Source: Elusimicrobia bacterium RBG_16_66_12 (GTDB lineage: Bacteria; Elusimicrobiota; Elusimicrobia; UBA1565; UBA9628). Taken from it: DNA of 42,443 nucleotides. Positions within the stretch are counted from its first letter, which is position 1; every line of letters begins with the position of its first letter. The notes beneath the pieces were generated by a model. That model was not told where the DNA came from and did not search any database. It worked only from the letters and a program-made list of their open reading frames with translations. Shown here piece by piece: positions 1 through 42,443 of the stretch. The translations under genes and the position numbers were made by a program. The stretch covers positions 31,855 to 74,297 of the forward strand of contig MGUL01000041.1 in NCBI GenBank assembly GCA_001800005.1, written 5' to 3'.

Positions 1-1797
1 CGCGTCGGCGGCGTCGCGCCGCCGCAGCTCGTCGAGCAGGTCCCGCGCCCGCTCCGCGTCCTTCTTCGTCCAGGCCACGGCCGCGAGGTAATAGAGCTTG
101 CGGACGTAGATGCGGTCCTTGGGGCTCAGGCGCGAAGCTGCCGCGTAGTCGCGCCGCGCCGCGTCCAGGGCTTGCGACGCTGCCGCATCGTCCGGGTAGG
201 AACGCGCGAGCGAGAACGCCGCGAGCAGCGCACGGCCGAGTTCCCCGGACTTGCGGGCGCCTTTGAGGACCCCTTCGAGTCGAGCGCGGTGCTCTTTAGA
301 GGATCGGGCCGTCTCGATCCTCAGTATGCGCGCGGCGGCTACCGCCTGGGTGCTCGCCGCCACGGATTCGAGCCATTCCACGTCGAGCGCGGCCTCCGCG
401 TCGAGGCCGCGGGCCAGGGCCGCGCGGACATCTTCCGTACCGGCGGAGACGATCTCCGCCGAGACGGCCTTGCGGGCCTCGGGGTCGAGCTTCCCGGCGA
501 TGCGCCGCGCCAGGTCGAGAAGGTATTCGTGGTCCGGGGTCTCGTAGCGCAGAAGCATGGCGAGCATGCGGTAGGTCTCCGCCGTATCTCCGGCCATCGC
601 CTGTTTGTCGAGCTGCGCCCGCAACCGCCGGATGTCCTCGCGCCGGCTCACTTCCAGCGAGCGGCGGTGCAGTTCGCGCGCTTCCTGGTCCTCCGGCTTA
701 AGCAAAGCGGCCGAGGCCAGGCTCTCGACGGCCTCTTCATAATGCTGGTCCTTGAACAGCTCCCGGCCGCGCGCGAAGGCCTCGCCGCCGAGCGCCTCGG
801 AGCGCCCCTTGGCGCGGGCGTATTCATCGTCCTGGATCTCCGCCGCCGGCACGGCGGGCGCGCTCGCGGCCTTGAGGAAGCGGTAGGTGAGCGTGAAACG
901 GTGGTTCTTGGCGAGGGGCCGGTCCTCGAGAGCGTAGTCCACTCCGAAGCGGCCGTCGGCGGTCTTGAAGCCCACGCCGACGGCGAAGCCCTCGTCGAGA
1001 CCGAAACGCAAGGTCAGCACATCCTGCAGCGTATAGGAGGCTCCGAGACCCATGCGCAGCTCGGTCTCGCCGACGAGCTTGCTCAGGCCCACGCCCAGCA
1101 TCGCCCGGTCCTTGCGGATCGAACCCGCGGTGAGGGACACGCGCGAGAAGCCGTCGAAGGAGACGCTCACCCCGCCGCGCAGCTCGCGCGGCAGGACCTC
1201 GGGGTCTGAAGCGAGCTTGAGGCGAGGCGTCAGGAGGTTCTTGATGACCGCGCCCGCCGACCACAGGGGCCGTCCCAGCCACCACGCGTCGTCGCTCGAG
1301 GACTCGAAGCGCGCTCCCGCGTCCGCGCCGAAGCCGCGGTCCTTGTGGCCCGCGAGGTTCGAGCTGAGCATGTTGAAGGTCCCCCCCGCCGCCCAATGGT
1401 CGCCGAAATTCCTGGCGAAGCCGGCCATGTATTGGGCCTGAGAGGCCGCGACCTCGTAGCCGGGATCGTCAACGGCGGCGCGCGCCGTGATCTCGCCGCG
1501 GTAGAGCTGGAGAGCGCCCATGCCGAAGGTCCCCATGCGCGAAGGGACGGTCAAGCCGATGAAGTCGTAGCGCGCCCCGTCATAAAGGAACTGGTGCTCG
1601 CCGGTCACCGCCCCGCCCGCGCCGGCCAGGCCCGCCGGGTTCCAGTGGAGCGCGGTCGGATCTTGAATCACGGACACGGCGGCGCGGCCGAGGGCCGCGC
1701 CCTGCGCGCCGGGACTCTGGCTCATGATCGTGGGCGCGGCGTACAGCGGCAAGGCGCCGAGGTAGATCATCAAGAACTTGTAGAGGAGGCTCGTCAT
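1..1797 (-). CDS. Partial CDS (C-terminus lies beyond the left edge): signal peptide plus PorV/PorQ-like outer-membrane beta-barrel region, followed by a helical TPR-like region
   Basis: Absent from the supplied ORF track because it has no stop inside the window. Hand translation of the minus strand from ATG 1797-1795 gives MTSLLYKFLMIYLGALPLYAAPTIMSQSPGAQGAALGRAAVSVIQDPTALHWNPAGLAGAGGAVTGEHQFLYDGARYDFIGL... It stayed open in my hand translation through all 599 codons to nt 1. It is not Arg-rich like the listed shadow ORFs. The start overlaps the upstream stop (TGATG). The ALGRAA...DPTALHWNPAGLA stretch resembles the N-terminal signature I associate with PorV/PorQ-family barrels. The product call is motif-level only. 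Confidence 0.6.
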   Translation of the reverse strand, partial: MTSLLYKFLMIYLGALPLYAAPTIMSQSPGAQGAALGRAAVSVIQDPTALHWNPAGLAGAGGAVTGEHQFLYDGARYDFIGLTVPSRMGTFGMGALQLYRGEITARAAVDDPGYEVAASQAQYMAGFARNFGDHWAAGGTFNMLSSNLAGHKDRGFGADAGARFESSSDDAWWLGRPLWSAGAVIKNLLTPRLKLASDPEVLPRELRGGVSVSFDGFSRVSLTAGSIRKDRAMLGVGLSKLVGETELRMGLGASYTLQDVLTLRFGLDEGFAVGVGFKTADGRFGVDYALEDRPLAKNHRFTLTYRFLKAASAPAVPAAEIQDDEYARAKGRSEALGGEAFARGRELFKDQHYEEAVESLASAALLKPEDQEARELHRRSLEVSRREDIRRLRAQLDKQAMAGDTAETYRMLAMLLRYETPDHEYLLDLARRIAGKLDPEARKAVSAEIVSAGTEDVRAALARGLDAEAALDVEWLESVAASTQAVAAARILRIETARSSKEHRARLEGVLKGARKSGELGRALLAAFSLARSYPDDAAASQALDAARRDYAAASRLSPKDRIYVRKLYYLAAVAWTKKDAERARDLLDELRRRDAADA

Positions 1798-4325
1798 CAT
1801 TTCACCACCAGGAGGAAGAAGATCGCCGTCTCGGAAGGCCCGTCGAAGCGCACGCGGCCGACATAGCTGCCGTTCATGAGGGCGCGGCCGTGCCGGTCGC
1901 GGCCGTCGAAGCGGACCTCGCTGATGCCGGGCGGCACGCGGCCGTAGTCGCGCTCGTCGAGCGTCGTGCCGAACTCGGAGTAGATCGTGAGCACGGCGCG
2001 CTGGTAGCCGGAGGAAGGCGCATTGAAGACGACGTTCGTCCCCCCTCGGGCCGGGTTGAACGGGTTGGGGTAGTTATAGACGCGCGGGAAGCTGTCCGCC
2101 GCGGCCAAGGTGAAGAGCTGCAGCGGCGTCTGGCTGGCCGCCCCATAAGGGTTCTCGGCCGTGACCTTGAAGTAGTAGCTGCGGTAGTAGTCGAGGCCGG
2201 TGAGGCGCAGGCGCACCGTATTCCCGTCCTCCAGCGCCTCGGCCTGGGGTTTGGCCGCCAGGGCCACGACGTGCAGCGCGCTCGCGCCGGCGGCCTGCTC
2301 GACGCGGGCGACGGCCGACAGCTCAAGCGGCGAGCCGCCCAGGTAGGCCGTGTAGGAGATGGGATCGCCCTGCGGGTTCGTCACGCGCTCCCAGGAGACC
2401 TCGACGCCGTCGCGCATGGTCTTGACCGTCGGCGCCGCCATGAAGGGCGCGCTCAGGCGCAGGGGGTCGGGCGGGTCGTTAAGGAAGGTCGCGGTGAAGG
2501 TCCGGGTCCCCGCGTCGGACACGCCGCCCACTCCGTCGACTGCGACGACGCGCCAGTAGAGGGTCGTGCCGTAGCTGAGGTCGAGCGGGTAGGAGGTGAA
2601 CACGCCTTCTTGGACCAACGCCGGGGCGGCGGGATCGGTCGAGAAATAGAGCCGGTAGCTCACCGGGTCCTCATCGGCATCCTCCGATTCGAGCCAGCGG
2701 AGGTCATAGCGGCTCGCGCGCGTCGAGATCGCGCCGGTCGAGAGATAGAGCGGCATAGTGGGCGGCGTGTTGCGAAACAGCGGGGCGTAGCTCTGCTCAG
2801 CGCCGCCGTCCATGAGGCTCTCGGCTTGATAGTCGTCCCGGGCGCGGACCGACCAATAATAGGTCGAACCGAAGGCGAGGCCGGCCACGGTCATGGCGTA
2901 CGCTGTCGTGGTCGCGATCGCGGGCTGGGCCTGATCGTGGCGCCGCCAAGACACTTCGTAGACCGGCACATCGCCGTCCGGGTCCGTCGCCCGGGTCCAG
3001 GAGAGGACCACGGAGGCGTCTCGCGTCACCACGGTACCCGTGCCTTTCAAGACGGTGAACGGTCCGGGCGGGGCATTCGTGAGCCCGAGGACGAAGTTCT
3101 CGACCGAGGAGGCGCGGCTCTGAAGAGGCAGTCCTAGATACGAGTCCCGCGCGGTCACGCGCCAGTAGTAGGTCGTGCCGAAGGCGAGCGGCGCCGTCAC
3201 GAAGTCCGGAGTCTCGGAGGTCCCCATGCTGCGGAGCACGAAGGGCACGGTGCCGAGCTCAAGAGTGTAAAGGAGCGGGTCGCCCTCGTTGTCCGAGGAA
3301 GACTGCCAGCGCAGCCACGCCGCCGAGGAGTGCTGGACCACCAGCCCCAATGGCGCGGACGGCACCGGAGCGGTGGGCGCCTCGTTGAGGACGAGCCGGC
3401 GAAGAGGCGCTCGACCGGCGGAGCTGAGATAAAGGATGCGCCCGTCCCATGCGGAGCCGATCGCGGAATCCGCCGTGGTCGCTGCCTGGAGGCCGCCGTC
3501 CGAAGTGACCTTGACCACGCTCTGGGGGCAGCCGCCGGGGCCGCAAACCTGCTGGCTCAGATACAGCGAGGAGTCGGCGTCCAGCCACGCTCCTCTCGGG
3601 TTCACAAAACCGCCGAAGCGCGAGGCGGGAGTCTCGCTCTCCAGCGTTCCTGCATCGGAGTAGCGCAGGACCTGCTGGCAGGAAACATCGACCACGACGA
3701 GCTCGCGCTGGACGCCGACCGCGATCTTCGAGGGCGTATAGCAGCTGGTCGGGGTGGCGCTTATGCCGGGCAGTTCGACTTGGCTCAGCAAGCTGCCCGA
3801 GAAATCGTAGGCATTGACGTACCCCTTGATCCCGCTTGCGGGACAGGGACAGCCCAAGCATTGGACGCAGTAGTAGCTCTTCTGATTCTGGAAGCTCAGG
3901 TGGAGACGGGCTCCGATCTTGTCGATGGCTGCCGAGAGCAGGCTCGTCGTGCTGATATAGGGCCCCAAAGAGTACGTGGACCGGCCGAGGAAGTAGCCGG
4001 TATTGAGGAAGCGCTTGAGCGTGATGCCGTCGCCCCCCTCCAGGACATCCACGACGCCCGAGGGCTCCACGGCGAAGGCCAGCGGCGCGCGAACACCCGC
4101 GTCGAAGCTGAACAGCGCTTCGAGACTCGGCGTCCGGAAGGCCGTCACCGAATAGCTCGTCGCTCCAGGGGCCAGCATGAGGGCGTAGAGATTGCCCACC
4201 GAGTCGCGGTCGAGGCCGGCGATGGTGGAGCCGGCCACGCTGAAGGTCGCCTGTTCCACGTACGAGGCCGCGTAAGCGGGCCGCGCCGCGGCGAGCAGCG
4301 CCAGGATCATCAAGGTCGGCTTCAT
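1797..4325 (-). CDS. Secreted multidomain protein: N-terminal beta-propeller-like region, several fibronectin type III-like repeats, and a C-terminal FlgD-Ig / T9SS-type sorting-like domain
   Basis: I trimmed ORF 1797..4472. ATG 4325-4323 is preceded by AGGAGAGGAA (reverse complement of 4331-4340) and opens a signal peptide, MKPTLMILALLAAARPAYA. The upstream 49 codons are Arg-rich and overlap the preceding gene. Repeated FN3-like strand motifs are YYWRVTARD, YYWSVRARD, LYWRVVAVD and YYFKVTAENPYG. The C-terminus reads YNYPNPFNPARGGTNVVF...IYSEFG...RFDGRDRHGRALMNGSYVGRV...FFLLVVK, typical of FlgD-Ig/T9SS C-terminal domains. Confidence 0.85.
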   Translation of the reverse strand: MKPTLMILALLAAARPAYAASYVEQATFSVAGSTIAGLDRDSVGNLYALMLAPGATSYSVTAFRTPSLEALFSFDAGVRAPLAFAVEPSGVVDVLEGGDGITLKRFLNTGYFLGRSTYSLGPYISTTSLLSAAIDKIGARLHLSFQNQKSYYCVQCLGCPCPASGIKGYVNAYDFSGSLLSQVELPGISATPTSCYTPSKIAVGVQRELVVVDVSCQQVLRYSDAGTLESETPASRFGGFVNPRGAWLDADSSLYLSQQVCGPGGCPQSVVKVTSDGGLQAATTADSAIGSAWDGRILYLSSAGRAPLRRLVLNEAPTAPVPSAPLGLVVQHSSAAWLRWQSSSDNEGDPLLYTLELGTVPFVLRSMGTSETPDFVTAPLAFGTTYYWRVTARDSYLGLPLQSRASSVENFVLGLTNAPPGPFTVLKGTGTVVTRDASVVLSWTRATDPDGDVPVYEVSWRRHDQAQPAIATTTAYAMTVAGLAFGSTYYWSVRARDDYQAESLMDGGAEQSYAPLFRNTPPTMPLYLSTGAISTRASRYDLRWLESEDADEDPVSYRLYFSTDPAAPALVQEGVFTSYPLDLSYGTTLYWRVVAVDGVGGVSDAGTRTFTATFLNDPPDPLRLSAPFMAAPTVKTMRDGVEVSWERVTNPQGDPISYTAYLGGSPLELSAVARVEQAAGASALHVVALAAKPQAEALEDGNTVRLRLTGLDYYRSYYFKVTAENPYGAASQTPLQLFTLAAADSFPRVYNYPNPFNPARGGTNVVFNAPSSGYQRAVLTIYSEFGTTLDERDYGRVPPGISEVRFDGRDRHGRALMNGSYVGRVRFDGPSETAIFFLLVVK

Positions 4326-6067
4326 TTCGTTTCCTCTCCTGTAGCGGTCAGCTTCTTCGTGAAGTTCTTGACGGCGGACCGCAGGTCGAGCGGCTCCTCG
4401 CCGACGACCGCCAGCTCCGGCAGGGCGACGTCCTTGATCAGCCCGTGGACGCGAGCCGTGCGGATCAGGCACGTCTCGCGGCCCGGGGCCACCACGAGCG
4501 CCACGCCCGGCGGCAGGCTCTTGATCCTGTTGGGGTGGATCTTGAACTGCTCCACCTCGCGGCGCGACCGATCACCCGTGTGCTCGTCGCCGAGCAGGCC
4601 GCTCTTCACTCGCTCCGTGTCGCTGACGGACGACTCGGTGCCCAAGGTCGCGGCCCAAAACTCCGCGTCCTCCGGGTCCGGCGCGCGGAAGCACACCTTG
4701 CAGCCGGAGGTGTTGTTGAAGACGACGGAGTTGAAGGCGTCCGCGTCCATCCCCTGGATGCGCTTGAGCTGGCCCAAATCCTGGTGCGAGAGAATCGTGC
4801 GCATCTTGGCCGAGCCCACGGTCGCCACGAAGGAGGCGAAGACCGGCGTCGCGAACTCGGCGAACTCATCCATGATCACGGTCGCCGGCTTGGGCTTGAT
4901 CGCGGCGCGCTGACGCGAGGCCGCGACCGACAAGAGCCCCGAGATCACCATGCGGCCGAGCGGGTTGGCGAGGACCTGGAGATGCCCCACGGGGACGGCG
5001 AAATAGACGGCCTGGCCGCGCGCGAACGCCTCCTCCAAGCGGATCTGCGGCGCGTAGCTGTTGAGGAGCGCGCCCAAAGTCCCCGTCGTCCACGGGCGCA
5101 GCGCCGAGGTAAGCGAGCTCGTGTCCTCGTTGGACTTGAACTCCGAGTTGGCCAAGTCGGAGAGCTTGGTGTCCCCGCACAGCTCGAACGCCTTCTTGCG
5201 CGCCTCCTCGAAGGCGAAGTAGTCGTAGCAGTCGCGCAGGGTGAACGCGCGGCCGGTCGCGCAGAAGACCTCGGCCATGCTCTGGATCTTGGCGTAGTCC
5301 ACTCCGCGGTAGTAGTCCTGCCCCTCTCCGGAGGAGGTGGGTTCGCGGCCGATGGCCCGCGCGACCTGGTTGGCGAGCGCCGTCGGGTCCTGCCCCGATA
5401 CGGGACGGATGGGGTTGAAGGTCATCGAGCGCGAGTCTTGGGGATTGAAGTAGCGCACGTCCCCCACCCGCCCGGCGCGGCCCGCCGTCTTGAGGAACTG
5501 GTCGAAGTCTCCGCGGTCGCCCTTGGCTTCCATAAAGAAGACCGGGAAGCCGTCGGCCATGTCCTGGGCCGCGAGCGCGAGCAGGAGCTGAGACTTGCCC
5601 GAGCGGGTAGGCCCCACGATCTGCATGTGCCCCTCGCGCTCGACCGGCAGGACGGACACGGCCCGGCCGGTCCGCGTGACGCCGAGGAAGGTCCCGGCCG
5701 CGGGCGTACGGTCCTTCAGCGCGCTCGCGAGCTTCTTGTCCACGGTCTTTCCATCCTCCGGGATATCCCGCTCTGCGGGGGATTTCCCAGCTTTGAGGCG
5801 CGCCGCGCCGAACCCCGCGGCCGCGCCGAACAGCACGGAGGACACGCACCACGCCAGGACTACCCGCTCGCGGCGCGGGAAGAACCACGCCGCGAAGTCG
5901 CGGTTTTCACGGGCCAACTGGAAGACCGCCGGCCAGGGCATAAGGATCAGGAACGCCGCGACCGCGAGCCCCGAGAAGGTCCCACCGAGGACCTTATAGT
6001 CGGCCTTCAGCAGGCCGAAGCCGGCCAACAGAAGCGACAGGACGACGAGGAAGGAGAGGACGCTCAT
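4322..6067 (-). CDS. Type IV secretion coupling protein-like ATPase (TraD/VirD4/TraG family, N-terminal membrane anchor)
   Basis: The N-terminal hydrophobic helices begin MSVLSFLVVLSLLLAGFGLL. Walker A is MQIVGPTRSGKSQLLLALA. Walker B region is ATVIMDEFAEFATP, followed by RTILSHQDLGQLKRI, as in the TraG/TraD C-terminal domain. There are ATGA overlaps at both ends (6064-6067 and 4322-4325). Confidence 0.8.
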   Translation of the reverse strand: MSVLSFLVVLSLLLAGFGLLKADYKVLGGTFSGLAVAAFLILMPWPAVFQLARENRDFAAWFFPRRERVVLAWCVSSVLFGAAAGFGAARLKAGKSPAERDIPEDGKTVDKKLASALKDRTPAAGTFLGVTRTGRAVSVLPVEREGHMQIVGPTRSGKSQLLLALAAQDMADGFPVFFMEAKGDRGDFDQFLKTAGRAGRVGDVRYFNPQDSRSMTFNPIRPVSGQDPTALANQVARAIGREPTSSGEGQDYYRGVDYAKIQSMAEVFCATGRAFTLRDCYDYFAFEEARKKAFELCGDTKLSDLANSEFKSNEDTSSLTSALRPWTTGTLGALLNSYAPQIRLEEAFARGQAVYFAVPVGHLQVLANPLGRMVISGLLSVAASRQRAAIKPKPATVIMDEFAEFATPVFASFVATVGSAKMRTILSHQDLGQLKRIQGMDADAFNSVVFNNTSGCKVCFRAPDPEDAEFWAATLGTESSVSDTERVKSGLLGDEHTGDRSRREVEQFKIHPNRIKSLPPGVALVVAPGRETCLIRTARVHGLIKDVALPELAVVGEEPLDLRSAVKNFTKKLTATGEETK

Positions 6068-6891
6068 CGCGCGGCCAACGCCTCCCGCGCGCCGCGCGGC
6101 GCCAGGATGATCGGACCGTCCTCGACCGTCGCGCTCTCAAAGGGAGCGCGCCCCGCGCTGCCGCGGAAATCCGCCAAGGAACAGGCGTAGATGAACGGCG
6201 CACGGAAGGTCTGGGCGTGCGTCAGGATGCAGCGCACGCCCGAGGGCCAAGCCGTCAGATAGAGGACCGCGCCGCCGTCCGGCATCCTGCGCCGGTAGGC
6301 CTCGAAGATCTCCTCGTAGCGCTTCTCGGACTTCTGGTGCATCTCTACCTCGATCGCCTTCGGCTGGACGTGGTCCACGATCCAGAGGTCCGAGATGCCT
6401 CGCTCCGGCGAGGGACCGCGGCCGCCGCGGCTGCTCCACTGGAAGCGCTCGCGCTCGGTGCGGACCGTCAGATTCAGCAGCTCCGTCATGACGAGCCCCG
6501 TTGCGGCGACGGTCAGCTCATGGTCCACCAGCGACTCCTCGATGGAGTCCCGATAGCCCGGCATCCGGGCCAAGCCCCGTCTCTTGAGGAGCGCGTGGCC
6601 CTTCTCCGCGAGCGTGAACAGCTTGTGGTGGTTGATGAAGAAGTGTCCTCGAATGAGCCCCGCGGCCTCCAGCTTGCACAGCCTCTTGAAGAGTCGAGAG
6701 ATGTAGACTTCGCGGCCCGTCGCGTTGAAAAAGAGCCGGGTCCTCTCCTCGTCCGAGACCGTCCCGGCCGCGAGCCCATGCAGCTGTCCCATGCCGAGGA
6801 CGCCCCATGTCTCCAGCGCCCCCAAGACCCTCAGGTCCCTCGGCGTCAGTGGAATTTCCTTCGATTTGCCGTCCGCGTTCTGTCCGTTCAT
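6064..6891 (-). CDS. Replication-relaxation (Replic_Relax) family-like protein with an N-terminal winged HTH
   Basis: The N-terminus LTPRDLRVLGALETWGVLGMGQLHGL...RLFKRLCKLEAAGLIRG...FTLAEKGHALL has the wHTH pattern of replication-relaxation proteins. It is followed by VDHELTVAATGLVM. The start is ATG at 6891-6889. The gene sits directly upstream of, and is ATGA-coupled to, a T4CP-like gene, which is the usual partner of this family. Confidence 0.6.
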   Translation of the reverse strand: MNGQNADGKSKEIPLTPRDLRVLGALETWGVLGMGQLHGLAAGTVSDEERTRLFFNATGREVYISRLFKRLCKLEAAGLIRGHFFINHHKLFTLAEKGHALLKRRGLARMPGYRDSIEESLVDHELTVAATGLVMTELLNLTVRTERERFQWSSRGGRGPSPERGISDLWIVDHVQPKAIEVEMHQKSEKRYEEIFEAYRRRMPDGGAVLYLTAWPSGVRCILTHAQTFRAPFIYACSLADFRGSAGRAPFESATVEDGPIILAPRGAREALAAR

Positions 6892-7058
6892 CTGTTTCTT
6901 TGCCTTCAGTTTTCCCGTTCCTTGTGTTCAGTTCTTTCCGTCTTTTCCCTTCTGTTTTTCCGTTCCGTTCTCTTTTGTTTTTTCGTTTCTGTTGTTGTTG
7001 CTGTTTTCTTTTTTTCTTACTTTCACTCACCTCAGTTTTTGCTATCTCTGCCTGCCAT
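6892..7058. repeat. Strand-asymmetric, A-poor, T/C-rich low-complexity tract (purine-rich on the coding minus strand) containing two imperfect 20-bp direct repeats
   Basis: By eye the plus strand carries only a handful of A residues across ~165 nt and is far more A+T-rich than the surrounding DNA. The direct repeats are gccttcagttttcccgttcc (6902-6921) and cccttctgtttttccgttcc (6947-6966), matching at 17 of 20 positions and 45 bp apart. The tract lies immediately upstream of the replication-relaxation gene start (6891). Confidence 0.75.
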
Positions 7059-7111
7059 CCTCCCGACCACTCAATCTCAACCCTTATGGTTGGGAGTGAG
7101 TGGTCGGGAGG
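7059..7111. repeat. 53-nt near-perfect hairpin / inverted repeat (oriT- or operator-like)
   Basis: The outer arms cctcccgaccactca (7059-7073) and tgagtggtcgggagg (7097-7111) are perfect 15-nt reverse complements. The inner arms tctcaacc (7075-7082) and ggttggga (7088-7095) pair with one wobble around a 5-nt loop. Confidence 0.85.
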
Positions 7112-7114
7112 CGA

Positions 7115-7229
7115 AATCGGCGCAGCCGATTGAGAGGCAGGCGCTTTCTCCTGCAAAAACCGTCCGATTTCGGCACACCACTTCACGACACCCCTGTCTG
7201 CTACGGCAGACACCCGAGCAGACACCCGG
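7115..7229. repeat. Cluster of small palindromes and a tandem 12-mer
   Basis: aatcggc-gca-gccgatt lies at 7115-7131 and tgtctgc-tacg-gcagaca at 7195-7212. A tandem direct repeat reads gcagacacccga / gcagacacccgg (7206-7217 and 7218-7229). All sit between the RHH gene stop (7235) and the long hairpin. Confidence 0.7.
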
Positions 7230-7234
7230 TTCGA

Positions 7235-7453
7235 TTATTCTCCGGCGCTGAGGCTCTTGGCGTAGTGCTGGATCGCCTCCGAGATCAGCCGGTCGCGAGG
7301 CACGTCCTCGCCCGTCTGTCGCATCCGTTTCATGCCCGCCTTGGCGAGGTTATCGTGGTCCGCCACCGGCAGGTTCACCGTGATCGCCACCGTCTTCGGC
7401 GGCCGTCCGCCGCGCGCGACCGCTCCGGCTTCCGTGGGCTCGTCCATGCTCAT
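7235..7453 (-). CDS. Small ribbon-helix-helix (CopG/MetJ-like) DNA-binding protein
   Basis: I trimmed ORF 7235..7486 to ATG 7453-7451, which is preceded by AGGAGAT. The sequence RPPKTVAITVNLPVADHDNLAKAGMKR fits the beta-strand-helix pattern of RHH proteins. Its position next to the hairpin cluster fits an accessory or repressor role. Confidence 0.55.
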   Translation of the reverse strand: MSMDEPTEAGAVARGGRPPKTVAITVNLPVADHDNLAKAGMKRMRQTGEDVPRDRLISEAIQHYAKSLSAGE

Positions 7454-7586
7454 ATCTCCTTGCTCGCTCTCGATCTCAACGGCCAAACATGCGGGGCAGG
7501 TGGGGAAGCTTGCTCCCCCGTTTGGTTCGGACTGGCTACCCGACTGCCCGCAAATCGACCCGGCACTTACCTATCCCACGAGCCGG

Positions 7587-8315
7587 TCAATTCCGCACAT
7601 TTCCAGACAGCTGCGCGGCCCAATCCCGCCGCTTGATGTAGCGCCAGCGCGGGTCCTCTTTGGCCGCCGCCACCAGCCGCCGACGGGTAGTTTCTTCCTC
7701 GCGGGCGATCAGGAGTTCGAGCGGGTCCTGGTCTTCGAGCCGATGGGAGATGGGCTCGAACGACGGAGCTTCCCCTTCGCCGCCTTCCATGTCCGTGCTT
7801 CCGAAGGTCGGCGTAAAGGCCTCGTCCAACGGCACGCACTTGCCTTGCCGGTAGGACCGCCGGGCCAGATAGTTGCGGCCGTTGGCGACCAAAGCGGCGA
7901 AGAAGCCCGCGAGGGTAATGCTCCCCTCAAGGAGCTCCCGGTAAGTGTCGGAGGCGACGATCTCGGCCGCCGCGGAGTCGCCGGTGATGACCCGCGAGAA
8001 TCGCACGATCTCGCGGTGCTTGGCCTTGTAGAAAGCCTCGGCTTCCTGGTAGCGGCGCAGGCGATCCTGTCGCGCCTGGCGGACGACCCGGGCCAGGAAC
8101 TTCGGGGCATGCTCCTCCCAGTGGTTCAGCCCGCGGAACTCGCGCGCCAGCTTCTCGACCCGCTGCTGCGAGAGCAGCTCATGGACGACCTTTTCCGGAT
8201 CGAGGCTGGGTTTGAGGCGGACCCGGAGCGTCGCGGCGCGGTGGGCGAGCTCGACGTCCCGGCCGATTGAATCAACGGCGGAGGCAACGGCGACGGCATT
8301 GTGCGTGTGGGCCAT
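7587..8315 (-). CDS. Hypothetical protein (242 aa), no confident domain
   Basis: ATG at 8315-8313 has GAAGGGA upstream. The composition is protein-like (helical, charged). The opposite-strand ORF 7332..8270 is Arg/Gly/Pro-rich and looks spurious. Confidence 0.55.
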   Translation of the reverse strand: MAHTHNAVAVASAVDSIGRDVELAHRAATLRVRLKPSLDPEKVVHELLSQQRVEKLAREFRGLNHWEEHAPKFLARVVRQARQDRLRRYQEAEAFYKAKHREIVRFSRVITGDSAAAEIVASDTYRELLEGSITLAGFFAALVANGRNYLARRSYRQGKCVPLDEAFTPTFGSTDMEGGEGEAPSFEPISHRLEDQDPLELLIAREEETTRRRLVAAAKEDPRWRYIKRRDWAAQLSGNVRN

Positions 8316-8544
8316 GAAGGCACCATCCCTTCACCAGCCTCCGGTTCTCGGCGGGTCGGCGATTCTATTAAGGCGTCGGGCTTTGCCCGTCCGCCTATTC
8401 AGGGCGCGCTTGCGGCCTACTCGCCAAGGCCGGACGTGAGTCCGGCGGGCGAGCGGGCGACTCTCTATGCGAGAGCCGGAGGGCTTTACCTCCGCTCTGA
8501 TCGGGCGAATGCCCAAGGCGTCGCGCCTGGAAAACGTTGGAGCG

Positions 8545-8961
8545 TCAGCTCATGGGCGAGGGCTCCGCAGCGGCTGGGACCTTAACAACGAGGCGGCGGA
8601 ATCGGCGCCCGCCCGCGTTCATCCGGGCGCTGACGGGTCGTCCCCGGCTGAAACGGATCTCGGCGAGACGACCCGAGCCGAGCTTGGCGCACAGCGCGCG
8701 CAGGGACTTCCAATGAGCGTCAAACGCGGGCTCGACCGCCGACGCTGCGGCGTCCGCGTCGCCGAAGACGAAGCTGCTCTGGATGCCTTCGCAGGCGACG
8801 ATGCAGCCCTCCACGACATGGACCCCGCTCATCGTGCAGTACGGGTATTCCGAAGCGATGAGCCTCAATACCCCCGACCACCGATCGTCTCCAGCCGCAA
8901 TCCCGGCGGCGACCATTTCCCACTGTGTACTGCGTCCTTCCAGTCTAAATGCGCGTTCCAT
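8545..8961 (-). CDS. Hypothetical protein (138 aa)
   Basis: ATG at 8961-8959 is preceded by GAGAGG. The N-terminal ~110 aa look protein-like (MERAFRLEGRSTQWEMVAAGIAAGDDRWSGVLRLIASEYPYC...). The competing plus-strand ORF 8467..9153 looks like noise. This is the last gene before the G+C drop. Confidence 0.45.
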   Translation of the reverse strand: MERAFRLEGRSTQWEMVAAGIAAGDDRWSGVLRLIASEYPYCTMSGVHVVEGCIVACEGIQSSFVFGDADAAASAVEPAFDAHWKSLRALCAKLGSGRLAEIRFSRGRPVSARMNAGGRRFRRLVVKVPAAAEPSPMS

Positions 8962-9049
8962 CGCTACCTCTCTGACCGTCGTTATTTCGGGTCAATAACG
9001 ATGCCAGCGGGTCAACGGCGAACACGGGCGAGGGGCAATATTGAGCCCT

Positions 9050-9221
9050 GCCGACCGAATCAACGACGCTCCCGAGGAGGGATATCTGAATTAGGCCGAC
9101 CCAATCCGCGGTCTTTCACGGTCAAGCCCAAATCCCATATCCATAGCAATTAGCTGGTTTTCGCACTATAATTCAAAATCATGCTATTGCGGTCTCCCGC
9201 ATTAGGCCGACCGAGCGAATC
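9050..9221. repeat. Three dispersed copies of a gccgacc(N)aatc-type motif, two embedded in an exact 12-mer attaggccgacc
   Basis: The copies are gccgaccgaatc at 9050-9061, gccgacccaatc at 9095-9106 and gccgaccgagcgaatc at 9206-9221. The exact repeat attaggccgacc occurs at 9090-9101 and 9201-9212. The repeats flank a perfect TATAAT. Confidence 0.5.
9144..9172 (+). promoter_or_regulatory. Candidate sigma-70-type promoter for the CoiA-like gene
   Basis: A perfect -10 TATAAT lies at 9167-9172. A weak -35 TAGCAA lies at 9144-9149 with a 17-nt spacer. The -10 is 77 nt upstream of ATG 9249. Hexamer match only. Confidence 0.3.
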
Positions 9222-9248
9222 CAGAGTTAGAAGCTTCAGGCTTTAGAG

Positions 9249-10124
9249 ATGCAAAAGAAACTCCTCTACACTGCTGCGTTGAACGCTCAAGGTGCGCTCA
9301 TAAGAGTAGCCGACGCCATAAAGGGAAGTGTTTTCACCTGTCCTGTCTGTAGCGAACGGCTCATTCTGAAGAAGAGCGAAAGGACAGGGAAAGGTACGCG
9401 GCGGCCGCACTTCTCTCATTTGCAATTGACGTCAAACTGCACACCCGAGGGCGTTCTTCACTACTCTTTCAAGAAGCTGCTGGTCGCCCACCTAGAAAAG
9501 CATCTGACGGAGAATCGCCCCCTTGAATTCGCTTGGGCATGCAGCGGCTGCAAATCAAAGATGTCTGGCAACCTTCTCCAGCATGCAGCAAAGGTCAAGG
9601 AAGAATTCGACTTATCGTCCTGTAGACCGGACATTGCACTTCTCGATCGAAATGAGAATGTGATTGCTGCCATCGAGGTAGTCGTTACTCACGCACCAGA
9701 GGAAACGGCAATTCACTTTTATAAGGAACGAGGTATCGTACTTTTGCAGATAAACCTGTCTTCCGATAACGATCTGAATGAAGTCGAAGCCAGGGTTAGT
9801 AGACCGGATTCGGTTGACTATTGCATGAACAGGGTCTGCTCTAGCTATAGTGCTTCAACAATCAAAAGAGCCGTTCAGGCGGCCCGCACATCTTGTGGAA
9901 GATGCCACTCGCCTCTCGAAAGTTACAGGGTATTGGTGAGAAGTCTATTCGGGGAACATTCTTCCCTCAGCTTCAGCAACGACGAGATTGATGCGGTGAA
10001 AGCAAGATCAAACAGGATAGCCGTCATTAAGGATTCGGGCACCCATGAACCGCGCCCTGTTTTCACATGCGAGAATTGCAAAAGATTGGCCTACATGTAT
10101 GGGAGACGTTCTCCTCGGCTTTGA
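9249..10124 (+). CDS. CoiA-like competence-family nuclease (zinc ribbon plus PD-(D/E)xK-like core)
   Basis: The N-terminus VFTCPVCSERLILKKSERTGKGTRRPHFSHL is the CoiA-type pattern (CPxC ... HFxH). The nuclease-like core is RPDIALLDRNENVIAAIEVVVTH. Extra Cys pairs are present (CSGC, CGRC, CENC). G+C is lower than in the flanks. Confidence 0.7.
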   Translation: MQKKLLYTAALNAQGALIRVADAIKGSVFTCPVCSERLILKKSERTGKGTRRPHFSHLQLTSNCTPEGVLHYSFKKLLVAHLEKHLTENRPLEFAWACSGCKSKMSGNLLQHAAKVKEEFDLSSCRPDIALLDRNENVIAAIEVVVTHAPEETAIHFYKERGIVLLQINLSSDNDLNEVEARVSRPDSVDYCMNRVCSSYSASTIKRAVQAARTSCGRCHSPLESYRVLVRSLFGEHSSLSFSNDEIDAVKARSNRIAVIKDSGTHEPRPVFTCENCKRLAYMYGRRSPRL

Positions 10125-10272
10125 TGGGACTGTACCTTCTAGATGATCGGACGTTCTAGTGCCATCTAACATCGGCTTGAACGGACGGGCGCCTCAATCA
10201 GGCTGAATACGGGGGAGTCGCCGCACTTCAGCCAAGCGTTAGCCGCATCCATCACAGTTCGGGAGAATAGCA

Positions 10273-10914
10273 ATGGCACTTCTTGTAGGGATAGCAGTCG
10301 GCGGCTGCGTAGCACTTGGCCTGCTCATTTTTTTCTCTATAACCCTAAATCGGCAGATGCTGGTAAAGCATCCGGACCGGAAGCCCTATGCCTGGGGGTA
10401 TTTTCTCGCACTGTTCACGATGACTGCCGGAGTCATTTCAATTATCTTGGGGCTCATAGACTACAGCCACGATGGCTGGGCTGTCTATACAGGCGTTGCT
10501 ACCATCTGGCTTGGCGCTCTGCTGTACAGGCGAAATCGCTGGGCGTGGTTTCTCTTTGTGCTCCTTCAGTTCAATCCTGGAGGATGGATTATTAACGGGA
10601 CGTACTTGTGGCGGCGCTGGAGTGAGATGGACGGAATGGATAAGGTGCCTGGCGGAAGCACCTCGACATCGCGTTCTGGGGGATTTATCTCTCCGACTCG
10701 GCTAACTGCCTGGTGGCGCAATCAAAGCGCACAAGTTCGCGGATGGATTTTTTTATCTGGGGTCTGGATAGCTCTAGTCTGGATAGTAGTGATGATTTTT
10801 GAGCCATTTGGATCGGAGCTGTATTCGGAGGAATACATCAAACTGATTTTCATCATGTCCGTTCCGCTTCTCGGTGGTGGAATCAAATTTACTTACGACC
10901 GAGTAGTTAAATGA
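10273..10914 (+). CDS. Polytopic membrane protein, unknown function
   Basis: ATG 10273 is preceded by GGGAGA. There are several hydrophobic helices (LLVGIAVGGCVALGLLIFF, YFLALFTMTAGVISIILGLI, WAVYTGVATIWLGALLY, WAWFLFVLLQF, IFLSGVWIALVWIVVMIF, LIFIMSVPLLGGGI). Confidence 0.7.
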   Translation: MALLVGIAVGGCVALGLLIFFSITLNRQMLVKHPDRKPYAWGYFLALFTMTAGVISIILGLIDYSHDGWAVYTGVATIWLGALLYRRNRWAWFLFVLLQFNPGGWIINGTYLWRRWSEMDGMDKVPGGSTSTSRSGGFISPTRLTAWWRNQSAQVRGWIFLSGVWIALVWIVVMIFEPFGSELYSEEYIKLIFIMSVPLLGGGIKFTYDRVVK

Positions 10915-11123
10915 ACGGCCAACATTGGGAACTACCAATATATTCGCACGTATTTCCGTGGGTCTCGAACAACTCGAGGCAAAATATCTCGAGCACTATC
11001 TCCAGATTAAGCCAAACGACTCTAAGGCGATGGAGAGATATTCCATCGTAAAGACGGCACTCAAGGGATCTGCAGCAAGCGCCGGGTTTGCGGACTAATC
11101 GCCCCGACCAGCTGCTCCAATAT

Positions 11124-11981
11124 ATGGGAAGCCACTATCTTCCACAACAATATCTAAGGGGATTTGAGGTGCCGAGCGATCCCGGCACGATATGGGTGTA
11201 TGACAAGAAGCTTAGCCGGTTCAAGCATCTCCCAATTAAAGTTGTTGCACAGGAACCGGGCTTCTATGATCCATCTACAGAGAAAGCTCTCAGCGAAAAC
11301 ATTGAAGGTCCCGCCAACACCGTATTGGCCGCGCTCAGAAAGGAGAAGTCCCTCGACCGAAACCACCGATTGAAATTGGCTCTATATATTTCCGCGATGA
11401 TAATGCGCGTTCCCCGGCGCAGGAGGAAGGCCCGCGAAATGGTGCCATCAGCTATACAAAGCACCGTTGATAGAACGCGGAATGCAGTGGAATCCTTGGC
11501 CCGGAGAAAAGGCACCGACAGACTACAAGTGCAGCGCATGTTGAATGAAATTGAACGTGTAAGGAAAATGTTCCAATTGGAACCACCCCCTAATCTAGTC
11601 CATCAAATTCGATCGCCATGGCCGAGTGAAAAAATGGTGCGCACGGTATACGACATGGTTTGGCGAATCGTCAGGGCTCCTGCTAATGCACAATTTCTCA
11701 CCGGAGACAACCCCGCATTTTTCTTTGAAGGCTTCGGCTTGGGTACACCTCGAGCGGAGCTGACATTCCCCATCGCTTCTGATCTTGCCCTGTTCGGATG
11801 TTGGCAAGGGCATAAGGCGGATCTAATTCACATTCAGGCACGACCCGTACTCGTCCGAGAGCTTAATCGTAGAGTTGCGTCAGGCTCGGAGCGCTTCGTT
11901 TTCTTCCACTCCGAACAAGCGTGGGTCGCGACCGTGGCCGACAAGCAGGATCCACATCTCAGCGAAATTCGATGGCAATAG
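11124..11981 (+). CDS. DUF4238 family protein
   Basis: I trimmed ORF 11088..11981, which opens at a TTG, to ATG 11124. The N-terminus is then MGSHYLPQQYLRGF, the hallmark HY(V/L)PQxYLxxF start of DUF4238 proteins. Confidence 0.7.
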   Translation: MGSHYLPQQYLRGFEVPSDPGTIWVYDKKLSRFKHLPIKVVAQEPGFYDPSTEKALSENIEGPANTVLAALRKEKSLDRNHRLKLALYISAMIMRVPRRRRKAREMVPSAIQSTVDRTRNAVESLARRKGTDRLQVQRMLNEIERVRKMFQLEPPPNLVHQIRSPWPSEKMVRTVYDMVWRIVRAPANAQFLTGDNPAFFFEGFGLGTPRAELTFPIASDLALFGCWQGHKADLIHIQARPVLVRELNRRVASGSERFVFFHSEQAWVATVADKQDPHLSEIRWQ

Positions 11982-12047
11982 CGCCGTCTTACCAAGCACT
12001 TGTGCCGACGCGCGCTTTCTTCGGCAGGTCTGAAATCGATTAGCTGA

Positions 12048-14654
12048 TCAGGTCCAGGGAGGTTCTTTGCCGACGATGCGCTTGATATAAGCCGTCTGCG
12101 GAAAGGACTCCGGGGCGTGGCCGGTCGCTAGGTAAAGCTCAGAGAAGCCGAGGACGTGTAGCTCTTCGGCGACGCCCATTCCGTGAACTCCGTCGCCGAG
12201 CTCGGAGTCAAGATAGATGGGGGTGTTCTTCGGCAGCTGTTCGGCGTTGGCGAGGAGTTCCTCGCGGCTCTTGAGCGATAAGAAGCGCAGGCCCCTGGAT
12301 TCCGCGGCGATCTCCCAGGCCATGTGCACCAAGAGGTCGTCGTCCAGAAGGACGGCATCCGGCGTCGCGGGCACAGCGATGGGAACGAAGCCCGCCAATC
12401 CCTTGGGGATCATTCGGGCCTTCAGCCGCAGGCATTCATCGAGGATGGCCTTCTCTTCAAACCGGCTCGTGACCAGGATCGTCTGGCTCCCCAGGCCGAA
12501 CTCGGCGATCAGCGCGAGCCCGGTCTGCGCGTGTCCCAGCAGTTCGTAGTCGGTCAAGTAGAGGGCTTTCCGGGAGGCGTCCGGGTTCCCGTTGCGCCAT
12601 GCGCGCAGCTCGTTCGGGCGCGAAAAATGAAGGACTACGACGCCCTTCTCTTCCAAGCGCAGCGCGTTAAAGCGGCTGCGCCATACCTGATGGATGCTCG
12701 CGTCGTCGTCTAGCACGGCCACGACGCCGCCGGGGAGGATATCCAGCTTGGCCACGAACCACGCCGGAGGCTTGGCGCGAGGCAGCCGCAAGGCCACCGT
12801 CGTCCCCCCTCCGGCCTCGGACGTGATCTCGAGCGACCCGCCCCATGCCACGGCGTTCGCCTTCGCTCGGTGGATGCCGAGCCCGTGCCCGCCGGGCTTC
12901 CCGTGCGTCACACCCCTTTCCCCCAGGCGCGCCAGCACCTCGGGAGGGACGCCTTTGCCGTCGTCTTGGATGAGGATCACCACTTCGCCGTCGCCGCCGC
13001 TCAAATCGATGGTGACGCGGCCCTTCTCGCCGACCGCCTCCACGGCGTTGTTGATGAGGTTCGAGAGGTCGCGCTTGAACTCGGCCGGGTTGATCCGCGC
13101 GAAGAGGCCGTAGGAGTCCGCTCCTTGGTTCGCCTCGATCTCGACGCCGATCATGGAGCGGAACTGGAGCCGCTTCTCGGTGAGCAAGGCGTCGATGTGG
13201 CTGGACAGCAGCTCGACAGCGGCCGAGTCGGCGGCCCCCGCGGCGATGGCTGCCTTGGCGCCCCGGTCTTTCTCGACGAGGCTGTTCGCGATGTCTCGGA
13301 TGCGGCCGATGGCGCTGCGCACCATGATCCTCCTCCCCTCCGCGAGCTGCGTGAGGTCCTTCTCCACGACAGCGAGCGCCGCCAAGGGCGACTTGATGTC
13401 GTGAGCGACCTGAGCGGCGAATGCCGAAATGGCGAGTTGGCGATCGAGGTCCTCCCTGAGAGTCTTGATGCGGGCGGCCAGACCCAGCGAGAGGAACAGC
13501 ATCTCCGCCGCCGAGCCCAGGTAGGGCCCGTTCGCCGTGACGAAGTTCTGCGGCAGCCACCCCAAGTCCCTTGCCGCGTGCGTGCCCGAGCCGATGAAGA
13601 AGCAGCTGAAGGCGACGAGATAGTAGACCGCGGGACGGGAGCCGAGCTGAGCGCAACGTGCCGAGACCGGGATGACGATTAGCGGCACGATCGAGATGAA
13701 GAGGCTCGTGAAGCGGTTGACGAAGAGGCCGTAGCTGAAGAGGCCGCCGATGATCAAAAAGAGCGCGCCCGCGATCACGACGTTGAGCCCCACGTCGAAC
13801 CGGGGCGTCAGGCGCTTGGTCTCGAGAAAGGACTTGGTGAAGAGCGCCAGGAACAGGTAGCTGATCCCGACGAGCACGGGCACGCTCACCTTGTTCCACG
13901 CCGGCCAATCGGGCCACAGGTATTGGTAGCTCATCCCGTTGAGCGACGTGAGCAGCAGGCAGAACGTCGCGGCGTAGACGACGTAGTAAAGGTAGTTGCG
14001 GTCTCGGAACGCGAACAGGAGGAAGAGGTTGTAAAGCGCCATCGCCAGGATGATGCCGACGTAGATCCCGACGGCTGTGCTCGTCCTGATGCTCTTTGTC
14101 ATCAGCGCCTCTTGAGTGGCGATGGACAAGGGAGCAAAGACCGTGCCGTTGCTCTCCACCATCAGATAGAGCTCCGTGCTGGCCCCCCCGGGAACGGCGA
14201 ACTCGAACAAGAAGTTGTGGTGGCCGATCGGGCGGCTGCTGAACGGCAGAAGGCGCCCCGTCTTGTAGCCGGCGACCTCTCGGCCTTCCAGATATTGGTA
14301 GAACTCGACCTTCTGGATCATCGGATAACCGAGTTCGAGCAGCCAATTGCCGGAGCGGGCGCCGCGGTTGGAGACAACGACCTTGAGCCAGCGGCGGGCG
14401 GGCGAATATCCGAAATTGAAGCGGCGGGTCGTGGACCAGGCATTGGCTTTTCCCTCAAGACGCCGGACCTGCTCGACGGAGAGCAGCCTCTCCTGGTCGA
14501 CGAGCATGCGGGCCTCGGTCACGGGATAGTAGGACCGGCCATCGGTCAACTCGAGCTGTGCCGGAGCCGGCGACGGGGTTGAGTGGGCGGTCGCGAGCGC
14601 GGGAGAGAGCGCGGCAAGCTGGACGACGAGGGCCAGTACGCCGCGGAGGCTCAT
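12048..14654 (-). CDS. Hybrid sensor histidine kinase: 7TMR-DISM extracellular domain, 7 TM helices, HisKA/HATPase core, two C-terminal receiver domains
   Basis: I trimmed ORF 12048..15248 to ATG 14654-14652 (MSLRGVLALVVQLAALSPALATA signal peptide). The upstream 198 codons are Arg-rich and overlap the methyltransferase gene. There are seven hydrophobic helices. The H-box is FAAQVAHDIKSPLAAL, the N-box LSNLINNAVEAV, G1 IQDDGKGVP and G2 GGHGLGIH. Two REC-like domains are present (VLDDD...YLTDYEL...LVTS...IPKG and LLDDD...IYLDSEL...LATG...VGKE). Confidence 0.9.
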   Translation of the reverse strand: MSLRGVLALVVQLAALSPALATAHSTPSPAPAQLELTDGRSYYPVTEARMLVDQERLLSVEQVRRLEGKANAWSTTRRFNFGYSPARRWLKVVVSNRGARSGNWLLELGYPMIQKVEFYQYLEGREVAGYKTGRLLPFSSRPIGHHNFLFEFAVPGGASTELYLMVESNGTVFAPLSIATQEALMTKSIRTSTAVGIYVGIILAMALYNLFLLFAFRDRNYLYYVVYAATFCLLLTSLNGMSYQYLWPDWPAWNKVSVPVLVGISYLFLALFTKSFLETKRLTPRFDVGLNVVIAGALFLIIGGLFSYGLFVNRFTSLFISIVPLIVIPVSARCAQLGSRPAVYYLVAFSCFFIGSGTHAARDLGWLPQNFVTANGPYLGSAAEMLFLSLGLAARIKTLREDLDRQLAISAFAAQVAHDIKSPLAALAVVEKDLTQLAEGRRIMVRSAIGRIRDIANSLVEKDRGAKAAIAAGAADSAAVELLSSHIDALLTEKRLQFRSMIGVEIEANQGADSYGLFARINPAEFKRDLSNLINNAVEAVGEKGRVTIDLSGGDGEVVILIQDDGKGVPPEVLARLGERGVTHGKPGGHGLGIHRAKANAVAWGGSLEITSEAGGGTTVALRLPRAKPPAWFVAKLDILPGGVVAVLDDDASIHQVWRSRFNALRLEEKGVVVLHFSRPNELRAWRNGNPDASRKALYLTDYELLGHAQTGLALIAEFGLGSQTILVTSRFEEKAILDECLRLKARMIPKGLAGFVPIAVPATPDAVLLDDDLLVHMAWEIAAESRGLRFLSLKSREELLANAEQLPKNTPIYLDSELGDGVHGMGVAEELHVLGFSELYLATGHAPESFPQTAYIKRIVGKEPPWT

Positions 14655-15394
14655 TTGCGCGCGATGAGGCCGACGCTCTCGCGGCCGTCGAGCTGGATGT
14701 CGGGCGGGAACTCGGGACGCGCGAAAGTCCCCAGCTTCTCGATCGTAAAGCCCGCCCCGCTGAAGACGCGCTTCAGCGTCGCCTCGTCGAGCAGGTGCAT
14801 CCGGCTCGGCAGGTTCCCGGCCCTTCCGGGATCGTGGGCGGCCACGTTTTCGACGATGCCGGGCCACAGGTCTCCCGCCTTGACTCGGGCCTCGTAGGTC
14901 GGGAAGAAGGCCTTGGCCGTTCCGATGAAGGGCGTCTCGCCCACGACGAAGACCTTCCCTCCGGGCGCGAGCCAGCTCATGACCTTTGCGGCCGCCCGCT
15001 CGATCGTGGGCCCGTCGAAGAAGTGCATGACGCGGCAGACGAGGACCGCGCCCAGGGTCCCGGGAGCGAACGTGATGCCGTCCGGGAAGCTCCCCGGCAT
15101 GAGCGTCAACCGCTCCCTGAGCCGCTCCAGCGCGCGGGCGCGCAGTATCTCCAGATGCCTCTCGTCGATGTCGTTGGCGATGACCTTCGCGCCGTTGCTC
15201 AGCGCGTTGAGGCTCGCCACGCCGTAGGCCGCGCCGACGTCCAGGCACGGCCCGGGCGCGCCCGGAGCGAAGTCGACGAAGGCCTGGGAGTAGGGGTCCA
15301 GGCCGGATGTCATGTAGCCCATATTGTTGAGCGTGCGGACGAAGCCGTTGGGCTCAGGCTTCGGCATTATATTCGGATTGTCGGATGGATTCAT
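14651..15394 (-). CDS. Class I SAM-dependent methyltransferase (small-molecule/protein type)
   Basis: Motif I is PCLDVGAAYGVASLNAL. It is followed by VIANDIDERH and APGGKVFVV. The gene is ATGA-coupled to the kinase gene (14651-14654). Confidence 0.85.
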   Translation of the reverse strand: MNPSDNPNIMPKPEPNGFVRTLNNMGYMTSGLDPYSQAFVDFAPGAPGPCLDVGAAYGVASLNALSNGAKVIANDIDERHLEILRARALERLRERLTLMPGSFPDGITFAPGTLGAVLVCRVMHFFDGPTIERAAAKVMSWLAPGGKVFVVGETPFIGTAKAFFPTYEARVKAGDLWPGIVENVAAHDPGRAGNLPSRMHLLDEATLKRVFSGAGFTIEKLGTFARPEFPPDIQLDGRESVGLIARK

Positions 15395-15398
15395 AATT

Positions 15399-16502
15399 TC
15401 AGGGCGCGGCGACCGTGATTATATTTCTTTGCATTGAACCGGGACGGTGAACGGCGACGCCTTGTCTTCGGTCCATGCTGCCCAGGCCGAGCTCCTTGCG
15501 GTACTGGGCCACGGAGCGGCGAGAGAGCCGAGCGCCCAGGCGGCGGGCGATCTCCCCCCGCAGCCGCTCGTCCGAGAACGTCGGATGGGACACGGCAACC
15601 TCGTCGAATCGGTCCAGGAGGAGACGCTTGGCGCTCGGCATCAGGACCTTCAGCGGCGCCTCGAAGCCCCATGGGAGGCGGATAGCCTTGTTCGAGACCA
15701 GGCGATTGAGGACGCTGGGCGAGACATCCAGCTGTTTGGCGACGGACAGCTGCGTCAGCGGCCGGCGCGTGGAAGGGTCGCCGGAGGTCAAGAATTCCTT
15801 CTGGAGAGCCAACAGCGCCTCCAGCACGCGATAAAGCGTGGATTTGCGCCGGTCCAGCAGTTCGAGCTGGCATACGAGCCTGTCCAGGCGCCTGGCCTCC
15901 GCGAGCGAAACGGACTGCCGAAGGCCGGCGAGCCTGGATCCGTCGAGACGATAGCGGCCTTTCCAGATCTCGCGGTTGAAGAAGGCGATGACCGGTCTCC
16001 CGCCGTCCAGTTCCACGCCGGCGACGGAACTGAAGACCTTGGCGGGGACGCCGGCCGCGGACGGCGTTTCGAGTTCCCCCTGGATGTAGACGCGATCTAC
16101 GAGCTCACGCAGCTGCCGGACCTCCTCGAGGGAGACGGCGCAAGCCTCGGCGCGGCGTTCATCGGGAAGGCTCGCGTCCCCGAGAAAGAACTCTTCGAAC
16201 CGGTCCTGGCCGATGCGCCGGATGAGGTCGACCAAGCTCGCCCGACCGTCGAGCAGCCCCGACAGACCCTCGCCGGACATGGACAGCTCGCGGCCGTCCG
16301 GCTTGCGCGCGGCGAAACGAGCGCCGTAGGGCTCGATCCTGACCGCCCGCGCCTCGAGCAGCCGGGGAAAGAGCGGGTTCGCCTCCAGTTGGCGGACGCG
16401 AGCCTCGAACTCGCGCTCGGGCATCTCGAGCAGCCGCGCGAGCTTCATTGCGCCGCCTAAGGAAGGCCGCGCCGCCGCCCGCGCGCCGAGGGCGGCGCTC
16501 AC
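15399..16502 (-). CDS. Sigma-54 (RpoN)-like protein with DNA-binding domain and RpoN box, but a short N-terminus
   Basis: The HTH region is RKSTLYRVLEALLALQKEFLTSGDPSTRRPLTQLSVAKQLDVSPSVLNRLVSNKAIRLPWG. The RpoN-box-like sequence is RLSRRSVAQYRKELGL. The N-terminus LARLLEMPEREFEARVRQLEANPLF resembles only the end of region I. Two starts are possible: GTG 16502 (GTGA overlap with the upstream stop) or ATG 16448. Confidence 0.65.
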   Translation of the reverse strand: MSAALGARAAARPSLGGAMKLARLLEMPEREFEARVRQLEANPLFPRLLEARAVRIEPYGARFAARKPDGRELSMSGEGLSGLLDGRASLVDLIRRIGQDRFEEFFLGDASLPDERRAEACAVSLEEVRQLRELVDRVYIQGELETPSAAGVPAKVFSSVAGVELDGGRPVIAFFNREIWKGRYRLDGSRLAGLRQSVSLAEARRLDRLVCQLELLDRRKSTLYRVLEALLALQKEFLTSGDPSTRRPLTQLSVAKQLDVSPSVLNRLVSNKAIRLPWGFEAPLKVLMPSAKRLLLDRFDEVAVSHPTFSDERLRGEIARRLGARLSRRSVAQYRKELGLGSMDRRQGVAVHRPGSMQRNIITVAAP

Positions 16503-17836
16503 GCGGCCCTCACGCGCTCAAGGGCGGCGATGGCGGCGGCCAGCTTGCCCGTCTGGGCCGTCATCATCGCCAGCAGCGTCCGGGCCTTCTCCGGCGGCGC
16601 CGCTCTGAGGAGGGAGGCCGCCCCTGTGAGGCTGCCTGCCTTGGAGCTGATGTCGTGGATGAGCTTATCGAGCGTCTTGTCCGGGAGCGAGCTCCCCGCG
16701 GCCTTTTCCGGCCGGGCGGCGCCGCCGACGAGCGCGGCGAGCACCTGTTCGCTCACGCGCCCGTCTTCCCCCGCCACGAGCAGGTCCACGAGGCGCTTGA
16801 GCTCGCGAACGTTGCCGGGCCAGTCGTACGCCAGCAGCCGCACCTTGGCCTCAGGGGTGAAGCTAAGGCGCTTGCCACCTTGCGTGAAGCGGGCGATCAT
16901 CGGGAAGATGTCGTCCTTGCGCCGCGCGAGAGGCTTGATCTGCACGGCGAAGCCGTGAACGCGCTGGAGGAAGTCGAAGCGCAATCGACCCGCCGCCACG
17001 AGGTCCTGGACGTTCTCGAGCGTCGCGCTGATGACCCGGAAATTGGAGGACTCCGGTCGTTCGGCGCCGAGAGGATAGAAGCAATGCTCCTCGATCGCCT
17101 TGAGGAGCTTGGTCTGCATCGCGAGGCTCATCGAGCCGATCTCATCGAGGAACAGCGTGCCGCCGTCGGCAAGTAGGAGCTTCCCCTTCCTGGATTCCGC
17201 GGCCCCGGTGAAGGCGCCGCGCTTGAAGCCGAACAGCTCCGCCTCGAGAAGGTCCTCGGTGTAGGCGGCGCAGTTGATCGCGACGAACTCTCCGGCCCTG
17301 CCCGAGTGGTCGTGGATGATGCGCGCCAGGCTCGTCTTGCCGACGCCGGACGGCCCCAATATGAGGATGGGAAGATCCGAAGTCGCGTATTTGAGGGCGG
17401 AACCGACGGCGGCGCGCGTCTCCTCGTCCTCGGTGATGAACTCCTCGGAAAAGAGCGCGCCGCCCGCGGCCTTCTCGCGGAGCGACAGGAAGCGGGACAG
17501 CACCAGGTCGACGTTGGCCGCCTCGTTGCCTTTAGCGCAGAAATCCCGGCAGCCCAGCTCGTAGGCGCGATCCACGAACCGGTCGGAGTCGTGGCCCGAC
17601 ATGACCGCAGCGTAGGCGCCCATTGAGATGGCGACTGGGATCAGTTCCAGACCCGAGCACTCCTTCCCGTCGCCCAGGTCCAAGTCGATAAAGCAGATAT
17701 CCGGCCTCGTCTCGAGCCGAGCGCGCGCCTCATCGACGTTGGCCGCAAACTCGACGGCGTGATCGACGAGCCTATCCCTCATGACTGTTTGAGCCAGCGG
17801 ATCGTCCTCGACGACTAGAATCTTGAGCTTAGACAT
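16499..17836 (-). CDS. Sigma-54-dependent response regulator (REC + AAA+ bEBP) without a recognisable C-terminal HTH
   Basis: The REC domain reads KILVVEDDPLAQ...ICFIDLDLGDG. AAA+ Walker A is ILILGPSGVGKTSLARIIH. The GAFTGA loop is FGFKRGAFTGA. Walker B is GTLFLDEIGSMS. The C-terminal ~70 aa lack a Fis-type HTH pattern. I prefer ATG 17836 (MSKLKILVV) over GTG 17845. Confidence 0.9.
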   Translation of the reverse strand: MSKLKILVVEDDPLAQTVMRDRLVDHAVEFAANVDEARARLETRPDICFIDLDLGDGKECSGLELIPVAISMGAYAAVMSGHDSDRFVDRAYELGCRDFCAKGNEAANVDLVLSRFLSLREKAAGGALFSEEFITEDEETRAAVGSALKYATSDLPILILGPSGVGKTSLARIIHDHSGRAGEFVAINCAAYTEDLLEAELFGFKRGAFTGAAESRKGKLLLADGGTLFLDEIGSMSLAMQTKLLKAIEEHCFYPLGAERPESSNFRVISATLENVQDLVAAGRLRFDFLQRVHGFAVQIKPLARRKDDIFPMIARFTQGGKRLSFTPEAKVRLLAYDWPGNVRELKRLVDLLVAGEDGRVSEQVLAALVGGAARPEKAAGSSLPDKTLDKLIHDISSKAGSLTGAASLLRAAPPEKARTLLAMMTAQTGKLAAAIAALERVRAA

Positions 17837-17900
17837 CTGCGCCACATGACCCCCTTGAGCCTCCGCCCCCGTTCTTTACCGCACGGCCTTTCGGCCGGGC

Positions 17901-17937
17901 AATAAAAAACGGGAAACGATTTTTAGTCGTTCCCCGT
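17901..17937 (-). terminator. Rho-independent terminator (minus strand)
   Basis: The minus-strand RNA reads acggggaacga-cuaaaaa-ucguuucccgu followed by uuuuuuauu. That is an 11-bp stem with one G-U (17937-17927 pairing with 17919-17909) and a U-tract encoded by 17908-17901. A GNRA-capped hairpin cggcc-gaaa-ggccg (17897-17884) follows. Confidence 0.7.
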
Positions 17938-18103
17938 GGCGGGACCCCGGTAAGGCGGGATCGTGGATACCCCGGGGCCAATCCCCCAGGCTACACAGGC
18001 TAATGGGACATTCTAAGTGTAGGGTGCCGGGCTTGAAGTCTCCAGGGCCGTTGGTCCCGCCCGGCGTAGGCCTTGGACACAGGACGAAAGGCCTAGGGAA
18101 CGA
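17927..18103 (-). promoter_or_regulatory. Candidate structured RNA element (riboswitch-like leader, 3' UTR, or small RNA) with a three-way junction
   Basis: Complementary segments were verified by hand. P1 pairs 18096-18103 (gggaacga) with 17927-17934 (tcgttccc). The P2 hairpin pairs 18067-18074 (taggcctt) with 18088-18095 (aaggccta). P3 pairs 17938-17946 (ggcgggacc) with 18053-18061 (ggtcccgcc). The 3' strand of P1 is also the 5' arm of the terminator. I recognise no Rfam family. Confidence 0.3.
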
Positions 18104-18140
18104 ATTCGTGGACCGTAGCCCCACGTGAGACCTGTTTAGC

Positions 18141-20903
18141 CTACGGTACGGGTGACAGCACGATTTTCAGACGCTGTCCGAACGCATCAGGCAGAAGCAC
18201 TCCGCCGGCGTCCCCACTGCCGTCATCTTCCCATTCTGGCCGGTGTCCTAGGATGAACTTAAACCAACGCTCCCGATCCCCGACCCGAAGATGCATTCGC
18301 TCATCAATGGTGCCCGGCAGATACCGACGGTAAATCTTCAAGCACGCGTTCGGGTCGCGTACAAGCTCACGCTCCACTTTACTGCCAAGACGGTCGACTC
18401 GTCCTACCCGCTGTTCTAGACGGGCAGGATTCCACGCCAAGTCGTAGTGCACGACTCGCGCGCATTCGCGGTGAAGATCTATCCCCTCCTGCATCACTTC
18501 AGAAGCAACCAAGACATAGGGCCGAAAAGGGGTATTGAAGCCGTAGCGATATCTACGACGATTGGCAATACTCTCGTCGCCGCTGGCGCGAGCCACCATA
18601 TTCTCAGTACGCAGGCCGCGGGCGAAGCTCCGGATCTCCTCCGCGGGAAGGGTGATAATCTCTTCCAAAAACCGCCGGACCATCCGTTGGACGCGCGGGC
18701 CTTGGGCGGCGGCGAGAAGCGCACGCTCGGCCCGGACACCTCCGCGGCCTCCAAGAGACAACGTGGCCGAGCCGAGAATTTCCGGCACAAATAAGGCCCT
18801 GCCGACCGCATCGAGCAATTCTTCGCGGAGAACCAGATCTTGGATTCCTTCAAGTTGCGCGCGATAAGGTTCCCAGACACTTCTGTGTTTAAGGACTCGA
18901 TCCAGCCACGCTACCAGCTGTTCCTTGGTGCAATAGTGGCTTCGAAGAATCGCGCGTTCATGGTCAGGGGTGAGAATTCGGACGATACGTCGCTTTAGGT
19001 CAACTGGATGGACAACCTCCTTTTTCCAAAACTGGTGGAGTGACGCAATGGTTGCCGAAGAGCCAGTTTGTACCTGACGCCCGAATACAATGCACTCGCA
19101 CAGCGACGCAAGGCTATCCCAGTCAGGTCCATGCGCTTTCCCCTTCAAGCCAACTCGGTAGCCGTTGCCGAATCGCGCGAGTTCTCGGATGACTTCTGGA
19201 TAAATGTCGTTCGCTGATGGACGAGCGCGAAGGTATGCGCAATAGTTCTCCTTGAATAACAGACGCAGCGTGTCGCGTTCGGTCGTAACTCTTTTGCGCA
19301 GGTTACGGAGGAGATGATCGACTTCAGCGCGCGATAGAGGCAGAAGCCCTGCATAAACCTGCTTTTCAAGCGCCAAGTTCAGCGTGGCCTGCAGCGCCTT
19401 GACCGACTCTAGGCGGGCAGTGAAGATCAGCACCTTTTCACCCTTGCGGAACTCATCGCTGACGCTCTGAGAGAGTGCCAAGAGTTTGGGATGTTGACTG
19501 CCATTTCGGCTGAGGAGCTTTCGCATGAGGCCGCGATAGAACGCTACCGAACCGGCGCCTCCTGCACGCCCACGCATCACGGCGCTTTCCCGAAAGGCCT
19601 CCCAAGAGCTCGTCAACGAGAGGCTTTGTACCGCCGAGAATGTCGGTTTCTGGCGTTGATACTCATACAGGAGTCTGTGCAAGACTGCGAAGGGGACCCG
19701 CTCCTTGCTACTGATTGGAATTGGAGTCTGGATTGTCTCCCGGTAGGCGCGCTCCTTAACATTCCGAACAACCCATTTACCTAGGATCGCCTGGAGATCC
19801 CGATGGCCCTGGCAAAGGGTCTCAAATGCGTGCTTGAAGGCAGGGTTGACATTGATTCCCCGAAGCTCCTTTTTGCTCACGACCGACTTATCCGTGGGGG
19901 TTAACGTTTGCCACGCATCTTCAAAGGTGCGGACGAGATCCTGATAGCGTTGGGCGCATGCAGTCACTGTCTCGGCTTCACGATCCATCGATCTGGCCGA
20001 ATGTTCAGTCGAATGTCGGAAGAGCCGCAACATGCTTTGAAGTTCATCAGGGCCCAACTGAAACGGCGTGGCCGTGAGGAAAAGCATGTCACGGAAACAT
20101 CGGTGGAAGACCGACTCCAAAGCTGCGTACTGCTTGCTGTCCGGGTTCTTTAGGTGGTGAGCTTCATCGACCACGACCAAACTAAATCGACGCAGCCGAG
20201 TGCGTATCAGCAACCAGCGGATATGGTCAGCTAGCGGTTTGAGCTTATAAGCCGCCACAGAATCGGGATCAAAAGGCCAGAGGTCCAATTCCTTCAGAGT
20301 TTTGCGGATGGTCTTCTTGAGACTCGGAACCCGCTCATCCAGCCAGGAGAGACGCTTTCGCGCCCATGGTGCGCCCCCCCTACCTCCCAGACGTCGCCAT
20401 AATATTATGCGCGCAGGGCGGTTAAGCCTCGCCGCTCGTGACACGAGGTGATAGACAAGCTCGAGAGTCCGCTTCCGTTCACCTGCCCGGCGTGAAGCAA
20501 GAAAGATGGAGGCTGGGAGGATCCAGACCCGGCTTTTAACCCGCGTCTGCAATAGCTTTTCTAGGGGCCAGTCATAGAGATCTTGGGTCAGAGACATCCG
20601 TCTTCCAACCCCAGGGCTAACGTTCTCCCGCCTAAACCGTTCCAAGTCGCGCGTCCACTTTTCAGCCAAGTCCGCTGAAGGAGTCAGCACGAGTACCCGA
20701 CTCCCAGGATAGCGCACCAGATAATCGGCGATTGCTCCTAGCGCCACATACGTCTTGCCCATCCCTACTTCATCGCTTAGAACCACTCCCGGTTGGACCC
20801 GCAGGCGATCCAGGACTCCCCGCATGGTGGCCGCTTGACGACGGGCGTCGGCAGTGGATACCCGGCGCTGCACTCCTTGGAAGTCGACGCGGACGCGGGC
20901 CAT
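18141..20903 (-). CDS. SNF2-family helicase (second copy, 920 aa)
   Basis: Motif I is VVLSDEVGMGKTYVALGAI. Motif II is LVVVDEAHHLKN. Motif III is MLFLTATPFQLGPDEL. Motifs V/VI are VLVASEVMQEGIDLH...VVHYDLAWNPARLEQRVGRVDRLGS. The ATG at 20903-20901 overlaps the PLD gene stop by 1 nt. Confidence 0.9.
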   Translation of the reverse strand: MARVRVDFQGVQRRVSTADARRQAATMRGVLDRLRVQPGVVLSDEVGMGKTYVALGAIADYLVRYPGSRVLVLTPSADLAEKWTRDLERFRRENVSPGVGRRMSLTQDLYDWPLEKLLQTRVKSRVWILPASIFLASRRAGERKRTLELVYHLVSRAARLNRPARIILWRRLGGRGGAPWARKRLSWLDERVPSLKKTIRKTLKELDLWPFDPDSVAAYKLKPLADHIRWLLIRTRLRRFSLVVVDEAHHLKNPDSKQYAALESVFHRCFRDMLFLTATPFQLGPDELQSMLRLFRHSTEHSARSMDREAETVTACAQRYQDLVRTFEDAWQTLTPTDKSVVSKKELRGINVNPAFKHAFETLCQGHRDLQAILGKWVVRNVKERAYRETIQTPIPISSKERVPFAVLHRLLYEYQRQKPTFSAVQSLSLTSSWEAFRESAVMRGRAGGAGSVAFYRGLMRKLLSRNGSQHPKLLALSQSVSDEFRKGEKVLIFTARLESVKALQATLNLALEKQVYAGLLPLSRAEVDHLLRNLRKRVTTERDTLRLLFKENYCAYLRARPSANDIYPEVIRELARFGNGYRVGLKGKAHGPDWDSLASLCECIVFGRQVQTGSSATIASLHQFWKKEVVHPVDLKRRIVRILTPDHERAILRSHYCTKEQLVAWLDRVLKHRSVWEPYRAQLEGIQDLVLREELLDAVGRALFVPEILGSATLSLGGRGGVRAERALLAAAQGPRVQRMVRRFLEEIITLPAEEIRSFARGLRTENMVARASGDESIANRRRYRYGFNTPFRPYVLVASEVMQEGIDLHRECARVVHYDLAWNPARLEQRVGRVDRLGSKVERELVRDPNACLKIYRRYLPGTIDERMHLRVGDRERWFKFILGHRPEWEDDGSGDAGGVLLPDAFGQRLKIVLSPVP

Positions 20904-22789
20904 CAGCGCATCCAGGCCTTGCGGCCGCGGCTCAGGTAATGGGAGCGGATATTGGACATGCCTCGACTATTGCGGCTGATAAACTGATGCAACCGAGCAG
21001 CCTGCCGGCGGGCCTGGGTGAGCGCCTCCGGCTTGCCGCACCACCGAACAGATGCCACCATGGCACCTAGCTCGAGAAGAGCGAAGCGTCTGAACCCATC
21101 ATCAAGACTGCGGTCGGTGCGGATGCCCTCCGCCAGTCTTGTCACCCCGAGGTCACCAAGGAATACCGCCGTCGCTTCCCCAGTTGAGCCCAAGCGGGCT
21201 GATAGGCGCTTGCGCATCCCCTCTAAGCCTCGAGTAAGTCGCGAGAGTTGCTCCATGTAAGGCACGTCGTCCACGGAAGCATTGCCCATGCGCGAATTTC
21301 TCTTTGCGATCACCCGATCACGGAAACGGGCAAGATTCGCCGCCCCACTAGCGAGATAATCGAGGATATCGGTGTAATGAAGATCGGCCATGCCCGGCAC
21401 TAGAGGCAAGAGTTCTTTGTTCATTACAGCTATTGGAAACTTCGCCTTATTGCTTCCCTCTTGAACGACAAGCCATGCGGTCTTCCCGAGTTTAAATCTG
21501 ATTCGACGTTCATGCGGGAATTGATCCCGGCCACCGTTCGGCCTAGCGATCACCTTGTCCTCATACGCGACTGACCACTTCGCTATCGGCTTGCGGCTTT
21601 CGTACACAATGGTCATTGAACCGGTGAGCGCGTCGTATTCCGCCCCCTGGAGAAACGGTGTCCACAATCTGCCGGTCTGCTCGTCGTCGTTGGGAACAGA
21701 CGACACTTTTGTCCAATCTACGACTCCCTCTGTCGGCGGCAGATGTTTCCGAATGTCGCCCCACGAACCAGTCAAGGCGACAGCGACTTCGGAGTTTGCC
21801 CCAAGCAACCCTGGGCCCGTGAAGTTTGGAGAACCCAGCATAGCCCAGCCCCTACTGCCTGCCCGTGCGACAAAGAGCTTGGCATGAAGCACGCGCGATC
21901 CGGCACGTTCCCCACTTTCCGTGCTTCCTGTGGTCAGGCTTTGATGAATCACGGGACAGGTCGGCTTGGCGAAAGCCAACGCTTCGGCCGACATGCCGGA
22001 CCTATAAACGGGCCCTGTATCGCCGGCATCCTTTCGTACGTACACATGGACAGCTCGAGCTTTCAGGTGGGTCAACGGTTTCGAGCGAGCCCCCCCATCG
22101 AAGAAGGGTGAGACGACGTGTAATTCGTCGAGATCGTCCCGGCCATCCATCAGACGCTTCCATTGATGCAAAATGGGTTGGGCCGACTCGCTATGCAACA
22201 GATTTGTATCTCCTCCAGTAGAGGGCATACGTCGCCGCAGCTCCGTTAAGGCGGCGCTAAGCACGCGCGAGGTAGGCCACTCTTTTCGGCCGATCCTGTT
22301 CAGGTACTCCAGGCTGGAACGTGCCGTCGCGCCGAACTTGTCGCCTCTCTCCGTTGAGGCCACCCAAGCAAGTTCGAGGTTTCTGTGGAAGCCGGCCTCG
22401 GTTAAATTAGCGGACGAGACGATCAAACGAGTGGCTCGATCAAACGCTAACAGGTGCAGCTTGGGGTGGAACGCCGGAAACCTATGGGAAAAGAGCAGGT
22501 CGTAGGAGTCGACGCCCTTCTCGCTCTCGAAGTTAAACCTGTGCTTGTCAGCGAGTACAGCCACCTTTGCCTGACGCAGTCGGCTACGTAACGTCAGAAG
22601 AAACGGGGAGTCATCGCTCTTTTTCCCCGCAGTTCGGTCTGGAGCATCGGCGTCCAGACCAACCAGCATCGGGAGCACGGTCTGCTCTAGATATGAAAGA
22701 TCGAGGTCAAAGGTCGTCAGGACCGCAGCACGAAGCGATTGGCCATCCGGCGGCGTGAAAGCCTCAAGCATCGGCATAACTCGCGTCAT
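20903..22789 (-). CDS. Phospholipase D-family nuclease with two HKD motifs plus a ~280-aa C-terminal region of unknown function
   Basis: HKD-1 is FPAFHPKLHLLAFDRATRLIVSSANLTEAG. HKD-2 is SRVLHAKLFVARAGSRGWAMLGSPNFTGPG. There is an ATGA overlap with the upstream gene (22786-22789). Confidence 0.85.
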   Translation of the reverse strand: MTRVMPMLEAFTPPDGQSLRAAVLTTFDLDLSYLEQTVLPMLVGLDADAPDRTAGKKSDDSPFLLTLRSRLRQAKVAVLADKHRFNFESEKGVDSYDLLFSHRFPAFHPKLHLLAFDRATRLIVSSANLTEAGFHRNLELAWVASTERGDKFGATARSSLEYLNRIGRKEWPTSRVLSAALTELRRRMPSTGGDTNLLHSESAQPILHQWKRLMDGRDDLDELHVVSPFFDGGARSKPLTHLKARAVHVYVRKDAGDTGPVYRSGMSAEALAFAKPTCPVIHQSLTTGSTESGERAGSRVLHAKLFVARAGSRGWAMLGSPNFTGPGLLGANSEVAVALTGSWGDIRKHLPPTEGVVDWTKVSSVPNDDEQTGRLWTPFLQGAEYDALTGSMTIVYESRKPIAKWSVAYEDKVIARPNGGRDQFPHERRIRFKLGKTAWLVVQEGSNKAKFPIAVMNKELLPLVPGMADLHYTDILDYLASGAANLARFRDRVIAKRNSRMGNASVDDVPYMEQLSRLTRGLEGMRKRLSARLGSTGEATAVFLGDLGVTRLAEGIRTDRSLDDGFRRFALLELGAMVASVRWCGKPEALTQARRQAARLHQFISRNSRGMSNIRSHYLSRGRKAWMR

Positions 22790-24096
22790 AGGCGCCGTCC
22801 CGATTCACGGGCCATGCTGATGAGATTGGGTGTGCGATAAGAATAAGTCCCCAAAGCGCCATCCCGTGACGAAGGATAGGCGACGCTGGGATCTAATTCC
22901 CATTTATCCTTACTGTGCGGGTGGAACCAGCGAGGCGTCTGGCGGCGCACCATCTCAGTCTGATGTGTTTCAAGAAGCGCTCGCAGGAGAGAGACGCCAT
23001 CCTCCATGTCCAGCTCCTTTCCCATGGCGAAGTCAGAAAAGACCGGCAGGAAGTTCGCCATGCCAAGAAACGGAAGAAGACGTGCGCGCGTCTTGCGAGC
23101 CAGTTTAAGGGCCTTCTTGAGCGCATTTGAACGTGCGAGCGCGGTCGGAGAACTCGTCCCTCCGCGGCTCACGAGATCGTCCCGGAAAAGATTGAACGCC
23201 TGCATCAACGCTGCGCGATACTCCTCGAGAGCGATGATCGCGGCGGCGCGTCGCTCAAGTTCCTGGCCGCCATCTCCGCGTCCGGCACCGCGGGCGGTTC
23301 TCTTGAGGATTTCGATCTCGTCTCGATCGGCAAGGTTCCTGCGGCGCAGGAAATCAAGGACCATGGTTCGTCGGGCTGGAAGCCCCGACGTCGGCAGGAG
23401 ACGTGTTCGAAGGAGCAACAACTCTTCCGTCAAGGCGTCCTGATCCCGGTGGGTTCCACTCCGCAACTGAAGCCCGAGCCGTGTCCCAATCGCGGCGAGC
23501 CGGCCGCGGCTGCGATTAAATAGGACGCGGCCAGACCGAATGGAATTCGCGCAGGCCCCCTTGTTGCGGCCACCGGCGTCCTGGCTCCAGAATAAGTTCG
23601 CTAGACGGTTCCCAGCTACAGTCAGCTCCGTCACTCCTTCTCTGAGGAGACCAAAGGATTCGAGAGACGTCCGGTATGAACCAAGCGCTCCCAGATCGGG
23701 TTGGCGTTGAATGAACGGGTAGTCTAGCGACGCACTTGAGAAATGCCAATTGCGAAAGAGCGGTTCCACCTTGGTCCGTCCGATGAGACCTCGCGAATTC
23801 TGATCCTCGACCGCGACGTTCCAGGCGACCCAAAGTCTTTCCCAGCGCATAAAGAGCCGCAATCGCTCAATGTCGCGATCGATAGCTTGGCGAACCAGGC
23901 CGCCGAGCTCCTCTTCAATGAGCTGCAGACCGCCGCAGATCATTGAGTAGTAGCGTATCCGCCTCGTCCGTGTGGTGATGCCCGGCAGCCATTCCTCCGC
24001 GAGCCGCATGGCGTACGCATAGAATCCGAGCGGGTCCTCGTTGGTAGCGCCTTTTTCGAGAGGGGCATAGGCAGTCCAACGAACGAGCCCGCTCAT
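22786..24096 (-). CDS. Hypothetical alpha-helical protein (436 aa), no confidently recognised domain
   Basis: This is a long ORF with protein-like composition, embedded in the operon and ATGA-coupled to the PLD gene. The conspicuous N-terminal motif is EDPLGFYAYAMRLAEEWLPGITTRTRRIRYYS. Confidence 0.8.
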   Translation of the reverse strand: MSGLVRWTAYAPLEKGATNEDPLGFYAYAMRLAEEWLPGITTRTRRIRYYSMICGGLQLIEEELGGLVRQAIDRDIERLRLFMRWERLWVAWNVAVEDQNSRGLIGRTKVEPLFRNWHFSSASLDYPFIQRQPDLGALGSYRTSLESFGLLREGVTELTVAGNRLANLFWSQDAGGRNKGACANSIRSGRVLFNRSRGRLAAIGTRLGLQLRSGTHRDQDALTEELLLLRTRLLPTSGLPARRTMVLDFLRRRNLADRDEIEILKRTARGAGRGDGGQELERRAAAIIALEEYRAALMQAFNLFRDDLVSRGGTSSPTALARSNALKKALKLARKTRARLLPFLGMANFLPVFSDFAMGKELDMEDGVSLLRALLETHQTEMVRRQTPRWFHPHSKDKWELDPSVAYPSSRDGALGTYSYRTPNLISMARESGRRL

Positions 24097-24106
24097 GCGT
24101 AGCCCT

Positions 24107-25597
24107 TCAACATGAACCCCGAATCTTCTGGAGCTTGGCGAGAATCTTTACCATAGCGAACGTATCTTGACCGCAGTAAATCTTGAGATTCCTCACAGTC
24201 TTCTTCCGCTCTGCCGCCGGGAGATTACCGCTCATCAGCGCAAGAAACGCCAACTGCGCTTGCTCTCCATTGCCGACAGGGAGGTTTTTATAGGTCATGC
24301 TGGGCACCAAGACTGGGAGAACGGCCTTGATCGACCAGCTGCCCTTAAAGGCGGGATCGACATAGAACGACTTCCGAAACGGATCGCCCAGGTCCCATAA
24401 CCGATTGGCCGCAGACAACAACGCTTTGGCCCGCTTAGGGTAAGCTCCCGCCAAACTTCGTAGGCACTGCCCCTCAAATCCAGCGTTGTACGCTATCACC
24501 GTCCCCCGACCTGAGATCGAGGAAGCTAAGCACTCGACCAAACCCGGGCGTGGATCCGACCGCCCGTCTCCCAGATACTCAACGTGCTTGATAGGTGCCC
24601 CCTCGGTTTCCTGGACGTGGATCGAGGCTTGAAATGGCATCTGCTGGAACGGCCGCAGGCCGTCGTAAGGAGGAATGGCAGGATTTAGAGTTTCAAAATC
24701 AAGGTAGTGGAGCGGATACACAAGGGTATCCAGTAATTCGCCGATTGCGACTTTCTCGATATGAGCCTTCTTCGTCTTCTCGCAGAGGACTTGGATTTCC
24801 TGCGCTCTTGAAAGTGGAAAGTCCTCCGGTACCTCTGCGATCTTGAGAACCCCTCGGCCTTTGAGTTGAATAATCTTCCCTTCACGAATGCGAACCAAGT
24901 CGTAAATGGAGTAGTCTGGAAGACGGCGCCAGCAATGCTCCTGAAAGCTGCATTCATACGGCGAACTACAGTGAGGCCCGATATCGATCTTCGGAGAAGC
25001 GGACGACGATAAGACTCTATGCAACCGGCGAACCTCCGCAGGGACCGCTTTTATGAACGGCTTCAATTTCACGGTGAGGTTGACCAGCGTAAAAAACGAC
25101 TTCGGATTAATAGGGCCACGACGGACGTATTGATTGTTGACATGCATGAGGATGGCCCGGCGCAGCCGGAATCCGGCCCCCTCCAGAATGTAGGCCTGTA
25201 TCGCTAAATCCTGAAGATATACATCGTTGACGTCCGTCGCTCCTTTGACCTCTACAAGATCCCAGGTGCCGTCCGCATTCCGATTGAGGATATCGGAACG
25301 AACCAATGTCTTATCGAATAGCGCGGCAGCCTCATAAATCGTTCGCGCGCCTGAATTGACTGCAGCAGCTGTCGAATCGAGCGCGTGTTGCTGATGCAAG
25401 TAGTCGGCCGTAATATCGACACCACCGGGGAAGCGCGCCCGCGCGAGTCGCCCAATAGCATGCCCTTGATCGAAATTGCGTTGAAGTCCAGGTGGACTCG
25501 GCGGGATGAGATCTTTTCTGTTGCGGTAAAGCCAAAGGGACTTCGGGCATTGCAGGCCGCGGACGTACTGCGACTTCGATAGGACGCCGGACCCCAT
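24107..25597 (-). CDS. DUF2779-family protein (N-terminal RecB/Cas4-like PD-(D/E)xK nuclease plus C-terminal RNase H-fold exonuclease-like domain)
   Basis: The N-terminus is LSKSQYVRGLQCPKSLWLY. The nuclease core is WDLVEVKGATDV...YLQDLAIQAYIL. The DUF2779 hallmark is LHYLDFETLNPAIPPYDGLRPFQQMPFQASIH. The start overlaps the DUF429 stop (TAATG at 25595-25599). Confidence 0.8.
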   Translation of the reverse strand: MGSGVLSKSQYVRGLQCPKSLWLYRNRKDLIPPSPPGLQRNFDQGHAIGRLARARFPGGVDITADYLHQQHALDSTAAAVNSGARTIYEAAALFDKTLVRSDILNRNADGTWDLVEVKGATDVNDVYLQDLAIQAYILEGAGFRLRRAILMHVNNQYVRRGPINPKSFFTLVNLTVKLKPFIKAVPAEVRRLHRVLSSSASPKIDIGPHCSSPYECSFQEHCWRRLPDYSIYDLVRIREGKIIQLKGRGVLKIAEVPEDFPLSRAQEIQVLCEKTKKAHIEKVAIGELLDTLVYPLHYLDFETLNPAIPPYDGLRPFQQMPFQASIHVQETEGAPIKHVEYLGDGRSDPRPGLVECLASSISGRGTVIAYNAGFEGQCLRSLAGAYPKRAKALLSAANRLWDLGDPFRKSFYVDPAFKGSWSIKAVLPVLVPSMTYKNLPVGNGEQAQLAFLALMSGNLPAAERKKTVRNLKIYCGQDTFAMVKILAKLQKIRGSC

Positions 25598-26442
25598 TAT
25601 TCTGTCCTCAGTAGCCCGGCTCCAGCCTTCGGCAGCCAGATAGCTGAATGGTGATCTCCGAATGCGATCGCTCGATCGCTCGCAAACTCAACGCCTACCC
25701 ATGCGCATACGACAGCATCCAATACGTCTTCGATCGCTTTGAGGCCCGGGGCCATACCCGGCTTCTCGAGGATTGTTAATGGGTCTGGGACCAACGCTGA
25801 GACACCGTGAATCCGCTGGCCCAAGGCAGCCCGGAGTTCGCCAAGTTTCTCTGCGACGAACCGGAACCGATCTATCGACATGAGCCCAACGTGATCCTTC
25901 GTGTACGCCCACCTACGCGCGACCTTGTACGGCAAACGATAATCAAGGCCGATCAGCTCGATGATGGCTGGGTGCGGATATGTCTCCAAGAAACATCCAG
26001 TGCGGACTGTGGCCCCAGCGGCCGCAAAGCTAAGTCCCAGCGCTCTAAGGGCATCAAAAACGATAGCCGCCTGCTTGCCCGGACGGTCCGGACTCGGCGA
26101 ATGTGTTCCCGCGCCACGCCCTGAGTATTGTCTTGAGATAGCATCGTCGGATGGCCGACGCCTAACAATACGCTTAGCGGATAGCGGCATATCAACAACA
26201 GCTATATCGACGCGCCCAATCCGAGCGAGCATACCAGCTGAACCTAAATGGGCCTTCGCCGACCAAACAGGAGTCTGGCCAATCTCTGCAAAGGAGCGTC
26301 CCACCCAAACCAACGTCGGCCGCCGGCCTTTGACATAATCAACCAAGGCAAGCCCCGAAGGGTTCTTCGTTGTCCACGCCGCGTCAAAGCCAAGAATCCT
26401 TAGACAGGCCATGGGCTTGCCGGCCTCTGAGACATCCCTCAT
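25597..26442 (-). CDS. DUF429-family protein (predicted RNase H-fold nuclease)
   Basis: The motifs RILGFDAAWTT, AVVDMPLS, LETYPHPAIIELIG...YK and IEDVLDAVVCAWVG follow the DUF429 pattern (GxD...DxP...ExxPh...DxxDA). An alternative start at ATG 26412 (MACLRILGFD) is possible. Confidence 0.75.
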   Translation of the reverse strand: MRDVSEAGKPMACLRILGFDAAWTTKNPSGLALVDYVKGRRPTLVWVGRSFAEIGQTPVWSAKAHLGSAGMLARIGRVDIAVVDMPLSAKRIVRRRPSDDAISRQYSGRGAGTHSPSPDRPGKQAAIVFDALRALGLSFAAAGATVRTGCFLETYPHPAIIELIGLDYRLPYKVARRWAYTKDHVGLMSIDRFRFVAEKLGELRAALGQRIHGVSALVPDPLTILEKPGMAPGLKAIEDVLDAVVCAWVGVEFASDRAIAFGDHHSAIWLPKAGAGLLRTE

Positions 26443-29400
26443 CAGTGTCCTGACCGAGGGCTTCGACGCGGGGTGCTCACTTCCACGGACTTGCGTTCAG
26501 GATGGCAGCATTTCGGATCTGCCGGAGATGGATCAAGTCGAGTTTGAAAAGGGTTGCCGGCACGAATAGATTTGTGCAAGTCATCGTAAATCTCAAGTAT
26601 GACACGCTTGGTCCGATAATCGCCGCCGAACTTCTCTTCATCCTTCCGCCTTACGAGTGGGAAAGTATCCATTATGTGCTCGATAGCGTGGCGCGGCGTC
26701 GGAAACACCTGTGTGAGGTTATCGGGTTGACGCCGCCACTCGTCTTCGGTGCCGAGGTATAGATGGAAGAACGCGGCGTCAAGTTCACATCGAAGCAAGA
26801 ATCGACGTTCGGCATCCCACTTAAAAGGTGGCCCGCTCCATCCGCAATCAGCGGCAAATGGCTCCAGATCCCACGCGGTATAGGTCAACTCTAACGCGCG
26901 GGGAAGAAGCCAATCTTTAGTAAGCAACTTCTTCTTCTGTGGTTTCCCACTTATACTCCACGGGCATATCGAGTCGAAGATTGCAGGAGAGAGGACGGGG
27001 AGTTGCCTGAAAACGTTGTATTTCAAATGCGTTCCGCCTACCTTCTGTCGCGCCGCAAAATCCGACACGAATGAGTCAAGGCAGGCTGGAAGCAACGCTA
27101 CATTTTCTGCAGACGCCGCCGCGGGGAACATCAGGAGAAAAGTGTCGCCACAGGCCGACAGCGGAATAACAGCGGAGATGAGGGTTCTTTCGTTCGTGCT
27201 ATTAGTGATGTCTCTCCACCCAAGGAGCCACTTCCTCTTCCATGAATCAGGAATTGTGGACGATACTTCTTTGCCGGGCACCCAGTCATGTGGCTGAATG
27301 CAGAACATGGGATCTTGCAGCTTCGATATATCCGGCTGCGGAAGTATCCCGACATTCAGCTGCGCCTGAGTCGCCCCATCGTAAGTCGAAAACCTGTGAT
27401 TAAACTGGTGTAGCATCTTAGCCTCATAAAGGGGCAAGTAAGCTAAACCATCTTTCTCAAATTTATTTCCCACAAGCTCCCAACCGTCCGAGGCTAGCTG
27501 CGCACGGGTTCGGAACAGGTGCGAATCGTTCGCCATATGAAACATCGCGCTAAAGGTCAGCCCCCACTGGTTGTCTTGGGGTGCTTCTTCTCGAATCAGC
27601 ACCGGATTTCGCCGATGTAGGGCTTTGCAAATTTCCGCGTCCCGGCCCGATCGGAATACCGGGCAGTTCTTGGCATTGGGATTCAAAAGCAATATTTCAT
27701 CTGCCGTAAGTGAAAACTTCCTCTCACTGTTCTGCACTTCATCTGGATGTCTCGCATAGAAAATGAATTCCGCGACGTCGGATGGTGCAAGGCGCCCACC
27801 AAAAATTAAGAGGCAGAATTTCATGGCGTGGTGAACGCCCGGAAATAAGAGATCTTCGTTTTCAAAACTCCAAAGGCTTGCAAGCGATTTATGTGACACG
27901 ATGTCTTGAAAGAAGAACTTCGTTGTCTCGTCCGTTGCGATTCCTGTAGGCAACACACAGCCGACGCGCCCTTTCGGACCTACATGGTTCTTCATTCCTT
28001 CCGCAAAAATGGCGTAAAGGTTAATGTCACCTCGTCCGCAAAGCGGATAGCGGCCACTATCGCGCATGAAGTGGCTTTCGCCTTCTGACCGGCGGACCGC
28101 AATCTGGAACTGTTCGCGCAGGGCCCGGTCCCCTGGCTCCGCGGAGTCGCTCAGCCGATTGATCAGGCGTTTTCTTTCAGCCGCATTCGGTGCATTTGCG
28201 ATGTCGGGACGTCGCTGGGCAAACCATTCCTTCTCTTGAAGTTTGACCCGTTCCCAAGGCGGGTTACCCAAAATTGCATCGAACCCTCCGCGAACAAAGA
28301 CCTCCGGAAACGCAAGATGCCAATGAAAGAAGTGATGACTTTCCGCGAGGCGCTGGACTTCGTCGAGTAGCGGCTGGTCGTGCTTGGATACCTGGCCATC
28401 GGCTAAGGAGTTAATCAATCCCTGAGTGATCCCGATTACACTCCGCTCATTATCCGGTTCACCGAAATATTTGCGCATGACGAAGGCGGAACACCATACA
28501 TCCGCAAGTCTCTTTTTCTGCCGGAATTCTTCGGTCCGCTCACTCTCTAGAAAGGCTCTTTCTTTACGGTGAACATCCTCTGGGCGGTCGTCGGGCAATT
28601 CGTCAAGTGCGGCGGCGGCTTGCTGCAGGCGTTCTTGGGTTTTAACATCCTGCGTGGCGAACAGATCACCAAAGCCACTGCGCTCGGCCTTATTCCGCTT
28701 CCTCAGAAGCGTGCAAGCCTTCTTGTCGTCCCCCTCGATCGCAGTAAAAGCATCGTCGGGCAAACCGGCGGAAATCAATTCTGGCGTGGTCCCAAGCAAG
28801 CTATTGCCCACACGAATGTGATGGTCGAGGAATGAAAGTGGCTTGCCAGGTTCAACTGCCTCAAGCCAGAGAGCGACACGGCAGAGCTCTACCGACATCG
28901 GATTGATGTCAACGGCGTATATGCAATGGCTAATAACCTGCCGCAGAGCGTGGCGCAGCTGGTCAGGCGCCGGTTCGTCGTCGCCGGCACGCACAAGCGC
29001 CAGACGACGGGCGATTCGTTGAGCCGCCGCAATGAGAAAGTGACCGCTCCCACAAGCTGGGTCGCAGACTTTCAGTGACAAGATGGCCGCCTCGGCGCTA
29101 GGAAATCCGAGGGTTTTGTAGTTGCGCAAGCGATTACTCAGAACGGGATTGAGGGCGCTGTCTAGCAGACAGTCCACCAGACTAGCAGGCGTGTAGTAGC
29201 TCCCGGAGGTCTTTCTATCGTTACCGGCAGCCTGCTTGAAGCTGAAACGGGGTACAGGCGAGGTCAGGACTATAGGATGCAGCTCTAAAAGGCTCTCATA
29301 GACTGCCCCGAATTCCTCCGTCGCAAGAGCTCCAAAATTCACTGGGAGCCTTTGCTTGGTTTTGGGGTCGTCAAACGAACATAGCCGGTCAAGAGCATGG

Positions 29401-30566
29401 AGAAGCGCGGAGTTACTCAGAAGGCATGTGCTTAGCGGTCCAAGGCTCTGAGGATCGAACAACTGTCCCCCGAACGCTGTTGTACCAAGCCGAGCCCCTT
29501 GTTCGGGATGTTCAAACAGCTCAAAAGTAGACAGGAGGGACAGCCAGGCATCACAGTGTCTCTCAGTCTTGAGGCCTCGCGTTCGCGCCAAACGACGCAG
29601 CCGTTGCACGCTATAGTAATCAAAGTAGGTGCGCAACTTCGCGACTGGCGTTTCCTTGGTGAAAATCAGGCCGCGATCCTCTACTACATTTAGAAATAGC
29701 AGGCGGTAGATCAGGCGCAATAAGAAGCCGAAGAATACTGTGTGTTCTAAAGTTCCAGCATCTATCTGCCCGCGGAGGGCCTTGTTTTCTGGATGTGCGA
29801 TAAATCCGGTGCCAAGGATTTCCAGCGCCTCGGTCACGGCCGTGCGTAATCCAGCACGAATGCGAGTCCCCTGCTCAATTGTGTCCTGATGATATCGCTC
29901 GATCAGGCTCTCAGCCGCGGTGCTATTCGTAACCGGAAGCCGACTAGCGTGCAACAATCGAAAGAGAATCGCAAAATCAGAAAAAAGGCCGTCAGTGAAG
30001 ATCCGATCGAGATCGAACTCCAGGTAGCTCAGTTTAATGAGACGTGAACTGTTGCGCAGCAAGCGCAATACGCGACCATTGGTGGCAAGGCCGTAGAGTT
30101 GTTCGCTCAAGTTGAGATATTCCTGAACTAGGCCGTGAGCCGACATGCGCAGCGTGGCGTTGACAGGCTTGCGGTCGAGCGCAGAGGGTTCGCGATAGCC
30201 GACAATCTGCACAGGTATTTGAGCTCGGTTCGAAGCGCGATGTGAAATATTGTAATTCTTGCCGTTTAGTTCGGTTCCCTTGGGTTGATACTCGAGCTGA
30301 TAGCCCAGCAGCCCTAAGAGGGGCATCATCCACTGCTGGCGCGTCTCAGTCGTGGCAGGCGAGTCAGCCTTGAGCGTGTCGAGTTTGCGCTGGAAGATAC
30401 GCCAATAGTCCTGAGCGTCGGCCCAGGCGCGGGCAATCTCGTCCTTAACCTTGGCGTCTGAATCTAGATTGAAATCTACGGGACGTTGCCCCGGCGCCTC
30501 CTCGATCCGTTCGAAGATATCAGATGAAAGAATCGCTCCTTCGATGCGGATACTAGGATAGTTCAC
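26442..30566 (-). CDS. Large N6-adenine DNA methyltransferase (Eco57I/PglX/DrmMI-like gamma-class, 1374 aa)
   Basis: Motif I is LKVCDPACGSGHFLIAAAQRI. Motif IV is FDAILGNPPWERVKLQEKEWF. Long N- and C-terminal extensions are present. The GTG start at 30566 forms a GTGA overlap with the upstream SNF2 stop. Confidence 0.9.
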   Translation of the reverse strand: MNYPSIRIEGAILSSDIFERIEEAPGQRPVDFNLDSDAKVKDEIARAWADAQDYWRIFQRKLDTLKADSPATTETRQQWMMPLLGLLGYQLEYQPKGTELNGKNYNISHRASNRAQIPVQIVGYREPSALDRKPVNATLRMSAHGLVQEYLNLSEQLYGLATNGRVLRLLRNSSRLIKLSYLEFDLDRIFTDGLFSDFAILFRLLHASRLPVTNSTAAESLIERYHQDTIEQGTRIRAGLRTAVTEALEILGTGFIAHPENKALRGQIDAGTLEHTVFFGFLLRLIYRLLFLNVVEDRGLIFTKETPVAKLRTYFDYYSVQRLRRLARTRGLKTERHCDAWLSLLSTFELFEHPEQGARLGTTAFGGQLFDPQSLGPLSTCLLSNSALLHALDRLCSFDDPKTKQRLPVNFGALATEEFGAVYESLLELHPIVLTSPVPRFSFKQAAGNDRKTSGSYYTPASLVDCLLDSALNPVLSNRLRNYKTLGFPSAEAAILSLKVCDPACGSGHFLIAAAQRIARRLALVRAGDDEPAPDQLRHALRQVISHCIYAVDINPMSVELCRVALWLEAVEPGKPLSFLDHHIRVGNSLLGTTPELISAGLPDDAFTAIEGDDKKACTLLRKRNKAERSGFGDLFATQDVKTQERLQQAAAALDELPDDRPEDVHRKERAFLESERTEEFRQKKRLADVWCSAFVMRKYFGEPDNERSVIGITQGLINSLADGQVSKHDQPLLDEVQRLAESHHFFHWHLAFPEVFVRGGFDAILGNPPWERVKLQEKEWFAQRRPDIANAPNAAERKRLINRLSDSAEPGDRALREQFQIAVRRSEGESHFMRDSGRYPLCGRGDINLYAIFAEGMKNHVGPKGRVGCVLPTGIATDETTKFFFQDIVSHKSLASLWSFENEDLLFPGVHHAMKFCLLIFGGRLAPSDVAEFIFYARHPDEVQNSERKFSLTADEILLLNPNAKNCPVFRSGRDAEICKALHRRNPVLIREEAPQDNQWGLTFSAMFHMANDSHLFRTRAQLASDGWELVGNKFEKDGLAYLPLYEAKMLHQFNHRFSTYDGATQAQLNVGILPQPDISKLQDPMFCIQPHDWVPGKEVSSTIPDSWKRKWLLGWRDITNSTNERTLISAVIPLSACGDTFLLMFPAAASAENVALLPACLDSFVSDFAARQKVGGTHLKYNVFRQLPVLSPAIFDSICPWSISGKPQKKKLLTKDWLLPRALELTYTAWDLEPFAADCGWSGPPFKWDAERRFLLRCELDAAFFHLYLGTEDEWRRQPDNLTQVFPTPRHAIEHIMDTFPLVRRKDEEKFGGDYRTKRVILEIYDDLHKSIRAGNPFQTRLDPSPADPKCCHPERKSVEVSTPRRSPRSGH

Positions 30567-33436
30567 GCTCCATCCTCCGGAAGAAGGATGTAAATGCCGA
30601 GCTGATCCATCGGCAGTACGGGATAAACCACCTGAAAGCGCTGCTTATCCATCAAGGCACTAAACCGCTCGTGTGCCGCAACCAGGCGCTTGGATTGTTT
30701 TTCCGCAATCCCATCGAACTCAGCACCGAGCTTATCAAGCAATTTTAGTTCATTGACTAGAAAGCTTGCGCGGGCCTGTGGGGACAGATCGCTAGATGCA
30801 CGAGCAACGGCCAGGATATCTTTGGCCTCCGCGTGATCAAGGAACTCTTTCTGATCAGGAGCTCCGCGCCAACCCCAAAGCAACATTTCTTCGGCGACAA
30901 TCTGAGGCCCCCCTTTGCCTTGTTCGATTACGTTTCGGCACCGAAAGAGCAACAACGTCGTCTTCTTGGCGACTTGCTTAGTGCGGATGACTGCAGCACG
31001 CGCAGCGCGCTTGTCCTGCCGGCCGAGGGTATTCGCCATCACAAGCTGACAAAGCTGTTCCACGAAGCGATGGTTGCGGCCAAGATAGTGATAGCCCTCT
31101 GCCGTCGGAGACTCAAAGCTCACCTTCACGATTCTGCCTGCCGGCAACAGATCGACAAGCTGCGCGGGAAGGTTCCCCATAACAAGTCCGTAGCCGTCCT
31201 TCTCTTTCGCAATCTGGACGCCGAACAGGCCCGAAAGAGCGGCAGTAACGAACTCCTCGACAGCCTTTACATTGCCGATGGCCTCATCGACCGCATGCAA
31301 ATCTTCCGCAATCTCCTGCGCCTTGATTGCATTTTGGGCGAAGATGCTGCGGGATGCTTTTTCTCGCTCGGCAGCCTCGTCGATTTTTCGACTGACATTA
31401 GCTTTGGCTAGAGCCGCCTCGCCGAACTCGGTGAAGTCGAACAGCATTCGTTGGTCTGGGCCGCGCTTTCGTTCGATGCGTCGGTCAGGATTAAGAAGTA
31501 GCGCTTTGGTAATAGTGTCGATGATGCTCTGCGAATCTTCTGGAAATGGCACGTTGATGCCCGTCGCCCGTTTAATCTCTCGCACTTTACGCAAGAGCAC
31601 ATCCAGCACGATCCCATCGATGGGGTTATCTGTGCCATAAAGCAGGCACGCCTTAACTTCAGGTGCCTTCTGGCCGAAGCGGTCAACGCGGCCTTCACGC
31701 TGCTCCAGACGGTTGGGGTTCCAAGGAAGATCGTAGTGCAGAACGCCCGTGAAGGAATCCTGAAGGTTAATACCCTCGCTAAGGCAGTCGGTTGCAATTA
31801 GAACGCGCGGCCTGTCGCCTGCCATTTCGGCAATCCGATGCTTCCGAACATCATCGGGAAGTTCGCTCGTCACTACACGCAGATCGAGCTTCGGGTATTT
31901 CTTCCGGAGAACGGGTTCCAAATGCTTACCAAGGTAGTTCGCCGTTTCAATATAACGGCAGAAAACAACCGGCCTGAACCCTTTTTCAATCCAGTCTTCA
32001 AGAACGATCGCAGCCGCAAAAAGCTTCTGATCGTTCTTTATGTCCCCCAATTTCTCTAGGCGCTCAGCAAACTGACGCAGCTGTCTGCGCTGATGATCAC
32101 TCCATTCAGCATAATCCACGACCTGACTAAGCGCGTTGTCGCTCTCGAAGCCGAAGTCGGGGTCACGAACAGGGTTTTCCGCCTCTGGATCGGATTCCGT
32201 CAAAGCGTCCTCAGCGCCGGCCTCTACCGCGGTTCCGAGCTTCCCAGAACGCGCGTTGAGCATTTTTACACCGGCAGCCGGACTAGACATCACCCCACGC
32301 AGCAAAGCCAATGCAGTCCAATATTGGACTCGCTTCGTTCTCTGGCTAGATCCGTCGGGCACGACCATCTTTTGTGCGAAAGCTAATATCTCTTCGAAAA
32401 AAGCTGCATATTGACGGGATAGGTCGTAAGGCCACTCGAATGCTTCACGCGTAGGGAATGGAGTATCCTCACCCATCCACTTCTCTACGTCGGCACGCTT
32501 ACGTTGGACAAAGTGCTGGGCGAGCTCGCGCCGCTCCGCCTGGGAGGAGTTTGGCAGATCGAGAGTCTCGAATTGAGGTTTGAGTAGTCCTAATAGAGAC
32601 TGGAACTCGTCGGGCTTGCCGCTGTGTGGAGTAGCCGTAAGAAGAACTAAGTGCTGGCCGGGCTTTGCGGCGATTTTGCTTATCAGATGGAAGCGTTGCT
32701 GCTGAGCAGAAGAGGCGCCAGCGGGTCGCGCGCAGGTGTGCGTTTCGTCAACAATCACGAGTTCCGGGCACTGCTCGATAAAGACATCTCTGCGATTGTC
32801 GGATTTGATGAAGTCGATGCTGATGATCTGATAGGGGTAGTAGTCATAAACACTGGCATCGCCTTGAATCTGACGATCCAGCCGAGCTTGAGTATTAGAA
32901 CGAATGATCACCGCTTCAATGTCGAGTTTAGACCGGATTTCCTCTTGCCACTGCTCGCAGAGATGAGGCAAACAAACGACCGCAAAGCGCTTGATCTTCC
33001 GTCGCTCAAGAAGCTCCCGCACGATGAGCAACGCTTCAATCGTCTTACCGACACCGACGTCATCAGCGATAAGTAGCCGCACAACGTCCTGCCGTAGCGC
33101 CATGATCAATGGAACGATTTGGTATGCGCGAGGACGGAATGAAAGCTTGGCGAGCGCACGGAACGGTCCCGCGCCGTTGCGGAACGCCAGACGAGCAGAG
33201 TCGTATAGGAGCCGGGCAGTACTTACGTCCCCAAGATCGCTCGGTTCCGGCGCATTGAATCGGGCGTCCACGGGCTGGTCGCGCTCTATCTTGAGTGGCA
33301 GGTAGATGCCGGCAATCTCTTCGTCAGACCCGCCCAGAGGCTTGACGATGAGCATATCCGGGTCGTTCGACGGCATGACCACCCACTCGCGGCCCCGAAG
33401 CGAGACGAGCTCACCCGGTTGTCGGAGAGCTTTCAA
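30563..33436 (-). CDS. SNF2-family helicase (first copy, 957 aa; DrmD-like)
   Basis: Motif I is LLIADDVGVGKTIEALLIV. Motif II is LVIVDETHTC. Motif III is LVLLTATPHSGKPDEF. Motifs V/VI are VLIATDCLSEGINLQ...VLHYDLPWNPNRLEQREGRVDRFGQ. The TTG start at 33436 forms a TTGA overlap with the helicase stop. Confidence 0.9.
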   Translation of the reverse strand: MKALRQPGELVSLRGREWVVMPSNDPDMLIVKPLGGSDEEIAGIYLPLKIERDQPVDARFNAPEPSDLGDVSTARLLYDSARLAFRNGAGPFRALAKLSFRPRAYQIVPLIMALRQDVVRLLIADDVGVGKTIEALLIVRELLERRKIKRFAVVCLPHLCEQWQEEIRSKLDIEAVIIRSNTQARLDRQIQGDASVYDYYPYQIISIDFIKSDNRRDVFIEQCPELVIVDETHTCARPAGASSAQQQRFHLISKIAAKPGQHLVLLTATPHSGKPDEFQSLLGLLKPQFETLDLPNSSQAERRELAQHFVQRKRADVEKWMGEDTPFPTREAFEWPYDLSRQYAAFFEEILAFAQKMVVPDGSSQRTKRVQYWTALALLRGVMSSPAAGVKMLNARSGKLGTAVEAGAEDALTESDPEAENPVRDPDFGFESDNALSQVVDYAEWSDHQRRQLRQFAERLEKLGDIKNDQKLFAAAIVLEDWIEKGFRPVVFCRYIETANYLGKHLEPVLRKKYPKLDLRVVTSELPDDVRKHRIAEMAGDRPRVLIATDCLSEGINLQDSFTGVLHYDLPWNPNRLEQREGRVDRFGQKAPEVKACLLYGTDNPIDGIVLDVLLRKVREIKRATGINVPFPEDSQSIIDTITKALLLNPDRRIERKRGPDQRMLFDFTEFGEAALAKANVSRKIDEAAEREKASRSIFAQNAIKAQEIAEDLHAVDEAIGNVKAVEEFVTAALSGLFGVQIAKEKDGYGLVMGNLPAQLVDLLPAGRIVKVSFESPTAEGYHYLGRNHRFVEQLCQLVMANTLGRQDKRAARAAVIRTKQVAKKTTLLLFRCRNVIEQGKGGPQIVAEEMLLWGWRGAPDQKEFLDHAEAKDILAVARASSDLSPQARASFLVNELKLLDKLGAEFDGIAEKQSKRLVAAHERFSALMDKQRFQVVYPVLPMDQLGIYILLPEDGA

Positions 33437-36400
33437 CGGACCTTCCGGAAAATATCCGGCCGCTGGGCGATCCTAGCCCCTAGATTCTCTCGATAATGCC
33501 AGACCCACACTTCGCCCCCTTGAGCGATAATTGCTTGGCGCTGGCTCTCGTCGCGGGCCTGGACCTCGGGAGTGTCATGTGGCGATCCATCACAGAAGAC
33601 CCAAAATCGCGGCTCGTAATAGAAGTCAGGCTGGCAGTAAATCCCTTCGATTCTTTTTTGCGCCGCATCAGGGAGGCGAAAGCCGCCGTCGTAGAGGTGC
33701 TTGATGAATGCGCGCTCGGTCGACGAGTTGGGGTCGAGATGCCGCAACATCGCTTGATGCTGCTCTTCGTAATCCCGAAACCCGGTATTCGTCTGAATCT
33801 CGATGTCGCACAGCGCAAGTTTATCCAGCGCCTCGCGAATTGCAAAGCGATCGATAACGTGATGGTCGCGCTGGTTATAGTAACTGAGCAGATCGTCGTA
33901 GGATGCCGGCGCCAGGTACTTCGGGTCGTCATAGCGGCAGATCTTCTTCGCCGCTTCGATTACTTTGCGGAATGTTTGAACGTTTTCAACGAATTGCGAA
34001 AGAATCCCGAGGCTTCCTTCGGAAGCTTCGTAGAGAAGAATGTTAGGCGCCTCGGCATCACCAACGGAAACCACTCCGATCTCACTCGGTTCCACCTGAA
34101 AGACCGTCTCTATCGCCCTCTTGAGCGCGTGCTGGAGCGTAATGACCCCCGCCCACGCCAACCCAAGCGGCTGTATAGGCTCGATATACATCGCATCAGC
34201 TACATTCGAGGTGAAGAGTTTGACCAGCCGGAACTCTTCACGCATTGTGTCATCGGGTTCGGGCATCGAACTCTGCCAATTACCGGAGGTCAGGCCTATC
34301 GGGAAACCCTCCACTTTTTGCGTGCGCCACTTCATGTTCACGTGGATGAGCCGCGCCGCGGGTATATAACGCAGGTTTAGAAGAGCGGTCCCGCTCGATC
34401 GGGCGATCGCCTTGCGGACCCGATCTAATGGCCCGCCATCAACCGCGAAATAAGTCTGGATATCAAAGCCTCGGGAGACACGCTCCTCCTCCTCACATGA
34501 AATCCGATCGACCTCCTCTGCGCGAGACTCGGACATTTCCAGCAGATCATGAAGATGCTCTTTGTTCGCATTGTCGGCGAGATTCACTCCGGAGAAGGGA
34601 CAAATCTCCAAGTCCTTCTGTTCACCGGTCAGGTAGTATCCCGCCTTGGTGCTGATCTTCGCTTCAGTCAGCGAGGACTCTGCATCCTGCAACACCATCT
34701 GATCCACCTTATACTTCCGGCCGTTGTGATAAATGACGTTAAGTGGACCGAATTCACGCAGTGCGATCGCGCGGGGGCGAGAGATGAACTCACCAGATGA
34801 GCCGCCGGTCGGCACGAAAATGCGAATCGGTAGCCGCGTGAAGTTATACCCAGGAAGGAATCCCTCGGAGGCGAGGTAACGATACGGGTAAAATTCTGAC
34901 AGGGTGGCAGATCCGGAGGTGTCGTTTCGCAGGAGATTGAGCTGACGATTGGCCTGATCCTGGTGGCGCTTGTACTTCTTGTATTCGTCACTGCTCACGC
35001 TGAGTCGTCCACTGTCGATCGGCTGAGTGGCCCGCGTAAGCAGCGACCGCGCGGAGCGATATAGGCGACGCCAGCGTTTCATCGCATCATCGAGCTTATC
35101 GTCGAGTTTGCTCAGGTTCTGATCAAGCCAGGCATCTGAATACCACGAATTCGCTCGCGTATCGAGATCCGTCTCAAAGTCTTTGATTACGCGCCGAAAT
35201 GTTGCCTTGATTGCGGTATAAGCCGCTGGAGAAATCTTCAGCCCTTCACGAACACCCGGCGCGAGAGGCATGTCGGCATTGTCATCGCTGACAAAGCGCA
35301 TCAGCGACGGCCGGTCGCCGCCTTCTGAGTCCAAACCAGGCAACCCGATCTCACTGATTGCCAGCGCATTCAGGTGCGTAACGAGAAGCTCTTGATTGCA
35401 CAAGTCCAGTCTGGGCGCCTGTACGGCGCCGGCGACCAGCTCCGCTTGCTGCTGGAAGTAGTGGCGATCATGAGCAGAGTAGCTCGAGCAATAGGTGAAC
35501 ACTAGAGCCCCTTGGCCGCTTCTTCCTGCGCGTCCCGAGCGCTGCGTATAATTCGCAGCGTTGGGCGGAGCGTTTCGCATATGGACCACACTCAAGCCGC
35601 CGATATCGATACCAAGTTCCATCGTTGGCGAGCAGAAAAGCGCGCTAATCGATCCACTGCGGATACGCGCCTCGTCGAGTTGCGTCTTCGCCTCGTCGAC
35701 ATACCAATCCGCGCGGAATCGGTCTTCCCGCTCTTGTCGGGCTTCCGTATTGAGTTGGCCCGTGTGATCCTCTGCCCGGAGCCTTTTGCCCTGCGAGACA
35801 TCCCGGCGATACATATCGCGAAAGAAAACATTCGGCTTCGGTTTCTGATCTTTGTAGGAACGGCGTTTGATGACATCCGGTTTTACCGCTTCACCATCAC
35901 CGAGCTTCCATTGGATCTTCTCGATCCGAAGACGGAATACCGGAACCTCGACATTCTTTTCGCTTCGCGCGCTCTGCTGAGATAAATAGTCAGCTTCTTT
36001 GAGCTTACCCATCAGCTTCATGATGAAGTCGCGGTAAAGGTCGCCTTTGAGATCGAGCTCGATCCCCTTATAGTTAGCGAAGTGCTTTATGTACTTCCCG
36101 AGAGCGCTGGCCCGTCCCATGCTTTTTGAGGCCAGACGCGCGGACTTGTGGAGCGGCTCAAGGCGGATGACACAAGGCTCACGAAGATCTTCTTTCGGAT
36201 CGAGCGTCCACGGTGCTTTAAGCTGCTCGCGGAAGTGCTTTTCAAATTCCTTCAAGCGCACGGCCGTCAGGAAGTTCTCGCTGTGGAGCGCATACTCCAA
36301 GCGGAAGAAGTCGAGGATCGTGGAGAGGAAATCCTTCCTATCCGCGTGAGACAGGTTGGAAACCAAGGGCATATCCGCCCAGAATTTATCCTCGGCGACG

Positions 36401-38604
36401 ATCTCGCCAAGATTTACGTAGTCAATATTCAATAGGCCGCACTGTTCTAAGTTCGGGAGCACAATACGCCAACTGCGCCGAAGATCAGAAACCGCCCGAT
36501 AAAAGAGATATGCCTGGAACGTCTGCTCGTAATCTCGACGAACCGTCGCGAGCGCAGGCTCCTGATCCCGGTTGCCAAAGTCGAGAAACGGCAGGGCGAG
36601 CGCCTTAAATACGGCCTCGCCGATATTGGCATAGGTCAATGTCTCGTTGGGTGCGCTTGCAAGCGCCTTGCGTATGCCCGCGCGAAGCTGAACAACTTGC
36701 ACGAAATCGTTGAAGTGTCCGGCCTGAAGCGCGGCGTCCTGTCGGTTATCTGTGAAGCTTAGGAGCTTCTGGTCCCGGGTTTGATACCCGGCGTCGTTCA
36801 GCTGATTTAGAATCGAGAAGGCCGTGATCGTGGTCGAGGTACTACGACCTTCGCTGCCGAGCTTCGTGAGCTTGGTCCCCTCCCGCATCTTGGCGTCGAA
36901 GAACACGCCCCCCGTAGGATCGAAAAGGAGCGGCGCCTCCATGAACCAGCCCCAGAACTTCATTGGTTTAGAATCTGAGCAGTTTCCAAATTCATCGAAG
37001 TGGATTTTTTTCGGGAAAAACGCAGCCTTTTTCGAATCGGGGACTGGGCCGCTCTTCGTTTGCCTAAACCACGCCTCGGGCAAATAATCGGAATCGACAG
37101 CGGGGTCCCACACCTCCTCTCCAACGATCAAATACCCGTCCGTCGTCTCTCCCTCCTCATCCTCGCTACTCTCACGGAACTCACGCGGTTCCAGTTGATC
37201 ACCGGCGCGAGACACGCAGATGAAAGGGAACCCAGTCGCGCGACTAAAGACATTCGGGAAGATCGGCTTTTTATTCTTGTCGTCTTGCTTGTAAATTCCC
37301 GGCTCGAGCGTGATGAAGCGGTTCTCATCCTGATCAAGCGTCGTGTAGACAGCACCCGTCTGGGCAATGAACTGGTGCAGTCGGAAAGGCAGCAGCGTGT
37401 AGCGAGATCCGCTGTTCTGAACTTCCTTGTTGATCGAACTAATCCACAGCAGCATGCTCTCTAGGCATTTTCGGCAGGCGTCCTCAGTTAGACCGGAGTC
37501 CTCAACGAGACGGGCGATTACAGTGCTGATGCGATGTGGCCGCTGACGCACCAACTTGCCTTCTCGTTCTTCGAGGGCTATCCGATTCTCGAGCCATATC
37601 GCGACGGGGTGCACTTTAAGTTTTGCCGCGTCGTATTTGGGGTTTAGGCCCGCGTTGATCGCTGCGGCGAGCGCCGAGCGTGTCGGGAGAGCGCCCGAAG
37701 GCTCAAGTGAGCGACTGAGCGTCTCTGTTATGACCTGATCGGGGGTGAATGGGCGTCCGAACATCGTTGTGGCAACCCGCGCGACCTGTTCTCGCTGAGA
37801 GACGAGGCTGCCAACAGAGACCATGGTCGCGGATGTGCCAATGCACGCGACCGGCTGCTTGCATTGCGCTCGAATTCTTCGGATGAGCATTGCAACGTCC
37901 GCGCCCTGGCGACCGCGGTAAGTATGCAGCTCATCAAATACTAGATAACGGAGATTTTCATAAATTGCATCACGGATCGGACGCTCCTGCACTCGCGTGA
38001 GCAGGAGTTCCAACATCATATAGTTCGTCAGAAGAATCTGGGGCGGATTCTCCCGCATTGCTATGCGGCGCTCTTCCTTTTCCTGGCCTGTATACTGGCC
38101 GAAGCTGATCGGGAAAGCCTTGCCCGTGCTCTTCTCGTAATTCTCTTTATATGTCTTGAATTCGTTGGTCTGAGAATTGATCAGGGCGTTCATTGGATAG
38201 ACAACAACCGCCGTACCACCCTTAGAACCTGGTTCAGTAAGAAGGCGATGGAAAATCGAAGCGATGTAGGTAAGCGATTTACCGGAGCCTGTTCCAGACG
38301 TCACAACGAAATCCTGGCCTGCAGTGCCGAGCTTGATCGCCTCCAGCTGGTGGCGATATAGCGAATAGCCTTTGAAAATGTCAGCCGTAGCGCCGTGCAA
38401 CACGCCGCCGGCGGCAACGGTACCAATGCCGCCAACCGTCTCGTAGGACGGATTGAATTGGAGCAGCGGCTGGGGCCAGAGTTTTCCTTCATCAAGCGCA
38501 GCCTCAACCGCTTCACGGATTGCCGGATCGGCGATGTTTATGAAGCTGCGGATGTAGCTGGCGTAGTCGCCAACAATCTTGGAATGAGTTTCGAAGACGT
38601 TCAT
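33433..38604 (-). CDS. 1723-aa SF2 (Lhr/YprA-type DEAD/DEAH) helicase fused to DUF1998 and a C-terminal Vsr/DUF559-like PD-(D/E)xK domain (DrmA+DrmB-like or DruE-like)
   Basis: Walker A is FVVTSGTGSGKSLTYI. Motif II is LVFDELHTYRGRQGADVAMLIRRI. Motif III is GTSATM. Motifs V/VI are SPTMELGIDIGGL...YTQRSGRAGRSGQGALVFTY. The DUF1998-type region is YRYLASEGFLPGYNFTRLP...ILLYEASEGSLGILSQF. The last ~98 aa (33436-33729) read STERAFIKHL...YCQPDFYYEPRFWVFCDGSPHD...RDESQRQAIIAQGGEVWVW. Confidence 0.9.
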   Translation of the reverse strand: MNVFETHSKIVGDYASYIRSFINIADPAIREAVEAALDEGKLWPQPLLQFNPSYETVGGIGTVAAGGVLHGATADIFKGYSLYRHQLEAIKLGTAGQDFVVTSGTGSGKSLTYIASIFHRLLTEPGSKGGTAVVVYPMNALINSQTNEFKTYKENYEKSTGKAFPISFGQYTGQEKEERRIAMRENPPQILLTNYMMLELLLTRVQERPIRDAIYENLRYLVFDELHTYRGRQGADVAMLIRRIRAQCKQPVACIGTSATMVSVGSLVSQREQVARVATTMFGRPFTPDQVITETLSRSLEPSGALPTRSALAAAINAGLNPKYDAAKLKVHPVAIWLENRIALEEREGKLVRQRPHRISTVIARLVEDSGLTEDACRKCLESMLLWISSINKEVQNSGSRYTLLPFRLHQFIAQTGAVYTTLDQDENRFITLEPGIYKQDDKNKKPIFPNVFSRATGFPFICVSRAGDQLEPREFRESSEDEEGETTDGYLIVGEEVWDPAVDSDYLPEAWFRQTKSGPVPDSKKAAFFPKKIHFDEFGNCSDSKPMKFWGWFMEAPLLFDPTGGVFFDAKMREGTKLTKLGSEGRSTSTTITAFSILNQLNDAGYQTRDQKLLSFTDNRQDAALQAGHFNDFVQVVQLRAGIRKALASAPNETLTYANIGEAVFKALALPFLDFGNRDQEPALATVRRDYEQTFQAYLFYRAVSDLRRSWRIVLPNLEQCGLLNIDYVNLGEIVAEDKFWADMPLVSNLSHADRKDFLSTILDFFRLEYALHSENFLTAVRLKEFEKHFREQLKAPWTLDPKEDLREPCVIRLEPLHKSARLASKSMGRASALGKYIKHFANYKGIELDLKGDLYRDFIMKLMGKLKEADYLSQQSARSEKNVEVPVFRLRIEKIQWKLGDGEAVKPDVIKRRSYKDQKPKPNVFFRDMYRRDVSQGKRLRAEDHTGQLNTEARQEREDRFRADWYVDEAKTQLDEARIRSGSISALFCSPTMELGIDIGGLSVVHMRNAPPNAANYTQRSGRAGRSGQGALVFTYCSSYSAHDRHYFQQQAELVAGAVQAPRLDLCNQELLVTHLNALAISEIGLPGLDSEGGDRPSLMRFVSDDNADMPLAPGVREGLKISPAAYTAIKATFRRVIKDFETDLDTRANSWYSDAWLDQNLSKLDDKLDDAMKRWRRLYRSARSLLTRATQPIDSGRLSVSSDEYKKYKRHQDQANRQLNLLRNDTSGSATLSEFYPYRYLASEGFLPGYNFTRLPIRIFVPTGGSSGEFISRPRAIALREFGPLNVIYHNGRKYKVDQMVLQDAESSLTEAKISTKAGYYLTGEQKDLEICPFSGVNLADNANKEHLHDLLEMSESRAEEVDRISCEEEERVSRGFDIQTYFAVDGGPLDRVRKAIARSSGTALLNLRYIPAARLIHVNMKWRTQKVEGFPIGLTSGNWQSSMPEPDDTMREEFRLVKLFTSNVADAMYIEPIQPLGLAWAGVITLQHALKRAIETVFQVEPSEIGVVSVGDAEAPNILLYEASEGSLGILSQFVENVQTFRKVIEAAKKICRYDDPKYLAPASYDDLLSYYNQRDHHVIDRFAIREALDKLALCDIEIQTNTGFRDYEEQHQAMLRHLDPNSSTERAFIKHLYDGGFRLPDAAQKRIEGIYCQPDFYYEPRFWVFCDGSPHDTPEVQARDESQRQAIIAQGGEVWVWHYRENLGARIAQRPDIFRKVR

Positions 38605-40581
38605 TTAAGCTAGCCACTCCGGCGGCACAAGCTTCTTTCCGCTGCGCCACTCTTCTACAAGATGAAGGTCAGGAATTTGGCCCCAGACATCCGAACCTGC
38701 ATGGTCGAGCACAATAATTTGCATCCGGTCACCGCTGTCCCGCACGACCGCGGACATGAGGCTAAACACTTTCCGAACTGCCTCGAGATCTTCGTCCTTA
38801 AGCTTTGGATCCTCGTCCTCTTGTGACGCTTTACCCGCAAGCCGTACAGGGAAGTAGACTTGGCTCGGCTGGTCGTAGACGACAAAGTTTGGCACAGGGC
38901 TGAAGGGAAGCCCGAGGAAAAACTGATGTAGCCCCAAGGACACGGCAACGTGATAGGAGAGCCAGTTTGAACCGCTCCCGATCTCCCATAGGAAGTCTTC
39001 TCTATCGATGCCTTTCACCTTGATCGAAAGGTCCGGGATTGAAAGGGAAATCGGATCGTTGGGCCGTTCAGCATCCAATTTTGGGATTAACTTTCCCGCA
39101 TTGAGGCTCACCGCATCCAGGGCGCGCTTTGTCTTTGCGCGGATCGCGCCCTCCGAAATGGCGAGTTCGAGGGCGGCCACCTGTTCCTCGAGCGACTTGA
39201 CCTCGTTATCAAGATTGCTGTCGTGCCCAATCTGGGAATAGAGTTGGAGCGATTGCTCAAGGTTTCCGATGAAGCGTGAGACTCGAAGGGAATCGTAGTA
39301 GGTCTGCTTTGCTTGAGAGGATCGCTTTTCAACAGCGTCTCGCCTAATCTTTATTCCATCAAGCTGCTCCGTAGTCTGCCGGATCTCAGTCTTCACTCGC
39401 TCCAACTCGCGATCAAAGGCAGCAGGCACGTTGCCGGCCTGCCCCGCGGACTCCTCAACGGTGCGAAGCGCTGTGCAGAGTGTCGCTAACCGCTCTTTCG
39501 CTTCTGTGATAGCATGCCCACATACAGGGCAGTCATTGCCGCCGCTGTGCATTGTGGCGAGCCAGTCCGAGATTTTGAGGCGATCTCGTTGAAGATGCAG
39601 GGCTCCCTCATATTCCTTGCTCGTCTTCCTGAGAGTCTCCATCTCGCCAAGTCGTCGCCTTAGCCCCGAAAGACGCATGGAGACCTGGGATTCCTCGGCC
39701 TGAAGGCCCACGAACTCTTGAACTGCCTCTTCAACCGTCTCTGATGTGACCTTATTGCCTGATCCGGCAGGACGCTCGACTACCTTTGAAAGCAAATCAA
39801 CAAGCTGGGCTTGGCTAGCATTCTGAGGTATTGGTTGATCGACAAGTCCTAATTCCCGTGCTTCTGTGGCCTTGGCCCGAATCTCAGCCATCCATCGTTC
39901 AGAAACCTGGCGCGCCGTCGCCAACTCGCCCTTCTTCCGGCGAAGCTCACGCCTTAATTTCTCAAGCTCATGCTGTTTAGCGAGGAGCTGCGGGGTAACG
40001 GCATTCAGGACATACGGGAAGATAGTTTGAAGTTTCTGCGAGTGCTCAGGCCGATCAGCCTTGTAGAACAAGATGTCGGGGTTCGCGACGACGTTTTGCG
40101 GCTGGAACAGAAACGGGCCGAGGTCCCTGAAACTTGGTCGAGACAGAAAGCTCGCGTCAGAGTCGTTGGGATCGAAATCTAGATTGGTCAAGCCTGCGAG
40201 TTCATCAAGCATTCGCTTTACAGCTCGAACGTTGGAGTTGCTTTGCGTGATCTGCGCGGGGATATCGACCTTGGGCGCCTCAACAACGAACATATCGCCC
40301 GTCGATTTCTGTGAACCAGGCTCTCTACGCGCGAATAACTTCTCGCCGGCCGCAGTCTGAACAACGACACCAAACCATTCACATGCGTTGCGGATGGTTA
40401 ATACCGGAATCGAGCACTTGTCGGATCCAAGACAGTAGTCGATTATTGGAATGATGGCCGATTTGCCCGTACGCGAGGAGCCGCTTATCACGTTTACGCC
40501 GTTGGTCTTAAACGGGAGTCGTCTCGGCAAAATTCCGGACTTCTTCGGCCACAGGACTATCTCTTTGATTTGGAATTGCAT
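38605..40581 (-). CDS. ABC-3C system ABC ATPase (DUF3732; SMC/Rad50-like with coiled coil and CxxC hook)
   Basis: Walker A is VISGSSRTGKSAIIPIIDYCLGS. The coiled coil spans ~aa 200-480 with CPVCGH at its midpoint (aa 351-356). The DUF3732 hallmark is FVVYDQPSQVYFP. The Walker B/D-loop is MQIIVLDHAG. The TAA stop (38605-38607) directly abuts the ATG of the helicase gene. Confidence 0.85.
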   Translation of the reverse strand: MQFQIKEIVLWPKKSGILPRRLPFKTNGVNVISGSSRTGKSAIIPIIDYCLGSDKCSIPVLTIRNACEWFGVVVQTAAGEKLFARREPGSQKSTGDMFVVEAPKVDIPAQITQSNSNVRAVKRMLDELAGLTNLDFDPNDSDASFLSRPSFRDLGPFLFQPQNVVANPDILFYKADRPEHSQKLQTIFPYVLNAVTPQLLAKQHELEKLRRELRRKKGELATARQVSERWMAEIRAKATEARELGLVDQPIPQNASQAQLVDLLSKVVERPAGSGNKVTSETVEEAVQEFVGLQAEESQVSMRLSGLRRRLGEMETLRKTSKEYEGALHLQRDRLKISDWLATMHSGGNDCPVCGHAITEAKERLATLCTALRTVEESAGQAGNVPAAFDRELERVKTEIRQTTEQLDGIKIRRDAVEKRSSQAKQTYYDSLRVSRFIGNLEQSLQLYSQIGHDSNLDNEVKSLEEQVAALELAISEGAIRAKTKRALDAVSLNAGKLIPKLDAERPNDPISLSIPDLSIKVKGIDREDFLWEIGSGSNWLSYHVAVSLGLHQFFLGLPFSPVPNFVVYDQPSQVYFPVRLAGKASQEDEDPKLKDEDLEAVRKVFSLMSAVVRDSGDRMQIIVLDHAGSDVWGQIPDLHLVEEWRSGKKLVPPEWLA

Positions 40582-41087
40582 TAGAAGCTTACCTTGAGGT
40601 TGACCGAGATTTCATGAAGGGACAACTGCCCACACCATCCGCCAAGCTTCTCAACTGCGCGGCTCAGTGGGCGGATGGATTCTGGAATACCAGCCTTGGG
40701 GGCGGTCACGGACGAGGCAAGTACGTTTCCTTTAGCCGCATCCAGCAGGAGCAACTTCGTAGAAAATGCGAGTCGGAGCGCTTCAAGTGAAAGCGGGCGC
40801 ATGGTCGTTGCTCGTCCTTGAATTGCCAGGATCAAATCGTTCTTGGATACGCTCGATTCGCTGAATTTGCCGATGAACGCGCGAAGCCCCGAGGCTAGTC
40901 GAGTGGAATGAAGTTGCTCCATCGTCTCAACGTGAAACGCGATTGGGAGAACTAAAAATAGCAGTGGTAACGGCGGCGGGCTATGAGTGGGGTTTGCTTC
41001 GGTATAGCCGACAACGAACCGCCATAGAAGTAGGGCGCCGAGAGCAGGGTTCTGTACGTTGTTCGCTTCGACGCTGAGGACGCTCAT
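40581..41087 (-). CDS. ABC-3C middle component-like protein (168 aa)
   Basis: The size, the position between effector and ABC ATPase, and the N-terminus NPALGALLLWRFVVGY...LPLLFLVLPIAFH match my recollection of ABC three-component middle components. Both junctions overlap (ATGA at 41084-41087; TAATG at 40579-40583). Confidence 0.65.
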   Translation of the reverse strand: MSVLSVEANNVQNPALGALLLWRFVVGYTEANPTHSPPPLPLLFLVLPIAFHVETMEQLHSTRLASGLRAFIGKFSESSVSKNDLILAIQGRATTMRPLSLEALRLAFSTKLLLLDAAKGNVLASSVTAPKAGIPESIRPLSRAVEKLGGWCGQLSLHEISVNLKVSF

Positions 41088-42343
41088 GGCGCCTTGGTTT
41101 CCTTCAATGGGGCTGCCCGAAGTTGATTTACATAATCAGGATGCCACCCGACTTTCTCGGCGTCCGCCAGAGAATGGAAGCTCCCGGGAGTGAAGTGGCC
41201 CGGCACTGCCATCCCTTGGAGCTGGGCCTGATGCAAAGCGCAGTCCTGATAAAGCAACTTCCCGTGCTCTACTGCGGGCCGATTCTTGTGCTCGATCGCG
41301 CACTTTCGCCGGATATTGTCCCAAGTGCGCTGAAGGTTATCCGCGAATTCGTCGAAACTCTCGGGCTGGACGTCGCCTTTCTCACTCCATTGCGTCCGAT
41401 CTGCGGCTGCGCGAAGAAAGTCGTTTACTGCGCGCAACCGCTCATCGTAATCGGCGTCAATGAGATCGAGTTGGCGGACATAGGTTCGCGTCTCCAAGTC
41501 TCCGGCGATTGCTTCCTTTGAGGGAGTAGGAGCAAAGCTCGTGAGGATGGTTCGGCGGTCGTGTTTTCGCACGAACGACATGATTTCTTTCCGAATCTCA
41601 TCGACAGCTAGGATTGCTGGTCGTTTCTGCTCAATCAACTGGTCGATTTTTTCCTTGACGAGGCCTAGAGCGAATTTCAGGGTGGCATCCCTTAGCTCGG
41701 TCGGCACGAGAGCCATAGCGGGAAGCGCGCGCAGATCATCGTGCGCGCTCCCGGACCCATGTTTGAGGGAAAAGTTGCAGATAATCGCGGCGACCAACCC
41801 TTCGTCTGCACCGAAGACTCGTTCCAACTGTGGAGCAAGGGCTGCAGAGACGCCGGGCTTCTTTGTGTATCCGGGGGAATCGCCCCACAGTATCACCCTC
41901 GCCCTTGTCAGGGCCGCCTTGGCGTCCTGTGCCGTTGCCGCCGCAGAAAACGACTGAGCAATGTCGCCGCTTAGCGGCTTAGAGACAAATAATTCGAAAA
42001 ACGTCGTCGTCGGATCAAGAGTCGCCGATTTTACCGCCTCGATCCAGTTTCCGAAGGTTTTCCACAACTCCGGCGAGCGATCGGCAACTGGATTCCCTAC
42101 CAAGGCGCTCTTATCCTGCTCGGCTATAGTAGTCCCACTTGGGGAACTGACTCCAACGTCATCGAAGACCTCAACGCTGACGGAGGATCCGGGCGGTGCT
42201 CCCAAAACGCGAGCCAAGCAACGAGTCGTCTGAAGGGAAAAGCCCAAATACTGCCCAGGCGCAACCGAGGATTGAGCGGCAGCGGCCCCAGGGGCCCCAG
42301 TCACCTTCGGTCGAACAGTTTGTTTGGAAATCGGAACGCTCAT
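41084..42343 (-). CDS. ABC-3C effector component: N-terminal Cap4/DUF4297-like PD-(D/E)xK dsDNA nuclease plus helical C-terminal domain
   Basis: The nuclease-type pattern is GQYLGFSLQTTRCLARVL...SVSVEVFDDVGV...TIAEQDKSA (Gf.yQ ... E..DD ... Q.K). It is the first gene of the operon. The remaining ~280 aa are helical, as in ABC-3C C-terminal domains. Confidence 0.65.
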   Translation of the reverse strand: MSVPISKQTVRPKVTGAPGAAAAQSSVAPGQYLGFSLQTTRCLARVLGAPPGSSVSVEVFDDVGVSSPSGTTIAEQDKSALVGNPVADRSPELWKTFGNWIEAVKSATLDPTTTFFELFVSKPLSGDIAQSFSAAATAQDAKAALTRARVILWGDSPGYTKKPGVSAALAPQLERVFGADEGLVAAIICNFSLKHGSGSAHDDLRALPAMALVPTELRDATLKFALGLVKEKIDQLIEQKRPAILAVDEIRKEIMSFVRKHDRRTILTSFAPTPSKEAIAGDLETRTYVRQLDLIDADYDERLRAVNDFLRAAADRTQWSEKGDVQPESFDEFADNLQRTWDNIRRKCAIEHKNRPAVEHGKLLYQDCALHQAQLQGMAVPGHFTPGSFHSLADAEKVGWHPDYVNQLRAAPLKETKAP

Positions 42344-42365
42344 AGAGTTGAAATAATTTCAGGAT

Positions 42366-42393
42366 ATTTTAGCATTCTCCACGGCTGACCCAA
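42366..42393 (-). promoter_or_regulatory. Candidate sigma-70-type promoter of the 11-gene operon
   Basis: The minus strand reads TTGGGT (42393-42388), a 16-nt spacer, then TAAAAT (42371-42366). The -10 ends 22 nt upstream of ATG 42343. No Shine-Dalgarno is evident before the first gene. Hexamer match only. Confidence 0.3.
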
Positions 42394-42443
42394 CGACGTC
42401 CAAAAAACCGTTGGACCCGAAGGGTGGAGCGATTGCGGACCGA

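Follow-up and report, generated by a model that had tools for sequence, protein, structure and literature searches.

The window analysed here, i.e., the whole stretch of 42,443 nucleotides from contig MGUL01000041.1 of Elusimicrobia bacterium RBG_16_66_12, carries on its minus strand a cassette of three large genes (38604-33433, 33436-30563 and 30566-26442) joined by consecutive 4-nt overlaps. The features of the first gene and its two partners are, in window positions:

33433..38604, minus strand: first cassette gene, most probably the ArmC-type YprA-family helicase-nuclease of an ARMADA Type I system (ORF and translation; 120 homologous clusters; listing of homologs in Table S1 of Bell et al.)
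37822..38355, minus strand: RecA1 lobe of the SF2 core, aa 84-261 (Pfam DEAD, E 2.6e-25; motif positions)
35758..37821, minus strand: insert of ~690 aa between RecA1 and the Helicase_C signature, aa 262-949 (PADLOC DruE3 alignment; Cys-column analysis)
35350..35757, minus strand: C-terminal part of the RecA2 lobe, aa 950-1085 (Pfam Helicase_C; alignment to PDB 9tu7; motif VI)
34885..35349, minus strand: helical linker with a long antiparallel hairpin, aa 1086-1240 (AlphaFold2 model m6b2ae009bc11)
33820..34884, minus strand: OB-CON-DUF1998 "canopy" region, aa 1241-1595 (Pfam MZB; Cys-column comparison with the Cys-rich clade)
33436..33819, minus strand: predicted Vsr/DUF559-type PD-(D/E)xK nuclease domain, aa 1596-1723 (AlphaFold2, Foldseek, family profile matches, hhalign)
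30563..33436, minus strand: second cassette gene, SNF2-family ATPase, BrxHII/RapA/DrmD-like, 957 aa (Pfam SNF2-rel_dom and Helicase_C; PADLOC; NCBIfam)
26442..30566, minus strand: third cassette gene, PglX/DrmMI-like gamma-class N6-adenine DNA methyltransferase, 1374 aa (Pfam Eco57I, N6_Mtase, MmeI_Mtase; PADLOC; NCBIfam)

The ORF at 33433..38604 is a genuine gene of 1723 aa. It begins with an ATG that comes immediately after the TAA terminating the upstream gene and ends with a stop codon at 33433-33435, and since 120 full-length homologous clusters (1703-1733 aa, 70-91% identity) share its N-terminus and length, the annotated start is considered right. The Pfam models DEAD, Helicase_C and MZB all match above their gathering thresholds, giving an SF2 core followed by DUF1998/MZB, the layout of the YprA/MrfA family. 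All motifs of the complete SF2 core announced in a preliminary description of this DNA were found, namely GTGSGKS (Walker A) at aa 104, DELH at aa 224, SAT at aa 258 and QRSGRAGR (motif VI) at aa 1021, and ORF, Pfam matches and motif positions agree with its reading of a single frame carrying an SF2 core, DUF1998 and a terminal module. Among PDB sequences the helicase matched two large helicase chains (9tu7 and 9wae) and MrfA/YprA.

The two RecA signatures are separated by the insert, of which aa 262-425 are covered by the alignment to the PADLOC DruE3 model (aa 80-425). In ARMADA and Druantia helicases this region consists of BrxA-like, beta-barrel and MarR-like domains, and in the scheme for ARMADA Type I the BrxA-like domain follows RecA1 while the beta-barrel and MarR-like domains are inserted in RecA2 (Bell et al., PMC12458937). 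The insert stands where these domains would be expected, and putatively contains them. The C-terminal part of RecA2 is delimited by Pfam Helicase_C (aa 950-1030) and by the helicase chain of 9tu7, which aligns over aa 973-1083. In the linker that follows, two helices modelled at ~aa 1176-1197 and ~1206-1226 (H92-113 and H122-142 in segment numbering, at a pLDDT of about 80) form a hairpin in agreement with the coiled-coil finger described between RecA2 and the OB fold of ARMADA helicases (PMC12458937). The MZB/DUF1998 match covers aa 1490-1556 (nt 33937-34137; 30.7 bits vs. a cutoff of 24.2), and the two strings quoted earlier for the DUF1998 region were located at aa 1247 (EGFLPGYNFTRLP) and aa 1524 (LYEASEGSLGIL); that this region has no four-Cys cluster, as had been observed, is confirmed below. 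An AlphaFold2 model of aa 1085-1723 from a shallow alignment reached a mean pLDDT of 56.6, was mostly below 50 and unusable in the OB-CON-DUF1998 part, and retrieved with Foldseek again 3r3p (see below) and nothing else. No match to MrfA, DrmB or the large helicases was obtained when aa 1102-1625 were compared to the PDB with phmmer, so that a comparison of the zinc sites to a solved structure was impossible.

The terminal module had been proposed to be a PD-(D/E)xK domain of the Vsr/DUF559 type, and several lines of evidence support this assignment. Its position at 33436-33729 (~98 aa) was approximately right, with a start nearer aa 1611-1626 than exactly at 1626. The AlphaFold2 model of aa 1596-1723 (mean pLDDT 87.7) shows the secondary structure order H, H, E, E, H, E, and its top Foldseek match in the PDB was 3r3p, the Vsr-like nuclease domain of I-Bth0305I (probability 1.00, E 0.012, TM 0.56-0.61), followed at much lower probability by other PD-(D/E)xK nucleases. 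Pfam scans of the window protein's C-terminus alone (last 199, last 399 and 128 aa) found no nuclease family, its C-terminal domain had no significant match among PDB sequences, and a narrow profile of 26 close sequences (A1) recovered nothing relevant among PDB sequences and gave a probability of 0.3% against Vsr. The link to Vsr emerged with a broader profile of 51 C-terminal domains (A3), which hhalign aligned to E. coli Vsr (probability 72%, E 3.5e-5) and whose members matched the Pfam families DUF559 (39/51, best E 3.6e-7), MTES_1575 (25/51) and Vsr (5/51). In this alignment E1630 pairs with E25 of Vsr, D1660 with D51, F-C-D with F62-T63-H64 and D1685 with D97, the Vsr positions being the catalytic residues named by Taylor et al., while the loop of H1676 aligns ambiguously to H69.

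The putative active site comprises E1630, D1660, D1672, H1676-D1677 and D1685, of which E1630, D1660, H1676 and D1685 occupy the positions expected of the Vsr/DUF559 clan in an alpha-beta-beta-beta-alpha-beta core. Of 81 family representatives, 71 have kept the whole set E1630, D1660, D1672, H1676 and D1685; in the other ten the domain is truncated or degenerate. The fold is common to Vsr, DUF559 proteins (3hrl) and the EDxHD homing endonuclease I-Bth0305I (3r3p), and so is the catalytic set of a Glu, the Asp of the PD motif, a His, Asn or Asp after the second strand, a His and a helix Asp. The window domain differs from Vsr by the lack of the zinc site and of the intercalating Trp residues, it has Asp at the position of Vsr H64 like DUF559, Phe at the Glu position of DUF559/EDxHD like Vsr, and, in addition to all of them, an invariant motif RLPDxAQ (aa 1643-1649). 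The sequence F-C-D-G had been regarded as a possible sign of a degenerate module, a suspicion that finds no support, as active Vsr has F62-T63-H64-G at this place and the other catalytic positions are conserved. From this match and the 71 intact representatives we conclude that the domain is probably an active nuclease. A predicted active Vsr-type nuclease is likewise attributed to the C-terminus of ARMADA I and II helicases, with the mark "active?" in Table S2 (PMC12458937).

The preliminary description considered that the protein could be sensor and effector on its own; it turned out instead to be the first gene of a conserved cassette. The order helicase, SNF2 ATPase, methyltransferase was found in all ten other loci that extend past the helicase (L001, L003-L010 and the plasmid locus L014), with two extra genes interleaved in L010. 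These neighborhoods were drawn from contigs encoding homologs and from a plasmid collection, because a search of genome contigs with the single protein had returned only four loci. The second gene product scores with PADLOC DrmD (E 1.7e-85) and BrxHII (E 2.8e-45) and with NCBIfam RapA (E 3e-32), and proteins 72-86% identical to it follow the helicase in seven loci. The third matches PADLOC DrmMI (E 1.9e-74) and the BREX PglX models of NCBIfam, and contains motif I (CDPACGSG, aa 501) and motif IV (NPPW, aa 768). Its conservation is confined to aa 1-771, and the variable C-terminal part may represent the target-recognition region.

The cassette sits in a low-GC block beside Lamassu and other defence-type genes, with no tRNA gene marking the island within the window. 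A Cas4-like DUF2779 gene comes after the cassette, and this gene and a DUF429 gene are translationally coupled; a role of these two as add-on effectors of the cassette is conceivable but less likely. A PLD gene (20903-22789), ~3.6 kb downstream of the methyltransferase gene, pairs with an SNF2 gene of its own as a ZacB/PDC-M27-like set. The DUF429, DUF2779, PLD and second SNF2 genes were all absent from ten non-identical loci with readable flanks, which rules them out as conserved parts of the cassette, and none of the other loci examined had a further nuclease gene conserved beside it. Homologs adjoin integrases, transposases and toxin-antitoxin genes, and relatives are found on 75 plasmids. 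The protein is at least 70% identical across phyla (Planctomycetota, Burkholderiales, Methylomirabilota), indicating horizontal spread. Some homologs bear the names "Lhr" or "RhlB" in the databases.

Taken together, we consider the gene to encode the YprA-family helicase-nuclease (ArmC-type) of the predicted anti-phage system ARMADA Type I, acting with the SNF2 ATPase and the PglX/DrmMI-like methyltransferase encoded by the next two genes, with a probability of roughly 85%. By the definition of Bell et al. (2025, bioRxiv, PMC12458937), a Type I system has a YprA homolog, next a BrxHII-like helicase and last a PglX-like methyltransferase. Four homologs with at least 70% full-length identity (VUZ85671.1/MBZ0168146.1, HNO77160.1, MBE0613778.1 and MBX3650389.1) appear under the label "ARMADA Type I helicase" in their Supplementary Table S1, and the placement in this clade rests on these labels and on the published YprA tree. 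Clade, gene order, C-terminal Vsr-type domain and helical finger all correspond to Type I; the CxxC pairs of the beta-barrel and of the OB insert and the four Cys of DUF1998 are missing, and with the latter the zinc site of the MZB domain in an otherwise regular YprA/MrfA layout. The fusion of helicase, DUF1998 and Vsr-type domain, presented at first as a new architecture, is not new, as both the fusion and the three-gene system were catalogued in 2025, and, going by Table S1 of Bell et al., the protein falls squarely in that family, whose architecture is identical. As originally stated, the finding therefore adds little.

The partner genes by themselves could suggest a class 1 DISARM system with fused DrmA and DrmB, in which the SNF2 gene would be DrmD (NCBIfam DISARM_DrmD E 3e-91, besides the PADLOC match) and the methyltransferase DrmMI, the helicase plus DUF1998 providing the content of DrmA and DrmB and a PLD gene lying downstream. 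We regard this as very improbable: the NCBIfam model for DrmD has a cutoff of 610 bits, of which the SNF2 protein attains half (307), the PLD gene accompanies the cassette in none of the other loci and belongs to its own set, and the helicase fits DruE models far better than DrmA (PADLOC E 1e-77 for DruE3 vs. 5e-13), so that of the two affinities initially proposed, DrmA/DrmB-like or DruE-like, the second is the better one. The published placement of the lineage with Druantia, and of close homologs in ARMADA Type I (PMC12458937), refutes a fused DrmAB. Even smaller is the chance that we are dealing with a Druantia DruE whose partners escaped recognition. The top PADLOC matches are indeed DruE3, DruE1 and DruE2, and the best PDB sequence matches 9tu7 and 9wae (chains of 2108 and 1970 aa), which carry generic names, were taken as DruE-type. 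But PADLOC, Pfam and NCBIfam searches of the neighbors revealed no adjacent homolog of DruH, DruA-D or DruM/F/G, the conserved partners being an SNF2 ATPase and an N6-adenine methyltransferase, and the C-terminus is of the Vsr type with conserved catalytic residues rather than the PLD pair of type III or the inactivated Vsr of types I and II; Druantia was rejected on these grounds. Least credible of all is that the protein serves DNA repair as a housekeeping helicase, in the manner of MrfA or Lhr, and takes no part in defence. The RecA lobes do resemble those of MrfA/YprA and Lhr, and "Lhr" or "RhlB" is the database name of some homologs, but constant linkage to the genes of an SNF2 ATPase and of a large methyltransferase, the mobile genes next to homologs, the occurrence on plasmids, the low-GC defence island of the window and the horizontal spread across phyla all speak against it.

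Within ARMADA Type I itself, the Vsr-like module might be catalytically dead and serve in DNA binding or protein docking while another nuclease cuts, an unlikely alternative which nonetheless draws on several observations. The acidic residue that DUF559/EDxHD proteins have at the position of Vsr F62 is Phe in the window protein, but active E. coli Vsr has Phe there as well. The window sequence alone has no Pfam match, ten of 81 representatives have lost an intact domain and the Druantia I/II relatives carry an inactivated Vsr, and Bell et al. put a question mark to the activity (PMC12458937); against this, each of the five residues is kept in 84-91% of the 81 representatives, in Cys-rich and Cys-poor clades alike. 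The Cas4-like DUF2779 gene of the window island could supply the cutting activity, but other nuclease genes are not conserved beside the cassette. We therefore retain the ARMADA Type I helicase with a probably active nuclease.

The missing cysteines set the window protein apart from the published picture. According to Bell et al., at least two CxxC occur in the beta-barrel, Zn-binding modules are "almost always" found in the OB inserts, and the four-Cys cluster of DUF1998, considered a hallmark of the YprA family, marks the whole family and is lost only in Dpd (PMC12458937). None of these features is present in the window protein or elsewhere in its clade. It has 17 Cys and one CxxC only (377-380), the second Cys of which is kept in 39% of close homologs. 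The ligand positions are occupied by S454, T457, D562 and G565 in the beta-barrel and by S1318, A1321, C1335 and S1338 in the OB insert, and of the four in DUF1998 only C1556 is kept, with L1564, S1568 and D1571 at the other three. Comparison of the Cys columns with the Cys-rich clade shows Ser, Thr or Asp in the ligand columns of the Cys-poor clade, and the number of CxxC is 0-2 in the window protein and 120 close relatives vs. 5-9 in the sister clade. Judged by these columns, ARMADA Type I divides into a Cys-rich and a Cys-poor clade, with the window protein in the latter. As both are labelled Type I by Bell et al., loss of the Zn-binding Cys is a variant within the family and no reason for exclusion from it. 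The division is absent from the describing paper (PMC12458937) and is the only fresh detail here.

We slightly favor the view that the three Cys-based zinc modules (beta-barrel insert, OB insert and MZB/DUF1998) were jointly converted to Ser/Thr/Asp in a large branch of ARMADA Type I, monophyletic in a quick NJ tree, while the helicase and nuclease motifs stayed under strong constraint; sequence conservation suggests that the module folds would have been retained without zinc. If zinc-free proteins are active in defence, the zinc sites of YprA-family immune helicases would be structural and dispensable rather than sensing elements, and the two sister clades would constitute a natural experiment on the role of zinc modules. 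The division into zinc-bearing and zinc-free forms bears on the purpose of the many zinc modules in defence helicases.

By extension from its relatives, a working scheme can be proposed for the cassette. The methyltransferase would recognise a motif through its variable C-terminal region and mark the host DNA there, and self could be discriminated from non-self through this methylation by analogy with DISARM and BREX. The helicase would load on single-stranded or forked DNA of the unmarked invader and move 3'-to-5' like MrfA and DruE. DruE binds ssDNA, has 3'-to-5' polarity, depends on its MZB domain and has been described as a helicase-nuclease effector. The C-terminal Vsr-like domain might then nick or cut the invader DNA, with D1660 and D1685 binding Mg2+ and H1676 acting as general base, while the SNF2 partner could aid in target finding or clearing. 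Defence would be direct and not abortive, as measured for ARMADA Type II, where both the ATPase motifs in the helicases and NPPW in the methyltransferase are required (PMC12458937). Bell et al. tested Type II only (PMC12458937), and we found no experimental study of Type I in the literature. The three-gene version, compact and highly conserved, would be well suited to the first such test, and the residue map of the nuclease site names concrete mutants (E1630, D1660, D1672, H1676, D1685).

Among known systems, the helicase family's founding member, MrfA/YprA of Bacillus subtilis (6znp), shares the SF2 core and OB-CON-MZB, but it is only ~750 aa long, binds zinc with the four Cys of its MZB, has neither large inserts nor a fused nuclease, and functions in DNA repair with the exonuclease MrfB. 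Class 1 DISARM (DrmA, DrmB, DrmC, DrmD, DrmMI) resembles the cassette in its DrmD-like SNF2 protein, its DrmMI-like methyltransferase and a YprA-type helicase with DUF1998. DISARM, however, divides helicase and DUF1998 between two proteins, DrmA carries an EVE-like domain at its N-terminus and the nuclease is the separate PLD protein DrmC, whereas the window protein unites helicase, DUF1998 and a Vsr-type nuclease in one chain. DruE of Druantia I-III is the closest profile match and likewise has an insert following RecA1 as well as an OB-CON-DUF1998 canopy; yet its partners are DruH, DruA-D or DruM/F/G without a pair of SNF2 ATPase and N6-methyltransferase, and its C-terminus is a PLD in type III and an inactivated Vsr in types I/II according to Bell et al. 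(PMC12458937). The experimentally tested ARMADA Type II of E. coli (ArmA-D) likewise combines a YprA-like helicase with Vsr-type nuclease, a BrxHII-like SNF2 protein and a PglX-like methyltransferase with NPPW, but in the order SNF2, methyltransferase, YprA and with a fourth gene, ArmD (RelE-GajB-like helicase); its helicase often has additional inactive EEP and Vsr domains. None of these differing features was seen in the window. From ARMADA Type I as published the window island differs, besides the missing cysteines, by the coupled downstream genes DUF429 and DUF2779, which lie outside the conserved cassette, while family, gene order, length class (~1700 aa), C-terminal Vsr-type nuclease and the coiled-coil finger after RecA2 are all alike.

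The locus adds a member to ARMADA Type I, within the zinc-free clade of this family, and its helicase is the first gene of a cassette in which neighbouring genes (helicase/SNF2 and SNF2/methyltransferase) overlap by 4 nt each:

33433-38604, minus strand: helicase-nuclease gene, ATG start, translated to 1723 aa
30563-33436, second cassette gene: SNF2 ATPase matching DrmD, BrxHII and RapA models
26442-30566, minus strand: gamma-class N6-adenine methyltransferase (1374 aa) matching DrmMI, type IIG and PglX models

The upstream gene, LmuB, ends in TAA, and the helicase ATG follows immediately. Among the matches listed in a database search, 120 homologous clusters have nearly the same length (1703-1733 aa) and 70-91% identity to the window protein, which puts both the helicase gene and its start site beyond doubt. 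Every helicase and DUF1998 motif quoted in the preliminary description could be located in the protein: GTGSGKS (position 104), DELH (224), SAT (258), QRSGRAGR (1021), EGFLPGYNFTRLP (aa 1247) and LYEASEGSLGIL (aa 1524). Walker A/B and motif VI are intact, and the two RecA signatures are separated by an insertion of approximately 690 residues. Three Pfam domains score above their gathering thresholds:

aa 84-261: DEAD
aa 950-1030: Helicase_C
aa 1490-1556: MZB/DUF1998

Single-sequence searches with the last 100-200 aa gave neither a Pfam match nor a PDB sequence match; what the C-terminal module is was settled by its fold and by the wider family. Modelled by AlphaFold2 from 26 homologous fragments, aa 1596-1723 fold with confidence (mean pLDDT 87.7, pTM 0.80) into two helices, two strands, a helix and a strand, in that order. 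The best fold match of the model in the PDB is 3r3p (probability 1.00, E 0.012, TM 0.56-0.61), the catalytic domain of the homing endonuclease I-Bth0305I and prototype of the Vsr-like “EDxHD” family; further matches of lower probability (VRR-NUC, Hjc, FAN1, DdmD, EndoMS) are all PD-(D/E)xK nucleases. Among 1.84 billion cluster representatives searched, 509 proteins matched at E values of up to 1e-30, and most of the best 150 are ~1650-1800 aa long and matched right up to their own C-terminus. Of 51 diverse C-terminal domains drawn from the best-matching relatives in this set, 39 match DUF559 (best E 3.6e-7), 25 match MTES_1575 and five match Vsr. The profile of these 51 domains found seven matches in all in the PDB, including the DUF559 protein 3hrl, 3r3p and three entries of Escherichia coli Vsr. 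The anatomy proposed for the 1723-aa protein in the preliminary description is thus correct in its motifs, its Pfam domains and the fold and family matches of its C-terminus.

Aligned by hhalign to E. coli Vsr (a sequence identical to 1cw0), the family profile reached a probability of 72% (E 3.5e-5), with the following pairs, in which the Vsr residues are the active site named by Taylor et al.:

E1630 of the window protein: Vsr E25
D1660: Vsr D51
F1670-C1671-D1672: Vsr F62-T63-H64
D1685: Vsr D97

H1676-D1677 lies within the loop that holds Vsr H69, where hhalign is ambiguous. The F-C-D-G motif had been suspected as a sign of degeneracy, which was not borne out: the position of Vsr F62 is acidic in DUF559 and EDxHD proteins, but it is Phe in active Vsr, and F-C-D-G is therefore, as judged from the alignment, the Vsr state. 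That the module is catalytically dead appears unlikely; the related domains of Druantia I and II are inactive, and nuclease activity is here a prediction, but the pattern of conservation speaks against a loss of function, with 71 of 81 family representatives retaining all five catalytic residues (E, D, D/N, H, D) and the other ten truncated or degenerate. A nearly invariant RLPDxAQ motif (aa 1643-1649, listed under the region 33889-33909 of the window) is an addition within the Vsr-like domain that neither Vsr nor DUF559 shares; it might contribute a further acidic residue (D1646) or serve as a contact surface.

The order helicase, SNF2, methyltransferase was found in every other locus that is readable past the helicase, namely in L001 and L003-L008, on a Paraburkholderia plasmid and in the sister-clade loci L009 and L010, the latter with two extra genes interleaved. 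The methyltransferase has the motifs CDPACGSG (aa 501) and NPPW (aa 768), and up to NPPW (aa 1-771) it shares ~50% identity with its orthologs. It is divergent beyond: the C-terminal 600 aa (aa 772-1374) are unmatched in seven other loci, as expected from sequence for a variable, swapped target-recognition region, and the protein exceeds the 1237-1257-aa versions of L001 and L006-L008 by ~120 aa. In a plasmid collection, relatives of the helicase occur on 75 plasmids, including those of Deinococcus, Thermus, cyanobacteria and Paraburkholderia (for example NZ_LR699555.1, 153053-165380). Since the plasmid cassettes are annotated merely as “DEAD/DEAH box helicase,” “helicase-related protein” and “DNA methyltransferase,” the system goes unflagged by current genome annotation.

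The helicase gene sits in a low-GC block (~0.55) packed with defence genes, and GC content is ~0.51-0.60 over eleven co-directional defence genes (18000-42443) compared to 0.64-0.71 in most of the rest (regions 1-9000 and 12000-17000), a drop that suggests a horizontally acquired island. No tRNA genes were found in the window. Its other features of note are:

38605-42343, minus strand: complete Lamassu system directly upstream of the ARMADA helicase, with LmuA carrying a CTD7 domain (419 aa), LmuC/MC3 (168 aa) and LmuB/DUF3732 (658 aa)
24107-26442, minus strand: DUF429 protein (281 aa; PADLOC candidate PDC-S44) and DUF2779/Cas4-like protein (496 aa), following the methyltransferase with 1-nt start/stop overlaps
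18141-24096, minus strand: tightly packed genes for a 436-aa unknown protein, a 628-aa PLD protein (PADLOC ZacB/PDC-M27B match, DrmC-like HKD motif) and a 920-aa SNF2 helicase (PDC-M27C/ZacC match)
9249-11981, plus strand: second low-GC patch (~0.50-0.52) with three ORFs of 291 aa (CoiA_N-like N-terminus), 213 aa (unmatched) and 297 aa (DUF4238), none with a PADLOC match
4322-6067, minus strand: TraG/TraD-type type IV coupling protein gene

The genes at 18141-24096 look like a candidate defence trio of the PDC-M27 type. The DUF429 and DUF2779 genes are present in all three metagenome contigs with an identical helicase and absent from 10 of 10 non-identical ARMADA Type I loci with readable flanks. 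One contig with the identical helicase encodes RadC, a sigma-70 factor and DUF6573 upstream of Lamassu (L011, 1518-3555); together with the coupling protein, these genes suggest that the carrier is an integrative or conjugative element. The ARMADA locus adjoins Lamassu and other candidate systems in a defence island.

This mobile, defence-island context contradicts a role as a housekeeping repair helicase. Fusion to a single chain had suggested either a DrmA/DrmB-like or a DruE-like protein, and PADLOC ranks DruE models first (E 1e-77) with DrmA far below (5e-13). A DISARM system with fused DrmA and DrmB is contradicted on three counts: DrmA matches weakly, the DrmD match scores half of what the cutoff demands, and no PLD gene is conserved with the cassette. 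Druantia is contradicted by different partner genes and a different type of C-terminal domain. In ARMADA Type I as defined by Bell et al. (2025; PMC12458937), a YprA-like helicase comes first, and a BrxHII-like helicase and a PglX-like methyltransferase come next. According to that paper, ARMADA helicases have at their C-terminus a Vsr-type nuclease predicted to be active, marked “active?” for Type I in its Table S2. Its Table S1 gives the name “ARMADA Type I helicase” to four homologs, from Methylomirabilis, Phycisphaerae and Burkholderiales, that share 70% identity or more with the window protein. The helicase-DUF1998-nuclease fusion presented as new is hence superseded by the 2025 description (PMC12458937), which described and catalogued the family, although Type II is the only ARMADA type with laboratory tests; nor is the protein independent of a described family of identical architecture, as it clusters squarely within ARMADA Type I.

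The 80 full-length representatives of the family divide by CxxC content, with 4-7 such motifs in 25 of them and at most one in the other 55. The window protein contains a single CxxC, which is poorly conserved, and 17 Cys in total. The full-length alignment places the cysteines of the Cys-rich group in three clusters:

Residues at the Cys clusters of the Cys-rich group
Beta-barrel insert, columns 454, 457, 562, 565: window S, T, D, G; Cys-poor group Ser/Thr, Asp, Ser/Ala/Gly
OB insert, columns 1318, 1321, 1335, 1338: window S, A, C, S; Cys-poor group mostly Ser/Thr, with Cys at 1335 in about half
DUF1998/MZB, columns 1564, 1568, 1571: window L, S, D; Cys-poor group Leu/Lys/Arg, Ser/Thr, Asp/Asn

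The fourth DUF1998/MZB Cys is retained in the window protein (C1556), and the site reads aCYeCLLSYtNQ in the Cys-rich and aSYdDLLSYyNQ in the Cys-poor group. A neighbour-joining tree unites all 25 Cys-rich proteins in one clade, whose named members include Chloroflexota, Moorella, Thermoflexus and Herpetosiphonaceae, and 55 of 56 Cys-poor proteins in the other, which holds Planctomycetota, Burkholderiales, Methylomirabilis and the window protein. Among the matches listed, CxxC motifs number 0-2 (median 0) in 120 close relatives of the window protein and 5-9 (median 7) in 118 relatives of one Cys-rich member. Members of both clades carry the ARMADA Type I label in Table S1 (PMC12458937) and share the Type I gene order. 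The AlphaFold2 model of aa 1085-1723 is poor except for a helical hairpin and the nuclease; judged by sequence conservation, the zinc-free proteins may keep the same folds. CxxC modules are called typical in PMC12458937, where loss of the four DUF1998 Cys is mentioned for Dpd alone; the split of Type I is a detail absent from that paper.

For the window locus, the family, the conserved cassette, the helicase motifs and a folded nuclease domain with conserved catalytic residues are established here, and a mode of action can be proposed from its relatives. Host DNA would be marked by the methyltransferase, and the helicase would engage single-stranded or forked DNA and move 3'-to-5', with the SNF2 partner assisting and the Vsr-like domain cutting. 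DruE, described as a helicase-nuclease effector on replication intermediates, engages such DNA, moves 3'-to-5' and requires its own MZB domain. By analogy with measurements on ARMADA Type II, which requires both its ATPase and its NPPW motifs (PMC12458937), defence would probably be direct and non-abortive and would depend on these motifs.

What the first reader, a model, noticed from the sequence alone, without database searches (positions are those of the whole stretch)
38605..42343. ABC-3C three-component module placed as the leader of the operon and abutting the giant helicase gene
The order is Cap4/DUF4297-like nuclease effector (419 aa), a 168-aa middle component, and a DUF3732 ABC ATPase (658 aa). 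This matches the computationally predicted ABC three-component (ABC-3C) conflict systems. To my knowledge these have little or no experimental characterisation.

The ATPase stop codon TAA (38605-38607) is followed immediately by the ATG of the 1723-aa helicase-DUF1998 gene. This suggests stoichiometric co-production rather than mere neighbourhood.

The implied combination is an SMC-like DNA sensor feeding or gating a DISARM/Druantia-type helicase. I do not recognise that combination as a described one.
Basis: partly seen in the sequence, partly recalled or inferred. Interest (0 to 1): 0.75.

Follow-up and report, generated by a model that had tools for sequence, protein, structure and literature searches.

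The report
Lamassu defence operon abutting ARMADA system
The three genes are an ordinary, intact copy of the well-studied Lamassu anti-phage system. It happens to sit directly against a second, independent defence system (ARMADA type I) in a tightly packed defence island, and nothing indicates a new combined machine.

Summary
Three minus-strand ORFs of 419, 168 and 658 aa lie at 38605-42343. They hit Pfam CTD7, MC3 and DUF3732, and the ATPase stop TAA directly precedes the ATG of a 1723-aa DEAD/DUF1998 helicase.

"ABC-3C" here is a short (type II) Lamassu with a Cap4-type nuclease, in the order LmuA-LmuC-LmuB. All three proteins match the cryo-EM-solved Salmonella LmuACB (E 1e-98, 2e-42, 7e-207). 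Walker A K40, the CxxC hook, the D-Q Walker B and the nuclease lysine K78 are all conserved. The system is therefore well characterised.

The helicase is the first gene of ARMADA type I (YprA-like helicase, SNF2 helicase, PglX-like methylase), described in 2025.
- In 88 relatives' loci the SNF2 gene follows in 71/71 and the methylase in 37/37.
- None of 53 loci with at least 2 kb upstream carries Lamassu there.
- The closest helicase (91% identity) and the closest LmuB (89%) each have unrelated neighbours.
- Thirty-six other Lamassu loci lack this helicase.

All ten junctions in the 11-gene array are 10 nt or less, so the abutment is generic compaction. Synergy remains untested. Interest is low.

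The parts
41084..42343 (-). lmuA: Lamassu effector. N-terminal Cap4-type PD-(D/E)xK nuclease plus a C-terminal CTD7 oligomerisation/docking domain (419-aa ORF).
   Evidence: Pfam CTD7 6.5e-19. PADLOC LmuA 1.4e-49. PDB 9hqu_C 1.3e-98 and 9nxx_A 2e-40 over residues 25-409.
42110..42163 (-). LmuA catalytic stretch DDVGVSSPSGTTIAEQDK (D61, D62, Q76, K78).
   Evidence: The alignment to 9hqu_C has a constant offset of 10 residues, so K78 = SalEnt K68. The K68A chain 9hqx_A shows A at that column. K68A is catalytically dead. Coordinates checked.
41123..41482 (-). LmuA CTD7 domain (residues 288-407).
   Evidence: Pfam PF20283, profile positions 1-125 of 126. Translation checked.
40581..41087 (-). lmuC: Lamassu middle component (168 aa). 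Overlaps lmuA by 4 nt.
   Evidence: Pfam MC3 2.4e-30. PADLOC LmuC 4.6e-08. PDB 9hqu_D 'LmuC' 1.9e-42.
38605..40581 (-). lmuB: short SMC/Rad50-like ABC ATPase sensor (658 aa).
   Evidence: Pfam DUF3732 3e-52. PADLOC LmuB 5.1e-128. PDB 9hqu_A 6.6e-207 and 9ny5_D 2e-143 over residues 1-657.
40459..40482 (-). LmuB Walker A GSSRTGKS (K40).
   Evidence: K40 mutants abolish function in the solved homologues.
39520..39531 (-). LmuB CPVC zinc-hook motif at the coiled-coil apex (residues 351-354).
   Evidence: Weak similarity to Rad50 hook fragments 6zff and 1l8d. The hook is required in the Salmonella system.
38965..38979 (-). LmuB signature-like GSGSN (S536).
   Evidence: Same residue number as the S536R head-engagement mutant in the Salmonella system.
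38869..38886 (-). LmuB variant Walker B FVVYDQ (D570-Q571).
   Evidence: Matches the short-Lamassu consensus hhhhD[Q/S/T/E].
38602..38607 (-). Junction TAA|ATG between lmuB and the ARMADA helicase gene (0-nt spacer).
   Evidence: Homology to the 91%-identical helicase locus L099 begins at the ATG.
33433..38604 (-). Neighbouring system, gene 1: ARMADA type I YprA-family helicase-nuclease (1723 aa). GSGKS 106-110, DELH 224-227, MZB/DUF1998 1490-1556, C-terminal DUF559/Vsr-like motif.
   Evidence: Pfam DEAD, Helicase_C and MZB. PADLOC DruE 1e-77 against DrmA 4.8e-13. PDB 9tu7, 9wae and MrfA 6znp. DUF559 hits in 5 of 11 orthologous C-termini.
30563..33436 (-). Neighbouring system, gene 2: BrxHII/RapA/DrmD-like SNF2 helicase (957 aa).
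   Evidence: Pfam SNF2-rel_dom and Helicase_C. PADLOC DpdE 7e-191, DrmD 1.7e-85, BrxHII 2.8e-45. Follows the helicase in 71/71 loci.
26442..30566 (-). Neighbouring system, gene 3: PglX/DrmMI-like N6-adenine methyltransferase (1374 aa).
   Evidence: Pfam Eco57I and N6_Mtase. PADLOC DrmMI 1.9e-74. NCBIfam PglX models below cut-off. Present in 37/37 loci with enough sequence.

Best explanation
**What it is.** Positions 38605-42343 encode a complete, apparently functional short (type II) Lamassu system with a Cap4-type nuclease, in the canonical order lmuA-lmuC-lmuB.

**How it works (by homology to the solved Salmonella and Vibrio systems; inferred, not shown here).**
1. Two LmuB protomers, joined at the CxxC hook, together with one LmuC hold one LmuA monomer inactive through its C-terminal domain.
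2. Binding of DNA ends or replication intermediates of an invader to the LmuB heads releases LmuA.
3. Released LmuA tetramerises into an active PD-(D/E)xK nuclease. It degrades DNA and aborts the infection.

**The neighbour.** The gene that abuts lmuB is not a Lamassu partner. It is the first gene of a separate, self-contained ARMADA type I system (YprA-family helicase-nuclease, SNF2 helicase, PglX-like methylase).

**The arrangement.** Both systems, plus at least one further module (PLD + SNF2), have been packed head-to-tail into one 24-kb co-directional array with almost no intergenic DNA. The systems are probably co-transcribed. Their juxtaposition is recent and specific to this lineage. 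It is a defence-island arrangement, not a conserved composite machine.
For: **Identity of the trio**
- Pfam and PADLOC hits.
- Full-length matches to the three chains of the solved Salmonella LmuACB complex, 9hqu (1.3e-98, 1.9e-42, 6.6e-207), and to the Vibrio cholerae complex, 9nxx/9ny5.
- Conserved K40, CPVC hook, S536 and D570-Q571 in LmuB, and D61/D62/K78 in LmuA.
- The mechanism and the mutants are in PMC12663957 and bioRxiv 10.1101/2025.03.14.643221. There the three genes alone protect when expressed ectopically.

**Identity of the neighbour**
- The domain content and the gene order (YprA homologue first, then a BrxHII-like helicase, then a PglX-like methylase) are as defined for ARMADA type I in bioRxiv 10.1101/2025.09.15.676423.
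- The helicase is closer to DruE than to DrmA.

**Independence of the two systems**
- In 88 helicase-family loci (38-91% identity) the SNF2 gene follows in 71/71 and the methylase in 37/37.
- An LmuB profile finds Lamassu in only one of them, L010. There it lies downstream of the methylase, is convergent, and is only 49% identical, so it was acquired independently.
- Lamassu is upstream in 0 of 53 loci with at least 2 kb upstream.
- The 91%-identical helicase (L099) has a divergent gene and a 139-nt spacer upstream. Homology to the window starts at the ATG.
- The 89%-identical LmuB (L093) is followed 1 nt later by an unrelated gene.
- Seven further close Lamassu contexts and 28 viral-contig Lamassu loci show no YprA helicase.
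- All ten junctions in the array are 10 nt or less, including those between clearly unrelated modules.
Against: - The exact TAA|ATG abutment leaves no room for a terminator or a separate promoter outside coding sequence. The helicase is therefore most likely expressed from a Lamassu read-through transcript or from a promoter inside lmuB. Some regulatory coupling is thus real in this lineage.
- A second, independent Lamassu lies next to an ARMADA type I module (L010). That makes 2 of about 89 lineages, roughly 30-fold above a uniform-genome expectation. This is within what defence-island clustering gives, but it does not exclude a preference.
- Published work shows synergy between other co-directional neighbouring systems, such as Druantia III with ARMADA II. 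Co-location can therefore carry function.
- Nothing here was tested experimentally. The organism is an uncultured metagenome lineage.
Confidence: 0.85

Rival explanations
1. Layered or synergistic defence. Lamassu and ARMADA type I are separate machines, but in this lineage they are selected to be co-transcribed because they cooperate through DNA intermediates. The ARMADA helicase-nuclease would attack unmethylated invader DNA and create ends or stalled forks. The end-sensing LmuB would then detect these and trigger abortive infection as a second line when clearance fails.
For: - 0-nt junction and a co-directional array.
- A second, independent Lamassu next to ARMADA type I in L010.
- Lamassu senses dsDNA ends and replication origins.
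- ARMADA helicases carry a predicted active Vsr-type nuclease.
- Synergy has been measured for Druantia III with ARMADA II and for Zorya II with Druantia III in co-directional islands.
Against: - There is no recurrent linkage. Lamassu is upstream in 0 of 53 loci and anywhere in the flanks in 1 of 88. None of 36 other Lamassu loci carries the helicase.
- The closest relatives of each side lack the other.
- The same tight junctions join Lamassu relatives to other partners, an unknown gene in L093 and DUF2130-SIR2-HerA in L094.
- No literature links the two systems.
Confidence: 0.11
2. The SMC-like LmuB/LmuC sensor physically feeds or gates the giant helicase. The two are produced stoichiometrically by translational coupling and form a new composite Lamassu-DISARM/Druantia machine.
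For: Only the TAA|ATG abutment and the fact that both proteins act on DNA.
Against: - The Lamassu trio is complete with its own effector and matches a solved A1:B2:C1 complex that needs no fourth protein.
- The helicase family keeps its own two partners in every locus and lacks Lamassu in all but one.
- The partnership is absent at 91% helicase identity and at 89% LmuB identity. No co-evolution can therefore have taken place.
- Adjacent stop and start codons are the rule across the whole array.
Confidence: 0.02
3. The Lamassu copy is a decaying passenger, inactive and carried along in the island.
For: Public gene calls shorten LmuA to 339 aa in four of five contigs. No recognisable sigma-70 promoter was found upstream.
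Against: - All three ORFs are full length relative to the solved homologues. Every tested catalytic or structural motif is intact.
- The 419-aa ORF is open and aligns from residue 25.
- Identical proteins occur on 9 contigs from several samples.
- The promoter scan uses an E. coli-type consensus that may not apply to this organism.
Confidence: 0.02

Closest known systems
Salmonella enterica serovar Tennessee LmuACB (short/type II Lamassu with Cap4-type nuclease; PDB 9hqu, 9hqx, 9hr5; Li et al., bioRxiv 10.1101/2025.03.14.643221)
   Same: - Gene order A-C-B and near-identical protein lengths (419/168/658 aa here against 403/164/660).
- Full-length sequence matches to all three chains (1.3e-98, 1.9e-42, 6.6e-207).
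- Walker A K40, S536, a single CxxC hook, D-Q Walker B, and the nuclease lysine (K78 here = K68 there).
   Different: - A diverged orthologue from an uncultured environmental lineage.
- About 10 extra N-terminal residues in LmuA.
- The genomic setting: here lmuB's stop codon touches the start codon of another defence system.
Vibrio cholerae DdmABC / Lamassu Vc-Cap4 (PDB 9nxx, 9ny5; Haudiquet et al., PMC12663957)
   Same: Same family and same effector type. LmuA 2e-40, LmuB 2e-143, LmuC 7e-14. Same A1:B2:C1 sequestration-and-release logic expected.
   Different: The Vibrio LmuB has no zinc hook. The window's LmuB has one CPVC motif, like the Salmonella system. More distant in sequence.
ABC-3C systems (Pfam CTD7 / MC3 / DUF3732 nomenclature)
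   Same: It is the same thing under the computational name. The PDB entries of Lamassu LmuA are themselves titled 'ABC-three component systems C-terminal domain-containing protein'.
   Different: None.
ARMADA type I (Bell et al., bioRxiv 10.1101/2025.09.15.676423), for the abutting helicase and the two genes after it
   Same: - YprA-family DEAD/DUF1998 helicase first, then a BrxHII/RapA-like SNF2 helicase, then a PglX-like methylase.
- The helicase is most similar to DruE.
- A C-terminal Vsr/DUF559-like region.
   Different: - Here it is preceded, with no spacer, by a Lamassu operon.
- It is followed without spacers by DUF429, DUF2779 and a PLD+SNF2 module.
- The Vsr fold could not be confirmed on the window's own sequence.
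- Per the parts of the paper read here, the experimental validation used ARMADA type II. Whether type I was also tested was not checked.
[quoted passage not shown]
   Same: A compact array of several DNA-targeting defence systems, partly co-directional, containing a YprA-family helicase system. It is a precedent for synergy between neighbours.
   Different: Different systems are involved (no Lamassu). That island is conserved in hundreds of genomes. The Lamassu-ARMADA junction here is seen only in one lineage of identical sequences.

Membership tests
Lamassu (short / type II, = ABC-3C) | LmuB: SMC/Rad50-like ABC ATPase with a DUF3732 C-terminal head half | tested here: met
   Pfam DUF3732 3e-52, above cut-off. 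PADLOC LmuB 5.1e-128. 9hqu_A 6.6e-207 over residues 1-657. The 658-aa length fits the ~600-aa short class.
Lamassu (short / type II, = ABC-3C) | Walker A Gx4GK[S/T] and the short-type Walker B hhhhD[Q/S/T/E] | tested here: met
   GSSRTGKS 34-41 and FVVYDQ 566-571. Consensus taken from PMC12663957.
Lamassu (short / type II, = ABC-3C) | LmuC middle component encoded between lmuA and lmuB | tested here: met
   Pfam MC3 2.4e-30. 9hqu_D 'LmuC' 1.9e-42. The A-C-B order is conserved in relatives.
Lamassu (short / type II, = ABC-3C) | LmuA: N-terminal effector domain plus a conserved C-terminal domain that docks on LmuB/LmuC | tested here: met
   Pfam CTD7 6.5e-19 at residues 288-407. Full-length match to solved LmuA.
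Lamassu (short / type II, = ABC-3C) | Anti-phage or anti-plasmid activity; A1:B2:C1 complex; DNA-end-triggered LmuA tetramerisation | not testable with these tools
   Shown for the Salmonella and Vibrio homologues. Inferred here by homology only.
Cap4-type (DUF4297) PD-(D/E)xK nuclease effector | Match to Pfam DUF4297 | tested here: not met
   No hit for full-length LmuA at E<=0.01, nor for residues 1-280 at E<=0.1.
Cap4-type (DUF4297) PD-(D/E)xK nuclease effector | Homology of the N-terminal domain to LmuA nucleases described as Cap4-like, with conserved catalytic D...QxK | tested here: met
   The alignment from residue 25 covers the whole nuclease domain. VEVFDDV and EQDK align to LEVLDDV and IQSK of 9hqu_C. 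The K68A mutant chain confirms the column. Described as Cap4 / PD-(D/E)xK.
ARMADA type I (for the abutting helicase module) | YprA-family helicase: DEAD/DExH core + Helicase_C + DUF1998/MZB | tested here: met
   Pfam DEAD 2.6e-25, Helicase_C 1.2e-09, MZB 5.3e-07, all above cut-off. GSGKS and DELH motifs. MrfA/YprA 6znp 2e-20.
ARMADA type I (for the abutting helicase module) | Gene order: YprA homologue, then a BrxHII/RapA-like SNF2 helicase, then a PglX-like methyltransferase | tested here: met
   Window genes 33433-38604, 30563-33436 and 26442-30566. Conserved in 71/71 and 37/37 relatives. Definition.
ARMADA type I (for the abutting helicase module) | Helicase closer to Druantia DruE than to DISARM DrmA | tested here: met
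   PADLOC DruE models 1e-77 to 1e-51 against DrmA 4.8e-13. The best PDB hits are 2108-aa and 1970-aa helicases (9tu7, 9wae), whose lengths fit DruE; identity not verified. There is no DrmA/DrmB hit.
ARMADA type I (for the abutting helicase module) | C-terminal Vsr-type (PD-(D/E)xK) nuclease domain | tested here: inconclusive
   - Conserved PDF..Y...VFCDG.PHD motif.
- Pfam DUF559 hits in 5 of 11 orthologous C-termini (best 1e-4) and MTES_1575 in 2.
- The window's own C-terminus gives no hit.
- The PDB profile search found nothing.
- The AlphaFold2 model was unusable, pLDDT 44.8.
DISARM class 1 | Separate DrmA and DrmB proteins plus DrmC; equivalog-level matches to DrmD/DrmMI | tested here: not met
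   Helicase and DUF1998 are in one polypeptide. NCBIfam DISARM_DrmD scores 307 bits, below the 610 cut-off. The DrmC-like hit on the 628-aa PLD protein scores 32 bits, below 133.
Druantia (types I-III) | DruE with PLD nuclease domains, partnered by DruH or DruA-D / DruM-F-G | tested here: not met
   No PLD domain in the 1723-aa protein. Its conserved partners are an SNF2 helicase and a methylase, not Dru proteins.

The most novel reading that the evidence does not exclude
In this lineage Lamassu and ARMADA type I have been welded into one transcription unit because they cooperate. ARMADA's helicase-nuclease would process unmethylated invader DNA into ends or stalled replication intermediates. 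These are the very ligands that release LmuA, which would give a direct-clearance-then-suicide relay encoded in a single 11-gene super-operon. A second, independent Lamassu beside ARMADA type I (L010) would then reflect a real affinity between the two systems.
Probability: 0.1. Interest if true: 0.5.

Novelty: new member of a known kind. Interest (0 to 1): 0.15.

Why it matters
The value lies mainly in the correction. The "uncharacterised ABC-3C module" is Lamassu, whose structure and activation mechanism were published in 2025. The "giant helicase" belongs to ARMADA type I, also named in 2025. The window therefore offers no new class of system.

It does give a clean natural example of several DNA-sensing defence systems packed into one spacer-free 24-kb array in an uncultured bacterium. 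Such an array could serve as a test case for studying co-expression or synergy between an abortive end-sensor (Lamassu) and a direct, methylation-guided helicase-nuclease system (ARMADA type I). In the parts of the ARMADA paper read here, the phage assays used type II, so a type I test may still be missing.

Tried and rejected
- **Pfam DUF4297 on LmuA** (full length, and residues 1-280 at E<=0.1): no hit. The Cap4 assignment was kept only because of homology to solved LmuA.
- **NCBIfam:** no model reaches its cut-off for any of nine proteins. This rejects DISARM equivalog membership for the neighbours.
- **C-terminal nuclease of the helicase:** the profile search against PDB found only chance hits. 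AlphaFold2 on a 10-sequence alignment gave pLDDT 44.8, so no fold search was run. Only weak DUF559 hits in orthologues support the Vsr assignment.
- **Promoter and terminator scans** around the junction and upstream of lmuA: at or below shuffle expectation in the window and a single opposite-strand promoter match in L001; no site on the coding strand. They are uninformative, and the consensus may not fit this organism.
- **Genome-contig scan with the single helicase protein:** only 4 loci. The metagenome scan with an alignment was needed.
- **DISARM class 1 or Druantia as the identity of the helicase module:** rejected, see the membership tests.
- **A conserved small 'leader' gene upstream of ARMADA helicases:** rejected. 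Tightly joined upstream genes in other loci are varied: UvrD-like, AbiEii, HTH_37, WYL-WCX regulator, and unknowns.
- **Literature search for any Lamassu-ARMADA or Lamassu-YprA link:** none found.

Full report
**1. Observation**

The window's minus strand carries ORFs at 41084-42343 (419 aa), 40581-41087 (168 aa) and 38605-40581 (658 aa), followed by 33433-38604 (1723 aa).

Pfam places the first three in CTD7 of ABC-3C systems (6.5e-19), Middle Component 3 (2.4e-30) and DUF3732 (3e-52). It places the fourth in DEAD, Helicase_C and MZB/DUF1998.

The junction reads GCT TAA ATG AAC. The ATPase stop is at 38605-38607 and the helicase ATG at 38602-38604, with no spacer. The description is therefore accurate.

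Two details are weaker than stated:
- No Pfam DUF4297 match exists for the effector's N-terminal half.
- The window holds only 100 nt upstream of the first gene, so 'leader of the operon' cannot be judged from it. A longer contig with identical genes (L001) shows more same-strand genes (RadC, an ECF-type sigma factor, DUF6573) and a 163-nt gap before the effector gene.

**2. What the trio is**

PADLOC names the three proteins LmuA (1.4e-49), LmuC (4.6e-08) and LmuB (5.1e-128).

Against the PDB, each matches over its full length a chain of the same solved complex:

| Protein | Chain of 9hqu | E-value |
|---|---|---|
| LmuA | 9hqu_C | 1.3e-98 |
| LmuC | 9hqu_D | 1.9e-42 |
| LmuB | 9hqu_A | 6.6e-207 |

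They also match, more distantly, the 9nxx/9ny5/9uxh entries. The 9nxx set is the Vibrio cholerae Lamassu, DdmABC (PMC12663957). The 9hq* set is probably the Salmonella enterica LmuACB complex of Li et al. The paper text does not cite those PDB codes. The assignment is inferred from two things: one PDB chain (9hqx_A) carries Ala at the position of the catalytic lysine, matching that paper's K68A mutant, and the residue numbers K40 and S536 coincide.

The window's LmuB has:
- Walker A GSSRTGKS (K40);
- a single CPVC hook at 351-354;
- GSGSN (S536);
- the short-Lamassu variant Walker B FVVYDQ (consensus).

LmuA aligns to the Salmonella protein with a constant offset of 10 residues. D61/D62 and Q76-x-K78 therefore correspond to its DD and QSK, and K78 equals the catalytic K68.

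The system is thus a short (type II) Lamassu with a Cap4-type PD-(D/E)xK nuclease, complete and apparently intact. 'ABC-3C' is its earlier computational name.

Public gene calls that start LmuA 80 codons later (339 aa) would delete the catalytic residues and are probably wrong.

**3. How it most likely works**

This is inferred from the homologues; nothing was shown for this sequence.

1. Two LmuB protomers and one LmuC hold a single LmuA monomer through its C-terminal domain.
2. dsDNA ends or phage replication intermediates engage the LmuB heads.
3. LmuA is liberated and forms a tetramer whose paired nuclease domains cut DNA, which aborts the infection.

In those studies the three genes alone protect when expressed ectopically. 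No fourth component is required.

**4. What the abutting helicase is**

The 1723-aa protein scores best against Druantia DruE models (1e-77) and far below that against DISARM DrmA (4.8e-13). Its nearest solved relatives are two ~2000-aa helicases (9tu7, 9wae) and MrfA/YprA.

It is followed, with 4-nt overlaps, by:
- a 957-aa SNF2 helicase (DrmD, DpdE and BrxHII-like);
- a 1374-aa PglX/DrmMI-like adenine methylase.

The last feature is only weakly supported here:
- There is a conserved PDF..Y...VFCDG.PHD motif.
- DUF559 hits occur in 5 of 11 orthologues.
- There is no hit on the window's own sequence, no PDB profile hit, and the AlphaFold2 model was unusable.

NCBIfam DISARM models are all far below their cut-offs.

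**5. Is the Lamassu-helicase link recurrent?**

*From the helicase side.* I collected 88 loci with relatives at 38-91% identity.
- The SNF2 gene follows in 71 of 71 loci with sequence after the helicase.
- The methylase is present in 37 of 37 loci with at least 4.5 kb beyond the SNF2 gene.
- A profile built from 121 LmuB sequences finds Lamassu in only one of these loci, across 864 kb of flanks. That locus is L010. Its Lamassu lies downstream of the methylase, on the opposite strand, and its LmuB is 49% identical to the window's while the helicase is 83% identical. It is therefore an independent juxtaposition in a different geometry.
- None of 53 loci with at least 2 kb upstream has Lamassu there. 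Most show a spacer of roughly 100-500 nt before the nearest same-strand ORF upstream of the helicase.
- Where a gene is joined tightly upstream, it varies: UvrD-like, AbiEii, HTH, WYL-WCX regulator, or unknown.
- The closest non-identical helicase (91%, L099) has a divergent gene and a 139-nt spacer upstream. Its homology to the window begins at the ATG.

*From the Lamassu side.*

| LmuB relative | What surrounds it |
|---|---|
| 89% identical (L093) | an unrelated, unassigned gene 1 nt after the stop |
| 68% (L094) | a 56-aa ORF, DUF2130, SIR2, HerA |
| 64% (L128) | contig ends ~0.9 kb after lmuB (only a 51-aa ORF); upstream: DarT, Macro, HsdR |
| 64% (L097) | unknown genes |
| 63% (L131) | ParA nearby |
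| 62% (L095) | housekeeping genes |
| 62% (L129) | Shedu upstream; a different DUF1822-SNF2 helicase 2.3 kb downstream |

In addition, 28 viral-contig Lamassu loci have no match to the helicase, SNF2 or methylase.

**6. The junction in context**

All ten junctions of the 11-gene array (18141-42343) are between -4 and +10 nt. This includes junctions between modules that are unrelated elsewhere: methylase to DUF429, and DUF2779 to the 436-aa gene.

The TAA|ATG contact is thus the local norm, not a special mark of partnership. It does imply probable co-transcription, or a promoter inside lmuB. That is a regulatory link in this lineage, but not evidence of a shared mechanism. Promoter and terminator scans added nothing.

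**7. Comparison and novelty**

The trio is a new, diverged member of a known and mechanistically solved family. The neighbour is a member of a named family. The papers found by the literature searches do not connect Lamassu with ARMADA or any YprA-helicase system.

Published synergy between other neighbouring systems (Druantia III with ARMADA II, Zorya II with Druantia III) keeps open a modest possibility that co-expression here is useful. One route would be ARMADA-generated DNA ends feeding the end-sensing LmuB. Two adjacencies in about 89 lineages is what defence-island clustering alone would give.

**8. Verdict**

- Observation: confirmed.
- Interpretation: partly supported. The family is right, the characterisation status is wrong, and the coupling is unsupported.
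- Best explanation: two autonomous systems compacted into one island (confidence 0.85).
- Interest: 0.15.

Noticed in passing
window 18141-42343 (-): Eleven co-directional genes span 24.2 kb, and every junction is between -4 and +10 nt: Lamassu (3 genes), ARMADA type I (3), DUF429, DUF2779, an unknown 436-aa gene, a PLD protein and an SNF2 helicase. At least three defence modules appear to form a single spacer-free array. The next gene, a sigma-54 activator, follows after 295 nt.
   Followed up: partly
window 24107-26442 (-); L055 5419-6867; L089 6-608: A DUF429 protein (PADLOC PDC-S44, 5.5e-27) and a DUF2779/Cas4-like protein (496 aa) follow the ARMADA methylase. DUF2779 homologues (38-39% identity) also lie just upstream of ARMADA type I helicases in two unrelated metagenome loci. 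DUF2779 may therefore be a recurrent accessory.
   Followed up: partly
window 18141-24096 (-): The unknown 436-aa gene, a 628-aa PLD-domain protein (PADLOC ZacB 1e-25, PDC-M27B) and a 920-aa SNF2 helicase (PDC-M27C 3e-52, ZacC 3e-32) look like a further candidate defence module of the Zac/PDC-M27 kind. The first gene has no family hit in any library.
   Followed up: partly
window 41084-42343 (-); L001, L002, L004, L005: Public gene calls start LmuA 80 codons downstream (339 aa) in four of five contigs. That would remove the catalytic D61/D62/K78. The 419-aa ORF aligns to solved LmuA from residue 25.
   Followed up: yes
window 26442-30566 and 33433-38604 (-); loci L006-L092: The ARMADA helicase and SNF2 proteins are 70-91% identical across MAGs labelled Planctomycetota, Phycisphaerae, Burkholderiales, Methylomirabilis and Acidobacteriaceae, which indicates wide horizontal spread. 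The methylase is only about 50% identical, and in most loci only over residues 1-771. Its C-terminal (target-recognition) half diverges freely.
   Followed up: partly
L010 12900-16071: A second, unrelated Lamassu (LmuB 49% identical) lies immediately downstream of, and convergent with, an ARMADA type I module whose helicase is 83% identical to the window's.
   Followed up: yes
L093 2692-3188; L094 10498-15073: The closest Lamassu relatives are also joined within 1 nt to a co-directional downstream gene, but a different one each time: an unassigned gene in L093, and a 56-aa ORF followed by DUF2130, SIR2 and HerA in L094. Lamassu may often head mixed defence arrays.
   Followed up: partly
L074 604-6363: This looks like a decayed ARMADA type I locus. 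The helicase matches only residues 77-965, an SNF2 remnant of about 28 codons follows, and then an intact methylase.
   Followed up: no
L001 1-3720 (upstream of the window's end): Upstream of lmuA on the same strand lie RadC, an ECF-type sigma-70 factor and a DUF6573 protein. This suggests that the island sits in, or next to, a mobile element.
   Followed up: no
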